This document shows, piece after piece, positions 1-64,000 of a DNA stretch of 64,000 nucleotides. The stretch is from contig OZ116700.1 of the NCBI GenBank assembly GCA_964199315.1, positions 2,728,001 to 2,792,000 of the forward strand, given 5' to 3'. Position numbers and translations under genes: made by a program. Each line of letters begins with the position of its first letter. The stretch's first letter is position 1. This DNA is from Orbicella franksi (taxonomy: Eukaryota). The notes beneath the pieces were generated by a model. The model was given only the letters and a program-made list of their open reading frames with translations, was not told where the DNA came from and made no database searches.

Positions 1-168
1 AAGGTGCAACGGACGTGAAAAATGTGGCGTGCGACAGTTAATTACATTCCAGTCTAAACAGATGATGTTCCGTGCAACGATACTCGGATTTAATTGGTGG
101 CTTGTCAGTAGTCTGTTCAGGAGTTTATTAGGCAGGCATTTCTCACAATAACTTTGCTGAAGGCTTAC

Positions 169-390
169 CACTTTGTTCTCTACGGTTTCTCTGTGCGATC
201 CTCCAGAAAACGTAACAGCCAGGGTGGACGCACAGGTCTCTGTATAATACGTAGAAAGACCGTGGTCACTGATGGCGCCAATCGATATGGTGTATATACT
301 GGTGGTGTAACCATCACAGTTACAGTCATCATCTGTCAGACCTCCATTACCAGTCGCCCACACGTAGATGTTACCTTTGCCGCCGCGACC
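169..390 (-). CDS. Convertase exon 9: oxyanion-hole exon
   Basis: [64 protein letters not shown]; 222 nt, AG/GT flanks. Confidence 0.95.
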
Positions 391-3300
391 CTGGAGAACA
401 AAATATGAAATGATGTTCGCAAAAGTAAGTTTTACGTACATGTGGTATCGTGTTAATAGGCTCTTCACATGTGTGTTAGCTTTCACAGTGTTTGGTTGAT
501 CGTTCCTCAGGTGTCCGGCCTTTACCATGGGCCTTTGGAGTGGACTATGTATGATTTTCGAATTTCAAACCAGTGATGTTTCCGGATCCTTCGCTCCTGA
601 TGTTGGTTTTAGGTAGAGAGAGTAGCTCATGAGATGAGATGGTTATGTGACATGATAATGTGACTGGAAAGGTCTGCAAACTAGAATTGAAAAGTAGTTC
701 TCGTACTCTATCTCGATCCAAAGTCCCCTACTATCATTTTTACCATTACATTCATGGCCCAGCAAATCTCTTTACCCGATCAGCACCAATTTGAAGCGCT
801 TTGCTTGCTAGATAACCAGGCTTGCCGAATCTCTTCCCATCATCCTTTGGGCCCCAGCAACAGCTGTAGATGTCGATGTAGTCTGAGCGGTAACTAAGTG
901 AGCTTCCTTCAAGTGTGTCAGTGGCTTTACCGTCTAACATGCGAATACCTACAAAAATGTTATAGCATCAGTCAGTTGTGTCGAAGCAAACTGTCATTTT
1001 TTTGTAATCAAGTGTTGATCAAAATGTGACAAACATGACCCGCCACTGTTGAACCAGGCAGCGTCACTTTGAGTTACGTGTATAAATTGAGTTTTGGTTG
1101 AATCTACGAAACCAATTATATGGAAAGTGTCTGATAACCTATGGCATTCCTGTATATCAGCTGACGACTACGGATGTAATAATTATAGGAAGTTTGAAAC
1201 TTGTTTCATTTAGTCCTTTATATTTAAAAGTGCTTGATTCAGGCTTACGACAGTTTCCAAACATACAAGAGCAAACTTTAATTTTCGCTGCTCAACTCGG
1301 CAACACAGAGCACAACAAGGCCATGAACATTTCACAAAAAGACATTAAATATTTCACGAAAAAATAAATCACAAATCTTCGACCAAAAACGCAAGGTGGG
1401 TCAATAATTAAATCACTATTGTATAACGAAAAATAATTAGTACAGTTGGACCCTGCTAATTCGAACTCGGCTATTTCGAATTCCCCGTTTTTTCGAACTC
1501 TAAGCCATTTCCCTCGGGTCCGCCCTTCAGTCATTTACTATCTGCTGTTTCGAACTCTTGCTATTTCGAACTATTTTTTGCGTCCCCTGAGAAGTCGAAA
1601 TAGCGGAGCTCAACTGTATATGAAGACCATACCTCCAATACTGGCGTTGAATGACACTCCCACTCCGCAAATGCCGTTATCCGCCTGAGCCGCTACTTCA
1701 CCTGCACATTTTGTGCCGTGGCTGCCGCAAGAGGAAACACGATTTGTAGAAAGAATGATTTAGACTATTGTATGACATGTTCAAAACTACCGCACTCCTT
1801 AGAACTTAAAGACACCTTTTGAATTTATCAAGTAGTAAAATTCAGAAGTTGCTTTGTTACCAGTTTTCCAAGTTTTCGTCACGTGGTCTTGGATCTCCAT
1901 CAAAATCATTGAAATCAAAGCTTGCGTCAGGATCCTGAAAAAAACGATGATTTTTTTTTTTTACTATAACACTCGCAGAGCCTTTTTGATTTCAAGAACC
2001 ACTAGATCGTGCACCAATTCAGATTACAAGGTCTCAGAATACCAGGACCACTTCACGTGCACTCTGCAGTGACTTTTTAGAATCACTAATAGAATCTATA
2101 AAAAGTCGTAGAGATGCACTAATGACTAACTCACGTAGTTATTCTTCAAATCAGGATGCGTGTGGTCAACCCCTAGAAAATGAAATAAAAATGAAAATTG
2201 CAGAAGGAAGGTAGGTTGGTTGAAAATTAATTTCCAACGCATAAATTGTTCTTTTACATATCAATATTATTAACTCTGTAAGGCTTAGAGCTATACTCTA
2301 TGCTTCACTAAGTAAACATTCAATGCCTGACCGGGTGTATTCAAGTAAACTAGATTAACCGGCCTACCATATTCTCCCTTTATTCTCAATATCCCCGCAT
2401 ATTGAGAAATCTGCCAAATTTAATACACAACGAATAACTCACAAGTATAGTGTCACAACTAGAGAGGAAGGGGAGTCGTATTAGTCTTCAGCTGATTTTG
2501 GTTCCTGGATCCAAATTTTAGGTTAGAAAGGTAAATGGGCCACTTGCTCGTGCCCCTCACAATCTACTGACAGGCAGGATGGACTAGATTGCTGAAATGG
2601 GGACTGGCTTTGAAAAGGGGATCCTCCGCCAACGAAGCACACCTTGCTTAAAGCCTGGTTTTCCTTACGACATAAGCATAAGCATAAGCATAAGCATAAC
2701 GGTAGTGAGGACACCCACAACACAAGTATAAGCACGTAGGCTTGCGCAGAATGGATAATTACCTTATTTTCGATTCCATACCTCTTCGAAACATTAAAAC
2801 AAGATGGCGGGCTTTCGCTTTTGGGCCATTATGCCTATGCTTACAGCAGTACATTCTCACTTGACTAAGCATAAGCAAAAAGCCCAGGAAGAACAGAAAC
2901 TTTTTTTCTGCTCGTGCTAATGCTTGTGCTTATGTCGTAGTGAAAACAAGCTTAAGATACTAAAATTTGCTCTAGTTACAGGACTACTAAGACTACTAAC
3001 TTCCTTCGCATACTAACTTTCTTCACATCTCTCTTGAGATTCTCACAGACTGTTTCAGCTGATTCAGCTAGCTTTTAAGAGAACCTTATACTCACCGTCA
3101 TCTAATACTGATACCACGATACCTTTACCAGAATACCCTCGAGCCCAGACTGGTAACACGTTGATGTCAACACCGGTGGGCCCGGAAGATTGCCCAATAT
3201 TTTGCTAAAGATCAGGTAAATTAAGAAAAATAGTTTGTGAGCTGGTCATCCAAGTCATAACAGATACTGAGGTAAAATTCTATTGCTGACCGTATAAAAA

Positions 3301-5939
3301 GATACTAATTTTTAGGAATCAAATTTTGCGGGCAAAAGCAATATGTATGTAAAATTTCGTTCATTCGTTGTTTTGCGCGCAATTTTAAACGTAATGCAAT
3401 GTTTGAAAGCCCATGGCAGAAAAAACGACGTCTTTTATGCTTCTGTTAGAAAGTTCAGGTTTTTAATCGAGCCATCTTCATTCTTGTCTGAATAAACACA
3501 TTTTTGAATTCAATATGTCCTGTTATTGTTTGGTACCAGATAGACGAAACATAATTACTCACCAAATACCACTGATCTTTGAAGGAAGGATCGCGGATAG
3601 TGACAGCGGTATCGCGCCTCAACCTTGCCACTGATCTCTGCACCAGTTCATCCTCGCCGGGAATGACGTCACGCTTGCTCCTTTCCAGAATCCTTTGTTG
3701 TTCTACCCATTTTACCTGGGAGATGAAATTGTTATTGTATACTAATTGTATACCATCTTGTCAAGAGCACTTGACAGACTCAGAAAAACCTACCGTCTTT
3801 TTTTTTATATTTTTGACCGTTAGTCGCTGAAAACGGCATGAATACATACACCTGACTTGTTACGATCCATTTTAAACTGGCATTTCTATATTTCGATCTA
3901 TTGAAGCGTCGTGATAGAAAGTGGAACTTGTTTAATAACCATTTCTTGGGATCAGATTTATACTTGGTAATCAGTGCAACTTGAAGACAATGCTAACCAG
4001 CCGATTTCGTCTTTATTTACTATCAAAGTAACCAGTAAAAGAAAGATAACGGGAAACTAGAGAGGAGGGTGCGCATTTCTACCCCGGCTGCTATAGTCTG
4101 GTATCTGTACTGTGCTTTTGATAACCAAACCACTTTCTCGTATTTTGTTTTAGCTTAACCTCGGTAGGTTGCAGTATCGAAAATGTTTTCAGGAGGGAGT
4201 TTTTACTCCATATACAGTACTAAATTGTTCACGATTCTCACTGCTCTAACGGTTTAAAGTTTCAAACGGAATGGCCATCTTATATCAGTGGAAAAGGGAA
4301 AAAAAAAACTCGGCTTCTGTCGAGGATAATTGCACGTCCTTAGAGAGAGTCCGAGCGTCAGGCGAGGCTTGGCATTCCGTTCTTATGTCATATTTATCAC
4401 ACTCTGATAGAGAGTATAGCAGTAGATATCCACCTTTAAGCTGCTAAGTTACGCGTCTGGGAATGCAAGCTATATGTATACGAGAAATGCAAAACTATAA
4501 TGTAGAAATGAATGAATGAATGCTTTATTTAGCGTTGATATACGCTTAGCTTGAGAGCTAGTTTACAGGTATTCCACCTAATAACTAATGAGAACCTAAC
4601 AACTAAAATCAACGCTAATATCACAATTCATCAGGTAAAATCACAAATTAAATACTTTCAAAAAATGCGCCGATTCCATTGTTAAATAGTTCTCGTAATC
4701 TTTTTCGCTTTGTTTGCTTGAGCAGATCTAGATTCTCTATGGTAACGCGATTCACTGTAATTTGCATAATCCTATTTGACTGCATTATTAGTCATAACAC
4801 GCTTTTACTTCATGGAAGCAGCAGACTTCAATCCCAGGCGGGCCCCTCTGAACGTGATGGTAACAAGTATCTAAGAAAATAATTTTTTAGCTAACTTGAC
4901 ATGCCTCGGGAATTTAATAAGATAATTGACTGTTACAAGTCAAACAATTGAAAACGCAGTTTCCATCTTTCTTTTTGCTTTTAAATGTCACCAGACAGGC
5001 AAATAAATCTCTAGGCCAGAATCAAAGCAAAGAGACAGAGTTTTCAGATAACCTGGGGCAAATTTTACGAGTCGGTAATTTTCTTGTCCAGTTTCTCGGT
5101 GACAAGAGTTCCGCTCTCTTAACGATTGCACTTCACAAGCTGGTGTCACTACAGTCACTGAACAGTTTGAAAAGACCCACAGACCGTGACTCGGACAAAA
5201 TTTGCTTCAACATAGAAAGTATTTTACGAAATATCTACCCCAAGCCAACAATTTATTAAACGCAAATCGCAAACGGATTTTGGAGTGTCTTTTTAAGTGT
5301 CTACCGGTAGCGATGCCGTGATCAAATTAAAATCCACCAGTAAGAGGATAATGAAAAAATATATACGGATCTAACTTACCCTTGGCTCCAATAACAAGGT
5401 CTCGATATGATCGTCCAAACTTCGACGCGATCGCTCTCGAACGTTGTGTTTCACAAAGTGGTAATACCCTGGAAGGCTTCCTATCTGCGAAATAAAATCA
5501 AAACATCAACAAGCGTAGGTTGACATTTGTTTATCTCTGATAACTGACACTAGTTCTGGTACCGTCCTTACTTTCATAATAAAAACTACCAGCCTTAGCG
5601 GAAACGCAACTGGTCTTGCCGTATGACCCGACAAAACAAATAAGTCAAGCGCTCGATTATCAAGATCAAGATTAACGCTCTTGTAAAAACAAAATAGCTC
5701 GGCACAAGTTCGAATCGCTGCATCTTTGACAAGGTGCTGGCGTATTCCATGTATGATGTGCTTACCTGCCCCTGGTTAATAAATCCGTGTTTTTGAGCGA
5801 TACTGTTCACGGCGTCAAGGTCCCCGTTGTCGATATGGACCGCCCACGAGTTGGTGAAATGGATTTCTTCGTCGCTTTCTTCGTTTGTGGTCGCTAATCC
5901 AAACCAGGCCAGAAAAAAGACGACCACAGAAGTTTGCAT
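169..5939 (-). CDS. Proprotein convertase (subtilisin/kexin S8B, furin/PC1-3-like), partial: 5' nine coding exons; continues off left edge
   Basis: Exons in transcription order: 5939-5766, 5484-5380, 3715-3563, 3204-3096, 2172-2135, 1934-1861, 1721-1633, 948-776, 390-169; all GT-AG and phase-consistent. Translation: signal peptide [18 protein letters not shown], prodomain [38 protein letters not shown], catalytic Asp [15 protein letters not shown], catalytic His [26 protein letters not shown], oxyanion Asn [25 protein letters not shown]. Exact paralog not assignable without a tree. Confidence 0.96.
776..948 (-). CDS. Convertase exon 8: substrate-binding subsite region
   Basis: [58 protein letters not shown]; 173 nt, phase 1-0. 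Confidence 0.95.
1443..1616. mobile_element. Tc1/mariner-type MITE
   Basis: TA|CAGTTG..GCTAATTCGAAC ... GTCGAAATAGCGGAGCTCAACTG|TA: imperfect TIRs, TA TSD, internal repeats of GCTATTTCGAAC. Confidence 0.8.
2652..2952. mobile_element. PIF/Harbinger-type MITE with (CATAAG)n subterminal repeats
   Basis: TAA|AGCCTGGTTTTCCTTACGACATAAGC ... GCTTATGTCGTAGTGAAAACAAGCT|TAA; 3-bp TAA TSD. Confidence 0.75.
3563..3715 (-). CDS. Convertase exon 3: prodomain end, maturation site(s), start of catalytic domain
   Basis: [51 protein letters not shown]; AG/GT flanks, phase 0-0. Confidence 0.93.
4505..4720 (-). mobile_element. Probable LINE 3' end
   Basis: Reverse strand ends AATAAAG followed by a (CATT)n tail, typical of L2/CR1-group 3' ends; left boundary clear, right boundary approximate. 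Confidence 0.45.
5766..5939 (-). CDS. Convertase coding exon 1: signal peptide and prodomain start
   Basis: ATG at 5939; 58 codons ending HGFINQGQ; CAG|GTAAG donor at 5765. Confidence 0.93.
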
Positions 5940-7579
5940 ATCGATATGTTAGACATTGGGGATAGACGTTTTACCCTGGATCCATTTGACATTAAGTTTC
6001 GTTCATTTTCTATTCTTACTCAATGTAGCCAGCCTCGTTTTGATTCGTTCCGAGGTGTGACATGAGACAGTTCTGTCTTCCTTATATGGCAAACATTGCT
6101 AAAGGGCGCGAAAGGCAAAAATATCGAATTGGAGGGTTACCTTACAGAAGATAAATCACTGCTTCATGAAAATTAAAGTCAGATTTTATTTAATCCAAAT
6201 GCGAAAGAATTTCCCAAAGAAGATAAATTACAGTTTATTTTTCAGCACTTTACTACAAAGTAATTAAGTTCTAGCATATTTGTAATTATCTAGCACTTAT
6301 GATTTACAGTTTTACGTTCATCTAAAATTCATAGTTGTTGATAGAAAATTAAGTGTTACTATCAATTTGTAAGCTTGTATTTCTATTAATACTCGATTAT
6401 AGACATAAGCTAGTATTTTTCTGGCGATCGTAACATTTCTATTCTGCTTTGAATAGAATAGTTTAAGTTGCTAGGCATGTGAACCTGGCAACGGGCGAGA
6501 TTTTTTTTTTTTTTACAACCTGGCAGCGTATCAGTTAGTGACCCGTTTGAGTTCTAGGTCAGCTAATTTCACAATAGAGCATTTTCTTGTCATTAATCAG
6601 AGCGTACTCGTTGAAGTACATTGATGCGTGAAATATGTTCCACTTGTAAGCTGCTACGCTCAAATGAGCGTGTTGACAAAACATGGTGGCACCGGCAGGT
6701 TGGTGTTGCCATGAATCCATCATCAGAGCGTTGTGTAAAGAACATTACACAGTTAAGCTTCCATAGAACTTATTTCTGCTCTGACTCCAGTCTAACACCA
6801 TTTTGACTTTGTGGCCACCATTAGAAGAGGGATTTTAACACCTCAAATAACCCTATCATCAGCTGACACCAGAGGAAAAGGCCAAAGAAGGTTTTACCTT
6901 AGCTAATGAACGTAATCACAGTCATTGTTAATAACAAACTAATCAAGTGAGCCATCAAATAATCAACTCCTATTTCTGCCTACCTCATGAAGCTGATCCC
7001 GTTAAAGATTGTTAAAGACGTTGAAACAACTTACACGCGTCCTCTAAGTTTATCTGACTTGGATTTCCCCAAATTGCCCCACTAACTGAGGAATATCAGT
7101 TTATTTGAAGTCAGTCTACGACAGCTACATTAACGTATGTAACAAAATTATATTCTGGTTATATACCCTGACAGCTTTTCTTATGAATTATCAAGTGCCC
7201 AGGGAGCTAATTTACGTTTGGCAACTCAAGAGGGCGCTAACTGGAGACGGGTCGCTTATTAGCGACTGGACGCTTATTTCTGTTTGAAAATAAACATTTG
7301 AATGTGACTCAGTGCTTAAAGTGAAAAATAACAGATACTCGATCGCAAGAACCGTAACAAAATGCGTGCTGATGGATAGTCATAATTCAGATGAAAAAGC
7401 AGACCTCAGAATTAGTTAACGTTCGTCTCATCAATATGAGACGAATGAGTTTGCGGCTTGAATGTCACTTTCGCTGTGGGGCGTTTATTGGAAAAGAAAA
7501 TGCTCTTGAGGGGATGAGCGCTTATTAGAAATGGGTGTGGGCGCTTTTTGATAGGAGAGCGCTAAATCGTAACAAAATC

Positions 7580-7985
7580 GTTACAAAAAAGAGCGTGCTG
7601 CTTTGTATTTGACTGCCTTAATGGAACTGCATGCTTTCCATTTAAAGACTATTTTCACCGATTACATCATAACGCTTTAAACACTCGCAACAATGGGAAA
7701 ACTGCAAAACTACCAAAAGTCAGACTGGATTTTGCACGCCGTAGCTTTTATTTTTTAGGTGCCTCGATTTTTAATTTATTGCCTTTAAGAGTTTTATTTA
7801 GGAAAGCCTTAGACGATTATTACTTGTAATTTCTATTGTATTTTTAACGGTTTTTAATATGTATCTTATTTTATATATCTTAATAATTCTTGTTTATTAG
7901 TTTTTAATTCTTAGCAGGACCCCGTTGATAACAGTACTTTGTACTGAAGGGTTATCCTGAGGAAATATTCGATTATTATTATTAC
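7580..7985 (+). mobile_element. 5'-truncated CR1/L2-group LINE remnant (ORF2 C-terminus and 3' UTR)
   Basis: Open frame FVFDCLNG..HHNALNTRNNGKTAKLPKVRLDFARRSFYFLGASIFNLLP matches the HxYNTR..LP..R..SF..G..WNxLP C-terminus of these ORF2s; AT-rich UTR ends in (ATT)n. Confidence 0.75.
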
Positions 7986-8775
7986 GGTAATTTACTTTTT
8001 ATGTCCGTTATGCGATTTTCCTGCAAAGACAATCACTGTACATGTAAATATCTTGTTTTCAAGTTGATTTATCTTTAAGTCTTACGAAAAAAAGTGTAAC
8101 CATGGTATTCAACTCTGTAGCTTACTTTGGTCACATTCTTTTGTACTGACAAAGTATCAGGAACGACCAGCCACTGATGTTTACAGCAGGCATTGCTGCT
8201 TCTCGTTTCACTTTGACATTAAATGATCTGAAGGGTACTCTTTCTTGCCGTTCTCGCATTTCAGTAACACTTCAAAGCGTCGACTTCAAAGCATCCCGTT
8301 GCGACCGCCGTTACCCGTGATGTTTAACAGTAGCCTTCATTCTGAAATTCTGAATGGTATTTATTCCAGAGGAATACACAAGAAATACACAAGGACTTAT
8401 AACGCACGTGCACAGCCATTTTACTGCTTGGTGACGTTCTCGTTGCCGTTGTTGTCGTCCCTATCAATGGTCCGTACTAATCCGCACGGGCACGACGTTC
8501 CAAACACAGAGGGTCACCCGAGGTGGCAGTGTGCCAAAAAAATATCTGACTTAACACCCTTGCGACTCGATAATACCCCGTTTTTCATTCAGTGTGATTA
8601 TATTTGGTAGTGTGGAGGCAAATAAATCTTACAAAACGGGCTTCTTTACTGCAGCATAGCCGAGACGCAGTTCTATAACTTGACTGCAAAGGGAAAATGT
8701 GATAATCTGACAAGTCAGACACGATTCCGGTCGATTCCTACCCATGTTACATAAACCATGTGTAAGAAAATTGGT

Positions 8776-8783
8776 CTTTTATA
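8776..8783 (-). promoter_or_regulatory. Candidate TATA box oriented toward the convertase
   Basis: TATAAAAG on the minus strand next to a GC-rich block (8810-8970); motif only, no transcript data. Confidence 0.3.
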
Positions 8784-9968
8784 CTAAGTGGAAACTCAGC
8801 TTTGTTTCCCAGCCTGCCATGGCCTGGTCCAGACCCCCAGAGGGTGGAAGATGACTGACATTTCAGGCTGGTGGGTTTGCTTGTCTGGTTCTGCAGTCAG
8901 CTGCTGCGCGTTCCTGGCCCTTCTCGGAGCACCACTCATGAATCCGCTGTCCGGTATGTAGCTAATGGCAGTGTTTCCCGGAAATACAGGAAAAGCTAGT
9001 AGTCTAGCGTAATCAACCTCTAGAAACCACGAGGTTAGCAGCCGGCATGCGTTTGTTTATCATGACAATCAAATGCTTTGATTTGATTTTCAATGTCATT
9101 TTTAGCTCGTTATATTTTATTTTAGTTTTATTTTTTCATGTTATTTTTTATTTTGTTTCTATTTGTTCATTTTATTTGTATTTTGTTTCTATTTTATATT
9201 CAGTTTATTTTTAGGTTGTTTTATTTTTCTTACATTTTTCTTTAATTTTAATTTAATTTTAATTTTATATTTTTTCAATGCTGTTTTACTTCTTTGTTAC
9301 AAAAATCCGTTCAAAGATAATTGTTTCTTTGTCATTTGTAACCAACATTCGAACGATTCTCTTAGCCTCGATCGGGTTTGGTCTATATTCTTAAAATTTC
9401 GCAAATTCGGCTTCGACATTGTTATAAATTATATTCTTATAAAGAAAGACAGAGTATATGTAAAATAAAAGGAAGAGGTATTTGCACAGGGGACCCGAAC
9501 ACTGTATCAGCAGTAACATAATCATTTACATTCATGTCAAATAAATGTACTGTTATTCCTGGGTCTTTTTGAGCCTTTTACCCGCGACGTTTTCGAGTGC
9601 CCAGGCCCCTCCGGCTAAGGGGATAGCGTCCTTTGGGAAAGTGTATTTGCATATTCTGTAACGAATACGTTGTTTTGATAAGATATTCTAGTTAGCGATT
9701 CTTCTCGATGTGGCCTTCTAGGAAACGGACCTCTAGACAATATATTTGTCTGTAACTTTGGCCTGGAACAGGAAATGCAAAAGGTTAGCGACTCGAGTCA
9801 GCGAGAACATCTTTTCGCTTCATGCCAGCAGGGAAAACGAAGATTTCAGCTGCGAACTTGTGAATTTTTGTAAATACGTTAACTTCTTTGACATCACGTA
9901 CTGCTACAGCCGAGCTTCTCTGTGAAGGTGATATTATTTTATCAGTGCAGCCAAGAAATCAGTGAAAC

Positions 9969-12900
9969 ATGTTTGAGTCTCTCGTTGCCTCGATTCTAAA
10001 TGGAATTCTTGGAAAATACATTAAGGATTTGGACAGCTCGAATCTCAATCTTGGGATTTTAAAAGGTGAGAAAACATATGATTTATATCGAATACGCTCA
10101 TCAAGTACAAATAAAACAAGTTAAGTATTTATTTAAGTATCTAAAATAGACTCCTTTTGGTAAAGTAATCTTAAGAAGCAATTGCGGAAATAAGCGCTCT
10201 CACTTGCCACCCATGCCAAGGAAGATACTGTACAGACGCTCACATTAGATAGTGGTTTTAATAGCGGGTCATTCGGTCTTGGAAAAGGCTTAAACATAAG
10301 GACAGCTTTGAATTAAAGCTTCATTTAATTAACAGTCGTGATCGCGGTAGGTACTTGACAATTATGCAGTATCTGTTTGTATTTTACCTTATTATACGCA
10401 TATTTTAGCGCGCGTGACTCCTGACTGGTATTGCGTTACATGTTATTTCTTCCTGTGCCATAAATAATAAACTCGTGTCGTTTGTCTATTGCTTATGTCG
10501 AACCGTGCTGATTGCTTTTAGGTTGATAACCTTCTAATATATTGTTATTAGTTTTTATCTAGTGAAGCTTCTACATGTCAAGGATTTGTCTTTTAGTTTT
10601 CCCAATTTTCATTTAGCACAGTGTTGTCTGTGTGTCTGGGCCTGTTGACACCTGCTATGTGCCTGACAAGTACATGTATATTCATGAAAGGGAATGTGGC
10701 GAGGGGTTGAATGATGAGGGTTTCCAAGGGGTTTTGGAGGACAAGGGAGCATGATCATATTGTAATACTATTAATAATAATATTAATACTAAGTTTAATA
10801 GTTTGTCTCCTATAAAGCATGATGGTCCACTGTGATTGGTTGGTTTTCAACAGCTGTGATTGTGCAGTTCCAGAAAATATCCATACTCCCCCTACAGATG
10901 GGATTGGAATTTCCTGGGGGGTGAGGGGTTCTGGAAGACCATAAAATTTAAAGAAATGCATGAAGCTTAGCGGGAATTTCTAGAAAGATGGTGGTGGTGA
11001 GGAGAGGGGGGGGGGTTCTTAGAAAAAAACCCTTCGATGGGGGAGGTATTCATATTTTCTGGAACTACACATTACTGCATTATGGTCCTCGTTGTTTTGG
11101 TGAGTTGTTCCTTCGCTGGTCTGTTGTTGAATGGCTTTCCTGTCGTCTCTGAGCCACTCTCTTAATGGAGCATTCTGCTTTATAGGTGATGTTTAACCAG
11201 TTGACTTCATCATCTGATGAAGACTCGAACAGTACGCTGAGGAAATGCTGTGATCTACATGCTGCCTAATACTTTTAGAACTTCCAGGAAAAATGATTAC
11301 TGAACTTGGAAAGGCAGGATTCAAATAAACCCAACTTTCAGGCTTGCCCTAATTGGGCAATCTGTGGACTAATCTTACATTTTACTTCGCTACTAGAGGG
11401 CTATTAGTAATAGCTCTCTAGTAGTGAAAGTGGCACAATCAAGTGTGGGGCTTTCTTTTGTTTTATTCCCAAATAAATATTTCTTCAACTAGCGTTTGCT
11501 AACTTTATTATTGCCTTTTCTGTCCGACTAGTTGGGTGATACTAAAACAATTAGACCCTTCGCCTTCAAGGGCCACGGGTCAATAGCCCATTTGGCTTCG
11601 CCTCATGGGCTATTGACCCGTAACCCTTCCAGGCTACGGGTCTAATTGTTAACTAGCATAAAAGTCATTCTTATTAATTAGCCCCCTAAAATTTCATGTC
11701 TCATAGCTAGTATTTCTATAATTTGAATTTTCTAAAAAAAAAATGCCAAGAAGACTTCACTTGCCTGTCTGGCAAGTAAAGAACAGGATCCACTAACCAA
11801 ACTGCAAAATACACTGTTTAGCCGTGGGCTATCTGACACAACTTAATTCTTTACATGCATGCTGTAACTCAAATGGTCAGTCCCTTGTCACCTTGTGATG
11901 AAAAGACTGTTGCAATGATGATAGTGACAAAACAAATTTCTCCTTTTGTAGGAAATGTTATTCTTACAGATCTTGAATTGAGAGATGATGCATTGGTAAG
12001 TTTTTAATGAAGATGTTACAAATAGTTTACATTTTAGGAGCTAGCTAGTGTACACTAACTGGATAAATTATACTTCTTGTTGGATTGGATGTTAGTCCAT
12101 CATAGGGCTTTAAAAATTTAATTTAAAAAGGTAAATTCTGTATACAAGCCAAATGGCTTATCAGGCTGGAGCTTTAAATAGATCCCGGTTTCTCAGTAGC
12201 ATGGAGCGACTAGGAGTATTTCAATCTACTCCCCCGGCCCCTAAATGGGATGCTAGCCCATCAAAAGGTTAACCCAGCATTAAATTCGTTGGTACTGGTT
12301 TATGCACCTGGGTGGAGAGAGGCACTGTGAGAGTAAAGTGCTGTACCCAACAACACAACACAATGTCCCTGGCCAGGGCTTGAACCCCGACTGCTCGATC
12401 CGGGATTGAGTGCACTTACCATCAGACCACTATGCCTCCCTTACAGGGTTTAACTCCTAGCATTTATAACTTCGTCGTAATCCATTTATACACCTGGGTG
12501 GGGAGGGCCACTGTGAGAGTAAAACATCTTGTCCAAGTACAAATGTACATCAGTTGAACCCAATGACTCCTATCAGGGCTAGATGAACCTAGACTGCTTG
12601 AGGCAAGCGCACTAACCATTTGGCCAGTGCACCTCCCAGGCAGGGTAGATTCCTTGTGAGGGGTCATTGATTTTTCTACCTCAGATAATTGCCCTCAGGC
12701 CGTACGTTGCTCTTGACGTTAAGAACTTGTTCATGAAGTTTCATGCATTTACATGTACCTGTGGGATGTCATTCATACTGTCGGCTGACATGTTATAGAA
12801 TGATAATTATTATACTACTGACCATGCATTTATTTATTAATTCCTTCCTCACTGCATGATAATTTATTATGTTGCGGACTGTTGTTTTCAAGGATGGTTT

Positions 12901-15900
12901 TCATCTTCCAGTGGAGGTGACCCATGGTTATGTTGGTAAGTTCCTCTACGCCCGATCAAAGTTGTATCCATAAGGTGATTCCTCAGAAATAAAAATTGCT
13001 GAACAACTTTTTTGAAATTTTCCCTGAATGTTCCCTACCAGGCACTGTATCGAAAAAATTGGGCCAATCTTACCCCTTTTAATTGCCTAATCACACATGT
13101 TATTTCATCAGTTGAACTGAACAACCCTAAAATAGCATGAAGTAACTAACATTTTGAACATTGACCAATTCCTTCGAATACCCACTGCTCATATAGTTTG
13201 GTCTGTCTCTCTGTGTTTGCACATCATTTACTTGTCTCTTTCATTCCCTTAGTCATATTTTGTTTTGCACATAGAAGGCAGGGGAATAACTCGAAAATTG
13301 CAAGTTTCATTCCACATATTGCCTAGTTAAGTGTCAGCTACAGTAGTTACATATAATTAATTTAATATGTGTTTATAAACCAACACCCGGGACTCTTTCA
13401 AATTACAGGCAAAATATCTTTGACAATTCCATGGACCGACCTCTATTCTCAACCATTTGACATAATAGTCCATGATGTGTATTTGATGGCAGGACCAATA
13501 CGAGGTAAGGTGATAAGTCTGCAGTAGCCTACTTGATGCAGTAAGTCAAATGACATTAAAACCAGAATGACATTATAAATATAATTAAAAATAAATAATA
13601 AATATAATTAAAAATAAATAATAAATATAATTAGAAATATAAAAATGACATTAAAAACAGAAAGATCTTGGCAAACTACCCTACAATTTCAACGTGTTTT
13701 TAATTTTGACAACTGGACTTTAAAAATTTCAATAAAAGTTTACATCAATTTAGTATCATTTAATAATTAATTTATTGGTTCTGTACTGTTACCCATTTGG
13801 TTTATCCATTGGTTTCCAAACAGTGTAAATCCTTTAAATTGTAATACATAATGTCTGTTTTTTTCATAGACAGAACATATGACCCAGAGAGAGCAGAAGC
13901 ATCTGAAATTGCAGCAAAACGGAAACGACTTTCTCAAATTGAACAGAGAATGGAAAAAACAGACAGCAATGCATCTGAAGGTTAGCAGAGACTGATAAAA
14001 ATAAATCACTATGAGTATTATGTTGGAATTTGCTTATGAAGCAGTAATATACAGTATATATGTCATTTCATTATATCACAAACAGATTGCAGAAAATTTT
14101 TGGTATTTTTTTTTCAAAAATGGGAAGTATAATTGTTTTTTTTTCCACTGAAGTTATTGTTAATCACTAAACAGGTGACTCAAGAAATTCACTTGGCAGA
14201 TCTGTTTAACATTTCCCCAGGTGGGAGGGTAGGGGGGTACTCTGCAAAGTTCTAAATGTGGAGGGCCTGCCCCGACATTCTGCCTGTTAGTTTTTTGTAT
14301 ACCATTTTGCCAGAAAAGGTACCTTTTTTGTATACCTTTATTTGAAAAAAGCTACCCCTTTGACATACTTTCATAACTGGCCCGTATTATGAATAAATCA
14401 CTGAAATGGAAGTCTTCTTGTCATTTTCATGTAGTGTCTAATAATTGAAATGATACAGCCATAAGATGCCTCTGTTTGGAATATATTAATTTAAGGCCCA
14501 GTTGAAAATAACTAAACGTCAGATTCCCCTGCCCTTTCATGTACCTGGACTTGTGAAAGCCCTACCCTTTTATATACCTGAAGACTGAAAATGATACCAC
14601 TTTCGGGCAGAGCCTTCCCGTATAGGCCATTATAGGAAGTTAACCCCCTGGAACACTGACCCATAAGGGACAGTAGTTAATTATGTTGCATTTTATTTAG
14701 AAGAGACAAAAGATGTTGCAGATGGTTCAGATTCCTTTGTTGACAAACTTGTTGCACAAGTGGTAAAGAACTTAAAGGCAAGTGAAAATTGCATACCAGG
14801 TTATCACGGTGAATTAATTCATACTCTTACACAGTTCTCAACTGCAGACGTATGAAAATGAAATACTATTTCAGGTGAATAGTGCAATTAGCTTACAGCT
14901 CTCTATTTGTTAATGTTGCATTATAGATATCAGTGAAGAACATTCACTTTCGCTATGAAGATAAGGTATGTAAAATAACCGCTGTATAATAACCCTTGAA
15001 TGTATTTAGTTGGGAGGACATTCAGGTGTTAAAAGGTGGCCATAATAACAAGGTGACCGTAAGGTGGGGCTCCACTGTACTACTTATTTATTACTTACTT
15101 ATGCATGCAGCTGGTCAAGGGACCTTCGATATTTGGGGTCATCCCCTTTGGCATTTCCCAGCTGTCCTTGAGGTGTATTTGAGGCTACGCCTGGCTAGCT
15201 GTCCAGTCTCCTACCATGTAGAATTTATTTCAAGCTAGTGCACTCGAGGACTTTTAGTCAGACTTATTAGTGTCAACCTTTTTATGACAGATAACGTCTC
15301 CAGATGCTCCATTTGCTGTGGGTTTTACTCTTCAGAATCTCTCTGCAGAGGTATGTTTAAAGATCGTAACTGCAATGTATTCCAAAATGATACTGCCGAT
15401 CTCATCCATATCCTAAGTAGTTAGATTTACAATAACTCTATTCCTGTGTTCAGTTCTAAAGAAGTGATGAATAAGAGTTTGAATCACCTTTTTGACATAC
15501 TGATGTAGTAAGATGCGCTAACAGCACAAATTGATTGCTTGTGCCCGAGCACTGGTGCCTGGGCAGTGGCACAAAATAGTGCTGCGTTCAGACACTGGGT
15601 TCTCCAAGAACATATATATACCCAAGCAACATTTGGTGCCAGAATACAAGGTCGAGAACTTGTGTACACCCTTACACGGCATTGTGCCTGAATTGTGGCG
15701 TGAGTATTGGAAAAAAGGTTTCTTTCTTAGCAATGACCGTTGAGAATCGTACTCCGGCACCTAGTGTCAATTATTAGGTCTCTGCACTAAGTTCTGCTCA
15801 ATTCATTTTTTTCAGACGACAAATGAATTATGGCAGGAGTGTGTTGTAGATGCATCAGTCAAGACCGTTTACAAGGTATTAAAGCGTCCCATTTGGGGAG

Positions 15901-18900
15901 GACGTTATCGATAGTGTTACAAAGAATCACAAATGAGGATTTTTACTGGACTGAGAGCGTACCAGTTTGTCCCAAATGTCATTGCTTTGCACTCAGAACA
16001 ATGACGATTATTTTCTCAGGATCTCAAAGCATGGTATTGGCCAAAATGTGATCACAGGCCGCAATGCATACGCAGTTTACGTTGGTCAATGATTCCAACA
16101 AAATGTTATTGTTATTTTTTAACAAATTGTAAGAGATAAAGCCTCTTTGAACTAACAAGTTCTGTATACCAAAGGTTCCAGCAGCTGATAATACTACATG
16201 TAAATGCTGTTAATTTACAGATAGTTAGTCTTGATTGCCTGTCAGTATACTGGAACACCAATCTGACCTCAGCCCAGTTTTTTGGATCTCAGAGTTCTTG
16301 GAAGGTAAAAAAAAAAAAAAAAGTATATAACGTTATATGAAACGATTTCTTCTTAGATTGCTATATTCTAAGTTGATGTTGTCACTTAGCTGTTTTTGAA
16401 CTAGTAGCGATTGTCCAAACTTGTTACGAATTGTGATTCTGTCATTATTTTTTCAGGATCTAATGAGTCACGGTGTTTCAAGCAAAGGAAGCACTCCATC
16501 TGATTATGAATTCGGTACGTACCATTAAAATGGGTCGAGAAAGCATGGTTTATCATAGGCTGCGTTGCGGGCGTAAACGGGGAAGGGGTAGAGAGGCAAA
16601 AATTAAAACATCCGTTCATCCGCGCTTTGCCTCCTCATGCTCCGTTTTTTTTTAACGCCTACTACGCAGGCTAGGTTTATCAATCTAAGTTTAAATGTTA
16701 AGATCTATTTGTAAAAAATTATTTCCAGCACTGGTATCCTCAATGATTGTGTTGATTATTTTGTCCCAATAGTTTTGAAGCCTTTGTCTGCAGAATGCCA
16801 CGTGGTTATGGACCAGTCATCAGATATAGTGTTTGATACACCAAAGGTAAAACTTTGTACAATTTCAAATTCCGTTTTACTAGGTTATTACGTATACAGT
16901 CATTTAGCTGGCACTGTATTTATATTGTTGGGCACTGGATAGAGTTGAAGATCTTTTTTGAACCTAATGGAAAGAAAACGTCCTGTGGTAAATCCAGTTT
17001 TGAACAGACCGTTTTAATTACCGTTAGTACATTGCTTTGTGATTAGTTTTTCTCCCCCTTCTCTGAAATCAGTGTTGCGTGGGTCTGAATTAAACTAAGC
17101 CTTTAATAACTTAAGGTAACTAAACAAACACAGTAATAACGCCACACACTTTGTGCACACGCTGGACTGGGCTGTAGGCATTAGGACCTTCAAATAAACG
17201 TTTTATCGACCATCGTAGCTGTAAATTCCAATTTGAGCAATTGTAAATTAAGGCCGCACTGCTCTACCAACTGAGCTATGAAGACCCATACATAGGAAGC
17301 AGTCCAATCTGTTGAGTTCATCTTAATCAGAAAGGAATGAAATAGAGAATGAGAATGATGTAAATCGCAGAAATACAAATCAGTGTAATGAAGATGTGTT
17401 GAACTTCTTATATCACTTAGTACTTGGCGTTGTTACTATAAACTGTATTTGCGTTTTCAGCTTTTAATTGAAGTATTGCAGCAGGAACTGTTGTTGGCGC
17501 TCTCCCAGAACCAGGTTAGTAGACGGAACTTGGAGAGAAAGAATGCAAGACATTGACAATGTCTTTTATTGTTTTAACCAGGCGAGCAATGATGGCAGTT
17601 TAACTTAACCCGGCTCTTAGGACTGGACTACAGTACTACCGCTGTAATTCATTTGTTCACGAGCCCTCAGTCTTCTTGTTCTGCACAAGACCAAATTGTT
17701 GCTCTAAAGTTGTACATTTTTTTTTGTGCACTTTACAGTAGTTTTCCAAGATAAGACTACGAAACCTTTTGGTTCACTGTAAAGCTTTACTGTAGATGTT
17801 GTACGAAAATACCTTTGTGTATATTGAGCAAGTATCAGTCAGTGAGTAATTGTTTTGAGTATAGCATAATGCCTATAAAACAAACTAGCTGCTTGCATTG
17901 CATTTACATTCGTATTTACATTGTATTTACATTGTTTTTACATTGTATCTGTACGTATCTTTTCCTCTTTGTGTTGCTTGACGTAGTTTCATAACGTGAT
18001 GGATTTGATTGAATCGTTTGAGCTGATGGCCGTCAATCAACCGTATCAGAAATATCGACCAACAATACCAGTGCGAGTGGAGCCAGCTGCATGGTAAACG
18101 TGAACATAGTTGTAAAAGTAGAGTTATCTGGAGTTATTTTGGCCACGTACAAAAACTGCCTTAAAATTGAAGGAAACCTAAAACTAGCAGTTTACAAAGA
18201 TAGAAAAACGCCAAAGAGATTATAGTAAACCATAAAGGGACAAGGATGGAGAAGATTAACACGGATTGCAAACGACGAACTTGAAATATTTAGGCTAAAC
18301 GTTTCAAGTTCGGAAACCACCTCATTGCTCTTTTAACCCTTCAACATCCAGGAATGAGCCACAGCTATATCAATACACCGTCAATTCACTGACCTTGAGC
18401 CAAAATGACAGTTTACATGTACATTGTGCATATGAGCGGAGATCGTTCTAGCTAAGCAAAGACCTTACATTTTTTTCAAAGTGTCACGTATTTCCTTTTA
18501 ATCCAAAGCAAATTTGATTTAAATTTGCAGGTGGAAATATGCATACACAGCAATTTGTGAGGAGAAAATTAGATGTTGGTCTTGGAGTCGCATAAAAGAA
18601 CACAGGTACACAATAGCAAACCAGAGGTTTTTTCACTGTTGAAGCCAACTGTACGGCTGTTGTACAGTTTGTAATTGGCAAAGTAAACATGTTCTTGTCA
18701 GAGAAACAAACTGGTGAAAACATGATAGTGTGTTTGTCTTTATATAGGAGAAAGTATAAGCTGTACAAAGAACTTTGGGAGAGAAAGTTGAGGGGTTTGA
18801 ACGAAGATGAAGAGTCGACTGTGCTACCCGCAATAAAGGTATAAGAAATTGTTTCTGTACAGAATCTGTGAGTCATCAAAATCGTTTAACTTTACCTTGA

Positions 18901-21900
18901 TCCTCTTTCTTTTAGTCACTGGAGGATAAACTTGATATTCCAAGCATTTTGATTGCAAGAAGGCATGCAGAATTAGAAGTAAGTGTCGAGATAATTTATT
19001 TGTTGCCTGGTCGGAGTGGGTGCTGAAACCTTTTTTTTTATCTTACTAACTCAATCCTTTCAAACATGCAACAATTAAATAAACAACTAAATAATTCAAT
19101 AAACAGGAATTTGTAGTGGGACATCCCACAGACAGGCTCTTCGTCCACTGTTTCCAGATCGAATTGGAATTTAGAGGTTAACTTGAAGTAGCTTGAAGTA
19201 ACTTAACTTCAAGTAATTGTTGTATTCTTTCGACACCAGTTCGACACCAGTTAGAGTTTCAATTAGAATTGAAGACTGCTTTTACGATTTGTTGTAAACA
19301 TAACCATTTTTAATCAGGTTCCTCGCAGCCAATTGTTTAATCCTAGTAAAAGGCGTAAGTCAAATCCCTGGTGGTTATGGCTTGGTATCGGATCTGGGAG
19401 TTCCACTGACTATGAAGGAATCATGAATAAAGAGAAGCAAGGTAAGTGAATCAATGTATTGTGGTGCATTATAACATCACTGGTACTGGACATTGTGCTC
19501 AGAACTTCATCAACAGCTATGCCATTAACGGAGGTTAGCTCACCATTAGATTGAGGCCCGTCCACACTGGAGGAATTTGAAAACGGAGGTTTCACTCTGA
19601 AAACACCGCGTCAAATATTTCCCGTCCACACTGGGAAATTTGAAAACGCGACAATCACCGGTCATTTAGATTTCTGTTTTGAGGAAAACCCAGACAGGGA
19701 AATTACATGATTATCGTGATGTTAAGTTCCTCCGGTGTGAAGAGCGTTTTCGAAAAGCTCCGTTTTCGTGACGGATTAGTGTGGACGGTAGGCCTAAACG
19801 TAGAAATAGAGCTGCGTTTTCAAATTCCTCCTGCGCATTGTGGACTGGGCCTGAATTACCGTTGAGCTGCTGCCGCAACTTTTAAGTGTAGAAAGTAATT
19901 GTTTTCGTAGTTCTTGTCACAACATACTTTGCTAACATGCAGCGATGCTGCTAAAAGTCTGTGAAAGAGAAAAATTAAAACGTTAGGTTTCCAAGATTCT
20001 TCAAATTGGAGTGCGTGTTCGTCGTTACCATTACTAATTATTCCCCCTGGCTGATGTGTTTCACTGAACTTTTTCTTTCCACAAAATAAAGCAAGAGCTA
20101 GTTGAAAGATGCAATCGAAATTTTTGTACAATTTGCGGATTTATTGCAACTATCTTGCGACCTTTGCAGAAGAAAGCGTTTGGTCGAAATTGTCAGTTGC
20201 TGCACTTCCCGCCGAGGAAAAAGAGAAGCTGTATAAAGCTATTGACTACAATGAAAGCGTACGAGTCAAATATCCCACTGAGGTGAGAACATAAATAAAT
20301 AACAAAGTAAGTTTCTTTATTCCAGCTGATAAGATAACCATTCGTTAACCATTCTCGTTGACAGTGTCAGCGGCAGTGACAATATGGTTATGAAAGGAAA
20401 GGTCAAATGTTGACCTATTGAGGAAATGTCGAGGACGTTCTCTGAAGTGACTATAATAGTAAGCTAATATAGTACTGGAGTTTACTTTGAGTTCAAACAA
20501 AATTTAGATCTAAAAAAATTATCCAGATTGACTAGACTGCGAGCAGTCTCTTTCGTTTTCTAGGATACGACGCAAATACGCTAATGCGAAATAACAGAAA
20601 AGCGACAGTCTCATTCCCTCCTCGTTTTTTCTCTAATTTGCATAATTTTAACTTTTCCAGCCTCGCGGAGGATTTCAAGAACAAAAACCGAATACTCGTA
20701 CACTGTAGTCTACAAAATGACTTACATGCAGGGTATTTTAAACTATTAATGGTTCTCTTTAGGCGTCAGTAGAGTTTATATCTTTTCATTGCAGTTCATA
20801 AAGTCAAGAATAACATTCAACCTTGATAGATGTACCTTAGTGCTCTGTGACACGAAGAACAGGTGAGTCACATCCTACGCATCTTTTAATGTTTGCAACA
20901 TTTCTTTATCAGAGCCATGTAATTAGTTAAAATTTTAACTTGTTGTATTGACATGACGTTGCAGTGAAATAGCTCAGCTTGACACAGAAGGATTTGAGGC
21001 AGCTTTAGAGCACAGACCAGCTCAGAGCGCTTTTCGGTAAGCAAGCTTAAGAACATACAGTATCTTAGGTAAAGGTGTTGTTAAACTTAATCAAGCTCAT
21101 CTAACCTAGTTATCAACATGTCAAGATCTTGAGTATAAATTATATAGTTCTTCTGGAGCTTTCATTGACAACATCTTGGCAATCCCGCGTCCTAAATAGA
21201 GGGACTGAGATGTCAAAAGCATATTGGTGCGGTTCTTCTAAGGTCGCAGAGATGTCACCAATCCCCTTGGGGTCCCCGAGATCTCAGGAAACATTTTCTT
21301 CAGGCACACCAACAAAGTAGCTGCGTACTTGCTCAAAAGTGTAATAAATACTAGAACGGTATCGTAAGTACAGTGGAACCCCGTTAACACGGTCACCAGA
21401 GGGCCACAAAAATCTGGCCATATTAAAGGAGCTCAACCACGGTTTGCACATATTGAAAAGTTTAGCCTCACTTTTTCAAATTCGTCGTTTGTAATCCGCG
21501 TTAATCTTCTCCATCCTTAGCCATCCTTGTTCCTTTATGGTTTATCATTATCTCTTTGGTGTTTTTCTATCTTATTAAACTGTTATTTTCAGGTTTTCTA
21601 CCATTTAAAGGTAATTTTGTATGTGGCCAAAATAACTCAGAATACCGTGACTGAGCTCCTTTAACGGGGTGACCGTATTAAAGGGGCTCTTTAAATAAGA
21701 CTATGACTGACTGAGCTTTAGTTCGGGCCAGATTAAAATGGCCGTAATAACAAGGTGGCCGTATTAACGGGGTGGTCGTAAGGCGGGGTTCCACTGTAGC
21801 TTGTCTCGGAGTAGATCGTTCTGATGTCGTAATTTACATAGAAAAATTCCACGATTGCATTACTTGTGACATTGTGATTTGGTTAATAGGTTTCATGCCA

Positions 21901-24900
21901 AGATTAACAGATTCAAGATGCTTGGTTCTTCAGAAGAGGATAACGAAAACAAACAGTGTCTAGTTTCATCCAAAAATTCTCTTAACAGTGAGTGTGAATG
22001 TTCATGGCAGCATTTTACCACCTCTTTGTTTCGATTTTCCTTGGAAATTATGAAATATTCATTTCCTCTTGAATTTTAGGGCAGTTGACAGCTTTAGTAG
22101 AGTGTACTTTAGAAACTAAGCCTCTGGAACGAAATGCAGATTATGCAGTTTCCTTGAAAGTGGAACCGGTTGAGATGATCTATGATTCGGTAAGTTACAT
22201 ATGGAAATGTGTCCGCCATCTTTTGAAGTTTTACCTCTGCTTTTTGCAGTGTTGTATTTTGTATGGAATCTGAAACCGCCTATTAGTCATGCAGACTTTA
22301 CTTGTAGCTCATGCTTGTTGTTATTGAATATACCTTTTTTTGATATTCTTGGTATTGGACTAGAGTTAAATTGCAATAGAAGCTCATGAGGAGGAAGATC
22401 GCTAAAAAGAGATTAATGTGATTTGCTTTTGAATAGACTCCCCTTATAGCCGCAATTGTAAGCTAGTTCCAGCTCATTTTTGGAATGTGAACCTGTCACT
22501 GAGACGCATTTGCCATTATACATGTACTGTTATGACTGGAGGAAGGTTTCAAATCTTAAACATGTTTTGTGTAGTTTTCTTATTGCTAGCGAGTCACAAA
22601 ACCAAGTTACCTTTTCTTGCATGTAGTCTTGAAGACAAAAAAATGTATTGTCTGTCATCTACTTTGTACTTTTCCAAACAGCACACCATTGATAAGATTG
22701 TCGCATTCTTCCACATGCCAGAAAACACCAAGCTTCAAGAGTAAGTGAACGTTGTTTTTTCTTACACAGGCCTTATACTGTTAGTAATAGAGGCCATCGG
22801 CATAGAAGCCTGAGAACACTTTCAGTTCCATTAAGTTTCATTTGTCCAACTGCACGCTTGAAGTTCAGGGTGTCTTTCCTGTCTGTGATCGTGGTTTATT
22901 TTCTTAACATTTTCAGTCGTGTAGTCAATCTTACTCGGAACCGTACTGCCCGCACGGAGTGGGACCTCCGACCACTTGGTCTGAACCGTCAAGTTCTTGG
23001 GCCGATATTCCGCCAGTACGGCCCTTGCACTTGGATAATAAGGACCTGATTACATGGTGAATTTCTGCGTGGGCTGAAATTTCAGCCCAGCTAGCGGGGC
23101 TGAAATTTTGTTGCGATTTATACGTGACAAATTTCAGCCCGGGCTGACATACTGTTTCGTAGAAAACAAAATCACTGCATAAGTCCAAGCTCGCTTTTCT
23201 GCCCGGGCTGAAATTCCGTTTCCATTGGATGGGATATTTTTCAAATCCTAGCTCGGTTTTTCAAATAGGGCTAGGCTTTTCAGCCCGAGCTGAATTGCGG
23301 TCCGGGCTGAATCCTTCTCCATGTAATCTCCGATTTGAGTTTTAAGAAGATTTGTTTCAGAAGCCGGGCTGAAATTCGCCATGTGATCAGGCCCTAAGAT
23401 ATAACTGATTTAATGCTTAATCCTGTGACTTAAGGCTTGAGGTGGCAGCGGCGAACAAGCTGCAGGAACTGAGGATGTGGACCAGAGCAGGGTTAGAGTA
23501 TGCAATTACTCAGCATGAGGTTAGACATTAAATTGAGCTGCTTGCTTAGGTTATCGGAATGATCAATTGATTCTTACTGATAACTGATACAAATTTATTA
23601 AGTATGGTAAATATTGTCATGTAAAGTAATGAGGTACTGAGTTAAATTAAACCACACGATGTAGTCCTCAGGAAAACAAACTTGTTTTTGCAAACTTGTG
23701 CGTATTTTCATTAACATTTATTGCGCATGACATTAAATACAAATTTTGGAATTCTCATTTTTTTAAGGTCACATATCTTGACTTGGATGTGAGGTCACCC
23801 TTTGTTGTGATTCCTGAATATGGAACCTTGCAAAGGCATGTATATTAAGTAATATATCAAATAGGAGAGACCATCCTTTACCACATTTCCAAACACCGAG
23901 AAGAGAGTTAAGTAGTGGAGAACTTCGAGGTGCTTGGAAATGTGGTAAAACTCTTTTTCGATTGATGTATCTTCTCAGTCGAAACTAAACTAAGGAGAAA
24001 ACAGAGAGAAAAAATGGTTAGAATCTATGCTAATTAAGGCACCGCCACGTAATTTTAACAGCTGTCAAAATTCTGCATTGTTAGCAGCAATCAACTGATT
24101 TAATTGTAAATCGACATTGTAATAAAATTACCTTCACTACACGGTACATTTTTTTTTGTCCATATCAAGCAGAAATAACATACGTATTGATTGGTGTTAT
24201 GTTTTTATATGTTGTTGTTTTTTTTTATGTTTGTATTTTTAGGGATGGCAGTGTCTTGGTAGTTGACTTGGGACATCTCAAAGTTGTCAGTAACTTGGCC
24301 TCTCGGGACACAAGTGTTCGAGTAATTGTTTCAACAAATTATATTAATACACAAAATAAAATATAATTGACGTTGACCAGACTGTGCAATAATACTTAAA
24401 CAACGAAACTTTATTTATGTACGATTTTGATATAGTCCATTCGACTTTCCTACGAAAACGGAGAACTCCAAATTTTAATTTACTTTTGTTACTGATGGTT
24501 TTCAAATAAACTGTAATTACTGAGATGAGCACTGACTTATAGATGACATTACTGCTTCTTTTAGAAAGTGTCCGATCACGAGCTGGAGGAAATGTTCTAT
24601 GACAAGTTCGATTTGACTTTGGATGATGTTCAAGTTATGATTTTTGACAAGAGTAAGTCATTGACACTTTGTTTGAGTTACTTGTTACGTTACAATTTTT
24701 CGTCAGTGTCCTGAGATTCTATAATTTGTTTTTGAAGGTTTGAATTGGAAGTCAGTGCAAGGCATTTCCAGTTCACCTCACCACATTCTGCCATCAACGG
24801 CCTTAAATCTGCAGTTACAAAAGAGCATAACAACTGATAACCTTGAACTGCCAGAGTAAGTAAACTATTCCTCTTTTTGCAAAACTCAAGTACTATGAAA

Positions 24901-26540
24901 CGTATCAACAATACAGCTTTATAACAATCATGTGTTGCACTTTATTAATCGAGAAAGAAAGATCATTTACCAAATCAGATTTTCTCATTAGTCTTCATCT
25001 TTGTGATTTTGTCCATTAGATTTAAAGTGTCATCTGTTCTGCCATCTTTGCATCTGAAATTATCAGATGAAAAATTCAAGATGTTGAAGAAGGTATGAGA
25101 TACTTTCGTCATTAAAACAATATTTTTGATTCGGCATTTGCTCTTAAAGCACAAACTCCTCATTGAGAAAGCTTATGCCCTTAACACTCACTATTATGAG
25201 AGACTTATATTCCTGCCAGTCTCAGTTTAAGAATCATTTACTGAACCACTAACATCAGACCGAACTGTTTAAAGTTCTTAGATCATTTACCGTTTGGAGT
25301 GCAACAGCCTTCCCTACTTGAAGAAAAGCGAGCCGACGTCCTTTCGAAGGTAAAACAACTTAGGTCTTTATTGGATCGTGGGATTTCTTGAGGCAGAACA
25401 AAACATTTATTTGAGGCGTAGTGTGGACGTATGAATTTACCATTTTGTAACTGTAAATTTACAGCTTTTACCAGTAATGTTTGAGAGGTAGAAAAGCCAG
25501 CTTAAATGTGTTATGCATCATTCTCCAAATTCAAATTCTCTGAACGTTGCCAGAGCGTTTGGTATTATTTTGGTCTAGACATAATGCTCTCAGGGTGTCT
25601 GGCTTGACTCAAGTGTTAAATTGTTAGGGAAAATCGGCAAAACGATGGGAATTTGTAAAATACGGTAAATCTGAACACATTTGCTACAAATCGCAATAGA
25701 ATTGGAGTACGTTCCATCATTTATTTCAGTTGTGATTATCTCTCATCAGAGTGAATGGAAACACAGCTCGTCTACTCTTTCTTTGGAGGAGGCAAGCGAT
25801 CTCCAAGCCTTATTCAATAATGCAATGATTGCACGATTACACAGCACAGAAGGTAGGTTAGAGTTTAAATAATAATCCAATAGACATTTTACTTAAGCCC
25901 GAAACACAATAGGTCAAAACACATATATTAATGTATCTTATTAATGTCTCTTTCTGATATTTACTTGGTGCTTGTTACGCCACTGTTTTATTCATTTAGT
26001 TTTACATTTGTTGTTGATATTTCGTCATTTCTTTGATTGTAGATGAAGATGTTTGGTATGACACGGAAGAGAATCTTCCGGAGGAAAGGTGCGTAGGCCA
26101 GTTAACCTTTGCTGTTTTTAATCGGAAGGAATTTGAGCGCAAGAAAAGGATAATGTTGCATTTAATTTATTGGAGATAATTTATTCAGTAAATAATTAAT
26201 TTAAAATAATTTAGCAAGGTTCTCTTACTTTTTTGTAGTATTATGTGTATCGTAACATTTCTGGGCTCTGCTTGTACTGTTGAACTAGTTTGCTTGTGTA
26301 TCATTCGTCTTCAGTCGGAAAGTGATATGATATTAGGGTTTGCCATTATTCAGCTGGAAAACTGTTTCTTATCCTTTGTTAGAGTCCCTCGTTTCTTAAA
26401 ACCTTCACTTGCTTTCGTCTTTGTAATGTACATGTATGTATTGCGTTTGGAATTTTTGCAGTGCTGGAGACCACGCTGTCGGTAGGGAAGCCCGCGATAT
26501 AGACAAGATCAAATTAGCAGGGAATTTTACCATTAAGAAG
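9969..26540 (+). CDS. VPS13: VPS13 exons 1-34: chorein-N, N-terminal groove and FFAT-position exon
   Basis: 9969-10065, 11952-11995, 12893-12935, 13409-13504, 13870-13980, 14701-14777(GC donor), 14927-14965, 15291-15350, 15816-15875, 16221-16304, 16457-16514, 16773-16846, 17461-17514, 17987-18093, 18531-18605, 18748-18838, 18916-18978, 19318-19441, 20170-20282, 20795-20862, 20965-21036, 21890-21987, 22080-22189, 22682-22740, 23435-23519, 23768-23835(GC donor), 24243-24321, 24565-24652, 24738-24855, 25020-25092, 25275-25349, 25750-25852, 26043-26088, 26462-26540. Confidence 0.92.
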
Positions 26541-29500
26541 GTACATTTATGATGGACCCTGTCAATTCGAACACACACGGGCCATGAAAATCTGGTCGTG
26601 ACACTCAGTCGCTTCGATTTGGAGGCTTTCATAAACGTACATCTTGAGGATGATGGATAAAAGGTTGATCCTCGGGGCTTTGGTCTGCGGAGGTTAAACT
26701 TCAGTTATGTTCTTATGCTCGAAGAGTGTTAGGTACATACAGGATTCAAGGAGCTCAGTCACGGTATTTTCAGATATTTTTACCACGTACAAGATTCCCC
26801 TTGGAATTGAAGAAAACCTGGAAATAGACATTTACTAAGATAGAGAGACATCAAAGAGATAATAATAAACCATAAACGAACAAGGATGCTTAAGGATGGA
26901 GAAGATTAGCGCGGATTACAAACGACGAACTTGAAAATTTAGGCTAAACATTTCAAGACGCCCAAACCGTGACTCAACTCCTTCAGGGGACGAAATGTTT
27001 AGGGGTTCTTAGTAAAGCTTTGTCGTTTTTTAGCTTCTTATCACAGTGGACAAGGCAGATGAACAGTCTACCAGTGGTGATCCATATCTGAGTCTGGAGA
27101 TACGAGATGTTGGAACAGATTTGGCCGTTCATTCATGGGACATTCGTGCTCAAGTTAAACTTGGATTTATTCAGATACTTGATAACCACTGGAAAGGTAT
27201 TTCACTGATTGTATAATACATTTGTTGTACTGTCATATTGCTGGACAAGTCTTAAAGGGAAATTGGCGATAAGATATAACCTACAGGTAAGTTCCGCATT
27301 AGTCTGACAACTGACACCGACAGCGTAGCAATTGCTGCGGACAACATGGAAATAATTTCACGCGCGTTTTGACAAAATTAGAGTTAGTAGAGTTTTTACA
27401 AATCGCAAGTGAAGTTATTTCTTAACTTTACGAGTATTTCGTGTGATTACCTTTTGATGTCATGAGTGACAAATTACATTCACAATCGTGGGTTTTAACT
27501 TATTTACTGCATCGAGAAATCTCACGCCAAACGTTGCCATGGCAATTTTGGAATTTCACATGTGAATTTAAAACGCTGAAATTTCGCGCCAGAATTAAGG
27601 AGTACCTTGTCACCCATGATATTATAAACAAGGGAATTAAATGCTGCAGATGCTTATTTCTGACCGTTATCTGGAGAGATCGTCACCAAACTTTTAAAAC
27701 CATCATTTTAATGAAAGGTGTAAATGGTCTTTGATTTTCAGAAAACAATTTCGCTGGGTTACTTAACGCATGTATGGTCCAGTTCATCCCAATACAACAT
27801 GTTCTTTTAGGCATGCTTTGAAAGTGGGAAGACTTTTTCGTACTCTACCAGTTGTTTTTACTGTTTATTTCATTTTTTTTAAGATATATTTTTTACTTTT
27901 AAGATTTAATACAATTGTTTTGGCGAAGTTGTTACTTTTGGACTTCTTTCATCCTCTTTTTGTCTTGATATACAGACATTGATGGCTCCAATCTTTGCCT
28001 GCTTACCTCATTCGCGACAGATGATTGGATTACAATCAATTACGTCAAGGTACATTCTCAAGAAAAATTAACGGATTGCTTGACACACCCTGTGATAAGT
28101 ATTGTGACAAGCATTTCCATATTTTCAGTAGCGTCACCTTTGATTACTTGTTTAGGTCGTATTCAGGCAGTGTGACCGATATGCAGGTTGCCGGATTTGA
28201 AGTCCGGAGGTACCGTTCAAGTCCCATTTTGACCACCAGCTGGTGTGTTTCTCTGTAGTCCCAAGTTCAACTCCTGGACCACGTACAATTTGCCTCCTGC
28301 CGGTCGAGGATTTTAGCCATGTTATCCTCCTTTAGGACGTTTTTTCTCCAGTAGCCCTGAAGAGCCCCATTGGGGGAGTGGTTAATTAAGATATTGTACA
28401 TTTGTTTTTAAACATACTTCTTTCGTACTGAGATTCCTACTTCCTTATCAATTATTGTCTTTGCTTATTTGTGTGTTTAGGCCGATTCCTCAGGCCCAGA
28501 GTTTAAGGAGACGTTCTACTCTATTGAGCAACTTATAGAAATGAGGTTTAGCTCGCTGAAACTGACAGCCAAACAGGAGGCCCTAGCAAGTTTTCAAATA
28601 TTTGTTCTTAGCTTGTTTCAAAGGTAACAACTCAGACGTTTTATATCTCTATATACCTTTGGGAGGCGCGGTGGCCTCATGGTTAGTGCGTTCGTCCCCG
28701 GAGCGAGCGGTTCGGGTTTGAGCCCTAGCCGGGGACACGGTGTTGTGTTCTTGGGCAAGACAGTTAACTCTCTCAGTGCTTCTCTCCACCCAGGAGTATG
28801 AATAGGTACCGGCGATTTGTTGGGGAAACCTAACAAGTTGTGGGGGAGTGACCTGCGATGGACTAGCATCCCGTCCAGGGGGAGTAGAATTACTCCTAGC
28901 CACTTCATGCTACAGAAACCGGGATAAGTTCCGGCAGCTATGAGCCATCGGCTCCAGGGCTTCACTTATACCAAATACTGTTGATTACGTTTAAGCACAT
29001 AAATGGAAAAAAAAACAACTTGTTGTATCGCCTAGAAAGACATAAACCCCTTTGAAACAATGAATTGAAACTGTAACTTTGGTCTCTTACATATTGTCAG
29101 ATTTTGTGCAAAGTTATCTTATTTACTTCTATCTTTTTAAATCTTTTTAGGGCAACCTTGTAGGGTCCATGTTGCTTTCCTTTTCAAGATGTGCTTTACT
29201 TATATATTTTTGTTACTTACGTCTTGAATTGATGCTATTTTTACCTCAAAATACAGCAATAAATATTGATCGATTTGTGAACATGCCGCCAGTGATGAAT
29301 TTCATGTCTTTCGTGTAGGCCACTTTGCATCATTTCCTATTATCCTCTATAAGACAAGCTAAACAACACAGTAGTTGAAATGTTCTCAACTTTAAGGCTA
29401 TATATTCCTGAATTAAGCCATTAAACCAGTTAGAGACGTGATGTAATTTCGAGCACACTGTAGAAGTTGAAGAATTGGACTTTTTGATTATTATTTTTTT

Positions 29501-32500
29501 GTAGCACTGGCCTTGAACCTGAGTGGGAAAATGTCCCTCGGCGATTGCTAGAGACTATTACGGAAGAGGATCAACTTGACAGCTCCGTTGCCACGAAAGG
29601 TACCGCAAAATTCTTATGAGTATTGACTTCAATATGTTGTGAAAATTCAGTTTTCAAAGAGCATGTCACGTCAGCTGTGATGTCCTTGATTCTCGAGCGT
29701 TACTGAGAGAGTAAATACCTGTGAAGGGATTTTTGGCAAATACTTCCCTTGTAACCGACGAATCTTGTCAGAATTTCACTTTTGGAACTTGTCCCATGTA
29801 GGATTACATTTTATGTTGGTAGAAGTTTCACGCTTTCTCATTTAAATACGCTGTCTGGATCGAGAGAACCGTTTCTTCCTAAGTGTTTCTGGGAATTTTC
29901 AAGTGCATACCTAGCCTCTTACAGGCGTTCAGTAAGTTAGGGCGCAGCGCGTCAAAACGGCGGAGCGAAATAAAGGAGAGTGAGACTTGGGTGAGGAGCG
30001 ACCAACCGCCCGTTCTCTCGCCTTCCCGCGTCACGCTTCTCCCCAATTTTTCCCTGCGCCATTTTTCGCGCTGCGCCCCAACTAACTGAACGCCTGGAAG
30101 AGACTAGCGTATACCCAAGCCATTGAACCCACGGCTCAATGTAACTAAGAGCCACTAGAAAACGTTTGGATAAAAATCCTGGTGAAGATACAAATGAAAC
30201 AAAGAATATAAGCAATAAATGGTTTTTAAAACCGGTCGATTTGCTCCCAACGTTTTTCATGTCGCCATTTTCTTAACTTTCATAAGTAAGGGGCTTCACG
30301 ATTGTATAACTGTTCTAACTGTCTCTGTTGTTTTGATCGCCCATGATTAGTGACTACGAAGAATAAAACAGAAGATAAGAAATCACAAAGTGATTCAGAC
30401 GCGGTCAACTTCAAGGTTGTTGCAGCAGTAGAAAAAGTCACTGTCATTCTTAGTTCCATGGATCGCCATGTTGGGAAGGTGGATGTGAAGGGTAAGTCGG
30501 TGTCATTGGTTGATTTATGGTCACGTGGTAATTGCTCAATTCAAATGCTGCTTGGCGGGCAACAAGTAAGCAATTGTTGCCTGCTCTCCCTCTAACCATA
30601 GGGTACTTCTCCTTGACTAACGACTTTACATTTAACTGTAGCTATACAACACTGGTCCGTTAAAAAGAGTTAATATTCTGTTTTCTCTGGAATCAGATCT
30701 TGATGTTTCTCTCGGAACCAGCGATTAAGTGTTTAATGTAAAGCTTAGAAAGTCTTTACGTCAAGAAGTCCTCAGTTTATTTCTCCTTGATGCATTAATT
30801 GCGGGCTCGGTGCCAGATATTTTTCTTTCAGTCTTCTGTGATTATAATTTGGAGTGTCCTCAATTAGCTTTATTACGCTATACACGTTGTCACTAAAGTT
30901 ATTATTTCTTATCACATTTATGTACGCAATTTACGCCGTTGCGAAACTATTGCCTAAAATTGAATCTGTAAGTATAATTAGTCTTTTTTTTGCGCGTGTG
31001 TGTGTGCTTTGTGTGCTGTTGCATGTGACGTTTCCTTATTTTCTCTTCTAATCTGACCCAAATAAATAATTGCTTTAATCACTGAGGATGGCTGCCCAGT
31101 CTTATTAGCTCACTAAGGTTATTTCGGGCAGCCATGTACTAATCTGTATTTTAAACTTTTTTTTAGTACAATTAAATTTTAGCTATGAGTGAGTACAAAT
31201 AAAGTTGTTGTTATTGTTGAAATGCCTCTGTTTATTCACTGGTAGGGCTTGATGTCAAAATAGATGTGTTTACTGCCGAGACAAACATAACAGCCAAGTA
31301 AGTACGGATCAATATGAAGATTATTGACTCTGTGCATCATACAATGTAACGTTAAGACAAGTCATGTGATTCTACCTTTAAATCTCCTTATACTAAGATT
31401 GAAGCCAATCTTTTAAGTTATGTAACTTTTTTTCTGTCAGATTGGAAGACTTAGGTATCGAAGATCTCACAAAAGGAACGTTGTATCCTCAAGTAAGGAC
31501 AAATTCCTTGGCATTGTTTGCTTTTCATCTCATAGGCCTGATATAAAAGGACGTTGATTTTATGATCACTTCTGTTTGCATGAGTTTGCAACAAAGTCAA
31601 TATTCATTAGGTAATATTTCTAGTGTACTGCATTATCTTTTTTTGTGATGGTTCGACGTCTTGTTAGTCACAGTTTAACGTGATATTAAACACTTTTATA
31701 TGCTTTTTTTGTTTTAAAAGATCTTAGATTTGGCGGATAACACAGTTTTCGACTGCCAGGTGAGTTGGTTGTTAGGCTATACGATATTGTGTATCACAAC
31801 ATGGAGAAATAATTTAAATTATTTGTTACCTCGTACGACCAGTTGAAGTCACATTTATTAAATCAAATACAACACTAACAGTACTCAAACTCATGTTACA
31901 TTGCATTACTTACAACACTTTAACATTAAATTGCCACGTTACTTAAATTAATATATAGCAAAATAGTTGTGCCATTTAGACATTTCCTTTCAATTGGTTC
32001 AAAGTTTACATACGTCCCTTTAGAAAAAAAAAACCATATTTTGTTATCGTGAATTGGTGACTTGGGTAAAGTGAAATAAATGAAGAAGCGTTCTCAAGTC
32101 GAATTACTCTGAGTAATTTTGAGTAATTCGACTTGAGAACGCTTCGTCATATATGTTATATCTTTTTATCGCTATTCTTTGTTCAACACGGTCAGGATAA
32201 TTATTTAGCATAGGTGATAAAAAATTGGAGGCTAGGTGCTTGGGCACTAGATCCAAACCAATCGTATACAAAATCAGTGTGCACAATGTTAAAATAAAGT
32301 TAACTATAGAATTGTTATTTACTGAATCCTGTACCTAGTTTTTTTTCATGTACTTTGCTTTAAGATAACAATCTTTAACAAGTCCTCGCAAGGTGCTTTT
32401 GCAGACCAGGATCCGACAGCTCTGGATTTCTCAGTCAATGTAAAACTTGGAAAGCTCCGATTTGTGTTTCTTGGCTATTTTGTGGCCCATCTTCAGGTAT

Positions 32501-35500
32501 GTGTATTGTTAATGCAATTGACTTGTATTTCGTGACTTATATAACCCCAGGCTTGCAAGATTAGTTTTTTCGTACAAGTGAAAATATATGAAAGACCATA
32601 AAATTGAACTTCGGAGAAAGATGCAGATGCAAAGACAGTTAAAATGTATGATCTTTCATTAAATTATTCATTTGTATCTTCACCATATGTACGGGTATAG
32701 TAGGAACTCACAACGTAACCAGATCCCAGTTGGGTTGATAGCTCAGTTGGTAGAGCACTGCACCGGTATCCCAAAGGTCATGGGTTGGAATCCCGTACAG
32801 ACCTGAATTTTTTTCAGGCTTTACTTTCACAACTGCTTAAGTTGTGTAGAACTGCGATGATTATTGATGTCTTTGCTGTAGTTGTTTCCGTAAGCACTTC
32901 TTGTTCTCTATTCTGGATTTAGCCTTGTGCAACATTGTTCTTTCCAACCAAACCTGTTGTTATCACTCGTGCTTGCGCGCATTCTTGCAAATCCCCACCG
33001 TAATTATATTAATCTTGCTTGCAACAAAACGTGCTCACACTTTGTGTTTATGAACCTTTTTTAAAACTGCAATCGCTGTTTGTAGAATTTCCTCCAAGCA
33101 CTTGTCAGTCCAGAAACAGTTGCATACGCCCAAGAAGTAACTCAGAAAGCTGTTTTGAACCAGGTGAGTGAATGGGTTAGTTAGCAGTGTAGACCTAGAC
33201 CGGCGTTTCCATATTGGAACCAACCAGTGGCAATTCTTCGACCAGACTTATGTCAGGGGGCTCTTGTGTCCGTTATCGATTCATGACGAAAAATTTCTGA
33301 TGTCTCTATTGTTTTCTTTGCCTATCAAGTTGTCTAACTTTTGAAAAACTCTCATTCTGTTCTCTACCAGTTTACATGTTTTGCATGGTTTACCTTCCGA
33401 AGGGAATACAACCCTATTGACGTAACTCTTATGCTCTCTTCCTTTTTTATCACCATATTGTGCGACATGGTTGAACTTGCAAGGCCAAGACACTCGAGCT
33501 TCTCGCGAAGCTCTTTGTTTGTTTCCTATCTAGTAATATAACTTCCTTTGGCGTCGCCAAACCTTGATTGGATCTTACCCTGTCTGTATTGCTCTTTGCG
33601 TAGTAAAGCAATAAAGACCTTCTTCCTCCAAAGTGACATAAATCTTTAAAGAGCCAGTATTGACTACTTATGCCGACATTGTCTCCTCTTTTCAGGTTCA
33701 GCAAAAACAGGGCGCAAAGATTGGATTAAACATTTCCGTGAATGCACCACAAATTCTAATCCCCTGCAATTCAAGATCGAGCGAGAAGCTCATTGCAGAC
33801 CTGGGTCAGTTGCACATTGCTAATTCCATTGTCAGCTCGTCCCAGCATGGCCTTATTGACCGGATGGATGTAGCACTAAGCTCATTCCAAGTTTCAGGGT
33901 ATGCCGAACATTGTGTGTAGAATATAATGACATTTTATTGTAAATAGCCAACTGGTCTGTCCCCTGCCAGTTGAGATTTTTAACCATGTTATGCTCATGT
34001 CCGTCTTATGTTTCACTGTTTGTTTTTACTGGCCCTGAAAAGCCCCATTTCTCAATGCACGTATTTTTTCAAAGACTAATTAAGGAAAGCTAAGGAAATT
34101 GTAAGGAAACCTTTAGCTTGTCATTTTATGTAAATCATGAATGCATTTCACTGTATAAATCTAAACTGTATGAACGGTTTAAGGAAAGTACGTTCGACTT
34201 CACGACTATTTCTTTTATTTAGCAATTCTCAAGTAGAGAAATGCCTTAGTAACCATCTGATTGAACCAGTTGAGTTGAATGTGATAGTAAAGAGACGACT
34301 GAACTTAGAGAAGAGTGACCTTCCTTTGATTGAAGTCGAGGGAAATTTGGAGTTGTTTAAGGTATGGATATGTTTGATTTCTGTGTTTAATTTCGCTGAT
34401 ATATTAAACACTGTCTTATGCAGAGAGCGCGAGCAGTGCTTGTTGCAAGGAGCAATAAAGTTCAAACATCTTAGATCCTCATCAGTTGTGATGGACCAAA
34501 GGGCGCGTACAAAATCTACTACGTTCACGTTTTTTCACCGCAATGTGTATGAGGAGTAGTCTGTGCTCTTAAATTTCTACTGCTCGGAACACCTTCAGTT
34601 ACATTTTCATGTAAGCAAAACAGCATGCAGACTAACCGTTGAAATATTTTTTGGTTGCATTTGTTTTTCATAGATAAATTTAGGACTCAATGATTTCCAA
34701 ATGCTGATGATGATTTTAAATGGTAACTTGTTGGAGGGCCAGCAGGGCAAGTATATGTATCGTCTTTATACATGCTTTATACCCCTCTACCTTGAACTTA
34801 AAGTTAAGTAATTTGGCTCTTTAACATTTTTTCAAACAGAACGTCAAGCTGTTCCTAAAGTGGATACAGAGCAACCAGAGGGGCAGCAGACATCACCAGA
34901 CACAGGTGTGATGTCTTTACCCATTTCCTTTGCCTGGTTCAAAATGTTTCATATCTGCAATAGTTGCTATGAACAATGTAAAGAAACTTGATTGTGTGTA
35001 TCTTTAAGGTTCTTTGGACAAAACAGATGCCAAATCCATTGAGGAAGTACCAAATGTTAAATGTCATTTTACTATAACCAAGGTTGGTGTAGTTGTTTTT
35101 CTATAAGCTCAAAGTTAACTGCCCAATTCAGTTAAATAACAAATCCTTCTCGCTGGATATGTGATTTGTAGGCATGTCACAGACGACAACGTCGCGTTGG
35201 AACATTTTACCCTAAGCAATTTTCATTTGCCTTACTCTGACCCAATTGTGATTATAACTCCTTTTTTTTGTTTTGTTAATCGTGTTGCACTGTGGTATTT
35301 GACTGTACTAGATTACGTTTCGCACTCTGTACTGTCTTGTTGTAAATTCCTTACAAACATAATCCGATTATTACCTATAGGTTCTAGTTAGTTCGCCCAA
35401 AATTGTCGATGGAGTTTCCAGGCCTTATTTGGTTCTGGAGACAAACAACATGAGTGCCATTGTCACCATGGAAACGTGGATTCTTAGTGCATCTGCAAAA

Positions 35501-38500
35501 CTTGGAGGAATAGAGTTGCTTGATCATCTAAATAAAGGTAAAAAATTCCTTGGATTTCTGCTTTTTGTCAGAAATAATAATGGAAATGAGAAGATAAGAA
35601 ATCGTTATAAAATAGAATCAGTTATTAATTCTTATTTCTCTTTACTCATACCAAACAGAAGTCAACAGCGTTTAATTTAGTAGTGTCAATGTCACAAAAA
35701 GGAAGACTTGAAAGTAATGTCAGAGACTATCATTTACTCGCTAGGTGAAGATGTTAAAAAAATTGAGAGAAAACACAGTTTTATGAATGGTTCATTTGCA
35801 AAGTAACTGTTCAAAGGTAACCTGCTACATTTTCTGGCAAATTCAAGACGCTTGAGATGGTTATGTTTTGAAGTGCTATCAATCAAATATTTGAGATCGT
35901 AGTAGGGAACACATAACGTGAGCTTTAAAAGTTGATTTAGATCTTCGTGTAGCTAATTGATGGTTTTCTTGTTCAGGTGAAGATGGCTCACCGGTAAAAT
36001 TATTATCTTCTTCACGGGACGCAGATCTGATCTCAGTTTCATACAAAAAGGTGCGTTTAGTCAACTTGTGATAGTTTTTCCCGGATTGAGTCTGATTGGG
36101 CGTTGAGAGATTGCGACAAGTCTCTAATTAGTATTTATTATGTCAATCTCCTATGTGACAGTTTATTTCCTATCTTTGAACTTGAAAATGGTGTCATGAC
36201 GGTTCCGAAACGTCGCTTGGTCTTATCGCTAATTATTACCACAAAAATATCTACCATTCAGGTCAGGGAAGCAGACCTTACTTAATGAGCTTTCGTTCGT
36301 TGTGTCTAGCTGTTGGGTGTTATTGTTTACAAAGTAGTCGATTTTGTGGCTCTATGTTATAATTATTTCAATAAAATCATGCTCTGACCACATGGACAGT
36401 CATTTGAGCAGTTGAAAATTGGGCAAGGTCTTGGGATCAAATCCCATCGATATCAAATCATTTGTCCTTAACATTGTAGGGTTGACAATCAGTACAGAGG
36501 TTGACCCTGACATTTTTTTTTTTAACGTGGATATTATCCTTTTCTTTAGGTCGATCCCAGATGTCCAGAATTCGAGTCGACTTTTTGCACCGTTGAACAG
36601 CAAATAAAAGTAACGTTTTCCAAATTGAAGATCGATTGCCTGCAAAAAGCGTTGATGGATTTGCAAATACATGGTCTTGCTCTTATTTCCAGGTAATACG
36701 TTATGCCATTATGATCCAAAAAGTTGTTATCCCATATAAAGGTGCACGCCACTTTGCCAAGAACACGGTGGTAATTAAATTTAGGGCCTCTCCATATGAG
36801 CCCGGTTTATCTGGCTGGCCCAGTTACCAAGTTTTCGCTTCACTCGTATTTTCTTTGTTAAAATTTTGACGTGTTCATATGAGAAGGTGGGCCAGCCCAG
36901 TTACCAGAAACCGAGATCTCGGGATTCTCGGCAACCGGGTTGAAACTATTTTTCATTAAAACACTCAAGCCCGGGTGACCGGGACGAAACTTTTTTGACA
37001 AAATAGCGTCATTTTCGCAGCATAGCGACCAAAATAGCATAAGTTATGAAGAGGCCCTATGTGAAGAGGCCATTAAATGGTCCAGACGTTCTAGTCCTGA
37101 GTTTCACTTTGCAAGATACTTAAAAACCCGACGCTACAGGAAATAAAGTATTCTTGATCGCTTGCATGAGTGTATATAGCATTTTTCTTGAAATGAAAAT
37201 ATTAGGATGCTTCATCTATAATTATAATAGTATAAATTGAGACTACTTTTATCGAGGCAAATTTGGCTCTAGAAGTAGAAATGGTGATGCCCAATGTCAA
37301 TTCATTGAAAAATAATTTGTTTTATTTCAGTCTTGGAGAATCGTCTACAAGTACTCTAGCACCGGACGTACAGAACAAGCCCGAAACAGGTCAGAAAGGA
37401 CAAAGGACTGTTAGTCTGAAAGTGGAGGCAGCGCTGTCAGAAGTGGATGTTCTCTTGAGGCAACCCCGCAAGAATTTGGCTGACATCAAGGTTCGAGGTA
37501 TGTGAACTTAATTTCTGGAATACTCTACTTGCTCAAATGAACTGTTAAACTTAAACATACCTTCAGGCTTAGATCATCCTGTAAAGCTGTAATTATCACT
37601 TGGTTGACTAACTTTAATGAATTACTTCCGGAAGTTTTTATCTCTCCTTCTGGTGCATGGATCACGTTGATTTCTTTCATGTTTTTCAACCATTTCATGG
37701 TATCATTTTCCTTAAATGGCTTTACCAAGTAGCCTCCTTTAAACGTGTAAATTGTGACAGGTTAATTGCAAATATAAAGGCGTATAAGTGAAGGAACTAC
37801 ATGTACTTTGCAGATCAGAATTGATAACGGAAGTAGGGGCTACGTACTACCGTACATGTAATTTCAATCCAGGTAGACAAGCTACGTACATTGTCACACT
37901 TAAGGCTGGTTTCCATACGATCGCAGACGATCGCGGATCACAGATCGCAAAAAGTTCTGCGATCGTCTGCGATGATATGGAAACACGCATCTGCGATCGT
38001 CTGCGATCAATTGCGATCGTGCGATCATATGGAAACCAAAGTTCTGCGATCTGCGATCGAACCGTATCCCATAATATTTTGAATTCCGACCCATGATTCG
38101 ACGCTTCTTTGCAACAAAGCAACTGCTTATTTGTTGTAAACATGGCTGGCGTTGAACAAGGTAACGTTAGTAACGAGAAATTTACGGAGGAATTTGCGCG
38201 ATATCAGTGCGTTTACCACCGTAACAGTAAAGATTTCAAAGACAAAAACAAAAGGCTAACTGCTGGGAAAAAATCGGGGAGAAATTTAATTTATCGGCGG
38301 CTGAAGCGGAGGTCAAATCCCGCAACATAAGAACTGCGTATGGTCGTTATCTGAAGCGATTGAAAACGCTACCTCCTGGATCGGGGCGAGATGCAGTGCC
38401 GAGGAAATTTGCAGCAAAGTTTCCTCCTCGACATCCGCCATATTGTTTGTTGCGATTTTCCCGCCAGCACAACGCGGGTGTAATTTTGACAGTTCCACTG

Positions 38501-41500
38501 TCCGAAATGTATGCAACAGTCGGCTCTGCGATCGCTTGCGATCGTCTGCGATTATATGGAAACAACTCTCTTTGCGATCGTCTACGATCTGCGATTTGCG
38601 ATCCGCGATCATCTGCGATCGTCTGCGATCGTCTGCGATCATATGGAAACCAGCCTTTATTTACAAACATTAAACCATTTACCCGCAACAGGAACTGACG
38701 AGTTTTCTACAGTTATTTTCTCAGTAAACCATTATTGTCAAAGTCAACTGACGTTTGTTTTGTAGGTCTCACAGCAGAGCTGCTTTTATGGGAAGGTGGA
38801 CTTGTTTTAAAGTCCAGGTGAGTCTGGTTGGTACGTGTTTGTGATCAGTAAACTGTGGAGCTGCTTCTATTGTTTTGTTTTCTTAAAGTAAGACGAGATT
38901 TAGTTTTGTCGGTTGCAGTACAAATTTTAGCAGTATGTGCAACCTTTAACTGGGTAAACCGAAAACATGGATAGCACCAAATGAAAGAACTGCTTTATGA
39001 CTTTTACATGAATGCATAGTCACACTTTAGGGTGTCATCCACAGCTTCAAGAAGTAAACCAAACAATACCTTTAGTACACTCTGGAGGCAATAAATATTT
39101 GGTTGGGGATGAGGCTCCGGTAAAAAGGAAGATTTATAGAGGAGAATTCAATTGGAATTGGAAGCTATTTGTTTTTGTTAAGGTTCGAGATAATGATTGT
39201 CTGGCATTCTTCTCTATCACGTTTTACAGGCAGAATGACCTTTCAGTTGTCGATCTTAATGCCCAGTCATACTATCCTAAGGTAAAGTTTAAAAAAAAGA
39301 CATAAAAACATAGATAAAGCGAAATATCAGTTGTTTTTGCGTAGTAGCTTGAACCTGTGCAAGTTTCAGCTCAATTGTTGAAACCTCTCTTCCAAAACTG
39401 TGTGAATCTTTATTATTTAAGGCAACCCTTTAACCTATCAATTATCTCATTGGAATAAATATTACCACTTCTTTCTACTACCACATTTATAACTTATCAC
39501 CTGCATTGATCAATAAATGTCAGTGTTTTCCTCTGGTATTTTTGAAGTAAGCACGAATGGTCTCCATAATATAAAGTGTTTACAGTTCGGGGCCTGTTAA
39601 AATGTAGTTTGTTTATTTCCTCTGGTTTGTTTTGACAGGTTATCTCTGTAGAGAACGAGAATGTTTTTGACTTCGAGGTAAGAGTGCACGCGAACTACCA
39701 AATGAATACGAATTAATTGAAAAGTGATCTTCGAGATTTTACACTGTTCTAATATCCGTTTCGATTAGTCTACACGATTTGCAAGTAAAGTTCTACGCCC
39801 ATCTCAGTGCACTGCTTCCTTATTTACAGGCCTTCTCGATGTTGTCAACATTCTGCGACCTATGGAAAATGAAATTTTTTCTTAGTTAGGGAATTCCAAT
39901 GTGAAATAACTAAAACTTCACAGTCTTTTTTCTTGGTAATCTTCAATGCATTGGTATTGATTCAAAACTGCTCCATTCGAGTCTAGGTATAGGCCTTAGA
40001 TGAGTTGCTAAACTTGATGATAAGAAAATTAAGACTCTAGTGATATTCTAATTGTAAATTTCGTAGTTCGCATTGTAAAATTTGACTTACGGTATCTTCA
40101 TTTCAAAAATGTTATCTTTTTAGTTTAAATACTTCAACGATACAAACAAACCAACGATGGATGAGCCAAACACTGCTGATCTCACAAAGCCAGATGGAAA
40201 CCTTGAGCTCAACATTGGCAAGATAAACATTGTCTTTCTGTATCGATTCATCTCTGAACTGTTGGTGAGTGTTTCTTAGTTTGAAGAACATGTTTCTGTC
40301 ATTGAGATTTTAATTCTCTCTTTCTTAAACAGCGATCGTGAACTTTTACGAGCACTAAAGAGGTAAACCTCTCTCTTAAAATGTTTTACATGTCTTTTTA
40401 TATATATATATATTAACCCATGTATTGTTGACTTTCTCTCTTTCATAAGCAATTTGTTGAACCTTTGACAAGTCCTCAATCAACCGAGTATGTAAAAGCA
40501 ACTGCACAAAGAGCAGCCACCGAACAAGTAAATGCGTTATAAAAATCTGTGTTATTGCAATCCTGACATCCTCATCATCGTTTTCTTTGTCATCCTCGTC
40601 ATCGCTTTCCTTCTCTTCCTCGTCCACTTCCTCGCCCTGAATCCTTATCCTTACATTCGTTTTAAAGGCCCATTAACCGATCTTTTCGAGCCGTTGCTAA
40701 GGAAAATTTAGTCTCATCTAACCTCCTCATTTTTAATTAGTTCAGAGTTATTTGATGTGTTTCAACTTTTTCATGATCAGTAACACTAGTGATGACGTCA
40801 TCAGGCCACGCCCATGGTCATGTGACTAATACAGAAAAAATGCAAAGGCTCCCAGGCAAATTACTTTCTCGGGATTTTTTCCATTGATTTAGTATTTTAA
40901 TTTAAATCCTCATTACGCTATGCATCGAGTTTGTTTCATTTCTAAAAGGTCAGATTTTGAGAGCATTTCAAAATATTGAAAAATTCGTAATTTTCTGAAA
41001 AAAAGCACGATTTCGAAAAAGGAATGCATAGCTATGTTGCCAACGTTGGCTTTAATCGAAATTCGTCGAAAAAGGCTGGATTTAATGAAAAACCGTGTTT
41101 TCTTTAGCATTTAAAGAAACCGGAAGTGCGCCCGATATCTATTGGAAGTTACCCTATCAGCGCGTGCGCAATTTACATTACCAGCGCACTTCGGTAAGAT
41201 CAAACAAAGCCACACGGAGTTAGTTTTTCTGTTTCTATTGCTCTTGTTTTTCCGTCTTTCTCTTATTTTGTCTTTGCTTGTACTTTTTTTACTTTGCATT
41301 TTGCGAAACACAAAGAAAAACATCTAAAATGTATGCGAATTTGCAACTTTTTGAGTTGTTTTTATTTTCCGTGCTCAGGCTGACGTAAGTGACCGGAAGT
41401 GAAATTTCACCTCCTTAGCAACGCGCGCGAGCGCGCGCATGAATCGGTTAATGGGCCCTTAATCCTTAGTTCAATCCACATTTTTGTTGTTATCCTCATC

Positions 41501-44500
41501 TATTTCCTCGTCACCATCCACATCGTTACCCTCATTAATTATCCCCATTCCATCTTCATCTTCATCTCCATCATCATCTTCATCCACATCATCATTCTCG
41601 CTCTTATACACATTCACTTCTCTTATCCCCTTCTTTGCATCAGCTTCTATAATCCTGAAACGACATCGGTGTTAAATATGAATCGGATGGTGGAAATTGT
41701 TGAATTTCTTCTTCAATTGGTATACTTCCCTAACACTTTGATGTTTGATTTCTACAGATAGAGTCGATTCAAAGCCAGGGAACCCGCATTGCTTTACAAG
41801 TGGCAATTAGTGCTCCACTCGTGATAATTCCGCGCCACTCTCACTCGGTCGATATGCTTCTTGTTGATCTGGGACATTTGGATCTTCAGAATGAATTTGA
41901 TCTTCTACCATTGCCAGGTGAACACGACGACAAGGAGAGTGTATTTGATGTCATGGAATTGTCTCTACAATCAGTGCAGCTAACGAGGTAGGCCACATTT
42001 TTTGCGAGATTAGCATGTTTTTTTTTTCTTTTTTTTTTCTGTAGTGGAGGACCAGAATGGATTATTCCTTGTGTCCTTCGGAGTACTTTCAACCATTAAA
42101 CAGTGTATGGTATGAAAAATACAGTCATCATTTCGAGAAATGTCCGAGTTTTTGTTCTGAAGTCGCAGGATGCTTCATCAGATAAGATAATTAATTTCCT
42201 TTTTGTAAACCTCTTTACTAAGCAGTAAACGAAGAGAATCTAAATTGTTATGGTAAGAATCTCAATTTAAATCTAAATTTTGGAGATAAATGAAGGTGTT
42301 CGTTAGTTTCCCATGGAACACTAGTTTCCGCGAATGGTGAATGTTCCAAACTAGAGGTTTTTCAACATGTGTTTTTCAAAATGTCGATTAATTTGTTCCT
42401 ACAGGAACAGGTAAGTTAAAAACTTCAAATCCACCATGTATCAGTGAATTGTACATTCAAGTAACTGGAATGCGATTTAGATGATGTTAACTGGAGTGTT
42501 CAGTAGATGTGTTTCGTCATTTATTTTGTCCGGCTGTAGGGGTGTCATGGATTTAAGTTCATCTGCTGTTGTCAAGCGACATCTTATCGAGCCAATAAAA
42601 CTTGATGCGAACATAAAACGTTCACTGCAGCCTTCTTGCCAAGACGTCCCGGTTCTAGAATGTTCTGCCACCTTGGACTTTGTTAAGGTATGTCACCGTT
42701 GGTTGTGTGAAATTTCTTGAATGTCTTTCTTAAAACAACGTATGCCAGCGTAATACCGATTAAATTCTGGTTCAGGTTTGGCCCTCTTTCCGGCGCATCA
42801 TGCTAAAGATCATTCTGTACCATGAACTGTTGTCAGAGTTGGCTGAAGTAATGTTGGTTAGCGCTAAGACTTTTGAACACCATAATTTCTCGGTATTTAT
42901 CGTTAAAAGTGGTAACAAACGTGATCATATCACATTTTATGTAGATTTTGTATGTTTTAAAATTTTTATACGGAGACGTGTCTCCATTACATGTAAATGA
43001 ATGTTACCTTTTTTCCCCTCAATTGCGAATTCGCAGCTGCAATATCAAGTTTGCGAAATTTGTTTTATATTTCCTTCTTTTTTTTTTATAGATGAATCTG
43101 GGTCAACAAGATTACCACGTACTCACTACACTTTTTCAAGAAAATCTAAAGGAATCTGAAAGTTACGCCTTGATGGAAGGTAACACGTGTTTGTTACTGA
43201 ACAAGTGTATTGTTCTCAAAGCATTAAATTAGTCTACATCCAGAGTCAGCTTCTCAGGGTCATTGATAATTCAGTGTATTAACACAAAAGTAGTCATAAT
43301 CGTCACAGTGTTGGGAAATGTGTTCATAATTACCATAGATGGTAATGATAATATTTCCCTGTTTCTCCGTAGTTTTAGTATCAATTGAGGGCATATAGAA
43401 AACACGAGAGGCAGTGTTTATTGAGATTTCCAGGCACTCTCTTCTCGTTGTTTGAAATTATGATGAACGTTTTCTCTCGTGTTTGATATGATACGTCCAT
43501 TTTTGTTGTTTTGTAGAGGCAAATCAAACATCTGAAAACTTGGCAGAGGAACAAGAAGAACAGATTGAACCTACTATTGCAACTAATGCTTCATCAGGTA
43601 TGATTGGATTGTTTTTGGACGTCTCTGCTTGTAGTGTGATTCCAGTGGATTGAGCATTGTAAATTTAGCTACTTGGGTAGAAGTACAGTAGTTGCTGCGT
43701 GATTATGGAATAAGCGTAGAGGTGGTGAAGATAATTTTATTTCTGATATACGTTTCCTAAAACAGCTGTATATTTTACTGAATAATCATGATACCTGTTC
43801 CTTAGTGAAACACATGTAACAGCTCAACAGATATATGTAGTGGTTTGTCTTCATAGAACCTGGTCCAACTCAGGAAGCTACTGACACAGTGTGGGATCAG
43901 ATGGTGTTTTCATTTGATCTTGCCGGAGCGAGCCTTACTCTGTACAGTAATGAGAAACCTCTGGTAAGTTATTTGCAATCAATTACCGCAATCATATCAC
44001 AAGGAAATGTTGTGTTGTGGTACAAAGGGGCCGAGGTACTGAGCAGATGTGCTTTATTAGTCGAGCGTTTTCTTTAAGGAACCTGAAGACTTCTCACTGT
44101 TCCTGTACGCTGCTAGTTTCTTATTGAGATACAAATCAATTTTTATTTTAGAGAAGTCTTGAATTTACCCAACGCACACAATAAACTAAGGGAGCGTTTC
44201 TTTGGAATGATACGGATCAGGATCCTGATCTCTGATCACCGGATCATGACGAATCAAAGGAACCAGTGAATCCATTGTGGGCGCATCGGTTTCTTTGATG
44301 CACCACGATCTAAGTGATCTTGCATCATTGATCCTGATCGGTGCAGCAAAAGAACCGGTGAATCCACTCTCGGCAAGGATTCATCAGTTTCTTTGATGCG
44401 CCACGATCTGAGTGATGTTAGATCATTGATCTTGATCCAGACGAACGAACGAATGTACCTTAAGTGACAGAGTAAGGGCCACTTTAGCCTCCTTGTCACT

Positions 44501-47500
44501 TGACGTGTTCACGTAGTTTACTGTTGCAATGCACCATTTAACCTTGGGTATCAGTTCATTCAGCACCTAACTGTGAAAGACCTAAGGCTTAAGGATTCCC
44601 GACCGCAAAGATCGTTGCAAGGCAGTTTGATATATCTTTATGTCTTGCAGGATCCGTTTGATTCCCAGTCATCGTTTTGCGATCCAGCAACACGGTTATG
44701 TCTGTGTGAAGTGGACAAAAGTGTGGTTACCGTTGTTTTGCCCAGTGACAGATCTGTTCAAATTCATTGCATGCTTAATGGCTGCGTAGTGGAAGACGTT
44801 AGAAAAGGAACAGTTTCTGCTTTTCCAAGGTAAGCGTAACACAAATGCTTACTTTTATTGCAGTTTTGTCGATGAAGTTCGTCTTGATTCATCAGTCACT
44901 GATAAGTTAATTTCATTTTTGATCAAAGGTTAATCGACAAGAAAAAGGCGACAAATGCCAGTGTTACAAAATCTCCCAGCAAAGAAATGTGTGACATAGC
45001 TTTCTGCCAGTTGCCTTCGGGAGAGATGAAAGGTTTGTTCTCATGGCTGATCTTTAATAAAAACAGTTCTACACAAATTAAAGACGTTTTGTGAAACAAC
45101 TGGTGCAGTTCTGGGCTTTCCAGCTCGCAAAAATGAAAATTTTGATCTCAAGATGGAATGCCTGCGTTTAAATGAGCCCAAACGCAAGGAGACTGCCGTT
45201 GTCGTGAAATGATATTCCTAACTTTGTTCAAAATGTTTAATAATCCAAAGCTTCTACTCCGAGTAAAATGTGCACTTGTTACGTGTAAACAAATACAGTA
45301 ACTATACTCTGCTTCATTGGCTTTCAACAATCGTTTGGAAATATAACAGTCCTCTTTGTTTGACAAGCATTCATATCGATTTTGTAGTTTCTAAGTAAAG
45401 AAAAAACACCCAAACAAATTGGAAAAAAATTGTTGAAAGCAACAGTTGCCTGGTCTAAAATGCATTGTTAATCTTGTAAGTTGTCTTCACACAAAAATGT
45501 TAAAAGTTCTTCTTGTTCTTTAATTTCAGTCGACATTTCCTTGCAAAATGCTACCATCTTTGTGAACTTTCCTTTTATACTTCCTTTACTGGAGTTCTTC
45601 ACCGCCCCATCGTCTGATTTGTATGAGCGGGAGCAGCGTCAAACCACAATTGCCAGCCAAACATCATTCGTTACTTCCCCTGGTCGAGTCCTTGATCCTG
45701 GAAACGGGGATGTGCCCTTGCATAGGCTTGAAAGTGAAGTTATCACTGCAACTGGGGCTCTTAACCAGGTGGATGCTGCAACGTTGCGTTCTCAAGGGAC
45801 CCAGATGAAGATTTCTGTTCATGGTGTAGTTAAGGAGCCGGACATTATCTTAATGTCCGACGCCACAAAAAAAGACAGTGAGGCACTTATTGTCCAGGTC
45901 AGTAGGGATAATTAAAGCTATTAAACTGTTTCTTTGAAACTTTCACTTGCTCTTTCGGGATTCATCCGAGGTTAAAACTGATTTTGAAATCATCGGTTCG
46001 TCAAGTTTAACTGGACTTCTTCAGGATTTAAGAAAATACAAGTCAATATGGTGGACTGATGTTTTTGCTTCGGTTTCGATCAATTTTGTCAATTTTATTT
46101 TTTATACTTTTTTAAACAATTTGAAATTCAGAAAGAGAATTATCATTTGAAGTTTGTGAAGGTAAATATGCCGGAGTAGCGAATTTAAGAATTTGCCGTT
46201 ACGAGCTCCAGTCCTTCGTAATATTCCCAAACCAATCCCGTGGGAGTTGAATTCTTTCCTTATGGAAACACTTTCACGTATGGCTTCAGGCCAAGTGAGT
46301 GAAAACGTTCTGTATTATTCTTCTGTAAATTGAAATACGACTTTTAGTGCTTTATGTTGGTTTTGTTTTGTTAATGTTCTTGCGATAGATAGTCGCTCTT
46401 TAGTTTTGATACTTTGTACGAAGAATATTGCTTTCCGAGGGCATTTGTGATTGATCGACAAATGAAACGAAGACGTCTTAAAATAAGGGAGCAGAAAGAA
46501 ATAAAACAGGACTAGCACGTACGTTATTTTTATATGGTCTTTCAATTTCGTTCATTCAGGCGGAGGTGCAATTTGATTACAAGCTGGAAGACGCGAAACA
46601 GATGGTTTCTGCAAATCTCACAAATCTCCACATGCAAGCCTCACAGTTTCCTGATGTAAAGAAGACATCTTACAAGGTAACTTTAGAAATGGCACTTTAT
46701 GTATCGGGTTATGAATTGTGCTCGAGGTCACTTGAAGACGACTTTAGTCTCTCGTAATTTGCAGGATGACCAATGACATTAATAGGGGGTAAAGTCACTG
46801 GTTGGCTGGTGGCCAACGTAACCTCGAAAAGCCCTATTGGGGAATGTTTATTTGTATTGTGTTTTATTGCATACGTTGTCTTACATCATGTCTTTTTAAG
46901 GGTTCTCCATCGTCCCTGATAGTGCGCTACCTTGCGTGTGGAGTCCTCTTTGTATGTGTTCTTCAGTTCCCTTGGCTCGGCGATTTGTTCACTGCCTTCT
47001 ATATTGCTTTTCCATTATGGATTCTATCTGATGCACTCGATTTTATTTTCTGTAATTCTTCGCAAGCCAACTCCCATTTTCGTTCTACACAAACGTCATT
47101 TTGCTTTTGATAACCTTGATCTGTCATGGTCACCTTCTTCATGTATCGTTTACAGAGAGCTTCAGTTTGGAGTTTCGAATAAATCTTTCATTTCTGTAAG
47201 TGTTTCATTTTGTGACTTTTGCCCAACATGATAATTTGATATGGCTTAGCCTGAGTGTTGGGCTTTTTGAAAGTACATCCCCTCCCCTTCGGAAAGCCTG
47301 ATACTCAGGTTAGGTAAAACTTAAGCACTGTACCAATGAGTAAACCTTTCTTACAGGTTTTGAATCCTTGTTCGCTGACTTTCGAGTACTTAACGCCCGC
47401 TTCTAGCGAAGGTGGTCAGGACATTACTATTTCATTGGAAGAGATGGTGTTCGAATTCTCTCCTGGGCTGCTTACCACTCTCAGCAATGTTGTTGCAGCT

Positions 47501-50500
47501 TTAACAGGGCAACAAAAGGTTTGTTTGTCCCTTACTGACACCTTAAAGTCTTAACATTACATTGCGTTGCGTTGTGTTGCGTTGCGTTGTATTGCATTGC
47601 ATTGCATCGTATCGCATTACATTACATTATATTACCTTGATTTTGATTTGTTCTGTGTTGATTTTGATATTTACATTCAAAATGTGTGGCAAACTTGATT
47701 GCTGGCAAGAAATGTATGTAATTAAAAAGTGGTAAATTCCAACAAAGTGATGGAAAGTAATTCTTCTAAGGGTACATCGAGCCAAATGTGAACATTCAAG
47801 CATCGCATTGTCAAACTTGGCCAGGTCATTCATACCACTTATTCTTGGGACTCAAAGCGTTGTTCCGGGTAATTTGTCAAAAAATAGCTCAACACTACGC
47901 CTCCTGAGTGGGATTCTAGTGTATCGCAGTTTTCTTTAGGTGGTTTGTCAGATTGCCCCAACATTTTGCCGTATCTGTTAATAATCCTTGGCGCGTGGAG
48001 GTGTATTGTGAAAGATAGAGCGGTTTTCATTTAATTTGAGTGTCGAAAAGTAATTGGTTTTGCACTTACTTTGCTACGCGATTGGCTTAAAAAACTCTCG
48101 CCTGTTTTTCATCCAATCAGAAGTAACCCCAAAACCAATTGTGACTCACTCGCACACGTTTTCGCCCGCTTCGCGTCAGCTACATACTTCGATATTTGAT
48201 TGACTCACTGGATTGTTTGCGTCCTTTGTGATTGGCTAGAGTGATAACTTTGGTTTTGGTTTTAGGACACCCATTTGAAAAGCGCTCTATGTCTCCTTAG
48301 CTTTGTTTTATGCCGTGGTTCACCTCTCGGTTGTACATTCAACTGAGTTTATGAACATTTTAATCGTTTTTCTCAATTGTTCTCATTGGAGTTCAAAAGA
48401 GGAAGTCACATTTCAACTCACCTAGAGCAACTTATTTATTTTTGTACTCTTTCTAAAGGTTGATGAAAGTATTCAGACAACAGGACATGAGGTTATAGCT
48501 TCTCCTGGCGACTTGTGGGATGCCAGACCAGCCTCGGCCGAGTATTGGTATAAGAAAAAAGGTAAAGGGAAGTAATATGGGTATTAGTGAGGGAGAGAGG
48601 GGGTGTACGGTTAAAACCCAGGCATTAACCCTGTAATTATAAATCATTTTCTCCGTTATACTAATGTGAACCAAAAGTGTTTATTTTTAACGATCTAATG
48701 ACATCTGTCACGAAGTAACCAAACTTTTCTCTGACGCACTCAATATTTCGTTTTATAGCAACTGAAGATTCCAAACCCAAGTTGGTGACAAGGAAATCGA
48801 CCGGTGATAAGGTAAAATTTGTTAAATTTAGTGTTTAATATAACCTCGAATTTGGTCTAATGTTTGGTCTTGCGGCACCAAGGCTCTGGAATAAACTAGC
48901 CCTCCAGATCAGACTTTCATCATCAGAGGCACTTTTTAAGGCTAATCTTAAGACTTATCTTTTTAAGCGTGCATTTGATTTGTAGTTTTTACTTTTTAAC
49001 TTTTAATTTTAACTTTTAGGATTTAGGATTTTAGGTTTTTAAAGGATTAGGAGTTTAATTTTAGGATTTTAAACTTAGGATTTCAATTTTAAAGTATTGT
49101 AAAGCGCCATGGACAATTAGTGGAAAATGGCGTAAAATAAATGTATATTTATTTATTCATTTTCCAGCACGTTGTCATAATAACGTCCTAGTTGCCTAAG
49201 CGAGATTCCTGAATTACACGAGAGTGAAAGTTATTCAAAAATTACTATTTTTTTACCATCAGCTGAGTTTAACAACAAAGGAAGTTCAAGTGGTGTTTGT
49301 GAATGAGATTGAAGGAGCTCATATCCCATTGCTGTTGGTGCGCTCATTCGTGACCGGCAAAGTGTGTGATTGGACTGCACAGGTACATACTATGATACAA
49401 GTATGAAACTCATTAAAGAGATTAAGCGTGTTTTGATCAACAATAAACAGGATAAATTAAGCAAAACAATTTAAGAACGACATTTGACTTTATATTATTT
49501 CTTAATGTTGATTGCTAGAGTGAAAACGTTGAACTAAATAGTTGCTTAGATGAGAACATTGGCTTTAACGCTTATTACGGTTTTTAGATTCAAACTCGTC
49601 CTTTCCGTTTGCCATGCATTTTTTATGAAAGTATCTTTGAGAATATTTGACTAATGTTAAAAAGGGTAAAATATTTAATGTTTATATTGGTCAATACGCT
49701 TAGCTGCACTTAGCGAGTTCTCAGGCATGCCAGTTAAACTGAAAAAAAAAAAAGAAAAAACAATATTTTAAATAAACGTAATAGGCTTAAAAATCCCAAT
49801 TGAAGGGAGGCAGACCAGTTGGCTGGCTCTTTGCCGAACAGTTGAACAAGGGTCTACCGAGATTCGGGACTCAAGACATGCGGATTTCAAGCCCGGCGTC
49901 CTAAACACTCGGCCACGCCGCCTCCAGACAACTAGTTGATGACTTACCTCCGGGTGTGATTGTTTTTGTTAACTAGCTCAAAGTAGAAGGAGATGTGGCG
50001 GCTCAAGTCTCGTACTACAATGAATGTCTGGCCGCTTGGGAACCGTTACTTGAGCCGGTAATCGTGGAGGAAGAGAAGACCATGTGGAAAGTACAAGTTA
50101 AGGTAACAATCTGGGATGTCACTGCTTCCATCTGCTCTTTGTAAAATAATGAAAAATGTAATAGTCAGAATTAATTTTGTACGATCCACGTTTTTCAGAA
50201 ATAAGCGGCCAAAATTTGTCTTTGTGATTGGTCAATGTTTCCTCTTTAGCTCTTTCTGGCAGAAGGGTATGTATCAAGCTTCTCTCCAAAAGATGTGGAA
50301 TCGTGCGACGGTCCTCCGCGAGACATCACAGATGCTTCTAAGCCTGCGGATGTGACTGACTCTGGTTTACGGTCTCAAGCACAGAAAAGAACTTCCATTA
50401 AACGGCCCCGGCGACTGTCTTCGTTGCAGTGTTCCGGTAGGCGAGGATGGTAAGGTTTCATTTTAGACATATGGGAAAACTAAATTGTTTCATTTTCCTC

Positions 50501-53500
50501 TATCCGTGTTAATACTCATTGTATGTCTCTCAGGTATATGTTGCACACGAGTAGGTAGTTTTCTTGGCATTTGTCTTCAGGTCGTAGCAGTCGTGTAAAA
50601 AGCCATTTATCTACTTTCCCATTCTTTTTATTGTATAATTGCATTTTACGTTGTCTTCTTTTTGTAAGAACGATATATCACGAGAGATTTGGTCATTCGT
50701 CAGTTACCATGCAGTTGTTCCCATTCAGTTTCGGAAAACGTTTCATAAGCAAGTATTTCCTGCCGGATTTGCAAAGGGAACTTGTCTTGCAGTTTGGGGC
50801 GCTTGCTTGCTAAAACTTTTTACTGGAGTAACTGATATGCCATTGCAGGTCAGGAAAGAGATCAAAGGGTCGTCAGTATCCAATTGACACCACATCTGAT
50901 GATGAAGACGATCTTGACTATGAAGGAGCCATGGCCACTTTTGTCCAATCCACGAAAAGGGTGTTTGCAGACCCCACCAGCGATGCCAAGAGCTACCACG
51001 CTGTAGATACAATAGATGCACCACTACCTGATGAAGTCGATGCTACCGATCGAGACAGACAGTCGCAAGCTACTTATGTGGTCATCAATTCACATGACGA
51101 CTTGCAGCTGACTGTTACGCCAAGAGCTATACAGATCTTATCTGAACTGAGTGAGGTACTATCATTAAGAAAGAATGTTGCCAGTTCACGCCTTACTACT
51201 TGTTGCCTAGTACCTTCTTGCATTAAACCAGGATTAAACAAGAGCCGCGTAAGGGTTAATGCTACTTTCACTTCTAATTTTACGTTATTTTGAAATTAGT
51301 GTTTTTCTTCTCTTAACGTTCAACAGTATTTCGGACAGGATTGTGTTTTCAACATTAGAATTGGACAAACTGTTGTTGGAAATCGTCATTCGATGGCAAA
51401 CAGTGCTATTTTTGTTGTTTGTTGTTTGTGGTTCGTAGCTATGGACAGTGGATAGAAGGAAGAAGCTAAGAACAGTTCCAGGACCAACATTTGTCATTCA
51501 TAATGAGGTACAATCTGAAAAGTGGGCTACGTAATTAGATTTAACATATCTCATTTTTTTTCAATTTTTTCATGCTCCATTTTATTGTTTTTCTTGGCTT
51601 AGTGTAATAGATTTTGCTGTTGAACTTAAGAGCAAAGTGTTCATCTACGCTATATCAGTTCTATTTCAGTTTAAACTTTGCATTTTAATAGGCGCATTAA
51701 AAAAACCAATGAAAATCACGGATTTCCATTATATGTACCACGAATGTCACCTCACAGGAAAGGGTAACGAAATCAGCAATGGTAGCTGCAACGGCAGTCG
51801 CGTTTCTTATCTTGTATTGCTTTGAGCAATTTACTAATAATAAACTGAATTTATTTTGTTAGCTTTAAAGCCAAGCTTTTGGCCTGTGCACCAGTTAGCA
51901 CAAAATAAATCTAAGAGTGCAAATAATAGGTGTGATTATATATGGAATTCTTTAGGATATGTCACTGAAAACTACAAAAGGTACTGCTAAAATCATTTCA
52001 CGGATAGATTTGTTTGTTTTTTCGTAGCTTGGAATTCATTCAGCAGTTACTGTGAGCCCGAACCATCAGGTATGTTATCCGTTCTTGAATATTGTGTGTC
52101 GGATAGAACCAATGGAGATAGACTTTCCGATGTCGACTGTGATAATAGCCATGTCGACTATAAGTATTTAATTTTTACTCCTTTGATTCTTAGATAATAC
52201 TTTTTAGATCGAGTAAGTTAAGTAGTATGATCTTACCTTATGTTTTGGTTTACCTTAGCTTTTTAAATCTTAATCTTATCTAGTTTTTGCTTTTTTAATA
52301 AGATTTTTTAAGATTTTTATTTGTAGTTTTTTTTTATGCTGAGCTACTTGTAAGAGGGCCACAAGTTCATTAGTTTGAAAACTATTAAGTGTCACCCTTG
52401 TTTCTAAGCGATTAACTAATCAACTTGTTTTCTGTGTATATGCGAAACGTGACAATCTCATACAGAACATTTCACATGTGCATGGAATTGCTTCGGCTAA
52501 TACTCTTCGAGAACGCCAAAAAGCTCCATAAAGGAATTTTTTCTTTGTCCGCTAAGGCCCCAGTGTTGATGGTGTAACATTCTGCGAAGTTCATGCCGGC
52601 AAAACGCAAAACAAGATTCAAGTTTGTACAGTTGTAAATACACAAGTCTTGTAATGTAATGTTTCACTGGCAAAAGGAGGAAGACGTGCACTTTCCGTCC
52701 ATTTATCTTCCTTCGTCATATCTTTTTTTTTCTGTTCATCAGGTTCCAGACACGGATCAACTATCGGTTCGTCAGAGAACTCGAAAACAGCCAGCTGTCA
52801 GACAGCAGAGTCTGGCAGATGTCGCAATGGAGCTGCCCAATAGCTCCAACAAATGTCAACACCGGGACCTAAAGCGCATCTTGTCTGAGCCTCTCTTTAA
52901 TCACCTCAGGGACAAACTACAAAAAATAAGAAAGAAACGAGCTTCTTCTGAACCTTTATCACTAGAGGCCATCAGACAACGAAAACGTTTCCAGCAGAAT
53001 CCGGTCTCCTTCCAAATTGGCGAACAGCAAGGGAAGACAAGCAGTCTCAAGAAAAAGTTGTCTCCAGATTCAGCCGCAGAGTGCGGTGGGAAAACTGCAA
53101 GGTCACCACAAGGTCCTAAGCTATCTTCAAGTCCAAGCAAAGAGTCGATACCGGAGGATGAAGCCATAGCTATAAAGGCAAACAACGATATTGAGATGTT
53201 AAGTGCCCATCCACCCCCAGAAGAACATGAAGAAAAAAATGATCCTCGTTCTACTTTTGGTGAGCCAAAAACAAAAACAAAAAAAACAGAAAGAGGTTCT
53301 CCAACAGTTTGTGTAAATGGTAAGCAAAAATGCCCGATGGTAAGTTCAGTTCAGTTCGGCCATTTATCATTTACTCAAAGACCCCGATTTTACTGAAAGA
53401 GACTAGGACGAGTTCAACCTGATCATAATTCCAAGATGGCGGTGAGGAAATGCAAATGTTAAGCGCATTTTCCACTCGGATATATCGGTCAAAAATTTTG

Positions 53501-56500
53501 GACTACCTTTCAAGACGTTTTTTCCGGTCGGTCGAGCCAAACTTTTCAGTCACCATTTACATTGTGACCCAAATTCCCGGCATTTTTGGGTAAATGGTGA
53601 ACAACCCTAGACAATCCAAACTGAATCTTTAGTTGCGTCAAACACTTTAAGTCCAACATGGAGTAAACAGCTGAGCTTATAGTTTCTTATACTCAGATAC
53701 TACGTCGAAGGTGAAGAACTTGGTATTTTGTTTATACCTGCAGAAACTGAGGTCGGTCATACCATTGCCAACATCGGTGCCCTAGTTGGTGGAATTTTTG
53801 CACCACATCATGTTGCAGAGAGCATCGAACAAGATAGTGAAGCTGCAGGACCTGATAGTGCTGTGGACGATGACAACATTATCTCTGTGACTGTGAGTTC
53901 CATTTCTCCCTCACTGGATCTATCGATATGATATCGAAAGTTTCCAAATTCTACAAGGGGAATTACACCTGTTATTTAACTTATGTAGATACATGTAGTC
54001 TCTTAGGGAACCTGCGCTGATAGTTTTTTTTTTTTTGAGTTATCCAGAACTACCCTCAAAGTGACAAGAACCTAGAAATAAAAATCAGAAAGATAGAAAA
54101 AAGGTGTGAACAAATCTTACGAAACAGGGGATCGAAGCTTACAACAGAAAAGTTTGTGACCGAGTACACAAGACAAACTTGAAATATTCAGAAGTCATCA
54201 GTTATTTTAAGTGACGCCGCTCCTTTGCCCGGTTTTCGAAGACTTGATGTGTCTTTTGTATTACTTTTTCCCATAGGTGGATGGATTTTACAATGTCTCT
54301 CTCATCTCTATTGCTCGATCTGGATCGTATTTACATAAGCTTTCTCCAAAAGATGCTGTGCTTCAAGAGGTAATTGCTGGATACCTGCTATTCATGGTTC
54401 TGTTAATTCCATATTATTAGGAAATGAGTCTAATGAAAAGAAAGATATCAATACAAGATATAAGTTGACGTATTTTGTTGGATGGAAACAACGGCAGGCC
54501 TTCAATTATGGGCAAAAGTTGAAGCCATTCTGCAAAGCATATTTTGAAGGAACTGTGTAACAATAAAATACATAAGCTTGCAATTGCTGGAGGCGAAGTA
54601 ATATATCAAACTCGAGAGACCGTGGTTTACCACATTTGCAAACACCGAGAAAACAGCTTGGAAATGTTAGTAAAACGTGGTCTCGAGTGCATGATATAGT
54701 GAATCTCTTCAGTTGAATCTAAAACAGCGGAGAAAACGGAGAAAGAGTAAGATTAAAATCTGATATTCAAAAGCCATCATGGTTATGATTTCTTTTGTTT
54801 GAACTTGATAAATTATTAACTAGTTGAAAAACGGACGGCGGGTTTGTTCCATATCATTTTGATTCCTTTGCGAGAAAGATCGATAAAGTCACTCGTGAGG
54901 TACTCTGTGCATAGAGTTACATTAAATATAATTTTATATTGACAATTGATTTAATTTTTGCCTTTAATGTTTGGTGTTTTTCACAGGCAAATCATAAATG
55001 GTACCTTGTTGTTCAGGTAGAAATTAAGAATGGTCGCAAGACAGTCACAATTCGGTCACCATTGCAGGTAGGATATCAACCGTATATTTCGTGCCTTTTG
55101 GTAATGTCTTACGTTAAATAAATAAACTTTACAATTCAAGTCCTCTTAGATTCATCATATTATCACGTTATGTTTTGGTTTTATATTTGTAGGTCCAAAA
55201 TCACCTTCAAGTTTCAGTTGACATTTTCGCTCGGCGCCAAGGTTCGACGGAGTCGAGAGCGGAGCCTTATGTGAAACTGTTTACTGTCGAGCCATCTGGT
55301 GTGCATAACGTTCCTTTGTACGCAACGTACAGCGAAGAGCTTTTTGTGAAACCCAGTGGTCCTGAGTGAGTATGGCCTTCAGCAAGATAGGATACTTACC
55401 TAAGATACCCAGAGTTAGGAAGCTGGGTTCATTGGCAACTTTTTTACTTCGTCAGTAGGCGAAAGAAATTGTTGATAGAAAAAGTAAACTAGGAACTCTA
55501 GGTTAGTCGTTCTGGTGACAAGCAGTTTGCCAAAAGATTCTTCGGTAAAATGGGTAGAACAAGTTACCATAGCCACGGATGGGAAGCCCGATGCCTTTCT
55601 TGCCATTACCGTTTGCTTCTAGTGTGGTGTTCAGCTTGCTTAATTTAATTTTAGAGTATATTTCTTTCAGTTATAATATATCATCTTCATCGTTAACTTG
55701 GAGTAAGTTTACCAAGAAGGAACCTTCTTGTGTGCTGGTTTGTTCTTCATCCAAGGATTCACAGACTTCCTCTGCTTTCTATATCAAGGTATCTGCACTA
55801 TCCCTCAGACTTTGTTTTCTTTTTTTTTTCTAGTTTATATAAGGGAATCTTTGTTTGCAATATTTTCCTCAATAGCACAGAAGCGATTCAGATTCTGATC
55901 AAGCAACGAAACCTCAGTTCTGAATATTGAAAGGGCATAAGAAATTTGAGCCGAGTGTATTGAATGCTCTTTGTACAGCGCGGGTTTTAAAACTAAACAT
56001 TTTACAAAAAATGCATGACCTCATTATAGCGCTTATTCCATCCAGAAGTTAAATTCTGTAATTTCTTCTCGAATATTACACCGACAGAGCCAAAATAGCA
56101 ATAACTACCTAGTTTCACAAGCTCTTTTAATGTTTGAAGTCAATACGAATTTAGCATGGTGCCTTCTCTGTCGCATGTTAATGAGGAAAAATGTAAGTAG
56201 TGACGTAAGCAAGTTCTGCTAAACAAGTCTCGTATTTACCGTCTGTCATTCCATTTATCAAGTCAAACGGGAGTACATAGAAAAATGCATGATCTTAATT
56301 GTAGCTTGTCATTTTATGTTTTACATTTGTAGGCTCTGTGTCAGTCAGACAACTTGAACAAACTGCCAGCCGGTGTTGACTCTCCGCATCACGTGATCCG
56401 TTTGTACCCTCCCCTAGTCGTGCACAATAGACTTCCTTTTGAGCTGTTGCTGTCACCCCAGGTAAGTAACCTTCATCTGTTGTTTTGCTGTATATGATAC

Positions 56501-59500
56501 CTGACTGAAGAGTAAATTTCTGTGCTAGAAGGGTGATCATAAGAGAGACGCTGCTATTCTTTGCTGTTCAGATAACGAAGAACAGGCATGACGTCTAACA
56601 CTTTTGGCGCGAAAAATGGCCACCACTTGGCTTTTTTATATGACTAGGATTTCCTAGACTCGATCAGAAAATACATACTTTGAGCTTGGTCAAGTTGCAA
56701 ATTCAAAGAAATTGAGGTTTCCTTCTTGAAAAGAGCATATCCTTAAAGAAAAGGAAATGAGAACTGCTTTCTCTCTTCCAATGAAATTGAATTTGCTGCT
56801 TTCAATTGAAGCGGTTTTGGCATTTCACTCTTAAGTGTTGCATGTATGTTTTTGAGTTTATTTGATGTCCTTAACTATTAAAACAGATTGAAAGCCTTTC
56901 TACCAAAAATGGAATTGCGTCATTCACTTTCGTTAACTGACGCAGAATGAAGACAGTTACCCCTTCATTTGTTAATGATTTGGTTATCCGGTATGTTTTG
57001 AAGTTATTTGCCTGTAAGGCTTACCCTTTTGATATCCGTTAGCAGGAAAAAGATGGAGAAGACAAAGTCATTCCTCCTGGAGATAAAGTGCCTCTTGTCA
57101 GTGGGTGTCCAGGAGACGCCTGTGAAATAAACGTAACGGTACGGCAGTGTTACATAATTATAACAGAAGTTACTCTTTGCCATTTAAGGCCAACTATTAC
57201 TGCACCGTGCAAAAGTAATGCAAACGAATTTTCACGATTTTTTGATTATTTCTAGGCTTTTCGGTGAAAATTAACGTAATTTCGATCGAAACGAGAATGG
57301 TCGTTATTTTCGGAATGGTAGTTGTTTAGATTTCTAGCGAAATTTCGCTTAGCTTTCCGAACGTGCGGAGGAAAGTTCGCAGCGGTGGGTTTCAAAATTT
57401 CTTACGAAAATTCGGAAAGTTACATGAACATTGTTCCTCTCGCTCTCGCTGTCGAGAAATTTGGCTCGGTAATAAAGTACATTGTACAGTGATGCTCATA
57501 AGGCGTTAACGATGTAGTAAACCACAATCAACTGTCCTTAAAGCACATCAAAGCATACATACGGTGTCTGGATAGCTTTACTTAACAGGCCATGCAAATT
57601 CCTCTTTAATTCGTGTGATCGTTTCTGAATACGATTTTAGTGTCGAGATGTTGGGTTTGATCAAGCATTCGGTCAGGATGGCTGAATATTGGTCAAGTTC
57701 TTTTTCTTGCGCGTTCTTAGAAAGAGACGTAGCCGAGGTCCAAAAACACGCAAAAACGAGGCCAATAACCAGCCGTCTTGACCGAACAAGCTTGGTCAAA
57801 GGTAGATAAAGGTATAGTATGTGGCACAAAGAACAACAGTTTTTTCGCGTGACAGCGGGTAATTCCGAGCGGCCAGGATAGCCCCATCTTGCCTGGTTGG
57901 CCAATCGCAACACAGGATTTGGGTCGTCTTGTGCGCTCGCGAGCTAGCCATATAATAAATCTACAGTGTACACATTGTTTTATAAATGGAACTGTGGTTT
58001 TGTCTACCCCTCTTCGTAGCTAAGAGATTACAAAGAAGTCAACTGGATTGGACAGTTAACTGTGAAGAGAGAAGGTGGCAAGTCGCAAGAATTGCTAATG
58101 CAATCTCAGGAAGAAACTGCGAAAGAACTTGTAAGTTCTGAACGTATTTCTATTGAGCTTAAGAAAGCTGGAGCAACTGAGCCGTGGTATTTTAGGGCCC
58201 TCTTCTGAAAATACGAGCAAGCACAGTACTCTCTTTCCATAGTTGAAAACTACTTTAGGTATAGATTTCAAAAGCCGTGTTAATTACGACAATCGTTTGG
58301 GCCTCAATCCATTCATTGGTGTAAATAAGCAGTGGCAAAGACATATAAATTTTTTTCAACTGTCAATTAGCTTCGAACATAAATGAAAATGACTCAAAAA
58401 TAAATATTAACATTTAATTTTAGTCCCTTGGAGTATTATCAATGCATCAATCTGGAACAAGAGAACTATTTATCTACTCCCCATACTGGCTTATCAACAA
58501 AACTGGATTGCACGTCGAGTACAGGGTAAGTTACTTAAACACTACCCGTAATATAGCTACCTCTAAAGAACTACGTCACAGTTTGCAAGTTAAACACGTC
58601 TGGCCAGTCACAAAGAACGAAATGACCCAGTAAACTTGTAAGAATTCGAACTAAACACGTTACTACCGCTAATCGCGGGAAAAGGGGCATAACTTTAGAC
58701 GCCTTTTTTGCCAATCTGAGAGCTCAGCAATCTTAAATTTAAAGAATCAAAGGGAAGCTGCTCCGGACGAAGCGGTCAGTACCACTTGACTGATTGTTGC
58801 TTGTATTGGAATAGACAGTAAGACGCTTGACCTTCAATTTTTGATCTTCAACACAGGTCTCAAGAACTAAGCAAGTCTATCAGCAATTTGCTGTGGAAAA
58901 GCACCCACTTCTCTTCAATTTCACTGAAAAGTCTTACAGAAAGGTAAGATTTTGAATCTTGTCAGTAAAGTATGAATTTAATATTCGCGCTATTCTCTGA
59001 GTGCTTGATAGAAGACTTGCCATATAAGACACTTGTTCCGCCTGCCGACGTAATTACAATGGACAGACATGTATTTATTTGTGTCTTCTGAGAATTGTTC
59101 ATGGAAATCGCAGTAGATAAACATAGCAGTGTTTCAAAGTTTAGCTAAAAATAAGCACGATTGATGAATTTAACCAGTGAAGAAACAGCGTTTGCTCGAC
59201 CAACAATTCAAACCATTAAATTTCATTAGCAATAAATCAACTTACAGGGTTGCACAGGCTGCCTTTGTACCAAAATCGCGCGCTTTTAAGCAAGGGTAGA
59301 GGAAGTCAAATATCAAACAGGAAAGACCGTGTTTGATCACGTTTCCAAACATCGAGAAGAAAGTTGAAAATACGACGCGTAATTTTCATGTCAGAACCCT
59401 TGCGATTAGAAACTGTTTTTATTTTTTCGTTTCGGTGTTCTTGATTCTTGTAGGCCAGACTCAGAGTATTGGGACATTCTTGGTCGAGTAAGTTTTCTTT

Positions 59501-62500
59501 GGATGCTGTGGGGGATTCTGGAAAAGTTACGTGTAAAGCAAGCGAGGCCACAAAGTTTGAGGTGAGATGATAGTTGTAAGAACTGGTCATGTCAACCCTT
59601 TCGTTTTACTTCTTCTTCCTTTCGTAAACTATTCAACAACTTTTTCCAACATGCCAGTGATATACGCAGTTACAATACCAGATATACAGCGACAAAATCT
59701 ACCCAAACCACGCGTAAGGTCAAATAACAGATGTTTGGAAAGAACTTCCAACCCATTTCAAAGAACTTTATTTGCTGTTCCATGAAACGATAAAACATCA
59801 TTTATACTCAGACCAATACCCGAATTAGTTTTCTATTTCTTAAATTAAACTATAAACTGTAAATTCTTCCTTCAGCTCTGCTGTCCTACAATTAGATATA
59901 CCAAGGCTGTAGGTTGACTCGAAAACTTAACCGTTCAATTAGCCTCCAGACTCACTAAAGACAAACGGCTGCAACAGCTGCCTTATTTGAACAACCTGTC
60001 CTGCATTTGAATAGGGAGCTTGAACAACGACGAGGACGATGCCTCGTAAGAAATGAATTTGTATTTTACAAGCGAAATTCGAGATTGTCTAGATCTATTC
60101 GGTACGCCAATGGCTCTAAAAACGTGCTTAAGCTAAATATGCAACGATGGCGTTCAATTCTAAATGGGAATACAAAAAATTAGCCGTCGTCGTCCACGTT
60201 CCGTAGCCGACGCAGAACTTGGTCATTTCACGTTGTTGTTTTGCAGAGGACGGCAAAGAAATGTACAAAGATTTATCATGAACGCACGTGCACAGCTATT
60301 GTTTTGCCCATTAAACCTTTTGTTTGGTGACGTTCTCGTTGCTGTCGTGGTGGTGGTTTGCTTAAGCTCTTACATACTGCAACTGAAACGATATTTCTAA
60401 TGGGAAATAACAAGATGTCTTTTTTGTTTTTCCTTTCCAGTTTATTTTGCAAATCGAAATGTCAAGAACAGGTTTGACAAAGATAGTGACGTTGACTCCT
60501 AAATACGTCATCATCAACAATACAGAGGTACAGAATATTCACTGTTGATTTATTTGTTCAGGGTTCCAGACAATTTTTTAAGGCAGAGTGTCAACAAGGA
60601 ATTCCATCGGCTCAATTCCCACTGCTCCGAGCAAATCATTTTAAATTATCTATTGAATTGTCGGGTCTTTTAGCTGACCTGGTAGGGTTTTTGACCTGAG
60701 ACCCCCTACTTACTTGGAACACTATTTTTGTCGGAATGTTTTTTTTTTTGTTTGTTTGTTTTTTTGAGTGACGTTTGTCCTTATAGTAGCTTTAAGAAGT
60801 AATAAATCATTTTCTTTTAACTGCCAATCTGCCGCAATACTTTTTTCCCCTAGATCTCGGTGTCGTTTACTGAAAATAAGGTCAAAAATGCTCTGTGGTT
60901 TGTTGTGGAACCAGGAGAGGTGAGTAATATTAAATAAACTTGAATGGGAAAATAATAAAATCAGTAAGTCTCAATTGTATGGTTAGGACACAATCTTAAA
61001 AGGTGCTTTAAAGGTACGCAAGCATCATGACTTGTGATATTTTTCTCCTTTCTGCTTCATAGTTCTGTATTTTCATACCAATCTATTGAGACATTATTAA
61101 TAATAAGTGGAGATTGACTCGAAAACTTTTGGGTTATTTCAGTTTCCAGACTCAAATTGTGCATTTTCTCCCTCATTTACTTATATTTATTATAATTATT
61201 ATATATAAAACTCTAAGTGTACGAATGAATGAAATTCCGAGGAAGACCTGTTAAAAAAGATGATGGGCACGCAAACATTTCAGGTTTTTTCATTCTACGT
61301 AAAAAGAACTAGCGGGGAGTGTACTCCGAGCAACAATCGCATAACAGTAACATCCTATTAAACATATCTCAACTGCTTCATCTATAGAGCAAGCCATTTT
61401 GGCCAAGAGACAAGTCCAGCTCTATCGTTTTGAAGCCAACCTTGTCAAACGTGATCTCGCAACCGTTCAATTTCAACTCGTCGCATACAACAGTTCTGAG
61501 GATTCCTCAGCTCCAGGCCCTCACGGTCGACGTTCATGGCGAAGTAGAAGACTCTGTTACAACTATAGTGGTAACACACTTCTCCCCTGGAATTGGAACG
61601 ATTAGAATTGAAAACCTGTGTGACAACATTCCAATCCGGTTCCATCAGAAGTAAGTAAAACTGTAAGGTGACTAGCATGAATAAAGCGTCGAATAAAACG
61701 TCGCAAAGGTCCAAACATCAGTGACTTAAAGTAATTGAATCCTAAAGAATTAGTTTGAATAACCAGTCAACGTTATGAAAGACCCTGAATGATGAATTTA
61801 ATAGACATTACTCTCAAACGCATTAACAATTCATGAAGTTTAAACAAAGAAAATCATAATCCTGACGATGTTTGGATATCGGAATTTAAGTAGGGTAGAT
61901 TTTTAAGTAGTATGGATTTTCTGTAGTTTAAGTTTCGATTGAAATGATGTGTCGAACCACATTTCCAAACACGTCATAGTTCGTCACAGATATTCTGCTA
62001 TCCGTCGTATTTCAGTTTTCTTTTCGGTGTTTGGAAATGTCAGTGGTAAAACGTGGTCTCTCGTCTTTGATATATATCATCTACAATTTAAAACACAACG
62101 AGAATTTTTTTTTTTGCATTGTAAGGGTAGTATAAGTCCAACATTGCCTTCCCAGTTTGTTTGGGGCAGATTTTCACACTTCTTCGGTTAATTAACATGA
62201 AAATAGTTTTTTTTTTCTTTTTCCTCATCGGCTTTTTCGTGGTACTTATGATTTGCAGGGATTCTGGGCAAGTCACTCTCCTAGATTCCAAGAAAATGAT
62301 CCTTTACACGTGGGATGATCCCCGAGGCGTCAGAAAACTCTTCTGGAAACCATACATGGCAATAGATAAGCCAGTAGAGATCCCAGTGGACAAGGTAAAA
62401 AATTTGGAAGACATTTAATTTTTTTGTGTTTCGGTTGATTTAAATTGTGCACCCTGGGGGGGGGAGGAACTTTCATTTGAAAAGGTCGGGGATGCTCGTC

Positions 62501-63288
62501 GAAAAATTTGAACTTAACCCATTAAGTTGACCAATTTGGGCGTGGCTCGAACTTTATTTGACTCCTAATAGATAGCACTTAAAACGGGACAGGCTCGATT
62601 ACCAGCCGCTGTTCAGGAAAGGAACCCGTGCAAGTAAACCGGAGTCGAAAGACCGACGGAAATCGAGCCTAAAAACGGAAATAAGAGCGTTTCTTTTATT
62701 ATTATTTCCTCGAGTGCACCCTATAAAAGATACTTTGACAGCTAAAAATAGTGGTGTTTCGTCATCAACACCCTAAGTAAGACCAGAATCCTTGATATAT
62801 ACCCCGAAGCGAGATGAGGATCATCCCCGGCCTATTCATAGGGAGGTCTCCCCGGGATTGTGCAACCCTGCGTCGTTATTTTTTCTTTAATAGCTCTTCA
62901 GAATGCGTTTGATGAGGTTACATTTTAAGTACTTTGGAATTTTTTGGTTGCAAGCACACCAGGTTACCACCATAATGTGTTATTGTTTTGTTCGAAATAT
63001 CACGGTAATAGAACGTGTGGTCATACGTTGTACTTCTTTGTTTTTGAAAAGTGCGTCAGAAAGCAGCAATTAGCCTGCGTAGCTTGGCGGTTTGTAAGCA
63101 ATTTGAGCGCGCTGAGAAAGCGGCGAGAGCGGCGAAGCCGCAAGGAGCCTGGGACAGAGACAACTGAGAAACCGGCGGTTCCTCGCGGCTTCGCCGCTTT
63201 GTGCACTCGTGCTCAAATTTCTTAAAAAATTGCTTAAAAATTACTTAAACCGCCAAGCTACGCAGGCTAAGCAGCAATTATCAAGAGA

Positions 63289-63328
<40 letters not shown>

Positions 63329-64000
63329 TTTTTTGACCTGTCCTGGCATCAGAATTACTTTCCATGTAGAAATTGGTTAACGTGATAACAGGATAATTTA
63401 CATTTAAAAAGTGGTAAGGTTTGTACCGTAACAATGTCACTTCTAGCCTCTCGTCTGTTCAAAGGCCAAATGACTAAGCATGGGACTGTAAAATGGACTA
63501 TTACCGCAACCGTTTTCTGTGTTTGTTTGTGTTTTTCTGAAACAATCTGGAGGGAAACCAAAACCAATTGTGACGCTCCTCGCGTGGTCCATTTGTATGT
63601 TTTTTAAACTTCCAATAGACCTTTCCCGCATTCCACTTCAGTGCTTTCGAATAATTGCAGCAGAGTGAGGTTGGGGTGTGCATTTTCACACACTTGCTGT
63701 ATTTTTGTCCACCCTGACCTCGAATCGGCTCCATTGTTTGTTGGAATACGGGAAAGGTCTATTTTAATTGGCTCGTCCATTTTCGGGTCTGCGGTGTTTG
63801 GTAGGAAAATTGTTTTGCTTTTTTGGAGGACATTACAAAACCATTCTAATTACAGGATGATTTCGGTGAAATTCGAGTGGAACTAGATGAGAGCACGCCG
63901 CCTGTCGACGATGACCGGAAGCAATTAGAAGACAGAGACGCCACTTGTGGACTGCTTTGTGGATCATCGGTCGCGGTACCTGAAAGAGTGGATGACTTGG
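9969..64000 (+). CDS. VPS13: VPS13A/C-like bridge-like lipid transfer protein (chorein family), 93 exons in window, 3' truncated
   Basis: Starts MFESLVASILNGILGKYIKDLDSSNLNLGILKG (chorein-N); later hallmarks IPWTDL, KNIHFRYED, YYNECLAAWEPLLEP, TIRSPLQVQN, YPPLVVHNRLPF, YSPYWLINKTG, FSLDAVG, YTWDDPRG. About 10,240 coding nt assembled with unbroken phase. ATG2_C and PH parts lie beyond the window. Exon lists are in the block features below. Confidence 0.97.
10861..11071. mobile_element. MITE (superfamily unresolved)
   Basis: TGTGCAGTTCCAGAAAATATCCATAC ... GTATTCATATTTTCTGGAACTACACA, about 26-bp TIRs. Confidence 0.75.
11386..11428. repeat. Short palindrome (about 21-bp arms)
   Basis: TTCGCTACTAGAGGGCTATTA G TAATAGCTCTCTAGTAGTGAA; both mismatches are G-T wobble compatible. 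Confidence 0.8.
11540..11655. mobile_element. Palindromic MITE
   Basis: AACAATTAGACCC..GGGTCAATAGCCCAT / ATGGGCTATTGACCC..GGGTCTAATTGTT fold-back structure. Confidence 0.7.
12130..12440 (-). mobile_element. tRNA-derived SINE, family A
   Basis: Reverse strand starts GGGAGGCATAGTGGTCTGATGGTAAGTGC (A-box-like) ..GGTTCAAGCC (B-box-like); body homologous to 28661-28970. Confidence 0.85.
12470..12637 (-). mobile_element. Partial tRNA-derived SINE, family A (tandem with previous copy)
   Basis: Shares CACCTGGGTGG-GAGG-CACTGTGAGAGTAAA body and GGGAGG head with 12130-12440. Confidence 0.75.
13576..13640. repeat. AT-rich tandem repeat, about 24-bp unit x2.5
   Basis: AAATATAATTAAAAATAAATAATA repeated. 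Confidence 0.7.
14217..14651. mobile_element. Degenerate MITE with CC(C)GGGG-type termini
   Basis: CCAGGTGGGAGGG..GGTACTC ... GAAGTTAACCCCCTGG; termini resemble those of 62452-62856. Confidence 0.5.
16556..16673. mobile_element. MITE with TAG...CTA termini and 9-bp TSD
   Basis: GGTTTATCA|TAGGCTGCGTTGCGGGCGTAAA ... TTAACGCCTACTACGCAGGCTA|GGTTTATCA (perfect TSD). Confidence 0.85.
17195..17400 (-). mobile_element. Repeat with internal, partly deleted tRNA-like core
   Basis: Reverse strand contains ATAGCTCAGTTGGTAGAGCAGTGC, shared with 32738-32761; the T-arm half is missing. Confidence 0.6.
18115..18332. mobile_element. Kolobok-like TTAA MITE family K1, degenerate copy
   Basis: Body GAGTTATTTTGGCCAC..AAGGATGGAGAAGATTAAC..CAAACGACGAA matches the reverse complement of 21427-21660; TTAA at right end. 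Confidence 0.7.
19555..19851. mobile_element. PIF/Harbinger-type MITE
   Basis: TGA|GGCCCGTCCACACTGGAGGAATTTGAAAACG ... CGTTTTCAAATTCCTCC..TGTGGACTGGGCC|TGA; 3-bp TSD. Confidence 0.8.
20533..20712. mobile_element. MITE with TAG...CTA termini, degenerate 9-bp TSD
   Basis: CAGATTGAC|TAGACTGCGAG ... CACTGTAGTCTA|CAAAATGAC (TSD 7/9). Confidence 0.6.
21371..21796. mobile_element. Tc1/mariner-type MITE interrupted by a nested element
   Basis: TA|CAGTGGAACCCCG ... CGGGGTTCCACTG|TA; a related right-end fragment is at about 15040-15078. Confidence 0.85.
21427..21660. mobile_element. Kolobok-like TTAA MITE family K1 (234 bp), nested
   Basis: TTAA|AGGAGCTCAACCACGG ... CCGTGACTGAGCTCCT|TTAA; TTAA TSD with purine-purine termini. 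Confidence 0.85.
23042..23394. mobile_element. PIF/Harbinger-type MITE with GGGCTGAAAT repeats
   Basis: TAA|GGACCTGATTACATGGTGAATTTC ... GAAATTCGCCATGTGATCAGGCCC|TAA. Confidence 0.82.
26749..26982. mobile_element. Kolobok-like TTAA MITE family K1 (234 bp), opposite orientation to 21427
   Basis: AGGAGCTCAGTCACGG ... CCGTGACTCAACTCCT; same length and body as 21427-21660; TSD decayed. Confidence 0.8.
27034..35082 (+). CDS. VPS13: VPS13 exons 35-49: groove repeat unit, copy 1 (508 codons)
   Basis: 27034-27196, 27976-28049, 28481-28623, 29505-29599, 30351-30491, 31246-31297, 31441-31492, 31721-31759, 32365-32496, 33086-33163, 33696-33898, 34223-34361, 34674-34746(GC donor), 34840-34905, 35009-35082. 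Confidence 0.9.
28160..28395 (+). mobile_element. Degenerate tRNA-derived SINE, family B
   Basis: B-box-like CGTTCAAGTCC, then GACCACCAGCTGG..GTTCAACTCC..GCCTCCTGCC..CCCTGAAGAGCCCCATTGGGGAGTGG; 3' part shared with 33935-34050. Confidence 0.65.
28661..28970 (+). mobile_element. tRNA-derived SINE, family A, near full length
   Basis: GGGAGGCGCGGTGGCCTCATGGTTAGTGCG (A box) ..GGTTTGAGCCC (B-box-like); body TGTTCTTGGGCAAGACA..CTCTCCACCCAGG; homologous to 12130-12440. Confidence 0.88.
29912..30106. mobile_element. MITE with TAG...CTA termini, 9-bp TSD
   Basis: GTGCATACC|TAGCCTCTTACAGGCGTTCAGT ... ACTGAACGCCTGGAAGAGACTA|GCGTATACC (TSD 7/9, transitions). Confidence 0.78.
32080..32150. repeat. Near-perfect inverted repeat (hairpin)
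   Basis: GAAGCGTTCTCAAGTCGAATTACTC (32085-32109) and its exact reverse complement (32121-32145), 11-nt loop. Confidence 0.92.
32640..32875 (+). mobile_element. Dispersed repeat with central tRNA-like module
   Basis: TAGCTCAGTTGGTAGAGC (A box), GGTTGGAATCC (mutated B box), then CCTGAA-T-run-TTCAGG hairpin; related to 17195-17400. Outer boundaries approximate. Confidence 0.65.
33935..34050 (+). mobile_element. 3' fragment of SINE family B
   Basis: TTGTAAATAGCCAACTGGTCTGTCCCCTGCCAGTTGAGATT..GGCCCTGAAAAGCCCCA; matches 28160-28395 and reverse of 49775-49830. Confidence 0.65.
35381..43963 (+). CDS. VPS13: VPS13 exons 50-63: groove repeat unit, copy 2 (519 codons)
   Basis: 35381-35537, 35977-36050, 36550-36692, 37331-37497, 38766-38817, 39230-39281, 39639-39677, 40124-40264, 40450-40527, 41758-41987, 42540-42687, 43092-43179, 43517-43597, 43857-43963. 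Confidence 0.9.
36784..37057. mobile_element. Harbinger-like MITE
   Basis: TTA|GGGCCTCTCCATATG ... TTATGAAGAGGCCC; short imperfect TIRs, right TSD imperfect. Confidence 0.55.
37903..38656 (+). mobile_element. Non-autonomous PIF/Harbinger element with frameshifted MADF (Myb/SANT-like) ORF
   Basis: TTA|AGGCTGGTTTCCATACGATCGCAGACGATCGC ... GCGATCATATGGAAACCAGCCT|TTA; GCGATC subterminal arrays; internal EKFTEEFARYQCVYHRNSKDFKDKNK / KANCWEKIGEKFNLSAAEAEVKSRNIRTAYGRYLKRLK. Confidence 0.88.
40560..41625. repeat. (TCA/TCC/CAT)-rich low-complexity tract split by the K2 insertion
   Basis: CATCCTCATCATCG.. at 40560-40660 and CATCTTCATCTTCATCTCCATCATCATC.. at 41463-41625. Confidence 0.7.
40666..41458. 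mobile_element. Kolobok-like non-autonomous element, 793 bp (family K2)
   Basis: TTAA|AGGCCCATTAACCGAT..CGTTGCTAAGGA ... TCCTTAGCAACG..ATCGGTTAATGGGCCC|TTAA. Confidence 0.82.
44190..44460. mobile_element. Harbinger-like MITE with internal direct repeat of about 110 bp
   Basis: TAA|GGGAGCGTTTCTTTGG..; AAGAACCGGTGAATCCA..TTTCTTTGATGCGCCACGATCTGAGTGAT occurs twice; right TIR decayed. Confidence 0.6.
44651..51155 (+). CDS. VPS13: VPS13 exons 64-74: distal groove up to the VAB region
   Basis: 44651-44829, 44929-45032, 45530-45897, 46560-46676, 47357-47518, 48459-48561, 48759-48811, 49263-49382, 49977-50102 (YYNECLAAWEPLLEP), 50250-50449, 50849-51155. Confidence 0.88.
47555..47630. repeat. Degenerate pentanucleotide microsatellite (ATTGC/GTTGC/ATTAC)n
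   Basis: CATTACATTGCGTTGCGTTGTGTTGCGTTGCGTTGTATTGCATTGCATTGC.. Confidence 0.85.
48855..49155 (+). mobile_element. L2/CR1-group LINE 3' end
   Basis: 48860-48985 encodes FGLAAPRLWNKLALQIRLSSSEALFKANLKTYLFKRAF* (typical ORF2 C-terminus); UTR TGTAAAGCGC..GGCG..AATAAAT and (ATTT)n tail. Confidence 0.85.
49775..49925 (-). mobile_element. Internally deleted tRNA-derived SINE, family B
   Basis: Reverse strand GGAGGCGGCGTGGCCGAGTGTTTAGGACGCCGGGCTTGAAATCC head; 3' part matches family B. Confidence 0.7.
51439..64000 (+). CDS. VPS13: VPS13 exons 75-93: VAB (adaptor-binding) repeats with large insertion; truncated
   Basis: 51439-51507, 52028-52069, 52743-53319, 53744-53892, 54277-54369, 54987-55067, 55193-55365, 55671-55788, 56333-56461, 57046(or 57043)-57138, 58020-58130, 58424-58525, 58857-58943, 59454-59561, 60441-60527, 60854-60919, 61388-61650, 62259-62394, 63856->64000. 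Exons 52743 and 53744 are supported by splice sites and phase rather than homology. Confidence 0.86.
52130..52415 (+). mobile_element. Probable LINE 3' UTR remnant
   Basis: AT-rich tract ending GAGGGCCACAAG..AAGTGTCACCCTTG, similar in architecture to the end of the 7580-7985 LINE; no ORF left. Confidence 0.4.
53355..53608. mobile_element. Degenerate MITE
   Basis: Left ATTTATCATTTACTCAAAG versus right TTTTGGGTAAATGGTGAACAACCCTA imperfect TIRs. Confidence 0.45.
60012..60372. mobile_element. MITE with TAGGGAGCTT termini
   Basis: TAGGGAGCTTGAACAACGACGA ... GTCGTGGTGGTGGTTTGCTTAAGCTCTTA; its 3' part (AACGCACGTGCACAGC..GGTGACGTTCTCGTTGC) recurs at 8400-8463. Confidence 0.75.
62452..62856. mobile_element. 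MITE with CCC(T/G)GGGG termini
   Basis: CCCTGGGGGGGGGAGGAACTTTCATTTGAAAAGGTCGGGGATG ... CATCCCCGGCCTATTCATAGGGAGGTCTCCCCGGG. Confidence 0.7.
63071..63269. mobile_element. MITE with TAG...CTA termini and perfect 9-bp TSD
   Basis: AGCAGCAAT|TAGCCTGCGTAGCTTGGCGGTTT ... AAACCGCCAAGCTACGCAGGCTA|AGCAGCAAT; 23-bp perfect TIRs. Confidence 0.92.
63288..63334. repeat. (TA)n microsatellite followed by poly-T
   Basis: Direct reading. Confidence 0.9.

Follow-up and report, generated by a model that had tools for sequence, protein, structure and literature searches.

A VPS13-family gene of clade II in Orbicella franksi

The analyzed window, a stretch of 64,000 nucleotides from contig OZ116700.1 of the coral Orbicella franksi, contains on its plus strand a gene of the VPS13 family, 'VPS13A-like' in type and belonging to clade II (positions 9969 to 64000, exons 1 to 93), as recognized by spliced alignments and Pfam matches. 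The in-window model was obtained by spliced alignment of proteins to the genome, with the orthologues of Oculina and Montipora as guides and with three boundaries corrected from RNA joints, and comprises 93 GT/GC-AG exons (9969 to 63987) with zero in-frame stops. Spliced alignment placed 22 further exons 3' of the window end, with a TGA stop approximately 12.5 kb beyond it, giving approximately 115 exons and a protein of approximately 4,083 amino acids for the whole gene. The representative-set homologue matches, mostly single-exon fragments, included no full-length protein from O. franksi.

The predicted N-terminus represents a Chorein-N start (MFESLV...) of the VPS13_N type, and the Montipora orthologue scored 620 bits on PF12624, compared to a cut-off of 80. 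Exons of the window matched the Pfam families VPS13_M (PF25033) and VPS13_N, and two orthologues (P0282 and P0283) exceeded the curated cut-offs for PF25033, PF25036, and PF25037 (VPS13_M, VAB, and VPS13_C), with the domains arranged in the VPS13 order. Judged from these sequence features, the gene is a member of the VPS13 family of bridge-like lipid-transfer proteins, and both lipid transfer and a location at contact sites are predicted for its product. Exon 33 (26043 to 26088, plus strand), just 5' of the first of the two units described below, encodes the acidic stretch DEDVWYDTEE, which, as read from the translation, resembles an FFAT motif and is putatively VAP-binding.

In N-terminal protein trees, the gene was placed in clade II (support 100), apart from the clade of vertebrate VPS13A and VPS13C (98) and from VPS13D. 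These trees assign it to the metazoan sister clade of VPS13A/C and show that it is not a VPS13A/C orthologue. Clade II was found in cnidarians and invertebrate bilaterians, and no member was detected among the sampled vertebrates. Against human VPS13C and VPS13A, respectively, the clade I protein of amphioxus scored 867 and 292 bits and its clade II protein 374 and 158 bits; both human proteins belong to clade I. The vertebrate VPS13A/C framing in which the initial annotation had presented the gene was abandoned, since the gene falls in a sister clade without any vertebrate sequence. Invertebrates carry a second VPS13A/C-like gene, apparently lost in vertebrates, which matters when "VPS13A-like" genes of fly, worm, and cnidarians are used as models of human disease genes.

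Two tandem units and their joint splicing

Unit 1 comprises exons 35 to 49 (27034 to 35082; 1524 nt, 508 codons, residues 898 to 1405) and unit 2 comprises exons 50 to 63 (35381 to 43963; 1557 nt, 519 codons, residues 1406 to 1924), both on the plus strand and both bounded by phase-0 introns at either end; between them lies a GT-AG intron of 298 nt (35083 to 35380). The initial annotation had described these two exon blocks, spanning positions 27034 to 43963, as repeating each other in order and intron phase, and the rebuilt model returned the same coordinates and codon counts. Comparison of the units by blastp yielded 30.6% identity over 467 amino acids (E = 1.3e-70, 222 bits), whereas 100 shuffles of unit 2, used as a control, averaged 17 bits and did not exceed 25 bits. 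Furthermore, intron phase was identical in 13 of the 13 one-to-one exon pairs, and an unguided six-frame self-comparison of the window revealed six collinear pairs at an offset of approximately 8 kb. The sole structural difference is that unit 2 has one exon, exon 53, where unit 1 has two, exons 38 and 39. All six exon pairs of equal length reported previously (74, 143, 52, 52, 39, and 78 nt) were recovered, and the identity of 20/47 for the 143-nt pair was reproduced; for the 74-nt pair, 10/24 was obtained in place of the earlier 10/25.

The best-conserved exon of unit 1, exon 45 (33696 to 33898, plus strand), encodes the motif APxIxIP...DLGxL and matched VPS13_M with E = 2.8e-9, and its paralogue in unit 2, exon 59 (41758 to 41987, plus strand), matched the same family with E = 1.1e-5. 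A profile built from these two exons matched human VPS13C twice, at residues 1235 to 1299 and 1753 to 1817. No DNA-level similarity was detected in a block-to-block comparison of the two genomic blocks, which excludes a recent duplication as well as an artefact of assembly. Exons 35 to 49 and 50 to 63 are tandem paralogues originating from a real and very old duplication.

Both units are spliced into one mRNA, with joint splicing across the boundary between them. The joint of exon 49 to exon 50 (35082 to 35381) was carried by an RNA contig of 837 nt with a depth of 75 (run X13) and by one poly(A) read (run X23), and the same contig, together with poly(A) reads, carried the joints linking exons 46 to 53. 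In total, RNA joints confirmed exons 43 to 49 of unit 1 and exons 50 to 53 of unit 2, with a loose end continuing into exon 54. Exon 47 (34674 to 34746, plus strand) features a GC donor, the resulting GC-AG intron being documented by the joint 34746 to 34840 in the X13 contig and in one X23 read. The earlier proposal that RNA would reveal both copies spliced together was borne out at the joint between the units, in both contig and read, within short-read data that cover exons 43 to 54 and originate from a sample of 95–99% similarity; among these coral short reads and contigs, no single molecule spanning both whole units was seen. Logan contigs of 11.6 kb encode a 3,777-aa two-unit protein of the Hydractinia type, and they most likely represent transcripts, because they are too short to contain introns. 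The Hydractinia isoform X2, which is 498 aa shorter than X1, was considered as a form skipping one unit; it proved to be an N-terminal truncation that retains both.

Distribution of the two-unit layout and age of the duplication

Internal repeats in proteins were sought by means of masked sliding windows; whole-protein self-BLAST missed the repeats even in VPS13C, as matches nested in the self-hit are discarded by BLAST. The two-unit layout was also found in Oculina, Montipora, Nematostella, the octocoral Dendronephthya, and Hydractinia, and the previously suggested survey of cnidarian clades thus returned two units in every cnidarian examined, including the octocoral and Hydractinia. Both units are open and conserved across five anthozoan species, and within Nematostella, coral units 1 and 2 matched best with units 1 and 2, respectively. 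Since Montipora, Oculina, Nematostella, and Dendronephthya possess orthologous units 1 and 2, the duplication predates crown Anthozoa and is not coral-specific. The initial annotation had assumed a separate duplication "in this lineage"; the separation from VPS13C held, but the lineage comprises at least all Anthozoa and not just corals.

The closest full-length relatives are the 'VPS13A-like' proteins of bilaterian invertebrates (3,450 to 3,580 aa; for example Ptychodera flava XP_070568681.1, Branchiostoma lanceolatum VPS13A, Ixodes, and Haliotis), which likewise belong to clade II and share the same Pfam order. However, unlike the coral protein, these are one-unit proteins with no sign of a second copy. 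In the unit tree, the anthozoan unit 1 clade (97/90) and unit 2 clade (100/99) were joined to each other (97/91), and together they were sister to 15 bilaterian clade II units. The duplication most probably dates to the cnidarian stem, following the divergence from Bilateria.

An origin in the clade II ancestor before the cnidarian–bilaterian split, followed by clean loss in bilaterians, for instance by unequal recombination between the units, is the strongest competing explanation, and it is considered rather unlikely. The best tree, in which the anthozoan units are joined (97/91), argues against it; however, placing unit 2 next to the bilaterian units of clade II lowered the lnL by only 2.3 and was not rejected by the AU test (p-AU 0.336), and in a reduced unit tree of 31 rows the backbone collapsed, leaving the bilaterian units in a polytomy with units 1 and 2. 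No remnant of a second unit was detected in 15 of 15 bilaterian clade II proteins, all of them one-unit, or in invertebrate clade I proteins, but this represents weak counter-evidence, because a tandem repeat can be removed exactly. In addition, the earlier origin requires one extra event, and the SP....Y signature, correctly noted in the initial annotation as common to both copies, occurs in both units of Anthozoa and is absent in the bilaterian and VPS13C units shown. Majority-residue site counts for strict four-group patterns were 1 to 1; looser counts favored the pairing of unit 1 with unit 2, but are biased by unequal group sizes and were not used. Clade II sampling comprised cnidarians and bilaterians; three word-based homologue searches yielded few cnidarians and no sponge, ctenophore, or placozoan sequence. 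The Hydractinia units featured very long branches and paired weakly with each other (44/69); a shared origin with the anthozoan duplication was not rejected by the AU test (p = 0.126), and profile scores favored the pairing of like-numbered units (1 with 1, 2 with 2).

A block of approximately 15 exons was duplicated in tandem, with unequal crossing-over within introns as the most likely mechanism; this took place before the extant anthozoan lineages diverged, and most probably on the cnidarian stem. The reading frame was kept because the block edges lie at phase-0 introns and both copies are multiples of three bases. That the blocks are instead mutually exclusive cassettes, or an annotation or assembly artefact with one unit per protein, is hardly credible: the one-unit VPS13C-like model of Bubo scandiacus demonstrates that annotation can yield such forms, but RNA joins exon 49 to exon 50, one contig crosses from unit 1 into unit 2, both units are open and conserved in the five anthozoan species, and copies only 30% identical without DNA similarity argue against misassembly.

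Independence from the duplications in VPS13C and VPS13D

In vertebrate VPS13C, RBG5-7 is duplicated internally (Kumar et al. 2018, PMC6168267; Levine 2022, PMC7613979; structure 9yqp). The coral protein resembles it in having a tandem copy of approximately 510 aa starting around residue 900, after the FFAT region, with the same three modules and 15 RBG domains, and in being accompanied by a one-unit paralogue in the same genome. Unit matches in the model before boundary correction comprised residues 898 to 1412 and 1413 to 1931, compared to 903 to 1374 and 1422 to 1927 in frog VPS13C. In contrast to that of VPS13C, from which it arose separately, the coral duplication belongs to another paralogue clade and is much older and cnidarian rather than vertebrate; the coral protein is also longer, at approximately 4,083 aa, because of other insertions.

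A single event ancestral to VPS13A/C-like genes, with subsequent loss in VPS13A and most invertebrates, would account for the shared position, period, and three-module content, but is extremely improbable. VPS13C units 1 and 2 nested as sisters within vertebrates, with the single lamprey unit outside both, and constraining unit 1 of the coral to join unit 1 of VPS13C lowered the lnL by 184 (p-AU 2.8e-86), which rejects the very grouping named in the initial annotation as contradicting its claim of independence. Furthermore, the coral and VPS13C units lack a one-to-one match: both coral-type units best-matched one and the same stretch of human VPS13C, and VPS13C units did not consistently favor either of the profiles for units 1 and 2. 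The trees and the AU test demonstrate a coral duplication separate from that of vertebrate VPS13C. The coral copies had also been described as more diverged than the VPS13C copies, in agreement with identities of 24–38% between cnidarian units 1 and 2 compared to about 30–66% in VPS13C. The shared W, in contrast, had been offered as diagnostic and is not, because amphioxus clade I carries it as well.

The RBG5-7 duplication of VPS13D is old, weakly self-similar, kept as far as Trichoplax, and independent of that in VPS13C (Levine 2022, PMC7613979). The age of the duplication, its coverage of the same three modules with weak residual self-similarity, and a length of approximately 4,100 aa near that of VPS13D could suggest that the gene is the coral VPS13D. 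This candidate was rejected and is given practically no weight, as VPS13D sequences formed a separate, fully supported clade with the coral gene outside it, VPS13D proteins produced one or two weak tblastn matches to the window, and no UBA domain was found in the orthologues by Pfam at E < 0.01. A clade II VPS13 gene with a tandem duplication of approximately 15 exons separate from those of VPS13C and VPS13D, encoding approximately 15 modules and expressed as one mRNA, is regarded as the likely account of the locus as a whole.

Groove modules and bridge length

Each unit could be aligned over its whole length with the repeat of VPS13C, as well as with the corresponding part of VPS13A and of fungal Vps13. 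The VPS13C repeat represents RBG5-7, which is duplicated in VPS13C and VPS13D (Levine 2022, PMC7613979). By homology, each coral unit is assigned to the RBG5-7 segment (VPS13A numbering), so the groove is predicted to comprise approximately 15 modules, compared to the 12 RBG domains of human VPS13A and yeast Vps13. These two proteins belong to the same family, with the same overall architecture and full-length homology to the unit, but they possess one unit instead of two, and VPS13A falls in clade I. The structure prediction proposed earlier for counting modules was made with AlphaFold2 for the stretch of the Oculina protein that holds both units: the model featured six beta blocks, three per unit, each closed by a helix or loop, but it is of low confidence (mean pLDDT 53.5, five-sequence alignment), and the module count is therefore based mainly on homology. 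Foldseek matched this model to the bridge-like transfer proteins LPD-3 (E = 1.5e-20), Vps13 (an N-terminal fragment), and ATG2A, in line with a repeating-beta-groove (RBG) fold.

The VPS13C rod, about 30 nm long, was reduced to about 24 nm by deletion of residues 1235–1748 (PMC9303930), and by analogy the extra coral unit may lengthen the bridge by approximately 5–6 nm. The O. franksi clade I gene has one unit only; the genome thus probably holds a long/short pair, with two units in clade II and one in clade I, as in the case of VPS13C and VPS13A. The longer bridge may conceivably be linked to a wider membrane contact.

To our knowledge, VPS13C and VPS13D are the only animal VPS13 length variants described so far; nothing relevant was found in the literature on cnidarian VPS13, nor any paper describing the coral duplication. 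The cnidarian clade II gene is at least the third instance of a doubling of the three RBG5-7 modules, besides VPS13C and VPS13D. VPS13 proteins are thought to be fixed-length lipid bridges, and the matching of length to organelle gap is an open question (Levine 2022, PMC7613979). With at least three independent doublings, it is tentatively proposed, as a reading with nearly even prospects, that RBG5-7 is the preferred step for VPS13 bridge length, and that cnidarians and vertebrates converged on a pair of 15 and 12 modules, presumably serving different contact widths. The coral doubling, hundreds of millions of years old, involves the same modules in the same place and was kept beside a one-unit paralogue in every cnidarian examined, which suggests that only the RBG5-7 segment can double without upsetting the groove and the protein ends, and that a long/short bridge pair has been useful more than once. 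If true, Nematostella and Hydractinia would offer a natural second system for relating bridge length to contact spacing. Separately, further candidates for RBG5-7 repeats were observed in a Pocillopora clade I protein model with a recent triple (an exact-product look-up for the Pocillopora P0284 locus gave no record) and in unnamed proteins with extra partial units.

Gene Model and Duplicated Exon Block

Long plus-strand open stretches in the window, G000:C3:2728001-2792000, match the Pfam families VPS13_M and VPS13_N. Since no full-length close protein from Orbicella franksi itself was retrieved, a spliced aligner was written, and the gene model was obtained by protein-to-genome spliced alignment using the orthologues of Oculina patagonica (P0282) and Montipora foliosa (P0283) as guides. 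The model comprises 93 exons within positions 9969–63987, with GT/GC–AG ends at every intron and zero in-frame stops, and the modelled protein begins with the Chorein-N sequence MFESLV.... A search of the 20 kb beyond the window added 22 exons followed by a TGA stop, the complete gene having approximately 115 exons and a product of approximately 4,083 aa. The domains VPS13_N, VPS13_M, VAB, and VPS13_C were present in the orthologues, while a UBA domain was not detected in them (Pfam). RNA joints corrected the boundaries of exon 44 (33086–33163), exon 45 (start at 33696), and exon 47 (end at 34746, with a GC donor), all on the plus strand. Two further GC donors are predicted by the spliced model after exons 6 and 26 (14777/14778 and 23835/23836), and exon 45 features tandem acceptors 6 nt apart (33696/33702), of which the RNA uses 33696.

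A six-frame self-comparison of the window yielded six collinear matches at an offset of approximately 8 kb, corresponding to two tandem units, namely exons 35–49 (unit 1, 27034–35082) and exons 50–63 (unit 2, 35381–43963). The initial annotation had proposed that these exon blocks repeat each other in order and intron phase; the phase was identical in 13 out of 13 one-to-one exon pairs, exon 53 of unit 2 being the counterpart of exons 38 and 39 of unit 1. Its counts of 508 and 519 codons, as well as the six exon pairs of equal length (74, 143, 52, 52, 39, and 78 nt), were matched exactly by the RNA-corrected model. Of the residue identities it had listed, 20/47 for the 143-nt pair was reproduced, whereas 10/24 instead of 10/25 was obtained for the 74-nt pair. 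Aligned with each other, units 1 and 2 scored 222 bits (467 aa at 30.6% identity; shuffled controls ≤25 bits), and no similarity between the two genomic blocks was found at the DNA level or in the introns. Both ends of each unit lie at phase-0 boundaries and each length is a multiple of three bases, as is required for the in-frame duplication of an exon block.

RNA from four runs was compared with positions 32300–38200. An 837-nt contig from the cDNA library X13 features the joints 34361→34674, 34746→34840, 34905→35009, 35082→35381, 35537→35977, 36050→36550, and 36692→37331, and therefore passes from unit 1 into unit 2. The same joints were recovered in raw poly(A) reads of run X23 (1–3 reads each), and loose RNA ends on both sides enter exons 42 and 54. 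Splicing of unit 1 onto unit 2 is thus borne out by short reads and one contig crossing the joint between the units, and no sign of unit skipping was seen over 32300–38200 at the thin coverage available. Most reads were 95–99% identical to the window, and hence originate from a related sample. Intronic depth spikes at 32694–32890 and 37816–38200 (up to approximately 4,400 in X13 contigs), accompanied by numerous loose ends and an opposite-strand joint at 38008/38009, look like transcribed repeats outside the VPS13 mRNA.

Placement within the VPS13 Family

VPS13D was suspected first, because a duplication of the repeating-beta-groove (RBG) modules 5–7 has been reported for it; VPS13C and VPS13D both duplicated RBG5–7, the VPS13D event being the older one (Levine 2022, PMC7613979). 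This assignment was ruled out, as VPS13D proteins barely match the gene and fall outside the clades described below. The top full-length matches were invertebrate "VPS13A-like" proteins from Ptychodera, Antedon, and amphioxus.

In family trees built on the N-terminal 900 residues, metazoan VPS13A/C-like proteins form two well-supported clades with cnidarians and bilaterians in each. The gene studied here groups with proteins from Montipora, Nematostella, Dendronephthya, and Hydractinia inside the fully supported clade II, which also contains hemichordate, echinoderm, amphioxus, nemertean, mollusc, chelicerate, barnacle, and some insect proteins of approximately 3,450–3,580 aa. Its sister, clade I, comprises vertebrate VPS13A and VPS13C, a lamprey protein, a second amphioxus gene, Saccoglossus, Patiria, a second Patella gene, Schistocerca, Diabrotica, and Clytia. 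A choanoflagellate protein, VPS13D, and fungal proteins fall outside both clades. The gene is not an orthologue of vertebrate VPS13A/C, since it belongs to clade II and the vertebrate proteins to clade I. Against the human VPS13A and VPS13C chains, the amphioxus clade I protein scores approximately twice as high as its clade II protein, and none of the homologue searches returned a clade II protein from a vertebrate. Both clades are represented in amphioxus, echinoderms, hemichordates, and Patella, and in insects taken as a group. Clade II proteins are labelled "VPS13A-like" at NCBI (3,450–4,090 aa), and no paper describing the split was found. A third VPS13_M match in this genome of approximately 497 Mb, a stop-free open frame of 495 aa at G000:C3:12000821-12001321, presumably represents VPS13D or VPS13B.

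Origin and Age of the Duplication

The initial annotation had considered the duplication of about 500 aa to be independent of that in vertebrate VPS13C, and the unit tree (IQ-TREE, 56 rows) agrees with this view: the VPS13C copies nest within vertebrates, the lamprey unit falling outside the pair, and the coral copies do not pair off with VPS13C copies 1 and 2. Constraining anthozoan unit 1 to group with unit 1 of VPS13C cost 184 lnL (p-AU 2.8e-86). Among the sequence features cited in favour of independence, the W of HSWDI/ETWIL was found in amphioxus clade I too and is therefore not diagnostic; the SP....Y pattern is common to anthozoan units 1 and 2 and missing in the aligned bilaterian and VPS13C units. 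A Bubo scandiacus protein (P0252, 3197 aa) has an N-terminus nearly identical to owl VPS13C, yet a single unit; in this gene model, the two similar VPS13C units have probably been merged into one, a genuine one-unit isoform being the other possibility.

A survey of cnidarians, as had been suggested, revealed two units in Nematostella (639–1102 and 1144–1622), Montipora, Oculina, and the octocoral Dendronephthya by masked self-comparison, and two full units in Hydractinia by unit-profile search. The two-unit protein of the Hydractinia type (3,777 aa) is encoded by Logan contigs of 11.6 kb, which are most likely transcripts, because their length leaves no room for introns. A second unit or remnant was absent from every bilaterian clade II and every invertebrate clade I protein examined. 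Coral units 1 and 2 have their best matches in Nematostella units 1 and 2, respectively, and the tree supports an anthozoan unit 1 clade (97/90), a unit 2 clade (100/99), and the joining of both (97/91) as sister to the bilaterian clade II units. The alternative of grouping unit 2 with the bilaterian units cost only 2.3 lnL (p-AU 0.336), and the backbone joining unit 1, unit 2, and the bilaterian units collapsed in a smaller data set. A duplication postdating the cnidarian–bilaterian split is therefore favoured, but not proven. The Hydractinia units sit on long branches and are only weakly placed in the trees; their profile scores lean towards matching each of them to the anthozoan unit of the same number.

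Two-unit proteins are already present at NCBI as unremarked gene models. No publication on cnidarian VPS13 or on the duplication described here turned up in full-text searches, and Levine's survey covered eight organisms, cnidarians not among them (PMC7613979). We regard the coral duplication as a new case, of independent origin, of a type of change that is already known.

Predicted Structure and Unit-Number Variants

Each Oculina unit aligns full length to the VPS13C repeat, the same part of VPS13A, and approximately positions 950–1396 of fungal Vps13; in Levine's scheme, this segment is RBG5–7. An AlphaFold2 model of the two-unit region, calculated from an alignment of five sequences with a low mean pLDDT of 53.5, displays six beta blocks, three per unit (beta parts 60–88), each closed by a helix or loop, and Foldseek matched it to LPD-3, Vps13, and ATG2A. 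Deletion of one repeat period shortened the VPS13C rod from approximately 30 nm to approximately 24 nm and narrowed the membrane gap by approximately 5 nm (Cai et al., PMC9303930). By analogy, the cnidarian two-unit protein should be approximately 5–6 nm longer than a 12-module VPS13. The coral's own clade I gene (C1:21.697–21.702 Mb) has one unit, so that, as in vertebrates, paralogues with two units and with one unit occur in the same genome.

Unlike this one-unit clade I gene, the Pocillopora verrucosa clade I protein P0284 ("VPS13C isoform X9", 3608 aa), whose model begins inside a unit, carries three tandem units of 82–90% mutual identity and a period of approximately 530 aa. This pattern may reflect either a recent additional expansion of the segment or an error in the gene model. 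The divergent VPS13-like proteins P0006 (2327 aa, ENA) and P0010 (1971 aa, Logan) share approximately 23% identity with Patella clade I. In P0006, a complete unit precedes two additional copies of about the last two-thirds of the unit; P0010 contains three of these partial copies.

Within the window, positions 1–6000 contain minus-strand exons of a subtilisin-like proprotein convertase, for example in the open stretch 1–564 with a 12-letter protein segment. The intron after exon 45 harbours a 60-nt element (33938–33998) with at least 40 genome copies at 90–94% identity, probably a short interspersed or MITE-like repeat.
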